NCBI GenBank assembly: GCA_050239825.1
Contig: JBFXGO010000039.1
Location: forward strand, 1 to 19,885
Direction of reading: 5' to 3'
DNA from: a bacterium
GTDB lineage: Bacteria; Hydrothermota; 32-111
DNA length: 19,885 bases
Each line of letters starts with the position of its first letter. Within the stretch, counting starts at the first letter, position 1. Of this stretch, positions 1-19,885 are shown one piece after another. A program made the translations under genes and the position numbers. Under the pieces are notes generated by a model. It did no database searches. It saw nothing but the letters and a program-made list of their open reading frames with translations, and was not told where the DNA came from.

Positions 1-16
1 AACTCCCTTATGAATA

Positions 17-202
17 CTAATACCTTTTTACACAACTTCCTTGACAAGTCTCTGCTATCTCGTGATTATATACACCTTCCGATGACATCTTTATTATCCG
101 CGTTCTCAACACCAATCTCATCGGCACTCGCTTGCCACGTACATATCTCTCTATCTGCTCTCGCTCCGCTTCTGTTAAAACTATTCGCTCTGATATGTTC
201 AT
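17..202 (-). pseudogene. Truncated IS630-family transposase N-terminal HTH fragment
   Basis: IVLTEAEREQIERYVRGKRVPMRLVLRTRIIKMSSEGVYNHEIA matches the LTxxERxxL...RxxxRxRII...GxxNxEIA pattern of IS630 N-termini; it stops after 61 aa with no DDE domain. Confidence 0.7.
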
Positions 203-262
203 ACTTCATATTATATCATACCCTTTGTTAAATGTCGAGAGATTTATGCGACACCACAATAG
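17..262 (-). mobile_element. IS630-family insertion sequence remnant (left end plus truncated transposase N-terminus)
   Basis: Truncated HTH-like ORF at 17-202. The upstream sequence on minus begins CTATTGTGGTGTCGCATAAATCTCTCGACATTTAAC (262-227), resembling IS630-type termini ending at a TA. Confidence 0.6.
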
Positions 263-290
263 TATATTGCCTTTCATCATTCATTTTTCC

Positions 291-319
291 TTGAAAATAA
301 GGTCACAATATGATAAAAT
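291..319 (+). promoter_or_regulatory. sigma70-type promoter of the aminotransferase gene
   Basis: TTGAAA (291-296), 17 bp spacer, extended TG-n-TAAAAT (311-319); SD AAGGAG at 336-341 before ATG 348. Confidence 0.7.
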
Positions 320-347
320 TATTAAAATTTTACATAAGGAGTATTTA

Positions 348-1559
348 ATGATACATTACGATTCAGATTTTTCAAAAAATATAAAGGCAATGAAGCGCTC
401 CGTTATCAGGGAACTATTAAAAGTCACCCAATCACCGGAGATAATCTCATTTGCCGGCGGCCTTCCCTCCCCCGAGTCGTTTCCCATTGAAGCGATAAAG
501 GAAATAACTTCGGAAGTTCTTGATAAGAACGGCACAAAGGCATTGCAGTATGGTGCTACAGAGGGATTTCCTCCTCTTGTCGATGAACTCATTAAGCTTA
601 TGGCTCTTGACAATGTCAAAATCGGAAGAGAAAACATTGCAATCACTATAGCCTCTCAGCAGGGACTTGACCTTGTCGGAAAGATATTCTTCAATCCGGG
701 AGACATCGGAATAGTAGAGAGCCCGACCTATGTGGGTGCTTTGAGCGCATTCAACTCGTATAGGGCAAAACTTATAGATGTTGAAATAGACAATGACGGA
801 ATGAAGATGGATGTTTTGAAAAAGATACTTGCAGACCTGAAAAAGAAGGGAAAGAAGCCTAAATTCATCTATGTTATTCCTGATTTCCATAATCCCGCAG
901 GCGTAACCCTCTCTTTTGAAAGAAGAAAACAGCTTATAGAGATAGCCAAGAAAGAAAAGATAATGATTATTGAGGACAGTCCTTACAGAATGATCAGATT
1001 CCGCGGCAAGAGCATACCGTCTCTCTATTCAATGGATAAAGACGGACTCGTGGTATCTCTCTTCACTTTCAGCAAAATATTTGTACCCGGTTTCAGACTC
1101 GGCTGGGCAATTGGTCCGAAAGAGATAATTGACAAGATGATAATAGCAAAACAGGCGACCGACCTCAGCACTCCGGAGATAACACAGCACATTGCTGCGG
1201 CATTCCTTAAAAAGGGATTGCTTCTTCCCACTGTGAAGAAGACTGTATCCATTTATGAAAAGAAAAACAAACTAATGCTGGAGATGCTTGACAAATACAT
1301 GCCCAAGAAAAAGGGCGTGAGGTGGACAAAGCCGGATGGAGGTTTATTCCTTTGGGTTACTCTTCCTGAAAAGTATGACTGCGATAAGATATTCCTTAAG
1401 GCGATTGATAAAAAAGTTGCTTATGTGGTAGGTTCTGCGTTTTATGTTGGAGGCAAAAAGAAAAATTCATTCAGAATGAATTTTTCATACCCTTCAATGG
1501 ATCAGATACGAGAGGGCGTAAAGAGACTCGCCGAAGTCATAGACAATGAGATAAAATAG
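348..1559 (+). CDS. PLP-dependent class I/II aminotransferase (LysN/2-aminoadipate transaminase-like, 403 aa)
   Basis: Motifs IISFAGGLP, ALQYG, PDFHNPAG, IIEDSPY, FSKIFVPGFRLGW (PLP lysine) and PDGGLFLWV. Start moved from 132 to ATG 348 because of the SD and promoter. Confidence 0.92.
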   Translation: MIHYDSDFSKNIKAMKRSVIRELLKVTQSPEIISFAGGLPSPESFPIEAIKEITSEVLDKNGTKALQYGATEGFPPLVDELIKLMALDNVKIGRENIAITIASQQGLDLVGKIFFNPGDIGIVESPTYVGALSAFNSYRAKLIDVEIDNDGMKMDVLKKILADLKKKGKKPKFIYVIPDFHNPAGVTLSFERRKQLIEIAKKEKIMIIEDSPYRMIRFRGKSIPSLYSMDKDGLVVSLFTFSKIFVPGFRLGWAIGPKEIIDKMIIAKQATDLSTPEITQHIAAAFLKKGLLLPTVKKTVSIYEKKNKLMLEMLDKYMPKKKGVRWTKPDGGLFLWVTLPEKYDCDKIFLKAIDKKVAYVVGSAFYVGGKKKNSFRMNFSYPSMDQIREGVKRLAEVIDNEIK

Positions 1560-1576
1560 AATTTATATTTTATAGC

Positions 1577-1606
1577 AAAAAAAAGGGCGCAATCAGCGCC
1601 CTTTTT
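1577..1606. terminator. Bidirectional intrinsic terminator
   Basis: AAAAAAAAGGGCGC-AATCA-GCGCCCTTTTT: GC stem with T5 on + and T8 on -, located 17 bp after the aminotransferase stop. Confidence 0.88.
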
Positions 1607-1820
1607 ATTGTACATTCTCTCCTTTCTGTTTTATTCCTCTTATTTTAGGCTTTCTTGACATAAAAATCTATTCCCCCGTGGTTGACTTTTATTTTGCCAA
1701 TAACCAGTAGCCACTAAATAATCATCAATAATAAAAGATAATTCAGTTACGGGTTGCGAGTTTAAATACAATACGGAGTGCTGATTAATATTTATTCTTT
1801 TCAATAATCTTCTAAAACTT

Positions 1821-1906
1821 CTGGTACAACCCGTTTTTTCTATCATGTGCGTTAGCGCACATTTCACCCTCGCCAATGTGGGGACATTCCTTCGGTGTGT
1901 CCCCAC
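1821..1906. repeat. Module B copy 1 (two hairpins)
   Basis: ATGTGCG-TTAG-CGCACAT (1845-1862) and GTGGGGACA-TTCCTTCGGTG-TGTCCCCAC (1878-1906). Confidence 0.85.
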
Positions 1907-1949
1907 TGCAACAATCAATTAATTAACTTATTGAAAGTGAAAGCTCAAA

Positions 1950-2066
1950 GTCGGCGAGGACGCTCCGCGCAGACGCCCATCAAGTGGTTGTCCCCTTGCT
2001 CCGCTTTCCCATCTTGATTAAGCGGCGAAGCGAAGTGTGCGAGCCGACGCTACACCCGCGTGTAGC
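1950..2066. repeat. Module A copy 1 (117 bp long hairpin plus short hairpin)
   Basis: GTCGGC (1950-55) pairs with GCCGAC (2043-48); inner ATCAAG/CTTGAT stem; then GCTACAC-CCGC-GTGTAGC. Confidence 0.9.
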
Positions 2067-2076
2067 CCCCCAAATC

Positions 2077-2107
2077 AGCCGTGAGCCGTGAGCCATGTGC
2101 CATGAGC
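2077..2107. repeat. Heptamer tandem repeat H copy 1
   Basis: AGCCGTG AGCCGTG AGCCATG TGCCATG AGC. Confidence 0.85.
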
Positions 2108-2143
2108 ATAATACGGAGAGATGAATAAGATTTTGTCTTTACA

Positions 2144-2200
2144 GTTCCGAATGAGAAGCCTGTCCACAGCGCTCGTCTTTTCAATGCTTCTCATGAGGAC
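2144..2200. repeat. Module C copy 1 (hairpin)
   Basis: GTTCC-GA-ATGAGAAGC...GCTTCTCAT-GA-GGAC. Confidence 0.8.
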
Positions 2201-2238
2201 AATCAATTAAATAACTTATTGATACACGAAAGCTCAAA

Positions 2239-2333
2239 GTCGGCGAGGACGCTCCGCGCAGACGCCCGTCGAGGTCTGCCGAGACAAAGCCGCGAAGCGG
2301 AGTGTGTGAGCCGACGCTACACCCGCGTGTAGC
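2239..2333. repeat. Module A copy 2 (95 bp variant with different apical domain)
   Basis: Same basal stems and 3' hairpin; apex is GTC-GA-GG-TCTG-CC-GA-GAC. Confidence 0.88.
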
Positions 2334-2373
2334 CCCAGCTCAATCTTCAATAATCAATTAACGATAAACTGAT

Positions 2374-2418
2374 AGACCCTTCACGATAGTCATAACCACA
2401 GAGGCGTTCAGGGTGACA
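2374..2418. repeat. Module D copy 1 (CGTC/TGTC-tag REP-like palindrome)
   Basis: Minus strand reads TGTCACCCT-GA-ACG...CGT-GA-AGGGTCT. Confidence 0.75.
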
Positions 2419-2461
2419 CGGCTGAATAAGATTTTGTCTTTACAATAATCTTCACAAAGTT

Positions 2462-2547
2462 CTGGTGCAACCCGATGTCTCTATCATGTGCGTTCGCGCA
2501 CATTACACCCCAGCCAATGTGGGGACATTCCTACGGTGTGTCCCTAC
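2462..2547. repeat. Module B copy 2
   Basis: ATGTGCG-TTCG-CGCACAT (2486-2503) and GTGGGGACA...TGTCCCTAC (2519-2547). Confidence 0.85.
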
Positions 2548-2590
2548 TGCAACATTCAATTAAATAACTTATTGAAAGTGAAAGCTACAA

Positions 2591-2707
2591 GTCGGCGAGG
2601 ACGCTCCGCGCAGACGCCCATCAAGTGGTTGTCCCCTTGCTCCGCTTTCCCATCTTGATTAAGCGGCGAAGCGAAGTGTGCGAGCCGACGCTACACCCGC
2701 GTGTAGC
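2591..2707. repeat. Module A copy 3
   Basis: 117 bp; appears identical to copy 1. Confidence 0.9.
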
Positions 2708-2740
2708 CCATAAACAATCTTCAATTAACAACAAACTGAT

Positions 2741-2785
2741 AGACCCTTCATGATAGTCATAACCACAGAGGCGTTCAGGGTGACG
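2741..2785. repeat. Module D copy 2
   Basis: Minus strand reads CGTCACCCTGAACG...CATGAAGGGTCT. Confidence 0.75.
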
Positions 2786-2828
2786 CTGTTGAGTAAGATT
2801 TTGTCTTTACAATAATCTTCACAAAGTT

Positions 2829-2914
2829 CTGGTGCAACCCGATGTCTCTATCATGTGCGTTCGCGCACATTACATCCCAGCCAATGTGGGGACATTCCTA
2901 CGGTGTGTCCCTAC
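2829..2914. repeat. Module B copy 3
   Basis: Nearly identical to copy 2. Confidence 0.85.
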
Positions 2915-2957
2915 TGCAACATTCAATTAAATAACTTATTGAAAGTGAAAGCTACAA

Positions 2958-3074
2958 GTCGGCGAGGACGCTCCGCGCAGACGCCCATCAAGTGGTTGTC
3001 CCCTTGCTCCGCTTTCCCATCTTGATTAAGCGGCGAAGCGGAGTGTGCGAGCCGACGCTACACCCGCCAGCAGC
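2958..3074. repeat. Module A copy 4
   Basis: 117 bp; 3' hairpin is degenerate (GCTACACCCGCCAGCAGC). Confidence 0.9.
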
Positions 3075-3083
3075 CCATAAACC

Positions 3084-3114
3084 AGCCTTGAGCCGTGAGC
3101 CATGTGCCTTGAGC
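3084..3114. repeat. Heptamer tandem repeat H copy 2
   Basis: AGCCTTG AGCCGTG AGCCATG TGCCTTG AGC. Confidence 0.85.
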
Positions 3115-3151
3115 TTAATGCGGGGAGTTGAGTAAATAACTTGCCTTCACA

Positions 3152-3209
3152 GTTCCGAGGAAAAATTCCAGTGCATCTCCGCACTGCTATTCAATGTTTT
3201 TCCGAGGAC
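3152..3209. repeat. Module C copy 2 (hairpin, diverged from copy 1)
   Basis: GTTCC-GA-GGAAAAA...TTTTTCC-GA-GGAC with inner CAGTGC/GCACTG hairpin. Confidence 0.8.
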
Positions 3210-3245
3210 AAGCAAGTCAATTCTTATTGAAAGTGAAAGCTTCAA

Positions 3246-3362
3246 GTCGGCGAGGACGCTCCGCGCAGACGCCCATCAAGTGGTTGTCCCCTTGCTACGC
3301 TAACCCATCTTGATTAAGCGGCGAAGCGGAGTGTGCGAGCTGACGCTACGCCCGCGTGCAGC
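3246..3362. repeat. Module A copy 5
   Basis: 117 bp; GCCGAC changed to GCTGAC (G.U on +), plus a few loop changes. Confidence 0.9.
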
Positions 3363-3402
3363 CCATAAACAATCTTCAATAATCAATTAACGATAAACTG
3401 AT

Positions 3403-3425
3403 AGACCCTTCACGATAGTCATAAC
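3403..3425. repeat. Module D copy 3 (truncated half)
   Basis: AGACCCTTCACGATAGTCATAAC, after which similarity ends abruptly. Confidence 0.7.
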
Positions 3426-3456
3426 TAAAACTAGTGATAGCTTTTTGGGATAAAGA

Positions 3457-4320
3457 TTACATCTGCTCCCACATGCGCTTAAGAAGGCCTTTGTTGTCCT
3501 TCCATCCTTTCTCAACTTTAACAAATATTTCAAGGAAGACGCTCCTTCCGAGGAACTCTTCAATCATTTTTCTTGACCTCACACCCACCTCTTTTATTGC
3601 GGAACCCTTCTCTCCTATCAGTATTCCCTTTTGGCTGTCTCTCTCAACCAGAAGCTTGACCCTGATATAATCTTTGCGGTTCTCCTTCTCCGTGAATTCA
3701 TCGACTATTATACCGGTGGAGTAGGGTACCTCGTCTCCGTAGATCTCAAATACAGCCTGTCTGACAAACTCAGCCACAAAGAATCTCTCGGGTTTTTCAG
3801 TGATTATGTCCTCCGGATAGAAGAGATTATCATGCGGAAGGTAAAGCTTTATCTTTTGAATCAATCCGTCAAGATTTCTCTTTTCCAGAGCAGATATAAG
3901 AACAACATTCTCAAATCTCTCTTTTAACGAAATCTCTATTGAGGCGGCTTCTTCAGAGCTAATCCTGTCTGTTTTATTCAGAACTGCTATCGAGTGCTGA
4001 TTCTGAGATAGGTGAAATTCAAAAATCTCCTTATAATTTTTCATATCATAAAGAAAGAGAATTATATCCGAACTCTTTATTGATTCGTTTATGTCACGGA
4101 GCATCCATTCATCAAGCATGTTCCTCGTCTTTAAAAAGCCGGGGGTGTCATAAAATATAATCTGCGAATCGTCATCCATATATATGCCCTGAATAGAAGA
4201 GCGCGTAGTCTGCGCCTTCGGACTGACAGCAGAGAGCTTGAATTGAAGCAATGCATTGAGAAGAGTGGATTTTCCTGTATTTGGCCGGCCGATTATTGAT
4301 ACATAACCTGATTTCATCAT
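3457..4320 (-). CDS. era: GTPase Era
   Basis: G1 GRPNTGKS, G2 QTTR, G3 DTPG, G4 NKTD, G5 ISA; KH motif ILIGEKGSAIKEVG. Confidence 0.97.
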   Translation of the reverse strand: MMKSGYVSIIGRPNTGKSTLLNALLQFKLSAVSPKAQTTRSSIQGIYMDDDSQIIFYDTPGFLKTRNMLDEWMLRDINESIKSSDIILFLYDMKNYKEIFEFHLSQNQHSIAVLNKTDRISSEEAASIEISLKERFENVVLISALEKRNLDGLIQKIKLYLPHDNLFYPEDIITEKPERFFVAEFVRQAVFEIYGDEVPYSTGIIVDEFTEKENRKDYIRVKLLVERDSQKGILIGEKGSAIKEVGVRSRKMIEEFLGRSVFLEIFVKVEKGWKDNKGLLKRMWEQM

Positions 4321-5522
4321 GCACCGAACTTCTTAAGTCTGCCGGTGGATGCAAGCAGAAGAGACATCAGCTGTTTGGAGTAAATCCTTCCGATTGCGCC
4401 TCTAAGACACTCTCTTTCGGAGAATGATTTTACATCAGACAATCTCGGTCTGCTGTTAACAAGAAGCAGAGGCACGGTATGGTATGAGTGAGCCATCATG
4501 ACGGATGGAGTTGAATGGTCTGCCGTAATAGCCATTGCGTCGAATTTCATCTTTTCTATTTCAGGAAGCATGGCGTCAAATTCTTCAATCACTTTGACTT
4601 TTGCTTTGTAATTTCCATCCTCTCCGTATGAGTCTGTCTTCTTCACATGAAGAAAGAAAAAATCATATTTGTCATAGTTGGCTTTTAGAGTTTCAATCTG
4701 GTCTGCAATCGTTTCTTTTGTATGGAGAATGTCCATACCTACGAGAGTGGCAAGCCCCTTGTACATGGGATATGTAGCTATACAGCAGGGATTGAGCATG
4801 TATTTCTTTTTCATAGTAGGTATTTCAGGCATCTTTGAAATGCCTCTGAACAGAGCCGCATTTGCTTTCTTCTCTGCTTTCAGAGTATCCAGTATTTGGT
4901 CTGTCGCCTTGTTGATTATTTCCGCAGTTTCAGAGGAGGATTGATTCTGGGGCTCCGCTTTGAGTATCTGCTTTCCGGTCTCTTGAGGGTCTGTGTCATT
5001 TACATCCGCGGCACCATTAACCCCGCGGATAACCATCACAAATCTATGTTCCTTTCCGGCATAAAATTCAACCTGTCTGCCGTCAATGCTCTTTATTCTG
5101 TCATTCAATATTTTTACAAGCCTCTGATTTTCATCAGAAGATATTCTGCCCGCCCTCCTGTCTGTTATTATCCTCTCACTGTCTATCGTGGCAAAATTGC
5201 ATCTTACAGTAACAGTCTCTTTGTCAACCTTCAGATTAAGTCCGAGAGCTTCAAGAATTCCTCTTCCTATTATGTAATCTGTCGGTTCATAACCGAAGAC
5301 TCCAAGATGACCCGGACCGCTTCCAGGAGTTATTCCTATGTCAACAGGCACCATCTCTCCTGTCTCATAATGAGCGGCAAGTCTGTCCATATTTGGTTTT
5401 ACTGCGCTTTCAAGTTCTGTCTTGCCGCTTTCATCTGCAAGTCCGCCAAGCCCGTCGAGCACTACAAGAAGTATCTTGCTTTCATTTGGATTTTGAAGCT
5501 CATTAAAAATATCATCTTTCAT
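4317..5522 (-). CDS. apgM: 2,3-bisphosphoglycerate-independent phosphoglycerate mutase, archaeal type (401 aa)
   Basis: VLDGLGG, TPGSGPGHLGVFGY, GRGILEALG, DRRAGRI, HVKKTDSYGEDG, TADHSTP. Start set at ATG 5522 (SD GGAGGAG; ATGA overlap with the PHP stop). Confidence 0.93.
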   Translation of the reverse strand: MKDDIFNELQNPNESKILLVVLDGLGGLADESGKTELESAVKPNMDRLAAHYETGEMVPVDIGITPGSGPGHLGVFGYEPTDYIIGRGILEALGLNLKVDKETVTVRCNFATIDSERIITDRRAGRISSDENQRLVKILNDRIKSIDGRQVEFYAGKEHRFVMVIRGVNGAADVNDTDPQETGKQILKAEPQNQSSSETAEIINKATDQILDTLKAEKKANAALFRGISKMPEIPTMKKKYMLNPCCIATYPMYKGLATLVGMDILHTKETIADQIETLKANYDKYDFFFLHVKKTDSYGEDGNYKAKVKVIEEFDAMLPEIEKMKFDAMAITADHSTPSVMMAHSYHTVPLLLVNSRPRLSDVKSFSERECLRGAIGRIYSKQLMSLLLASTGRLKKFGA

Positions 5523-6331
5523 AGACTCCTCCACTTTTCAAGAAAAATTTCAAAAACATCATTGTGAAGACCTGTCGGAGTATATATGTTATCTCCGTGA
5601 TAGTCGCTACCGCCTGTTATCAGAAGCTTTCTCGGCTTTGCAAAGTCAAGGAGAAAATCTATCTGATTCACCCTGTTTTTCGGAGTATAGACCTCTAATC
5701 CGTCGATTCCCATGGAGTAAATCTCTTCAAGGTCTCTGTACGCCTCATTTTCAAAGGGATGCGCCATAACCGCCAATCCCCTCAGAGAGTGTATCATCTC
5801 CACAGTCTCTCTGATGGTAAATTCCATCTTCGGAACATAACAGCACTTGTTGTCTCCGATGTATCTGTCAAATGCCTCTTTTAAATCCGCAATCTGTTCA
5901 TTTTTGAGCATCGCTCTTGCTATATGAGGTCTTCCCACAGATTCGGACTCTTTAGCTTCGATAAGCACATCCTCAAAATCAATTTTTATGTTATTCTCGT
6001 TAAGAAGATCCACCATTTTTTTTGCCCTCTCTATTCTGTCCTTCTTTCTAATGTCAAGAAGTTCTCCGGCCTTCTTATAGTCCTTCATGTAGCCGAGTAT
6101 ATGTATTTGACGGCCGCTGTTGAATGTTGAATACTCTACTCCCGGGATATTTGTCATACCATTCATTTCAGCCCACTCCACTGCCTCTGCAACCGATCTG
6201 ACCGAGTCATGGTCTGTCAATGAAAAGAACTTGATGCCGTTCAGTTTCAGAAGTTCGCAGAGCACAAGAGGCGCATACCTTCCGTCAGAAGCGATGGTGT
6301 GCAGATGAAGGTCGGCAATCACCGTGTTCAT
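5519..6331 (-). CDS. PHP-domain phosphoesterase (TrpH/YciV-like)
   Basis: DLHLHTIASDG, TDHD, GVE, HILGY, GRPHIA, AHP, TGGSDYHG. Confidence 0.92.
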   Translation of the reverse strand: MNTVIADLHLHTIASDGRYAPLVLCELLKLNGIKFFSLTDHDSVRSVAEAVEWAEMNGMTNIPGVEYSTFNSGRQIHILGYMKDYKKAGELLDIRKKDRIERAKKMVDLLNENNIKIDFEDVLIEAKESESVGRPHIARAMLKNEQIADLKEAFDRYIGDNKCCYVPKMEFTIRETVEMIHSLRGLAVMAHPFENEAYRDLEEIYSMGIDGLEVYTPKNRVNQIDFLLDFAKPRKLLITGGSDYHGDNIYTPTGLHNDVFEIFLEKWRSL

Positions 6332-7146
6332 TGCATACCCATATCTGATACTATCTGATTGACAATTGAATCATCTATGAATGTTTTTTTCTCTATAAAA
6401 GCTTCAAGAAGAGCATTATCGCAAAGAGTATTTATAAGCCGGGGTTTGCCTTTTGCATGCACATGTATAAGTTTTAGGGATGATTCGGTAAAGAGCGGTT
6501 CTGATCTCCCTGCAATTTTGAGTCTATGAAGCACATAGCCCTTCGTTGATTCTTCGTCAAGCGCAGGAAGAGTCAGTTTCATGCTTATCCTCTCATAGAG
6601 AGGAGGGTCAAGACGAAGATTCTCCTCAGTCTCAGGCATGCCGAATATGAGAAATGTTATCAGGTGGCCATTGTCGTTCTGTATATTGAGAAGACCCCTC
6701 AGCTCCTCCATTATCTCCCGGCTTTTCAGCATATTCGCTTCATCAATCATCACTACCGGTTTCTTGCCCTTTTCATTAAGAAGCACAAGCTGTCTGTAAA
6801 CATGGCCTATTATATCTATTTTATCGTCCGTCTCAACCTTTGCGCCGAGTTGAACCGCTATCTTCTTCAATAGCCATCCGGCTGTAATTTCAGAGTGGAT
6901 TATTACAAGGAGAGAAACTTCATACTCATTCGGTTTTGAGGAAAAGTAATCAAGAAGTCTTCTCGCTATAGTCGTCTTTCCCGTTCCTATGTCACCAATC
7001 AGCACTGCAAGCCCTCTACCCTGGTCAACAACATGCATCAGTTTTAAAAGGGCTTTTGAATGAAAGGGGGAGTTGTAATAGAATCTTTCATCAGGCGAAC
7101 TGGAGAAGGGGGCGATTTTGAAACCAAAGTAAGTATTGTAATCCAT
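6328..7146 (-). CDS. ExeA/GspA-like AAA+ ATPase (stand-alone ATPase domain)
   Basis: Y..YFGF...PFS.SPD.RFYY N-terminus, Walker A GDIGTGKTT, Walker B VMIDEAN, GMPE, GKPRLINTLCDNALL. Confidence 0.9.
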   Translation of the reverse strand: MDYNTYFGFKIAPFSSSPDERFYYNSPFHSKALLKLMHVVDQGRGLAVLIGDIGTGKTTIARRLLDYFSSKPNEYEVSLLVIIHSEITAGWLLKKIAVQLGAKVETDDKIDIIGHVYRQLVLLNEKGKKPVVMIDEANMLKSREIMEELRGLLNIQNDNGHLITFLIFGMPETEENLRLDPPLYERISMKLTLPALDEESTKGYVLHRLKIAGRSEPLFTESSLKLIHVHAKGKPRLINTLCDNALLEAFIEKKTFIDDSIVNQIVSDMGMQ

Positions 7147-7148
7147 AG

Positions 7149-9392
7149 TTACATATAACTCACCTTATTATTTTTTTTGGCAAGATTCTCCTTTTCCTCA
7201 TCAGTTAATTCCACAGTGAAATTGTCAAGGTCAATGTCGTCAATGCTGAAATCTGATGATATTTCATCTTTCAGTATGGAAGAAAAATCAATGAAATCAC
7301 TCTGTTTTTCAGGTGTTTTTTGCTGAGGTTGCTGAATCTGCGGTCTCTTCTCTATCTCTTTTGGCGCAGATTTTATAGCATTCATCCTCTTTTCCACATC
7401 TTCAAATTTTGAATCCACAGTATATATTTCATTATAAATTTTCAATGCTTCCTTGGTCATCTTCTTGGCTTCATAGAGCTTGCCCAATGTATATTTGATT
7501 CCGATAAATGCCGTTTCATTGCCTCCTGTCTTATTTGAGAGTGCTTTTTGAAGAGATGATTCCGCAAGGTCATACTCTTGTTTTTCAAGAAAGCATATTC
7601 CCAACATCTCGAGGGATTTTATTTCATAATCTTTGTGCTTCACAGATTTCTGGAACTCTTCAATAGCCATGTCATACAGACCCATCTCCTTGAAAGAGAC
7701 CCCCAAATCATAATGGCTTGAAACATCCGACTCCTCGATGTTTTGGTCAAGACCCTCTTTTAGTTCGTCCAGCAGTTCCTGAAGAGACCATACACTTGAA
7801 TCCTGCTGTTGAGGTTTGTTGTCCTCTATCTTGAATTTCGGTTTGTTGCCTTCATTCTTTCCCTGAATAATATCTTTGGCTGTAACGTGCTCCGATTCTT
7901 TCAGAAAATCCAGATCTGACATTTCACCGAGTATATCTTTAACAAAATCATCAAGCGGGTTCTCCTGCGGAGTTGCCTGCGCGGGTTGGCTGAAAAATCT
8001 GTCGGCATTCTGCTGTGTCGGCTGCTGTAAAGTCGGCTGAACAGGTGGAGGAGTCTGTTTTATGGGTTCCATTTTCGGTTGCGGCTGTTGATACTGCTGT
8101 TGAGGTTGAGCATTTGTCTGCTGAGGCTGAACCTGCTGTCTTGGAGGTTCCGTAAAAGGCGATTGAGGCTTCAATTTGGCATCAAGCGCAGCTTTCAGTT
8201 GAACTGCAGGTTGAAATGTGGGGTCAATGCTCAATGCATTGTTGATGTAACTTAACGCATCCGTCGGTGATTTTCCCATCGCCTCTTTTGCTAGGTGAAC
8301 ATAGGGCAACAGAGCCTCTCTGTACATCTGTGCTTTGCTTGCAATTTCAATTATCCTCTTTACCGCCTTGTCTTCATCTGATTTTATTTCAAATATTCTC
8401 TTGTAAACATTCAATGCATTTATCAGGTCATTCGCTTCATAATATCCGTCAGCGCCCTGATAGTATGACTGTACGGCTCCTCCGATGTCGATGTCTTCCT
8501 GCAGTTTTCCAAGCTCAACAAATGAGCCATAACTCGACGCATCCTCTTTAAAGAGGCCGTCCAATTCGCTTTCCGGTGAATTTGACTGCTGATTGCTTTC
8601 CTGCGCAGGAGCTGAAATCTCCTCTTTTTCCTGAGTATTGGCAAATGTCTCGTCAAGCTGTTTTGAAAGACCTGCCGTAAGGTCATCTATATCAATATCC
8701 AATGACTCTTCAGCGATTGGATGCGGAGGTTCCACCTTCACATTCTCCACAGGTACTGCTCTCTTCTCCTCTTTTGGAGGTTTGCCCATTTTGCTTTCCA
8801 GCTGAGATATCTTCACTCTCGTTGCTGTTGCATTCGGCAGATCCCCGCGTTTCATATGATAAGATTCTATGTCTCTAAGATATTCGAGGGCGAATTCAAA
8901 ATTCCCTTCCTGCATGTAAAGTTCGACAAGTTTGTCTTTTATTTCGACTTTATCAGGCATCAGTTCCAAGGTCTTTTTGAATGCTTCAATTGCCAATGCT
9001 TTATTATTTGACTGCAAAGACTTTTCCGCAAGAAGGATGTAGCTGTTCAACGCCTCTCCGAGGGAGCCCATCTTTTTGTAAAGGTCGGCAACTGTTTCAT
9101 ACATTTCCAAAAGCGAAGGATCAACCTTTATTATCTTCTTCGCCATCACGATTGCATTGGAATGCCACGACTGATTCACATAGATAGTAAGGGCGGCTCT
9201 GTAATTTTCCACAGCTTCAGCATTCTTTTTGAGATTATTGAGGTATATATCGCCTATTGTGTTATAGAATGAAGGATCGGGATTGTTCTTCAATGCGGCC
9301 AAAATCTGCATATAGATTTTTATGGCCTTTTCATATTGACCCTCATTTTGCGCTTTTCGCGCTTTTTCTTTAGCTTCTCCTAAACTGGCCAT
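7149..9392 (-). CDS. Large cytoplasmic TPR protein, SgmX-like architecture
   Basis: N-terminal and central TPR clusters, acidic and Q/P-rich linkers, C-terminal TPR block SHYDLGVSFKEMGLYDMAIEEF...YTLGKLYE...FEDVEKR. No signal peptide; SD GGAG. Confidence 0.8.
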   Translation of the reverse strand: MASLGEAKEKARKAQNEGQYEKAIKIYMQILAALKNNPDPSFYNTIGDIYLNNLKKNAEAVENYRAALTIYVNQSWHSNAIVMAKKIIKVDPSLLEMYETVADLYKKMGSLGEALNSYILLAEKSLQSNNKALAIEAFKKTLELMPDKVEIKDKLVELYMQEGNFEFALEYLRDIESYHMKRGDLPNATATRVKISQLESKMGKPPKEEKRAVPVENVKVEPPHPIAEESLDIDIDDLTAGLSKQLDETFANTQEKEEISAPAQESNQQSNSPESELDGLFKEDASSYGSFVELGKLQEDIDIGGAVQSYYQGADGYYEANDLINALNVYKRIFEIKSDEDKAVKRIIEIASKAQMYREALLPYVHLAKEAMGKSPTDALSYINNALSIDPTFQPAVQLKAALDAKLKPQSPFTEPPRQQVQPQQTNAQPQQQYQQPQPKMEPIKQTPPPVQPTLQQPTQQNADRFFSQPAQATPQENPLDDFVKDILGEMSDLDFLKESEHVTAKDIIQGKNEGNKPKFKIEDNKPQQQDSSVWSLQELLDELKEGLDQNIEESDVSSHYDLGVSFKEMGLYDMAIEEFQKSVKHKDYEIKSLEMLGICFLEKQEYDLAESSLQKALSNKTGGNETAFIGIKYTLGKLYEAKKMTKEALKIYNEIYTVDSKFEDVEKRMNAIKSAPKEIEKRPQIQQPQQKTPEKQSDFIDFSSILKDEISSDFSIDDIDLDNFTVELTDEEKENLAKKNNKVSYM

Positions 9393-9423
9393 CGCACTCC
9401 TTTTTAACTGATAGAACTATAAA

Positions 9424-10269
9424 TTATAACTCTCGCCTGAATGATGTCAACTGCCTTTTTAATCCAAGCGAATCTGAAACCTCGTCGACCATTTGGCCGT
9501 CTATCGGTATTCTCTGCAGAAAAGCGGCTTCAAGAAGAGCATTGTCGCAGATAGTGTTTATCAGCCTCGGTCTCCCGTTTGCATAATTGTGTATCATATC
9601 AACCGCCTCCTGAGTGAATATGGAGAGCGTGCCTCCTGCCACTGAGAGCCGGTATTTGATGTATCCGTATGTTTCATCTTTTGAGAGAGATTTGAGGTAT
9701 GCCCTTGCGGCTACTCTCTGAAGAAGAGACTCATTCTGCATAATGTTCTTCTCCAACTCGGGAACTCCTATGAGTATAAATGTTATTATTCTTCTGTCGG
9801 AAAGTTCAAGATTCAAAAAGCCCCTTATCTGCTCTATTACTTTTGCATCTGATATTTTATTCGCCTCATCTATCATTATGACCACCTTCTTGCCCTCCTT
9901 GTCAAGCCGTATAAGCTGGCGCGTTATTATGTTCATTGGGTCAGTCATAAGATTTGTAGTGTCCTTTATTCCCACAAGCTGGGCAAGCCTTGTGTAGAGC
10001 CATTCGTCGGTGAAGTTCTCATGGGTAAGAACTATAAGCCCTGTCTGAAACTTGGGATTCTTCGATAGGTATGACAAGAGCTTCCTAGCGACTGTTGTCT
10101 TTCCCGTTCCTACCTCTCCGACGAGCATTGCAAAGCCGCGCATCTTGTCTGCCGCATGCATAAGCCTTAACAGAGCCATCTTGTGCTGTTGGCTTTCAAA
10201 AAAGAACCTGGTATCAGGTATGTTGGCAAAAGGCTCGAAGGACATTTTGAAGAATTCTTCGTAATTCAT
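9424..10269 (-). CDS. ExeA/GspA-like AAA+ ATPase (second paralog)
   Basis: PFANIPDTRFFF, Walker A GEVGTGKTT, Walker B IMIDEAN, GVPEL, GRPRLINTICDNALL. Confidence 0.9.
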   Translation of the reverse strand: MNYEEFFKMSFEPFANIPDTRFFFESQQHKMALLRLMHAADKMRGFAMLVGEVGTGKTTVARKLLSYLSKNPKFQTGLIVLTHENFTDEWLYTRLAQLVGIKDTTNLMTDPMNIITRQLIRLDKEGKKVVIMIDEANKISDAKVIEQIRGFLNLELSDRRIITFILIGVPELEKNIMQNESLLQRVAARAYLKSLSKDETYGYIKYRLSVAGGTLSIFTQEAVDMIHNYANGRPRLINTICDNALLEAAFLQRIPIDGQMVDEVSDSLGLKRQLTSFRREL

Positions 10270-10282
10270 AATTCCTCACTCA

Positions 10283-11098
10283 TTAAAAGTGAATGTTTGA
10301 GTCGTCTTTTAAACTCTCTTCAGACAATTTATCTATTTTATACCTATTTTTATCATTTGTCAATTTACTTATTTTTTCTTTTATGTCCAGAAAGTCAAAA
10401 TCTATCCTTTCAATCTCCCTGTAAATTTCAAGAGCCCTTCCTGCATCCTCCTCCTCAGTCATCACAGCAAGCTTGTACATCAGAGGAAGAGAATCCGTGT
10501 CATTTGAATTGTTTATCTCCGAAGAGAGTATGGTTTTTGCTTTCTGTTTCATGCCCCTCTTTTCAAGAGTCTGACAGTAAGAGAGAACCATTTTTGATTT
10601 TGCCTTGCCATCGGAATTTGAAATAGCCGATTTAAAGTAAGAGTCGGAAATGTTCTCAATTCCGGCATCCCTGAGCTTCATCGAAAGTTCAAAATACTTC
10701 GCTCCCAATGCGGATTTATCTCTCTTTGAGGAATCGGAAAGAAACTGCCTTGCTTTATCTTCTTCGCTGTTTTCAAAATAAAAGACAAGGGTTTCCGCAA
10801 ACTCTGTTTGAAGAGGATACTTCAGAGACATCTCTCGGATTCTTTTGCCCTCGCGCATCAGGGGTTCAATTATCTTTTCAGCCTCATCATTCACATTCAT
10901 CATCAGAAAATGGTTGAACAGGTGGTAAAAAACCACGAACTGGTCTTCAAAGAGAGGAGCCAATTTCAGCAAGATTATCACTGCTTCAGCCCCATGTTTA
11001 TACTTTACCTCCTGAAAAATATCTATAAGAAGATTTATTCTTTCTTCAACATTCTCTGTCTTTTCTGCTTCAACGAGCTTCGTTTTGAAGTTATCCAA
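10283..11098 (-). CDS. Helical/TPR-repeat protein
   Basis: TTG start with GAGAGAGGG upstream, overlapping the hutI stop. C-terminal YKLAV...ALEIYREIERIDFDFLDIKEKI parallels the end of the large TPR protein. Confidence 0.75.
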   Translation of the reverse strand: MDNFKTKLVEAEKTENVEERINLLIDIFQEVKYKHGAEAVIILLKLAPLFEDQFVVFYHLFNHFLMMNVNDEAEKIIEPLMREGKRIREMSLKYPLQTEFAETLVFYFENSEEDKARQFLSDSSKRDKSALGAKYFELSMKLRDAGIENISDSYFKSAISNSDGKAKSKMVLSYCQTLEKRGMKQKAKTILSSEINNSNDTDSLPLMYKLAVMTEEEDAGRALEIYREIERIDFDFLDIKEKISKLTNDKNRYKIDKLSEESLKDDSNIHF

Positions 11099-12320
11099 TT
11101 ACCCTCTCTCCTTTGCAGAAAACCATATTCGGTTTATCTTCCCCGAAAAAATAAAAGAGCTGTGAGTAGTTGTTTCTTCTGAAAACAACTATATCCGCAT
11201 CTTTTCCCTCTCTGATGCTTCCGGTTCTATCCGAAAGTCCGAGAGAGTATGATGGATTCAGTGTTATTGCCGGCATAAGCTCTTTCGGAAGAAGATTGTA
11301 ATTTATCATGCCTATTCCCGCGGCAAGAAGAATAGACATAACAGGCGATGAACCGGGATTAAAATCCGTCGAAATTGCTATCGTATTTTTAATTTTTCTC
11401 ATCGCCTCAATCGGAGGTCTGGTCTTTATTCTCAAAAGAAAGTTGGTTGCAGGAAGCAGAGTTATGACGGTTTTGTTGTTTTTCAATGCTTCAAGGTCAT
11501 TCCTATCAGGTATGTTGAAATGGTCAACCGATTTTGTCTTCATTTCTGCGGCGGCAGTTGAACCTCCTGAAAAATCAATTTCATCCGCATGCACCCTGCC
11601 TTCAAGCCCATGTCTTTTACCCGCCTCGAGTATCCTTACAGTTTCATCTTGGGTATATACCCCCTTCTCGCAGAAGACATCAACATAGTCAGCGAGTTTT
11701 TCATCCGCTATAAAGGGAATCATCTCCTCTATCATGAATTTAATGTAGTCATCTCTTCTCTCTCTGTATTCATTGGGAATCTCGTGCGCTCCGAGGTATG
11801 TCGCTTTTATATTTATTTTAAATTCATCTTTAAGATTTCGTATAACCCTGAGCTGTTTAAGTTCAGTCTCCCTGTCAAGTCCGTACCCGCTCTTTATTTC
11901 AATTGAGGTGACACCCTTTGATATGAAAATCTTTAGCCTCTCCTTGGCTTCATCGAAGAGATCTTCCTCTGTTGCCTCACGGGTCATTTTTACGCTTCTC
12001 TTTATCCCGCCGCCAGCAGAGGCAATATCCTTGTATGTCATGCCCTTTACGCGCATTTCAAACTCATCCTCTCTTGTGCCGTGAAAAACAAGATGTGTGT
12101 GCGAATCAGTAAAACCCGGCACTGCGATGCATCCCGAACAATCAATAACTTCGTCATATTTCTCTTCTTCAGCGTTTTTACCCACAAAAATTATCTTCCC
12201 ATCCTCAATTCCGATGCAATCTCCTTCGGAGAGTATATCAGCATCTTCTCCCAGAACTATGAAGCTGTCTGCTGAATGGCATGAAACAATTTCGTTGAGA
12301 TTCTTCAACAGTTTTTTCAT
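11091..12320 (-). CDS. hutI: Imidazolonepropionase
   Basis: [49 protein letters not shown]; adjacent to hutU. Confidence 0.96.
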
Positions 12321-13972
12321 TTTATCATCGGCATATTTATATTCTTCTTTTTGGCAGTATCAATAGCTATGCTGTAGCCTGCGTCAGCATGCCTTACAAC
12401 GCCAATTCCCGGATCATTTGTCAGAACCCTCTCAATTTTTTCTGCCTGCCTGTGTGTGCCGTCGGCGAGTGTAACCTGTCCGGCATGAATCGAATATCCG
12501 ATGCCCACTCCGCCCCCGTGGTGCACGGAGACCCATGTGGCTCCGCTTGCTATGTTGAGCATGGCATTCAAAACAGGCCAATCGGCTATTGCGTCGGACC
12601 CGTCCATCATCGCCTCTGTTTCCCTGTTCGGCGACGCCGCCCCTCCGGTATCATGATGGTCTCTTCCTATTGCTATCGGTCCGGATATTCTTCCTCTCTT
12701 GACCATCTCATTCATCTTCAATCCGAACAGAGCCCTCTCACCCTGAGAGAGCCAGCAGATTCTCGCAGGAAGTCCCTGGAACCTTACTTTTTTATTCGCC
12801 ATCTCTATCCAGATTCTTAAATGCTCATTATCGGGAAATGTTTCGAGAAGCGCTTTATCTGTCTCATAAATGTCATTTTCATTTCCTGTTAGCGCTACCC
12901 ACCTGAACGGTCCGGAGCCCTCTGAAAAGAGGTCCCTAATGTAAGCAGGCATATAACCCACTATGTCAAAAGCATCCTTTACTCCATTATCGAAAGCCCT
13001 CTGCCTGAGGTTGTTGCCGTATTCAAATACATTCACACCCGCTCTCTTCATTTCGAGCATTGCGGTTATATGCTTTGAAATCGAATCATACACTCTTTTC
13101 ATGTAGGTTTCTTTATCTTTATTCCTGAGTTCATCTGCCTCGGCAATTGAGCATCCGGCAGGTATGTACCCGAAGAGAGGGTCATGTGCCGCAGTCTGGT
13201 CAGTCAGCACATCCGGGTATATCTTTCTTCTGACCATCTCCGGAAGTATCTCCGATGCATTTCCGAATAATCCTATTGAGAGCGGTTTACCCTCTTTTAT
13301 CGCCTCGTCCTTGAGCATCAGCGCCTCATCTAGCGACTTTGCTTTGACATCGCAGTACTTCTGTTCTATTTTCCTGTCTATGTGAGTTTCATCAGCTTCA
13401 ATTGCAATTATAACTCCGTCGTTCATCACTGCGGCGAGAGGTTGTGCTCCGCCCATCTCTCCAAGCCCTGCAGTCACAGCCCATTTTCCCTTGAGGGTTC
13501 CTCCGTAAAGTTTTTTTGCTATCGCGTAGAAGACCTCATAGGTGCCCTGCAGTATTCCCTGAGTTCCTATGTATATCCATGAACCTGCAGTCATCTGTCC
13601 GTAGCATGTGAGACCCATCTCTTCAAGCCGCAAAAACTCTTCAAATGTAGCCCACTTCGGCACGAGAAGGGTGTTTGTAATCAAAACCCTCGGAGCCCAC
13701 TCGTTTGTCTTGAATACTGCCACCGGCTTACCTGACTGCATTATCAGAGTCTCATCATCATTCAAGCTTTTCAATGTCTCTATGATTTTATAGTATGACT
13801 CCCAATTTCTCGCCGCCTTTCCCCTGCCGCCGTAAACAACCAGATTCTCAGGGTCCTTTGCAACATCAGGGTCAAGATTGTTCATCAGCATCCTCATGGG
13901 CGCCTCTGTCTGCCACGATTTGCAGGAGAGATTATTTCCTCTCGGCGCATGAATGGGAGAATATTTATGCAT
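12317..13972 (-). CDS. hutU: Urocanate hydratase
   Basis: [74 protein letters not shown]. Confidence 0.98.
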
Positions 13973-13981
13973 ATGAAACTC

Positions 13982-15502
13982 CTATTTTAATTTGATTGAT
14001 TTTTCAACTGTTTCGACAATCCAACCTTCAACTATCATTTTGGTGATGTTTTCAATATCAGTGTAGAAAGGCCTGTCATTTTCTATCTGTTTGACTTTCT
14101 TAAAGAAGGCGACTCGCAGGTTTTCAAGAGATTCGGAACTCTTAATTGGAGATCTCATTGTAAGGGCGGTCAAACCCGCAAAGAGCTCTATTGCAAGCAC
14201 AGAGGCGGTATTCAGTGCAACCTCAGAGAGTTTTCTTGCTCCGATTGTTCCCATAGATACATGGTCTTCCTGTCCTAATGATGTGGGTATGGAATCAACC
14301 GATGCCGGATGCGAAAGAATCTTATTCTCAGAAACAAGAGCGGCTGTGGTCACCTGAAGCATCATGAATCCGCTGTTGAGTCCGGCATTTTTTGAGAGGA
14401 AGGCAGGAAGGTTTGTCTGTATAGGGTCTATGAGTCTGTAAAGCCTCCTGTCTGAAATATTGGCGAGTTCGCTCAGCCCCATCTTCAGTGTATCCACCGG
14501 TATAGCAATCATCTCACCGTGAAAATTGCCTCCGGAAACAACTTCCTGACTCTCAATGAATACGAGCGGATTATCGGTTGAAGAATTGAATTCCCTCTCG
14601 ACTATTCCTTTGGCAAAGTAATGCGCTTCCCTTGCGGCTCCATGCACCTGAGGAATGCATCTTATCGAATATGGGTCCTGAACCTTTTCGCATTTTCTGT
14701 GGGATTCCCTCAGCAAAGAACCTTTCAGAAGATTTCTGAGGTTCTCCGCGCTCTCGCGCTGTCCCCTATGGTCTCGTATATCTGTTATCCTTTTTTCAAA
14801 GGGAGTCGTCGTTGAAAGAAGAGCATCGGCTGAGACAGCCGCCGCAATGTCCGCCGTCTTTAAAAGAATCTCCGACAGAATGAGAGACCTTCCCGCAACT
14901 GCGGTCATCATCTGTGTTCCGTTTATCAGAGCAAGCCCCTCTTTGGGTTTCAGTGTCGCCGGTTTGATGCTCTTTTTTTTCAGAACAGTCATTGACCTGA
15001 CTCTCTTTCCGTTTTCAATGCACTCGCCCTCTCCTATCGCAGTGAGAGCTATGTGCGACAAAGGCGCAAGGTCTCCGCTCGCTCCGACAGAACCCTTTTG
15101 CGGCACATAGGGATATACTCTCTTGTTGAGCATTTCAATGAGCGTATGAAGAGTCTCCCTTGAAACTCCGCTGTGCCCCCTTATTATAGTATTTATTCTG
15201 AGAAGAATGGCTCCCCTCACATCCTCAAACAAGAAGGGTTCTCCGCATCCCACCGAATGAGAACGGATAATGTTGAGCTGCAGCTCCTTGATTTTGTTCA
15301 GAGGTATAGAAATGTCAACCAGCTTTCCGAAGCCGGTCGTCACTCCGTAAACCCGTTTGTTCTCTCTTACTATCTTTTCTATTATCTTGTATGACTCCCT
15401 CACCCGCCTCTCAGCCTCATCCGTGAGCCCTACGGGCTCCATATCAATTACTATGGCTTTATAGTTTTTCAGGTTAAGGTTGTTTCCGCTAAGTTTTACC
15501 AT
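13982..15502 (-). CDS. hutH: Histidine ammonia-lyase
   Basis: YGVTTGFG, MIO-forming GSVGASGDLAPL, KEGLALINGT, QDPYSIRCIPQVHG, SGGNFHG, QEDHVSMG; SD AAGGAG at 15508-15513. Confidence 0.98.
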   Translation of the reverse strand: MVKLSGNNLNLKNYKAIVIDMEPVGLTDEAERRVRESYKIIEKIVRENKRVYGVTTGFGKLVDISIPLNKIKELQLNIIRSHSVGCGEPFLFEDVRGAILLRINTIIRGHSGVSRETLHTLIEMLNKRVYPYVPQKGSVGASGDLAPLSHIALTAIGEGECIENGKRVRSMTVLKKKSIKPATLKPKEGLALINGTQMMTAVAGRSLILSEILLKTADIAAAVSADALLSTTTPFEKRITDIRDHRGQRESAENLRNLLKGSLLRESHRKCEKVQDPYSIRCIPQVHGAAREAHYFAKGIVEREFNSSTDNPLVFIESQEVVSGGNFHGEMIAIPVDTLKMGLSELANISDRRLYRLIDPIQTNLPAFLSKNAGLNSGFMMLQVTTAALVSENKILSHPASVDSIPTSLGQEDHVSMGTIGARKLSEVALNTASVLAIELFAGLTALTMRSPIKSSESLENLRVAFFKKVKQIENDRPFYTDIENITKMIVEGWIVETVEKSIKLK

Positions 15503-15532
15503 TTACACTCCTTATGATAACATTGGCTTATT

Positions 15533-15560
15533 ATTATAATATATTTTGGGATTTTTTCAA
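15533..15560 (-). promoter_or_regulatory. sigma70-type promoter of the hut-to-era operon
   Basis: Minus strand TTGAAA (15560-15555), 16 bp spacer, TATAAT (15538-15533). Confidence 0.65.
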
Positions 15561-15573
15561 CAAAATAGAGGGA

Positions 15574-17211
15574 TTATTTTACCCGCACATTATACAGATT
15601 CATTTGAGATAGTTTTTTGGGGGAGATTGATTTAACAGTCAAAGTCTCCTCATCACCTATAAAGACTCCTGCATTTTTCACTATTGATGAAATGTGAAAG
15701 GTGTCGGAATTTATTATAATCAGCCCGCTGTCGATGAACTCGGGCTTTGCATCAAATACGATACTGTCATACATACCGAAGTTGGCTATTTTGAAATAAG
15801 CGTCATTTGACAATCTTGCTCCGATATAGTTTTCAAATGGCCCTGTGGAAACAATGTTAAGGTCAATGTATTTGTCCTTTGAATGCTCTACAAGAAGGTT
15901 TTTTACCATTGAATCGGAGAAGAGCTCCTTTTCATCTTTTGCATAGAATCCCGGCGCAAATTCAGCAAAGAGAATCATGAAGAAGAGAAACACAAGGGTC
16001 TTCTTGACGATTTTTCCAGAAAACGACACAATTTCATGCATCTTTTTTGTGTGTTGTCTTTCACGAATGATGAGTATTACAGCTCCAAGGGAGAGAAGAG
16101 TCTGAATGACAGACATAACTCTTACAACGCTTGATGGGAGATACGGAAGCTTGAAGAAGAGATTTGAAACTGAAGGATTGAAAAGCATGATATTTGCTAT
16201 TGTAATAAACCCAAACGGAATCATATAAGAAAGATTCTTTTTTGATTTGAATGTATATATCGAAATGAAGAAAAAAGGATAGAGAAGGTGCTGTTCTCTT
16301 AATCCGAGAAACATGTTGAACCATATAATGGATATCAATGTCATCTTCTTGTAAATGTCCCATCGTTTAACGAATGATATGCAAAATACAGCGGCAAAAA
16401 CGGTAATAATCGAGTATGTAGCAAGAGATATTCCCATTATATTGAAATTGTGTTCAACAGTATCCGAAGGATTGAAAATCGAAAGCAAGTTGAATGCATT
16501 GCCGGAAAATGGCAGATAGATGAAGGTGTTGAAGAAGAGGTCATGTACGGATTTTACAATATTACCTTTGATAATGAAAGGCAGCATTACAATCAGGAAA
16601 ACAGCCGATCCCATTAGCAGAGATAATTCAACGAATCTTTTTTTATTGTCGCTCTTTATAAAATAATGAAGAATTATAAGTCCCGCAAAAATCACTGCTG
16701 TCTGTTTTAAAAGAAGAGCCGGCAAAAGAAGAAGCATGGCGGATTTGAGATTCTTTTTTTCAAATTCCCCTATCGACATGGAGAGAAGAAGGAGAATCGC
16801 GATGTCAAATTGTCCGTTTACAATTATCGATACAAGAAAGGGAAGAGAGAGAAGATAACCGAAAACTTCTTTTTTTCTGTCTCCGGAAAATGCATTTCTT
16901 GCTAAAAACAAGAGTAGAACGGCAAGAGGAAATATTTTATAAAAGAATAGAAATGGTGCACTTCCTATCTCGAGGGGTTTGATGTATGAGAGCACCTTGC
17001 CCTGAAACAAACAAAGATAGGCGCCTACATGAGTATAATCACATGCGCGGTTGAAATATTTTGCAGTGTTGTAAACTTCATGCGTCCCCTCTTTTATTGC
17101 GGTGTATGCCCAAAGATGATATGAGTAGATGTCATACTGAAGCGTGAACAATATTGAGAGAGTGATTGCAGTCAAGGCAAATACTATGAATAAAACAATT
17201 CTTGTCTTCAC
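15574..17211 (-). CDS. Multi-pass membrane protein, GT-C fold glycosyltransferase-like (GT87/DUF2029-like)
   Basis: Many hydrophobic segments; D..Y..W and DY in the first loop, GQFD, LKQ, NAFN, soluble C-terminal domain. Start inferred at GTG 17211 (the ORF track gives 17229). Confidence 0.65.
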   Translation of the reverse strand: MKTRIVLFIVFALTAITLSILFTLQYDIYSYHLWAYTAIKEGTHEVYNTAKYFNRACDYTHVGAYLCLFQGKVLSYIKPLEIGSAPFLFFYKIFPLAVLLLFLARNAFSGDRKKEVFGYLLSLPFLVSIIVNGQFDIAILLLLSMSIGEFEKKNLKSAMLLLLPALLLKQTAVIFAGLIILHYFIKSDNKKRFVELSLLMGSAVFLIVMLPFIIKGNIVKSVHDLFFNTFIYLPFSGNAFNLLSIFNPSDTVEHNFNIMGISLATYSIITVFAAVFCISFVKRWDIYKKMTLISIIWFNMFLGLREQHLLYPFFFISIYTFKSKKNLSYMIPFGFITIANIMLFNPSVSNLFFKLPYLPSSVVRVMSVIQTLLSLGAVILIIRERQHTKKMHEIVSFSGKIVKKTLVFLFFMILFAEFAPGFYAKDEKELFSDSMVKNLLVEHSKDKYIDLNIVSTGPFENYIGARLSNDAYFKIANFGMYDSIVFDAKPEFIDSGLIIINSDTFHISSIVKNAGVFIGDEETLTVKSISPKKLSQMNLYNVRVK

Positions 17212-17217
17212 AAATCC

Positions 17218-17245
17218 ATTATATTGCACAATGTCAATTAGTCAA
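17218..17245 (-). promoter_or_regulatory. sigma70-type promoter, probably leaderless
   Basis: Minus strand TTGACT (17245-17240), 16 bp spacer, TATAAT (17223-17218), 6 nt, then in-frame GTG 17211. Confidence 0.65.
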
Positions 17246-17330
17246 TAATGCCCTTTGGGATTAACTGTGTGTGATATGTTTGATTTTGTCACTAGACTTT
17301 TCCAGTCCACCAGCGTACCAGCTTACCATT

Positions 17331-17972
17331 TCACTTTGACTTAAATGCAATAGAGAGCCCCACTCCCATTTGATTCCTCTGCCAGAAATCAAGGATTTCA
17401 CCATTGTATTCTATTTTATAGGTATTTGAATGTCGGCCTGACACAAAAGGCATTACGATAAAATGCTTCCCAATTGTAAACTCATATGCTGCTCTTGCAT
17501 AGGTTGAGTTTATTCTATAGCTATAACTATCGGGAGGACTTCCTGCGTGATTTTGCGCAGTGCCGATTGTCAATGAAAATGCCTTTTTCAAGAAGCAAAT
17601 GTTTCCATTCCATTCAATTGGATATTCATTCAGAAACCCAACACTGCCTCCCAGTGATACTCCGTCTATCACAATCGCATTAAAATTGAATTGTTTTCTT
17701 GCGCTGATCGCTATCATATACGGTAGAACATAAGCTGATCTCAGTTCTATCCCTCCGTCAAAACCTCCTCCAAATCCGAACCTCGAATATAATGAACTAT
17801 AAACTGCCATTTCCATACCCCAGTCCCAACGTCTCTCTACATGCGTTCCCAATCCTATATAGATTCCTCCTTTGTCAAGCACCCGTGAAGGATAATATAT
17901 CATCGACAGACAGCTGGTTGATGTAAGAGCAGTCACTATTAACAGCATTGCAAGAATGTGTTTATTCTTCAT
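17331..17972 (-). CDS. Putative outer-membrane lipoprotein / beta-barrel-like hypothetical protein (213 aa)
   Basis: SD GGAGGT 5 nt before ATG 17972; signal MKNKHILAMLLIVTALTSTSC with lipobox-like Cys; Gly/aromatic alternating strands. Confidence 0.65.
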   Translation of the reverse strand: MKNKHILAMLLIVTALTSTSCLSMIYYPSRVLDKGGIYIGLGTHVERRWDWGMEMAVYSSLYSRFGFGGGFDGGIELRSAYVLPYMIAISARKQFNFNAIVIDGVSLGGSVGFLNEYPIEWNGNICFLKKAFSLTIGTAQNHAGSPPDSYSYRINSTYARAAYEFTIGKHFIVMPFVSGRHSNTYKIEYNGEILDFWQRNQMGVGLSIAFKSK

Positions 17973-17997
17973 CTTCCACCTCCCTATATCTGCATCA

Positions 17998-18699
17998 TCA
18001 GAATACTCCAAACTGCATTCCCAATCTTACTCCTGCTGTCATTATATGATAGTCATTAGGATAATATTCCGCATATGGCTTATCTGCGAGCAAAAGCAAA
18101 GCACTTGAAATTTGAACTTCTACAAATGGATTAATCTTCATTTGCCCACAATCAATACCTTTCAAACAATACATATAAAACACGCCACAACCTATCCCAT
18201 TAGCATTGTCATAAATACTATCAATCAATGACGATTGAAGTTTTATAAAGGAATATTCAAAAATCATCCCCACTGTTTGGTTATTATAACAATAATTAGC
18301 ATTCAGAGCATATGCTATTTTGCTTTCTACTACTGTTGGATAAATATAATAAATAGTCCAATGTTTGTTATTCTCAAGATTTGCCCATCCAAATGATAAT
18401 GCTGCCCCATAGTTTTTCCAAATATTATTTACCCCAATTGTAATTTTTGAATCAAAATACAATGTACTCAAAGCAATGAATTTTAATCTTTCATATAGAC
18501 CATCATTATCTAAAGGATAATCAGGCGAATATGAAAAATACTTCCCTGGATACATACTCCCGCCTGCAATGCTAACCCAATACTTTGATGGTGTGTCAGA
18601 TATAACAAATGGATTACTCAATCTATAATTAGTAGATTCTCCAAAAACTAATACAAACAACACCAAAATCGCAACCGCCAAAATCACTTTTCTACTCAT
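17998..18699 (-). CDS. Putative outer-membrane beta-barrel hypothetical protein (233 aa)
   Basis: Signal peptide MSRKVILAVAILVLFVLVFG from ATG 18699; amphipathic strands; C-terminal ...VRLGMQFGVF ending in Phe. Confidence 0.6.
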   Translation of the reverse strand: MSRKVILAVAILVLFVLVFGESTNYRLSNPFVISDTPSKYWVSIAGGSMYPGKYFSYSPDYPLDNDGLYERLKFIALSTLYFDSKITIGVNNIWKNYGAALSFGWANLENNKHWTIYYIYPTVVESKIAYALNANYCYNNQTVGMIFEYSFIKLQSSLIDSIYDNANGIGCGVFYMYCLKGIDCGQMKINPFVEVQISSALLLLADKPYAEYYPNDYHIMTAGVRLGMQFGVF

Positions 18700-18879
18700 A
18701 CCTTCTTGCCTCCATTTGATAAAATAATAGCATATCAAATGCAATTTGTAAATATATTAGAGTTTATTTAAATTGGATGCTTTTGAAATAAAACGGGAAT
18801 CCTTAAACGAATTTTGCAACTGGTTTACTGAAAATGAGGCACCGAACCTTGACTTATTTCTTAACTGACAGTTTTTGTG

Positions 18880-19764
18880 TCACTTAATTTTGACCAGTTT
18901 CCCCTTCTGTGTCCTGTCATTATCTTCAATCTGTATGAAGTATATGCCATTCTTTAAATGTCTGATGTCTGTTCTGTGTATCCATGTTGTTTTCGATTCC
19001 TCTTTTATCACTTCTCTGCCAGATAGATCATAAATTGTCAATGACCCTTTATCCGTTGTATTCCATAATATATATTGGCTATTAATCGTTGGGACAGTAC
19101 AAGTGCTGTCCCCTATGCTCACGGCACAAGGCTCAAGGTTTTCTGCTATCGGCTCATGGCTTTCTTGTATCCCGTTCACAACTGCTGTCGAGTCTTCAAA
19201 TATGTATGTACCGTATTCAAATAATGCATCTCCTGTGCCTGAAAATATAATCTCATCATAGCCATTCAGGTTAAAGTCATGGCAGGTTACATGACTTTCT
19301 ATCAAATCATAAGTAGGGCATGTCCATTCCCATATTGCTACTATTGAGTCATTACCAAGCACATCATAAGCCCTTACTGTCCTACCTCCGCATATCACCA
19401 ATTCCTCCAAGCTGTCTCCGTCTATATCTCCGTATGTCATGTTATTTGCATAAACAAACATGTTGTCATACCCTACAAGTATTGAGTCCTCCCATATTAT
19501 TTCCATCTTCCCTGTCCCTGTTGTATCCTCAACAAGATAATAACCATAACAATGTTGAGACGGAGTTGCATGCTTTAAATTATAGAAGCCTATCTCCTGT
19601 TTACTATCTTCATCTATGTCTGGGTATATTAAGAGTCCATACGGTGGAGCCGCAAGGTTGTCTTGTGTTGACCATCTCCATTTTATGACAAAAGAGTCAG
19701 CCAAAGTGTCCTGTGCCTCAAAATCAAGCAAATTGCCATGCATCACTATCATCACATCACAAGC
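18880..19764 (-). pseudogene. 3' part of an FG-GAP-repeat protein with T9SS-type C-terminal sorting domain, interrupted at its 5' end
   Basis: DIDEDSKQEI, GDIDGDSLEELVI and DFNLNGYDEIIF repeats; CTD LTIYDLSGREV...LKNGIYFIQI...KLVKIK. No signal peptide or SD; the frame runs into IS-like sequence and stops at 19798-19800. Confidence 0.7.
19088..19161 (-). repeat. Heptamer repeats plus GGGACAG palindrome embedded in coding sequence
   Basis: Minus strand: AGCCATG AGCCGAT AGCAGAA AACCTTG AGCCTTG TGCCGTG AGC ATAG GGGACAG CACTTGTA CTGTCCC AAC. Confidence 0.75.
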
Positions 19765-19885
19765 ATATAATGAAAGAGTGTCTAAGTTCTTGCGATTTTA
19801 TTTAAGTGGTAATAGAATTGCAAGAAAACAAGGAGGTTTATATGCTGTACGGCGGAATAGACATTCACAAGAGTTACTCGGTGAT
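19764..19885 (+). mobile_element. Left end of an IS110-family (IS1111-like) element; boundary approximate
   Basis: TATAAT at 19766-19771 next to the inferred end, ~80 bp leader, strong SD, then a transposase-like start. Confidence 0.65.
19842..19885 (+). CDS. IS110-family DEDD transposase, N-terminal 14 codons (runs off the window)
   Basis: AAGGAGG SD, then MLYGGIDIHKSYSV, matching the Y.GIDxHK..S.V start of IS110 transposases. Too short for the ORF track. Confidence 0.75.
   Translation, partial: MLYGGIDIHKSYSV

Follow-up and report, generated by a model that had tools for sequence, protein, structure and literature searches.

The window, the whole 19,885-nucleotide stretch of DNA analysed here, holds between an aminotransferase gene and era an array of structured elements that raises the question of what kind of entity builds it. 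An earlier note had left two answers standing, an undescribed composite mobile-repeat family or a multi-unit structured RNA array. Most probably the array is not an RNA gene but belongs with the mosaic repeats known from bacteria, as a new relative confined to one lineage.

Structure of the array in the window

The five copies of module A described in the earlier note were found again at their positions, with spacings of 289, 352, 367 and 288, and the order B-A-X-A*-Y-A-Y-A-X-A-Y(truncated) was recovered as written. Four of these copies are 113 nt long and differ pairwise at 1-7 positions, and the fifth (A*) is a 91-nt short form. The two copies of hairpin C have, as had been claimed, diverged in sequence while remaining alike in fold, both keeping an outer stem and a tandem G.A loop, and the folding of one 368-nt unit beats 100 of 100 shuffles (z from -3.3 to -3.5). 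The left edge of the array lies further left than first described, taking in a lead-in and a fragment of an IS end (Table 1). This fragment is 93% identical over 107 bp to a segment of the same genome (G000:C3:10650-10756) that runs into a transposase remnant with a PF02371 fragment; its terminal 26-27 bp were found again at 5 further places, and it is missing in both congeners (G001 and G002), where the terminator-like hairpin that forms the left boundary is also found at the empty site. In unit 1 the inner palindrome stands in place of the 3' arm of hairpin Ha, and the first 293 bp of unit 4 are 98% identical to unit 3, a local duplication. A Pfam scan of the 15 open reading frames in the window assigned ordinary families to 10 and no family to 5, with no nuclease, transposase, reverse transcriptase or recombinase family among them, in agreement with the earlier statement that the window encodes no cognate enzyme.

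Table 1. Features of the array and its left boundary, in window coordinates.
Feature	Positions	Strand	Description
Terminator-like hairpin (host, bidirectional)	1576..1610	.	After aminotransferase gene; left boundary, outside the insertion
Truncated IS-like element end	1610..1706	-	~27-bp terminal repeat, ribosome-binding site, start codon
Lead-in	1707..1781	+	A-tail remnant and second heptamer type (GTTACGA-like); module with 13 genome matches
Unit 1	1782..2121	+	S 1782-1803, Ha 1804-1877, inner palindrome 1878-1906, T 1912-1934, A 1939-2051
Unit 1 tail	2052-2121	+	Heptamer tail
Unit 2	2122..2422	+	S 2122-2143, Hb 2144-2199 (first C), T 2200-2222, short A* 2228-2318
Unit 2 tail			With palindrome D 2371-2418
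Unit 3	2423..2789	+	S 2423-2444, Ha 2445-2518, inner palindrome 2519-2547, T 2553-2575, A 2580-2692
Unit 3 tail			With palindrome D 2738-2784
Unit 4	2790..3128	+	S, Ha, inner palindrome 2886-2914, T, A 2947-3059, heptamer tail
Unit 5	3129..3455	+	S 3129-3151, Hc 3152-3209 (second C), T 3210-3230, A 3235-3347
Unit 5 tail			Truncated D ending ~3425, then remnant of third tail type up to era stop codon
Palindrome D	2371..2418	-	Copy of upstream end of small Ssn-type GIY-YIG gene; GTCA-tagged on minus strand
Inner palindrome	1878..1906 (also 2519-2547, 2886-2914)	-	Self-complementary, independently inserting element
Heptamer run	2077..2107 (also 3084-3114)	+	Type flanking the genome's four-helix-bundle gene

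No public record spanning the window array was found that would confirm the exact unit order independently. An artefact of short-read metagenome assembly, in the array or in its shuffling, would fit this situation, as it would the many arrays that stop at contig edges and the fact that the sole run holding the array may be the source sample. Such an artefact is nevertheless very unlikely: depth in run X1 is 20-23 at unique flanks and 188-4405 in array bins, exact pieces in that run cross from the flanks into both array ends, the S-H-T-A unit is present in two other genomes, and the unlinked sites 4-10 bp apart described below would fit within any assembly k-mer.

Genome-wide organization of the family

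The window array is not a single special locus, but one of 46 arrays of at least 250 bp, located between genes, within a family of 61 loci (41.6 kb) in the genome of this uncultured WOR-3 bacterium. The repeated unit has the form S - H(a/b/c) - T - A - tail, spans ~290-420 bp and is arranged head-to-tail, with irregular hairpins of 57-140 nt and a total of 105 A copies in the genome. H is always flanked by S and T, two imperfect ~22-bp palindromes, with a spacing conserved in three genomes, and the hairpins B and C of the earlier note occupy one and the same slot, H. The fixed grammar of two connectors, X and Y, proposed in that note describes the local look of the window; as a genome-wide rule it fails, since the tail type of a unit is independent of its hairpin type (p=0.67), a tail shows at best weak coupling to the hairpin that follows it (p=0.064) and there is also a third type of tail, so that X and Y are not fixed connectors. 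Modules in this genome run head-to-tail, with one reversed D in the parse, and a single back-to-back unit pair was seen, in G002 (L040). Arrays begin and end in mid-module, and the segments between repeats are themselves repeated genome-wide. Array orientation tracks GC skew in 39 of 46 arrays and on 27 of 32 contigs, and does so in 14 of the 17 arrays lying between convergent or divergent genes. An ORF present in duplicate next to two arrays was assigned to no Pfam family, and no additional copies of it were found.

The constant bracketing of H by S and T at conserved spacing, together with the independence of H type from tail type, could be read as S and T being substrates of the genome's tyrosine recombinases. 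This reading is very unlikely, given that shuffling inside A and Ha is as fine as across S and T, that attC-like box pairs number 0 in the window array and 4 in the 46 arrays, and that the two full-length tyrosine recombinases, by inspection of the XerC/D kind, are separated from the nearest array by 3.9 and 19.7 kb.

Distribution and turnover at orthologous sites

The window insertion site is empty in both congeners, and other orthologous sites carry different modules or none, so that arrays appear, vanish and change content. A 5-bp word flanks the whole window insertion on both sides; no clean duplication was seen at other sites, and there are no paired ends. In covariance-model searches, which scored the top candidates per genome, the unit core turned up in 3 of 151 genomes and in 3 of 37. 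All of these belong to this genus, to which the S-H-T-A core is restricted among the genomes searched. A scan of a genome collection returned 34 stretches, 13 of them examined, comprising 18 in WOR-3-titled records, 3 in an unclassified record, 8 under other taxon labels and 5 chance matches. The 8 stretches under other labels, two of which carry 68-77% matches to genes of the window's genome, are real copies, probably on misbinned contigs, although transfer may also account for them. A gapped-pattern scan of metagenome and viral contigs gave chance GC-rich matches, with 0 of the 143 loci listed matching the array by BLAST, and its metagenome part was uninformative. Within a literature search that took in few subscription papers and no supplements, nothing relevant was found on WOR-3 intergenic palindromic repeats, nor was anything relevant found on four-helix-bundle heptamers.

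Gene content between arrays bears on a different proposal, in which the host maintains the arrays as a platform for recombination, capturing and exchanging accessory genes as integrase-free cassettes in the way proposed for NIMEs. An AbiEi/AbiEii pair is enclosed by arrays on contig C28, a 187-aa membrane gene with no congener match at E<=1e-25 lies between arrays on C27, modules on a contig of another record are separated by AbiE, AAA_14-DUF4143 and nucleotidyltransferase genes, and some sites are reused by different modules in congeners. Against these cases, there is no gene within the window array, the majority of the 46 arrays adjoin housekeeping genes (as judged by eye) and the AbiE pair is also present in G002 at another locus, which leaves the platform decidedly unlikely.

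Pairing constraint and fine-scale shuffling

Pairing in H and A is under constraint, while sites 4-10 bp apart are near linkage equilibrium. In module A, 91.9% of 603 cells are paired and 19 of 33 pairs have changed on both sides, with 0 of 500 shuffles equally high; compensatory changes affect 10 of 13 pairs in H. The arms of Ha, ~65 nt apart, match in 35 of 36 copies in the window's genome (r2 0.87), and neither arm shows linkage to the two sites beside the 3' arm (r2 0.03-0.06). Canonical A copies are almost all distinct (84 of 88). Polymorphic sites of A 4-10 bp apart show a mean r2 of 0.020, versus 0.011 expected if independent, and four gametes are present in 112 of 120 A site pairs. Neighbouring A copies differ by 6.2 of 113 nt and random ones by 7.9; since neighbours are almost as different as random copies, simple rolling-circle copying of one unit misfits most arrays. 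MutS is present in the genome, and hence the base-scale shuffling is not due to its absence.

The pairing also has a polarity. Non-canonical pairs of A read on the plus strand are G.T (40) and G.A (32) versus A.C (6) and T.C (3), and the plus strand is lower in energy in 18 of 19 cases as RNA and in 15 of 19 as DNA. A folds on the C-rich strand, which is not the strand exposed at the fork, and the tags of D, of the inner palindrome and of the TIRYT ends lie on the G-rich strand; H lacks such polarity. Because A folds on the C-rich strand, some probability has to be kept for a structured-RNA array, in which the S-H-T-A core would be a plus-strand transcribed non-coding RNA or RNA-based mobile unit on which DNA passengers pile up. 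The covariation with G.U and invariant tandem G.A pairs is readable on the plus strand only, S and T contain conserved unpaired motifs whose spacing is fixed, unpaired positions hold 13 of the 16 common polymorphisms, and the inner palindrome has on its plus strand loops that we take to be of the UNCG-type class. The same loops, however, can be read on the minus strand as what are presumably stable DNA triloops. An Rfam scan gave no match inside the window array at E<=5, with weak matches to the terminator outside it, and 0 matches in 7 further loci at E<=1; no RNA run containing the array is listed among public runs. Promoter-like sites (4 vs 3.0) and terminator-like sites (2 vs 2.0) are at chance level, orientation tracks skew also between genes of opposite direction, array ends fall inside modules, reverse transcriptase was found in 1 of 3 genomes of the genus and a hammerhead core is not conserved. 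On balance, an RNA nature of the core is unlikely.

Passenger modules and candidate nucleases

The passenger modules derive from Ssn GIY-YIG ends, TIRYT (Y1-HUH) ends and four-helix-bundle heptamers. Palindrome D has 37 matches in the genome, and 41 of the 105 units have a D-type tail. Over 48 bp it shares 87.5% identity with G000:C27:46368-46416, at the upstream end of a gene (C27:46082-46390, ~100 aa) classed as Ssn-type by PF01541, size and flanks. Lying 667 bp from an array, this is the sole inspected enzyme gene within 1 kb of one. The published SRM pattern occurs nowhere in the window array, and its 4 matches genome-wide do not include D. The inner palindrome fits the TIRYT repeat consensus GGGGWSAS (PMC3733652); all 47 canonical copies lie in one orientation, with 9 different 3' junctions, and no TIRYT gene ending in it was found among the 31 Y1 loci (of 34) with flanks inspected. 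The heptamers occur on both sides of a four-helix-bundle gene (G000:C49:7420-7779, TIGR02436).

Four Y1 genes of 260-300 aa are each flanked by terminal inverted repeats; in all four the ends are unlike the arrays, scores are under the NF047646 cut-off and none is beside an array. Of 34 TIRYT ends, 13 lie at arrays, all in one orientation, and the arrays bear a single TIR, not a pair. In six genomes, inspection of Y1, GIY-YIG and four-helix-bundle genes showed none flanked by S, H, T or A, and a search covering Y1, GIY-YIG, four-helix bundle, tyrosine recombinase, reverse transcriptase, TnpB and IS110 found no core at the ends in the flanks inspected. TIRYT and Ssn genes are also present in relatives without arrays, and the restriction to the genus is therefore not explained by them.

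Proposed origin and maintenance of the arrays

The earlier proposal of an undescribed composite mobile-repeat family mixing several palindrome classes gains support from the genome-wide occurrence, from the turnover at orthologous sites and from the Ssn-type GIY-YIG and TIRYT end pieces. The account we favour, and consider probable, is that of a genus-specific, non-coding, non-autonomous, BIME/NIME-like selfish mosaic handled as single-stranded DNA. Under this account, the arrays would be exposed to such handling at replication forks, where resident single-strand nucleases (TIRYT, Ssn) may act in trans, cutting at their tags on the lagging-strand template; such cuts could seed, extend and interrupt arrays. 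Very frequent short-patch exchange among copies would shuffle alleles, occasional local duplication would add units, and a putative protein reading the folded S-H-T-A core might preserve the stems and the tandem G.A loop. Precedents, in the portions of the sources compared, are the model of BIME diversification and amplification (PMC3333891), the dynamic NIME arrays (PMC1797815) and the Ssn-SRM pairs (PMC11893778).

A bolder alternative, possible though unlikely, is that a single-strand machine of an undescribed kind, DNA- or RNA-based, acts on the core. It would recognise a tandem G.A loop of one strand, favour one replication strand when inserting units and carry out recombination between copies at close to single-base resolution. 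The arrays would then serve as landing pads that need no integrase, collecting ends from three unrelated classes of nuclease-associated elements and moving toxin-antitoxin cargo. The spread and diversification of REP-like mosaics remain an open question, and ~100 copies in one genome, with diverged forms in two congeners, make a measurable system that unites three properties: base pairing that persists across unlinked sites, a loss of linkage within 4-10 bp and a bias in replication strand. Candidate substrates for the Ssn-type nuclease and the TIRYT proteins are D, the inner palindrome and the TIR ends; in the portions of the literature covered, no test of the activity of such proteins on repeats of this kind was found. 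Should the core have its own enzyme or an RNA function, it would count as a mobile or diversifying element of a new kind; failing that, its interest as a repeat of a single lineage is modest.

Comparison with known repeat systems

As portrayed in the parts of the sources compared, BIMEs and REPs with TnpA-REP/RAYT (PMC3333891, PMC3733652, PMC6006769) are likewise extragenic, multi-copy, tandem and built of chimeric hairpin and linker units, with copy number and content varying by locus and Y1-HUH genes in the genome. BIMEs are inverted doublets of 20-40-nt REPs, whereas the arrays here have the much longer units and irregular hairpins given above, no REPtron for the core and a strong strand bias, and neighbouring copies are well conserved in E. 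coli tandem BIMEs but not here. The link to GTAG-tagged palindromes and RAYTs given in the earlier note does not hold: just 1 of the 47 inner palindromes carries the tag GTAG, and other ends are found at all four Y1 genes.

Neisserial intergenic mosaic elements (dRS3/NTS + RS) with SsnA, on the same partial basis (PMC1797815, PMC11893778), also form long, dynamic intergenic arrays, share a hairpin with the ends of a small single-domain GIY-YIG gene and receive opportunistic insertions of other elements. The NIME hairpin delimits every unit, whereas D is an optional tail that fails the SRM pattern; NIME spacers belong to >100 RS families, whereas the arrays here have one ordered, covarying core. 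TIRYT/TIRtron genes (TnpA-Y1 subclass 2.1), as far as PMC3733652 and PMC6006769 were compared, are Y1 genes flanked by terminal inverted repeats, as here; the inner palindrome resembles their repeats in consensus and self-complementarity, and single TIR ends cap 13 array positions, but it is the end of no TIRYT gene found here, and the arrays carry one TIR instead of a pair. A matching family could be present in the TIR figures and additional files of these two papers.

Three other candidates were rejected. A CRISPR lacks support in that there are no unique spacers, every intervening segment being repeated genome-wide. For hammerhead retrozyme arrays, with the hammerhead core sequence used as search pattern, the core heptamer was found 21 times in the 46 arrays and their flanks, mostly as one variable tail allele and with the partner strand absent, and a plus-strand look-alike has no conserved 3-8 pair. 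For integron attC arrays, the attC box pattern gave 0 box pairs in the window array, and the recombinases look like XerC/XerD and fragments.

Streptococcal BOX, ERIC/IRU and Correia MITEs may be likened to the arrays described here as non-autonomous, modular or long-hairpin intergenic repeats. A probable difference is that for the unit here no terminal inverted repeats or clear target duplication were seen, and that it forms head-to-tail arrays of whole units.

Genome-wide organization of the array family

The array contains five copies of the long hairpin A, whose spacings, together with the heptamers and the module order, all matched the description in the earlier note when the sequence was re-read. 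No nuclease, transposase, reverse transcriptase or recombinase was identified among the 15 window proteins scanned. In public sequencing run X1, read depth was 20-23 in the unique flanks and 188-4405 in the array bins, confirming that the repeat is present in many copies. No single public record spanning the whole array was found, and X1 is possibly the sample from which the assembly came; the order of the units given by the assembly is hence provisional. BLAST identified 61 loci of the family in the host genome G000 (2.1 Mb, marker-based completeness 99%; the window is its contig C64), totaling 41.6 kb and 105 copies of A, with 46 loci of at least 250 bp.

Cutting the arrays at shared anchors revealed a unit composed of S (22 bp), a hairpin slot H, T (~22 bp), A and a tail. 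The hairpin modules B and C of the earlier note are alternative occupants of slot H. Across the 105 units, this slot holds Ha (60), Hc (25), Hb (17) or an unclassified sequence (3), and the tail is of the D type, which carries palindrome D (41), of the heptamer type (39), of a third type (14) or unclassified (11). Hairpin and tail types are independent inside a unit (p=0.67), and coupling between a tail and the H of the following unit is weak at most (p=0.064). Every Ha in the window has lost its 3' arm, and an inner palindrome of 26-28 bp stands in its place. The palindrome is an element in its own right, as indicated by its single orientation in 47/47 canonical copies and by the 9 different junctions at which these are found, within H, A and tRNA-derived repeats. 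No published description of the family was found in the literature searched; the three-slot grammar with its statistics, the provenance of three modules, and the replication-strand bias, strand conflict and linkage result reported for the family are contributed by this analysis.

Locations of the array neighbors and related features (C, contigs of G000; L, other loci; G002, a congener)
Feature	Location	Strand	Remark
Class I aminotransferase	window, ends 1559	+	left neighbor of array
Era-type GTPase (era)	window, ends 3457	-	right neighbor of array
Truncated end of IS-like element	window 1610-1706		extra piece beside array
Sequences resembling IS-end fragments	window 1-52; 138-262		upstream of aminotransferase; up to 13 and 3 other matches in genome
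MITE-like element, ~190 bp	C3:9805-9992; C5:16112-16300; C55:750-940; C24:33500-33615; C1:17197-17300		terminal 27 bp common with IS-end fragment at window 1680-1706
747-aa TPR protein between two AAA_22 ATPases	window 6328-11098		ATPases presumably ExeA-like
Histidine-utilization cluster	window 11091-15502		adjoins AAA_22/TPR block
Gene-free TIRYT-end pairs	C14:36254-36466; C28:13895-14107; C41:22135-22346; C47:6391-6604		
Gene-free TIRYT-end pairs, further	C22:10780-10904; C19:6835-6984, 9971-10120; C9:37879-38181		
Tandem repeats, seemingly tRNA-derived	C27:42860-43173, 45270-45503; C7:21119-21548, 73210-73604; C27:46400-46810		
Back-to-back S-H-T-A units	G002, L040:1623-1842		opposite orientation, ~17 bp between
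Duplicated ORF	C44:1-504; C47:1-504		contig-truncated

Structural constraint and linkage among copies

The fold of a complete unit surpassed 100/100 shuffles on both strands. For 19 A variants selected from the three genomes, pairing held in 91.9% of 603 cells, a figure favored by our having drawn the structure from the same sequences, and both sides had changed in 19/33 pairs; 0/500 shuffles scored as high and slid controls reached 25-39%. The tandem G.A loop of A is near-invariant (19/19 and 18/19), 13/16 common polymorphisms in A fall at unpaired positions, and 10/13 pairs in H are compensatory. Within G000, the Ha arms are matched in 35/36 copies (r2 0.87), even though the two variable sites adjoining the 3' arm show no linkage with either arm (r2 0.03-0.06); this makes the Ha arm test stronger support for structure than the cross-genome pairing counts. 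Sites in the 5' half of Ha partly retain linkage (r2 0.15-0.55). These patterns show that the hairpin structure is under constraint.

Among canonical A copies, 84/88 sequences are distinct. Mean r2 in A falls from 0.32 at 1-3 bp to 0.020 at 4-10 bp and ~0.02 further away (0.011 expected under independence), with all four gametes in 112/120 site pairs. We read this loss of linkage as frequent short-patch exchange; the alternative reading of the same data is recurrent toggling at the same sites. MutS is encoded in G000. Copies of A differ on average by 6.2 nt within an array versus 7.9 nt between arrays, and are identical in only 4/91 within-array pairs. Local duplication thus does occur, as in units 3 and 4 of the window array, but most arrays are assembled from a mixed pool of copies.

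Orientation with respect to replication

The array minus strand coincides with the G-rich strand in 39/46 arrays (p=2e-6), and the same orientation relative to GC skew is found in 30/35 strong-skew arrays and 27/32 contigs. The bias is kept at 14/17 arrays whose neighboring genes are convergent or divergent (p=0.013), and this result points to replication as its cause rather than to transcription. PMC3971601 describes both the use of GC skew to stand for fork direction and a bias of this kind for single-strand IS200 elements.

Provenance of the passenger modules

Over 48 bp, palindrome D shares 87.5% identity with the upstream end of a small GIY-YIG gene; on its downstream side this gene carries a matching end in inverted orientation, and it is syntenic in congener G002. 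Genes of the Ssn single-strand nucleases have this layout (PMC11893778), although D does not match the published repeat pattern. Four Y1 genes in G000, each with terminal inverted repeats, resemble TIRYTs (PMC6006769). TIRYT-type ends occur at arrays in 13/34 cases, all in one orientation. The sequence of the inner palindrome agrees with the consensus given for TIRYT repeats (PMC3733652, section 16), but no match to it was found among the Y1 gene ends inspected. The array heptamers also border a four-helix-bundle gene, a link for which no literature was found. For D, the inner palindrome and the TIRYT ends alike, the tags lie on the G-rich strand, which is the lagging-strand template.

TIRYT ends also occur as gene-free pairs spaced 120-300 bp apart, which are MITE-like derivatives of TIRYT elements. 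On contigs C5 and C56, a TIRYT gene immediately follows a tRNA gene, and the presence of these two TIRYT genes at the same sites in congeners (L223, L219, L228) suggests stable, domesticated elements. Tandem repeats beside tRNA-Ser, tRNA-Gln and probably tRNA-Arg genes, some containing the inner palindrome, seem to derive from tRNA 3' halves.

Proposed mechanism and strand conflict

The explanation we favor, and consider moderately probable as a whole, is that the family is a selfish, non-autonomous mosaic processed in single-stranded form, as DNA, at replication forks. Resident Ssn and TIRYT nucleases would act in trans on the passenger tags, a separate and so far hypothetical reader would act on the S-H-T-A core, and short-patch exchange with occasional duplication would produce the arrays. 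The two-step scheme of diversification and amplification proposed for BIMEs (PMC3333891) provides a model, and the dynamic NIME arrays (PMC1797815) a second precedent. The family works like a BIME or NIME but does not pass the tests that define either, and is therefore filed as neither. No gene flanked by the core was found among the enzyme-gene flanks inspected, and Ssn, TIRYT-type and other named enzymes also occur in array-free relatives.

A folds on the C-rich strand, opposite to the tags (G.T 40 and G.A 32 versus A.C 6 and T.C 3), and H has no clear strand polarity. Two explanations are considered: reading of the core on a different single-stranded form, such as an antisense RNA, an excised strand or the lagging strand as it is synthesized, or a bias that results from the loss of arrays with the stronger fold on the lagging template. 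The strand on which A folds also keeps alive the reading of the core as a structured RNA, for which an Rfam scan, promoter scans, a hammerhead check and the distribution of reverse transcriptases gave no support.

Distribution and turnover

A BLAST search of 60 relatives located the unit in both congeners and, elsewhere, one weak 29-bp match; covariance models built for A and for S-H-T matched 3/151 and 3/37 genomes, respectively, all of this genus. Records titled WOR-3 contain copies of the repeat. In both congeners the aminotransferase-era gap spans ~57 bp and holds only a terminator, and other orthologous sites are empty or carry another pile of modules. Array edges often abut a stop codon at one side and a -35 box at the other. 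Back-to-back opposed units were seen in G002, with none in the G000 parse. In a record labeled Vulcanibacillus, AbiE, AAA_14-DUF4143 and nucleotidyltransferase genes on a 30-kb contig (L335, L336, L363, L364), either misbinned or transferred, are surrounded by modules almost identical to those described here, and the AbiEii-AAA block of this contig occurs twice. In G000, an ORF of 124 aa assigned to no Pfam family is duplicated, its copies (97% identity) lying upstream of two different arrays.

Follow-up and report, generated by a model that had tools for sequence, protein, structure and literature searches.

BOX elements of Streptococcus pneumoniae follow a boxA-boxB(n)-boxC anatomy. The units of NIMEs (neisserial intergenic mosaic elements) are delimited by dRS3, an inverted repeat that serves a phage or recombinase as its site. 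The core consensus of attC sites is RYYYAAC...GTTRRRY. REP and BIME elements have been reported as terminators or as stabilisers of mRNA ends. The consulted portions of two papers give a length of 20-40 bp for REP sequences (PMC3733652) and an alternating orientation for the REPs within BIMEs (PMC2817692). Some TIRs of TIRYTs carry a GGGGWSAS motif, according to part of the TIRtron paper (Di Nocera et al. 2013, PMC3733652). CGAG/CGAG blocks, in which tandem sheared G:A pairs lie between C:G pairs, occur in DNA and RNA helices, and a study of a human promoter repeat describes the thermally stable hairpins to which they give rise in oligonucleotides of single-stranded DNA (PMC10085684).

We describe here a repeat from WOR-3, a deep-branching uncultured phylum that joins the short list of those with large mosaic intergenic repeats. 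The window, the whole stretch of 19,885 nucleotides that was analysed, contains five copies of a hairpin, Module A, which is the core of a genus-specific, non-coding mosaic repeat family of about 100 copies.

Layout of the array in the window

An earlier note, made from the letters of the window, had drawn attention to Module A. The interval that it gave holds part of the feature; the repeat array as a whole spans 1717-3429. The features are as follows.

1580..1606, unstranded: bidirectional terminator-like hairpin, common to the sister species; left edge of the inserted DNA
1607..3456, + strand: insert relative to two sister species, at the aminotransferase-era site
1607..1710, unstranded: fragment of an unrelated repeat, in the insert and outside the Module A family; ends ...TTTTGCCAATAACC
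1717..3429, + strand: mosaic repeat array, five units in a single orientation
1740..1781, + strand: array leader, 7-nt repeats GTTACGG/GTTGCGA, then TTTAAATACAATACGG
1782..1803, + strand: junction repeat copy 1, TGAKTAAKATTTWKTCTTTWCA
1878..1906, + strand: GGGGACA hairpin module, GTGGGGACA-loop-TGTCCCCAC
1950..2048, + strand: Module A copy 1, long apex
2122..2143, + strand: junction repeat copy 2
2146..2199, + strand: head module H2, TCC-GA-ATGAGAAGC / GCTTCTCAT-GA-GGA, a helix that has a tandem G.A as well
2239..2315, + strand: Module A copy 2, with a CGAG/CGAG block in its short apex
2423..2444, + strand: junction repeat copy 3
2519..2547, + strand: GGGGACA hairpin module
2591..2689, + strand: Module A copy 3, identical in sequence to copy 1
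2790..2811, + strand: junction repeat copy 4
2886..2914, + strand: GGGGACA hairpin module
2958..3056, + strand: Module A copy 4
3154..3208, + strand: head module H3, TCC-GA-GGAAAAA / TTTTTCC-GA-GGA
3246..3344, + strand: Module A copy 5, GCTGAC variant

Across 1780-3400 the array sequence has 60-124 genomic matches per 20-nt step. A unit of the family measures 280-435 nt and is made of a 22-nt junction repeat, a head hairpin, an optional GGGGACA hairpin, Module A and a tail. Heads and tails each come in several alternative types, and the units follow each other head to tail in gene-free gaps. The H3 and H2 heads have an identical tandem G.A but a different helix sequence, and both arms are exact in 20 copies of H3 and 17 copies of H2. 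The units are non-coding and carry no transposase gene. We considered the H1 head as a frame of 25-30 codons and rejected this reading, since its inner hairpin compensates ATGTGCG/CGCACAT to ATGGACG/CGTCCAT, changes that would alter the peptide.

The leader seen in the window opens about ten arrays, as counted from the listing of array boundaries. To its left, the fragment at 1607..1710 is 93% identical over 111 nt to C3:10646-10756, and its end motif TTTTGCCAATAACC was found at 5 further loci. The idea that the left junction of the window is a target resembling the junction repeat was dropped, because 1607-1710 is a fragment of another repeat.

The Module A hairpin

Module A is a rod-like hairpin of 77-114 nt and the best-conserved module of the repeat family. 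Measured from helix foot to helix foot, as are all its coordinates here, it is 77, 99 or 114 nt long in alignment A1, and statements on its sequence were checked on the window and on this alignment. Five copies of 77-99 nt at 1950-3344 were confirmed on the window sequence. As the earlier note stated, copy 2 is 22 nt shorter than the others (77 vs 99 nt), with the apex GTC-GA-GG-TCTG-CC-GA-GAC in place of ATCAAG...CTTGAT, and the variants reported for single copies (GCTGAC in copy 5, T before GA-GCCGAC in copy 2, GCGAAGT in copies 1 and 3) are all present. The conserved basal helix with tandem G.A pairs that had been proposed is likewise supported: G7.A110 and A8.G109 are invariant in the 73 distinct copies (73/73), and compensatory changes keep the helix.

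Over the alignment, 94% of cells are paired. Both sides have changed in 9 of 27 pairs (34 cells), a level of compensation reached by 0 of 500 shuffles, and slid controls gave 0-3 pairs. Judged from these aligned copies, the compensatory pattern shows that the hairpin is kept by selection.

The two strands of this hairpin are not equivalent. On the + strand the conserved mismatches at five positions are G.A, A.G or G.G (in 73, 73, 72, 70 and 68 of 73 copies) and G13.T104 is invariant; seen from the - strand, these mismatches are all pyrimidine-pyrimidine, and an A.C stands where the + strand has its invariant G.T. Outside two Module A positions, G.T and A.C occur 25 vs 21 times, without asymmetry. 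The RNA folding z-scores against shuffles for copies 1, 2 and 5 are -3.9, -4.1 and -2.45 on the + strand and -2.2, -2.2 and +0.16 on the - strand, and the + strand folds better in 65/73 copies with RNA parameters and in 55/73 with DNA parameters.

Three apex types were found among 102 Module A copies, namely a long apex (90 copies), a long apex with an inserted GGGGACA hairpin (7) and a short CGAG apex (5), which supports the exchangeable apex suggested by the earlier note. Its picture of nested, swappable modules is fitted by the GGGGACA hairpin, which recurs at 55 loci, 49 of them within arrays, after several different left-hand sequences. The same note had derived a hypothetical 'empty' REP-like hairpin, GTCGGCGAGGACGCCGAC(GCTAC), for which the genome gave 0 matches when as many as 2 mismatches were allowed in the 18-mer or 3 in the 23-mer.

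Distribution of the family and its possible relation to Y1 transposases

A blastn search for the repeat in its own genome returned 123 HSPs, 104 of them at least 100 nt long, and 102 near-full copies (99 unique) were extracted from the 2.1 Mb genome. They form 42 clusters on 31 contigs, of which 41 are one-directional. The repeats cover at least 39,773 nt, or 1.9% of the 2.1 Mb. The junction repeat has 112 genome matches at up to 5 mismatches, of which arrays contain about 105. Tails of at least 5 types precede or follow it, and so do heads of at least 3 types. A cassette test of head-tail association within units against that across junctions showed association both ways and was set aside, as its set of 89 junction repeats had many heads mis-typed. 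Many Module A copies are truncated or rearranged. Array ends are ragged, with truncated Module A halves among them; about ten arrays, as counted from the listing, end directly after ...TTTACA and the other ends vary. No clean terminal repeats or target duplications were seen at array ends in the boundary listing, although one breakpoint, TGTG|YGAGCCGAC, is recurrent. The ORFs lying between arrays are mutually unrelated and include a few accessory genes. Contigs from four DNA runs shatter in the repeats and offered no usable joints or variants, and in one sister genome many repeat copies stand at contig ends.

With a covariance model the family was detected in 3 of 141 WOR-3 genomes, all of one genus, and with blastn in 3 of 61 genomes, its own genome counted. 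Exact-pattern matches were obtained in 2 species-collection records and at 7 metagenome loci. To compare synteny, five loci were set against two sister species. The window array is missing from both, where the same gene pair and terminator have nothing between them; the flanks align at 76-80% identity. The terminator-like hairpin of 1580..1606 is present in both sister genomes (G001 and G002) with the era stop codon directly after it (L057 and L058), and one empty site reads TTTTTTCTTACA. G002 lacks a second array (C50:7449) and has in its place a 74-nt spacer that contains a terminator hairpin, and the site of a third (C50:74817) is coding DNA in both sisters without a repeat-like interval. 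The C35 site in G001 holds a 297-aa Y1-transposase ORF and a partial module. The array flanks of C31 and C14 lie in the sisters on different contigs or enclose further DNA, and the remaining comparisons run into contig breaks. Arrays are thus gained and lost between sister species, which is the behaviour of selfish or mobile DNA and not that of a conserved gene. Between species Module A is about 88% identical vs 66-87% for the flanking genes, a difference that could also reflect either a selected cellular function or recent interspecies transfer.

The genome encodes four PF01797 (Y1) ORFs of 217-301 aa, counted from the first Met. Inverted repeats of its own stand on either side of each ORF and belong to small dispersed families of 32, 12 and 12 copies; Module A flanked none of the four ORFs when all were examined. 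The end repeat ACCACCGTCCC has 13 of its 32 copies in arrays or within 150 nt of them, that is, in 2.6% of the genome (p 5e-13), and 12 of these 13 are co-oriented with the array. No shared orientation rule was seen for the Y1 genes, which split 2 and 2, or for the end repeats outside arrays (10:9, 3:8 and 4:5). Y1 transposase genes were found in 22 of 31 relatives, most of them without the repeat, and a co-distribution of the repeat with Y1 transposases was rejected because the Y1 family is widespread in relatives that lack it.

The arrays are also biased with respect to their surroundings. Read on the Module A + strand, the flanking DNA has a negative GC skew in 38 of 47 blocks (p 2.5e-5), and flanking genes lie mostly on the strand opposite to Module A + in 36/47 blocks, counts that are based on crude ORF calls and in which blocks sharing a contig are not independent. 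IS200/IS605-type elements have the orientation opposite to that of Module A, if genes here run with replication.

Origin of the arrays and comparison with known systems

The reading that we prefer, with a probability of about 0.6, is that the Module A family is a new lineage-specific mosaic hairpin repeat comparable to BIME, NIME or BOX elements in the way it works, possibly handled as single-stranded DNA by Y1 transposases. Arrays would grow by local duplication and by recombination between units. New arrays would be seeded by a strand-specific process acting on the folded + strand as single-stranded DNA, most plausibly by the TIR-flanked Y1 (HUH) tyrosine transposases of the genome, whose end repeats are built into the arrays. 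A benefit to the host, for example in the 3' end structure of neighbouring mRNA, would be secondary.

A tentative alternative, with a small chance of being correct, is that the arrays act in cis as - strand RNA, read through from the upstream gene as its 3' UTR, and serve as a terminator or a stabiliser of the mRNA end, a role for which they would be retained. It would agree with the flanking genes, co-directional with the - strand in 36/47 blocks, and with the crude ORF map, in which 13 arrays are antisense between same-direction genes vs 3 sense and the stop codon of a converging gene lies within 30 nt of the array in 9 of 27 such arrays. The array that takes the place of the sister's terminator hairpin at C50:7449 points the same way, as do the Module A hairpin followed by TTGTAGCTTTCACTTTC on the - strand and the H3 inner hairpin, which is terminator-like on that strand (3186-3169, then GAATTTTTCC). 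The T tract that follows the hairpin is however broken, and the - strand is the one with the pyrimidine-pyrimidine mismatches and the A.C and with the poorer fold in 65/73 copies. A plain terminator suffices in the sister species, and a five-unit array of 1.7 kb far exceeds what a terminator needs. A role at 3' ends is compatible with a selfish origin.

That each unit is a + strand gene for a structured ncRNA of about 300 nt, with Module A as a protein-binding rod that has G.A motifs and a variable apex, appears unlikely. The compensatory changes, the purine-purine mismatches and G.U-compatible pairs of the + strand, its better folding and the higher conservation of Module A than of flanking genes between species would all fit such a gene, and TTGAGT-16-AATAAT can be read in the junction repeat and H1 head, in some unit types only. 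The searches for RNA genes and their signals speak against it. Over the whole window, Rfam 15 gave 0 matches at the gathering score; with E relaxed to 10 there were 23, all at 1500-1722 or 3516-3576 and none in the repeat modules. No tRNA or tmRNA was detected in the window. Promoter-like sites numbered 4 vs 2.7 +/- 1.9 in shuffles, which is not above expectation, were inconsistent between unit types and were missing before the H2 and H3 heads, and no terminator followed the units on the + strand. A promoter in the leader or junction repeat was rejected on the patchy occurrence of TTGAGT-16-AATAAT and a count within the shuffle range. Moreover, arrays point against the neighbouring genes and are missing from orthologous sites, truncation or rearrangement affects many copies, and the approximately 100 copies are confined to one genus.

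An integron-like array of cassettes, with Module A as the attC-type recombination hairpin, is highly improbable. The imperfect palindrome with its basal helix, unpaired spacer, second helix and variable tip does resemble such a site, and the arrays share one direction and have a few accessory genes between them. By eye, the GTTRRRY/RYYYAAC core is not visible in Module A (alignment A1). The units hold no genes, are of few recurring types and lie in 42 separate clusters instead of one platform; the only tyrosine recombinase matches are 296-301 aa long, Xer-like by size, and none is beside the arrays examined. The attC assignment was rejected for want of the core, cassette genes and an adjacent integrase.

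We regard as doubtful a more novel proposal, that the modules are substrates of an undescribed strand-specific DNA-copying system or that the + strand yields a new structured RNA which binds protein and has about 100 gene copies. A copying system of this kind would recognise the rod hairpins with sheared G.A CGAG blocks as folded single-stranded DNA, would insert smaller hairpins into the tips of larger ones and would add units one after another behind the 7-nt-repeat leader. If true, arrays would here grow in a way that differs from the mechanisms of REP/RAYT, MITE, integron and CRISPR.

Under the preferred reading of a mosaic hairpin repeat, a family that occupies about 2% of a genome as small as 2.1 Mb has an unusual anatomy: long composite hairpins with compensation, CGAG blocks that recur on a single strand, modules set into the tips of others, and strictly one-directional arrays with a strong orientation bias. 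It is therefore well suited, as a natural case, to the study of the copying of such repeats and of a possible part played in it by single-stranded DNA enzymes. The repeats also break assemblies of these genomes and can be mistaken for RNA genes or cassette arrays.

Several known classes were considered for the family. MITEs, which have terminal inverted repeats, a target-site duplication and a related full-length IS, were ruled out, as the array ends are heterogeneous without shared terminal inverted repeats and the units have no transposase gene. An IS200/IS605-derived (PATE-like) element has subterminal hairpins at both ends, a fixed 4-5 nt target beside which it inserts and a cognate TnpA; the arrays that stop after ...TTTACA and the empty site TTTTTTCTTACA were considered in this light, along with the variable other ends and the failure to identify a cognate transposase. 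REPIN/RAYT, with a single-copy RAYT gene between the same repeats and these as inverted doublets, was ruled out by the Y1 ORFs with other inverted repeats and the co-orientation of Module A in 41/42 clusters. A BIME has alternating orientation and these arrays are one-directional, with a mosaic of defined motifs present. Membership in the REP family was not supported, given a hairpin of 77-114 nt vs 20-40 nt for REP and four Y1-transposase genes flanked by other repeats, never by Module A. REPs have an unpaired GTAG or CGTC tag at one end of the stem; here a GTAG-like tag, GTAGC, stands before the stem on the - strand in 63 of 102 copies, with the variants ATAGC in 21 and TTAGC in 8, and CGTC sits within the Module A stem and is not unpaired. 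What the family shares with the REP/BIME elements of Enterobacteria and Pseudomonas, which go with RAYT transposases, is the high copy number of G+C-rich extragenic hairpins with conserved mismatches, the mosaics with short motifs, the position mostly downstream of genes and the Y1 (HUH) transposase genes in the same genome, whereas the one-directional arrays and the length of the hairpin set it apart.

The Y1 ORFs recall TIRtrons in having their own inverted repeats in small dispersed families, one of which is embedded co-oriented in the arrays, a likeness of anatomy; Module A itself is not one of these TIRs. The GGGGACA hairpin has a - strand arm, GGGGACAC, that by eye agrees with the GGGGWSAS motif of some TIRs. 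Neither long composite hairpins nor arrays of units are described in the consulted part of the TIRtron paper (PMC3733652). Exactly the motif of the CGAG blocks is seen in Module A, in its basal 5'-CGAG/3'-GAGC and in its short apex, and again in head H3, although the part of that work consulted concerns a human promoter repeat and is silent on function here (PMC10085684). BOX elements are similarly modular, non-coding and hairpin-forming, with variable internal modules and about 100 copies, but have other modules in another order, lack long arrays of whole units and belong to an unrelated phylum. NIME membership was ruled out, the delimiter here being a 22-nt direct repeat different in sequence from dRS3 and not the dRS3 inverted repeat; as in NIMEs, longer units that can replace one another are set apart by a short repeat of constant sequence, the junction repeat in this family, with patchwork intergenic spacers as the outcome.

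Extra DNA between the aminotransferase-like gene and era

The gene-free gap at 1560-3456 of the window holds five copies of Module A, a hairpin of 77-114 nt, in an array bounded at 1717-3429.

132-1559, + strand, aminotransferase-like ORF (name read from the translation)
1950-2048, Module A copy 1
2146-2199, head H2, a closed hairpin
2239-2315, Module A copy 2
2591-2689, Module A copy 3
2958-3056, Module A copy 4
3154-3208, head H3, a closed hairpin
3246-3344, Module A copy 5
3457-4320, - strand, era (name read from the translation)

The earlier note had described the five copies in this gap, the basal GTCGGC/GCCGAC helix with its GA/GA pairs and the second helix ACGCTCCGC/GCGGAGTGT, and all of these agree with the window sequence. 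The same is true of copy 2, 22 nt shorter with the tip GTC-GA-GG-TCTG-CC-GA-GAC, and the variants GCTGAC, T-GA-GCCGAC and GCGAAGT are all present. The "empty" scaffold that it had postulated, a REP-like hairpin left after removal of the inner part of Module A, gave no match in the genome.

Two sister species carry orthologues of both flanking genes (76-80% identity), with a common terminator hairpin that directly abuts the stop codon of era, which makes window 1607-3456 extra DNA in the present genome. Its first ~100 nt (1607-1710) are a fragment of a repeat unrelated to the Module A family. In the same genome (G000) this repeat is matched at C3:10646-10756, and its end motif ...GCGGTTGACTTTTATTTTGCCAATAACC is found again, sharply bounded, at C3:9788, C55:750, C5:16115, C24:33590 and C1:17197, resembling the end of a different mobile element. 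Elsewhere in the window, two paralogous ATPase-like genes of ~270-280 aa (6328-7146 and 9424-10269; repeat families D9-D11) lie 3126 nt apart, with a 747-aa repeat-rich protein encoded between them.

Four arrays besides that of the window were compared at orthologous sites, the remaining comparisons ending in contig breaks or unexamined DNA. Presence of an array at a given site varies between the species. One sister genome (G002) lacks the array at C50:7449; its spacer there is 74 nt long and includes a terminator hairpin. At the array C50:74817 (locus L009, C50:73421-76551), the counterpart in both sisters is coding DNA, 1.9-2.6 kb long and free of repeat-like intervals. An ORF of 515-603 aa continues in both counterparts (G001:C69 and G002:C105), so the array may have taken the place of part of a gene in G000 or cut it short.

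A genus-specific family of mosaic units

A blastn search with one Module A copy against the 2.1 Mb assembly gave 123 HSPs on 31 contigs, 104 of them at least 100 nt long. In all, 102 near-full copies (99 unique) were extracted, falling into 42 clusters with a unit spacing of ~280-435 nt; 41 of the 42 are one-directional. The DNA between the copies is likewise repeated: each 20-nt step across window 1780-3400 has 60-124 matches in the genome, and 39,773 nt of the genome (1.9%) match the window's repeat region. The family was found in the window's genus only, by blastn in 3 of 61 genomes (its own included) and by a covariance model, derived from 73 copies, in 3 of 141 WOR-3 genomes. Two species-collection records (one WOR-3 MAG and one unclassified MAG) and seven metagenome loci also carry it.

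The 22-nt junction repeat TGAKTAAKATTTWKTCTTTWCA has 112 genomic matches at up to 5 mismatches, ~105 of them within arrays. On its upstream side stand at least five alternative "tails", on its downstream side at least three "heads". Heads H2 and H3 differ in helix sequence and have the tandem G.A motif TCC-GA.../...GA-GGA in common. The GGGGACA hairpin (25-29 nt) occurs at 55 loci, 49 in arrays, and its various left-hand neighbours include the Module A tip, the 3' side of each head type and tRNA-like sequence. The tip itself is long in 90 of the 102 copies, long with an inserted GGGGACA hairpin in 7 and short in 5.

Five GGGGACA hairpins (C7:59640, C7:59803, C27:42844, C27:45286 and C27:45379) directly follow GTTCGAATCC-type sequence, which resembles a tRNA T-arm and sits with them in short repeated blocks; they may have been inserted next to tRNA genes or fragments of such genes. 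Another type of hairpin, GGGGACATGTACTTGTACTGTCCCC, lies mostly outside arrays within another repeat (C18:8040, C25:182, C25:2652, C30:8784, C38:6951, C50:140635 and C66:7939), which has the motif GAGCCGTGTGCCTTGAGC in common with one array tail. The decamer GCGAATGAGC occurs at 8 sites in array modules, for example in the C35 and C54 arrays.

Array ends are ragged, as counted by hand from the boundary listing. About 10 arrays open with a leader built of 7-nt GTTACGR repeats and ~8 with an incomplete 3' half of Module A, beginning near TGTGYGAGCCGAC; ~10 stop exactly after the junction repeat (...TTTACA) and ~8 with another repeat, ...AACCACCGTCCC. The leader, at window 1740-1781 and at ~10 array 5' ends (e.g., C36:39924, C47:504 and C9:57465), consists of 3-5 tandem copies of GTTACGG/GTTGCGA/GTTTCGA followed by TTTAAATACAATACGGGGAG. 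Repeats of this type, which look like iterons in sequence, also stand alone (C9:66673 and C17:39720), and ~5 other arrays start with AAGGTAA-type repeats. Genes between neighbouring arrays (C28:24616-25984, C39:6735-8003 and C43:6857-7291) look by eye like accessory genes, their translations suggesting an AbiE-like toxin-antitoxin pair, an AAA ATPase and a small nucleotidyltransferase-like protein.

Folding strand and orientation

Pairing was assessed on an alignment of 73 distinct Module A copies, 56 from G000 (30 loci) and 17 from elsewhere. Copies were chosen by two anchors (columns 1-15 and 103-116, 2-3 mismatches allowed), and pairs in those columns are therefore biased to conservation. 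The 27-pair structure has standard pairs in 94% of cells, and both sides change at 9 pairs (34 cells), 8 of them outside the anchor columns; the inner part of helix 2, for instance, appears as CTCCGC/GCGGAG, CTTCGC/GCGAAG, CTTTGC/GCAAAG and CTGCTT/AAGCAG. None of 500 shuffles reached any of five measures, and sliding the partner by 1-3 columns left 0-3 pairs with both-side changes.

The non-canonical positions are purine-purine or wobble on the + strand, pyrimidine-pyrimidine or A.C on the - strand. G7.A110 and A8.G109 occur in all 73 copies, G10.G107 in 72 and A24.G93 in 60; the GNA/GNA internal loop has G.A in 70 and A.G in 68, and G13.T104 is invariant. Counted across the whole set of pairs, there are 141 G.T cells and 21 A.C cells; leaving out positions 9-108 and 13-104 brings this to 25 and 21. 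The + strand fold is the more stable in 65 of the 73 copies with RNA parameters and in 55 with DNA parameters. Given the one-sided mismatches and the better folding, the + strand is most likely the folding strand, whether as RNA or as single-stranded DNA. The CGAG/CGAG block occurs in RNA. Thermally stable hairpins with this block of sheared G:A pairs are also documented for DNA oligonucleotides (PMC10085684).

Array orientation is strongly biased and opposes the neighbours. In 38 of 47 blocks the 8-kb flanks show negative GC skew when read along the + strand of the module (p 2.5e-5), and in 36 of 47 most of the flanking ORFs are encoded on the other strand (p 3.5e-4); blocks sharing a contig are non-independent in both figures, and the ORFs were mapped crudely. 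Because of the correlation between these measures (r 0.8), effects of replication and transcription are inseparable. This orientation argues against independent, highly expressed RNA genes on the + strand; the repeats matched no Rfam family, and a search for a consistent promoter gave 4 promoter-like sites, before one head type only, against 2.7 +/- 1.9 in shuffles. With the flanking genes opposed, transcription coming from upstream genes would continue into the arrays and read their - strand. A T-rich stretch after Module A and a terminator-like hairpin inside head H3, both on the - strand, support a possible secondary role of the arrays at mRNA 3' ends.

Y1 transposases and known repeat systems

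We give the reading of the Module A family as a mosaic selfish repeat, taken as a whole, a probability of about 0.6. Its arrays might be moved by a Y1 transposase step, and the genome has four ORFs with the Y1_Tnp domain (PF01797), of 217-301 aa counted from the first Met, 2 with a C-terminal helix-turn-helix.

C5:4741-5079, Y1_Tnp (PF01797) ORF
C14:64115-64453, Y1_Tnp (PF01797) ORF
C18:43162-43449, Y1_Tnp (PF01797) ORF
C56:11573-11872, Y1_Tnp (PF01797) ORF

Each ORF has inverted repeats of its own on both sides (GGGACGGTGGTT..., GGGACGGAGTATGGT..., GCGGCGGGGGGTGAAAA...); dispersed in the genome, these end repeats make up small families of 32, 12 and 12 copies. Module A flanks none of the four. 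Arrays occupy 2.6% of the genome, yet 13 of the 32 ACCACCGTCCC end repeats lie in them or at most 150 nt away (p 5e-13); 12 of the 13 are co-oriented with the array. At one orthologous site, where G000 has the C35 array, the sister G001 has a partial module and, with inverted repeats, a Y1-transposase ORF of 297 aa. Two observations speak against a simple link: of 31 relatives, 22 have Y1 genes but mostly lack the Module A repeat, and neither the Y1 genes nor the end repeats that stand alone show an orientation bias. Weighing the enrichment and the C35 site against this distribution and lack of bias, we regard the transposase step as plausible, though less likely than not. Separately, tandem units of ~80-90 nt at C14:11103-11240 and C16:556-622 combine the Module A 3' half with a ACCACCGTCCC end repeat, a physical fusion of the two systems.

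A full-text literature search returned, among the matches listed, no publication on WOR-3/Stahlbacteria repeats. The four Y1 ORFs with their dispersed end-repeat families have the same arrangement as the TIRYT genes with TIR families named by Di Nocera et al. 2013 (PMC3733652). The Module A family itself works like REP/BIME, NIME and BOX elements, yet fails the defining features of each. Module A is much longer than a REP; BIMEs alternate in orientation, whereas the arrays here are one-directional; and NIME units are bounded by dRS3-type inverted repeats, unlike the units described here. The family also has no MITE-type ends, and differs from integrons in having neither core sites nor an integrase.
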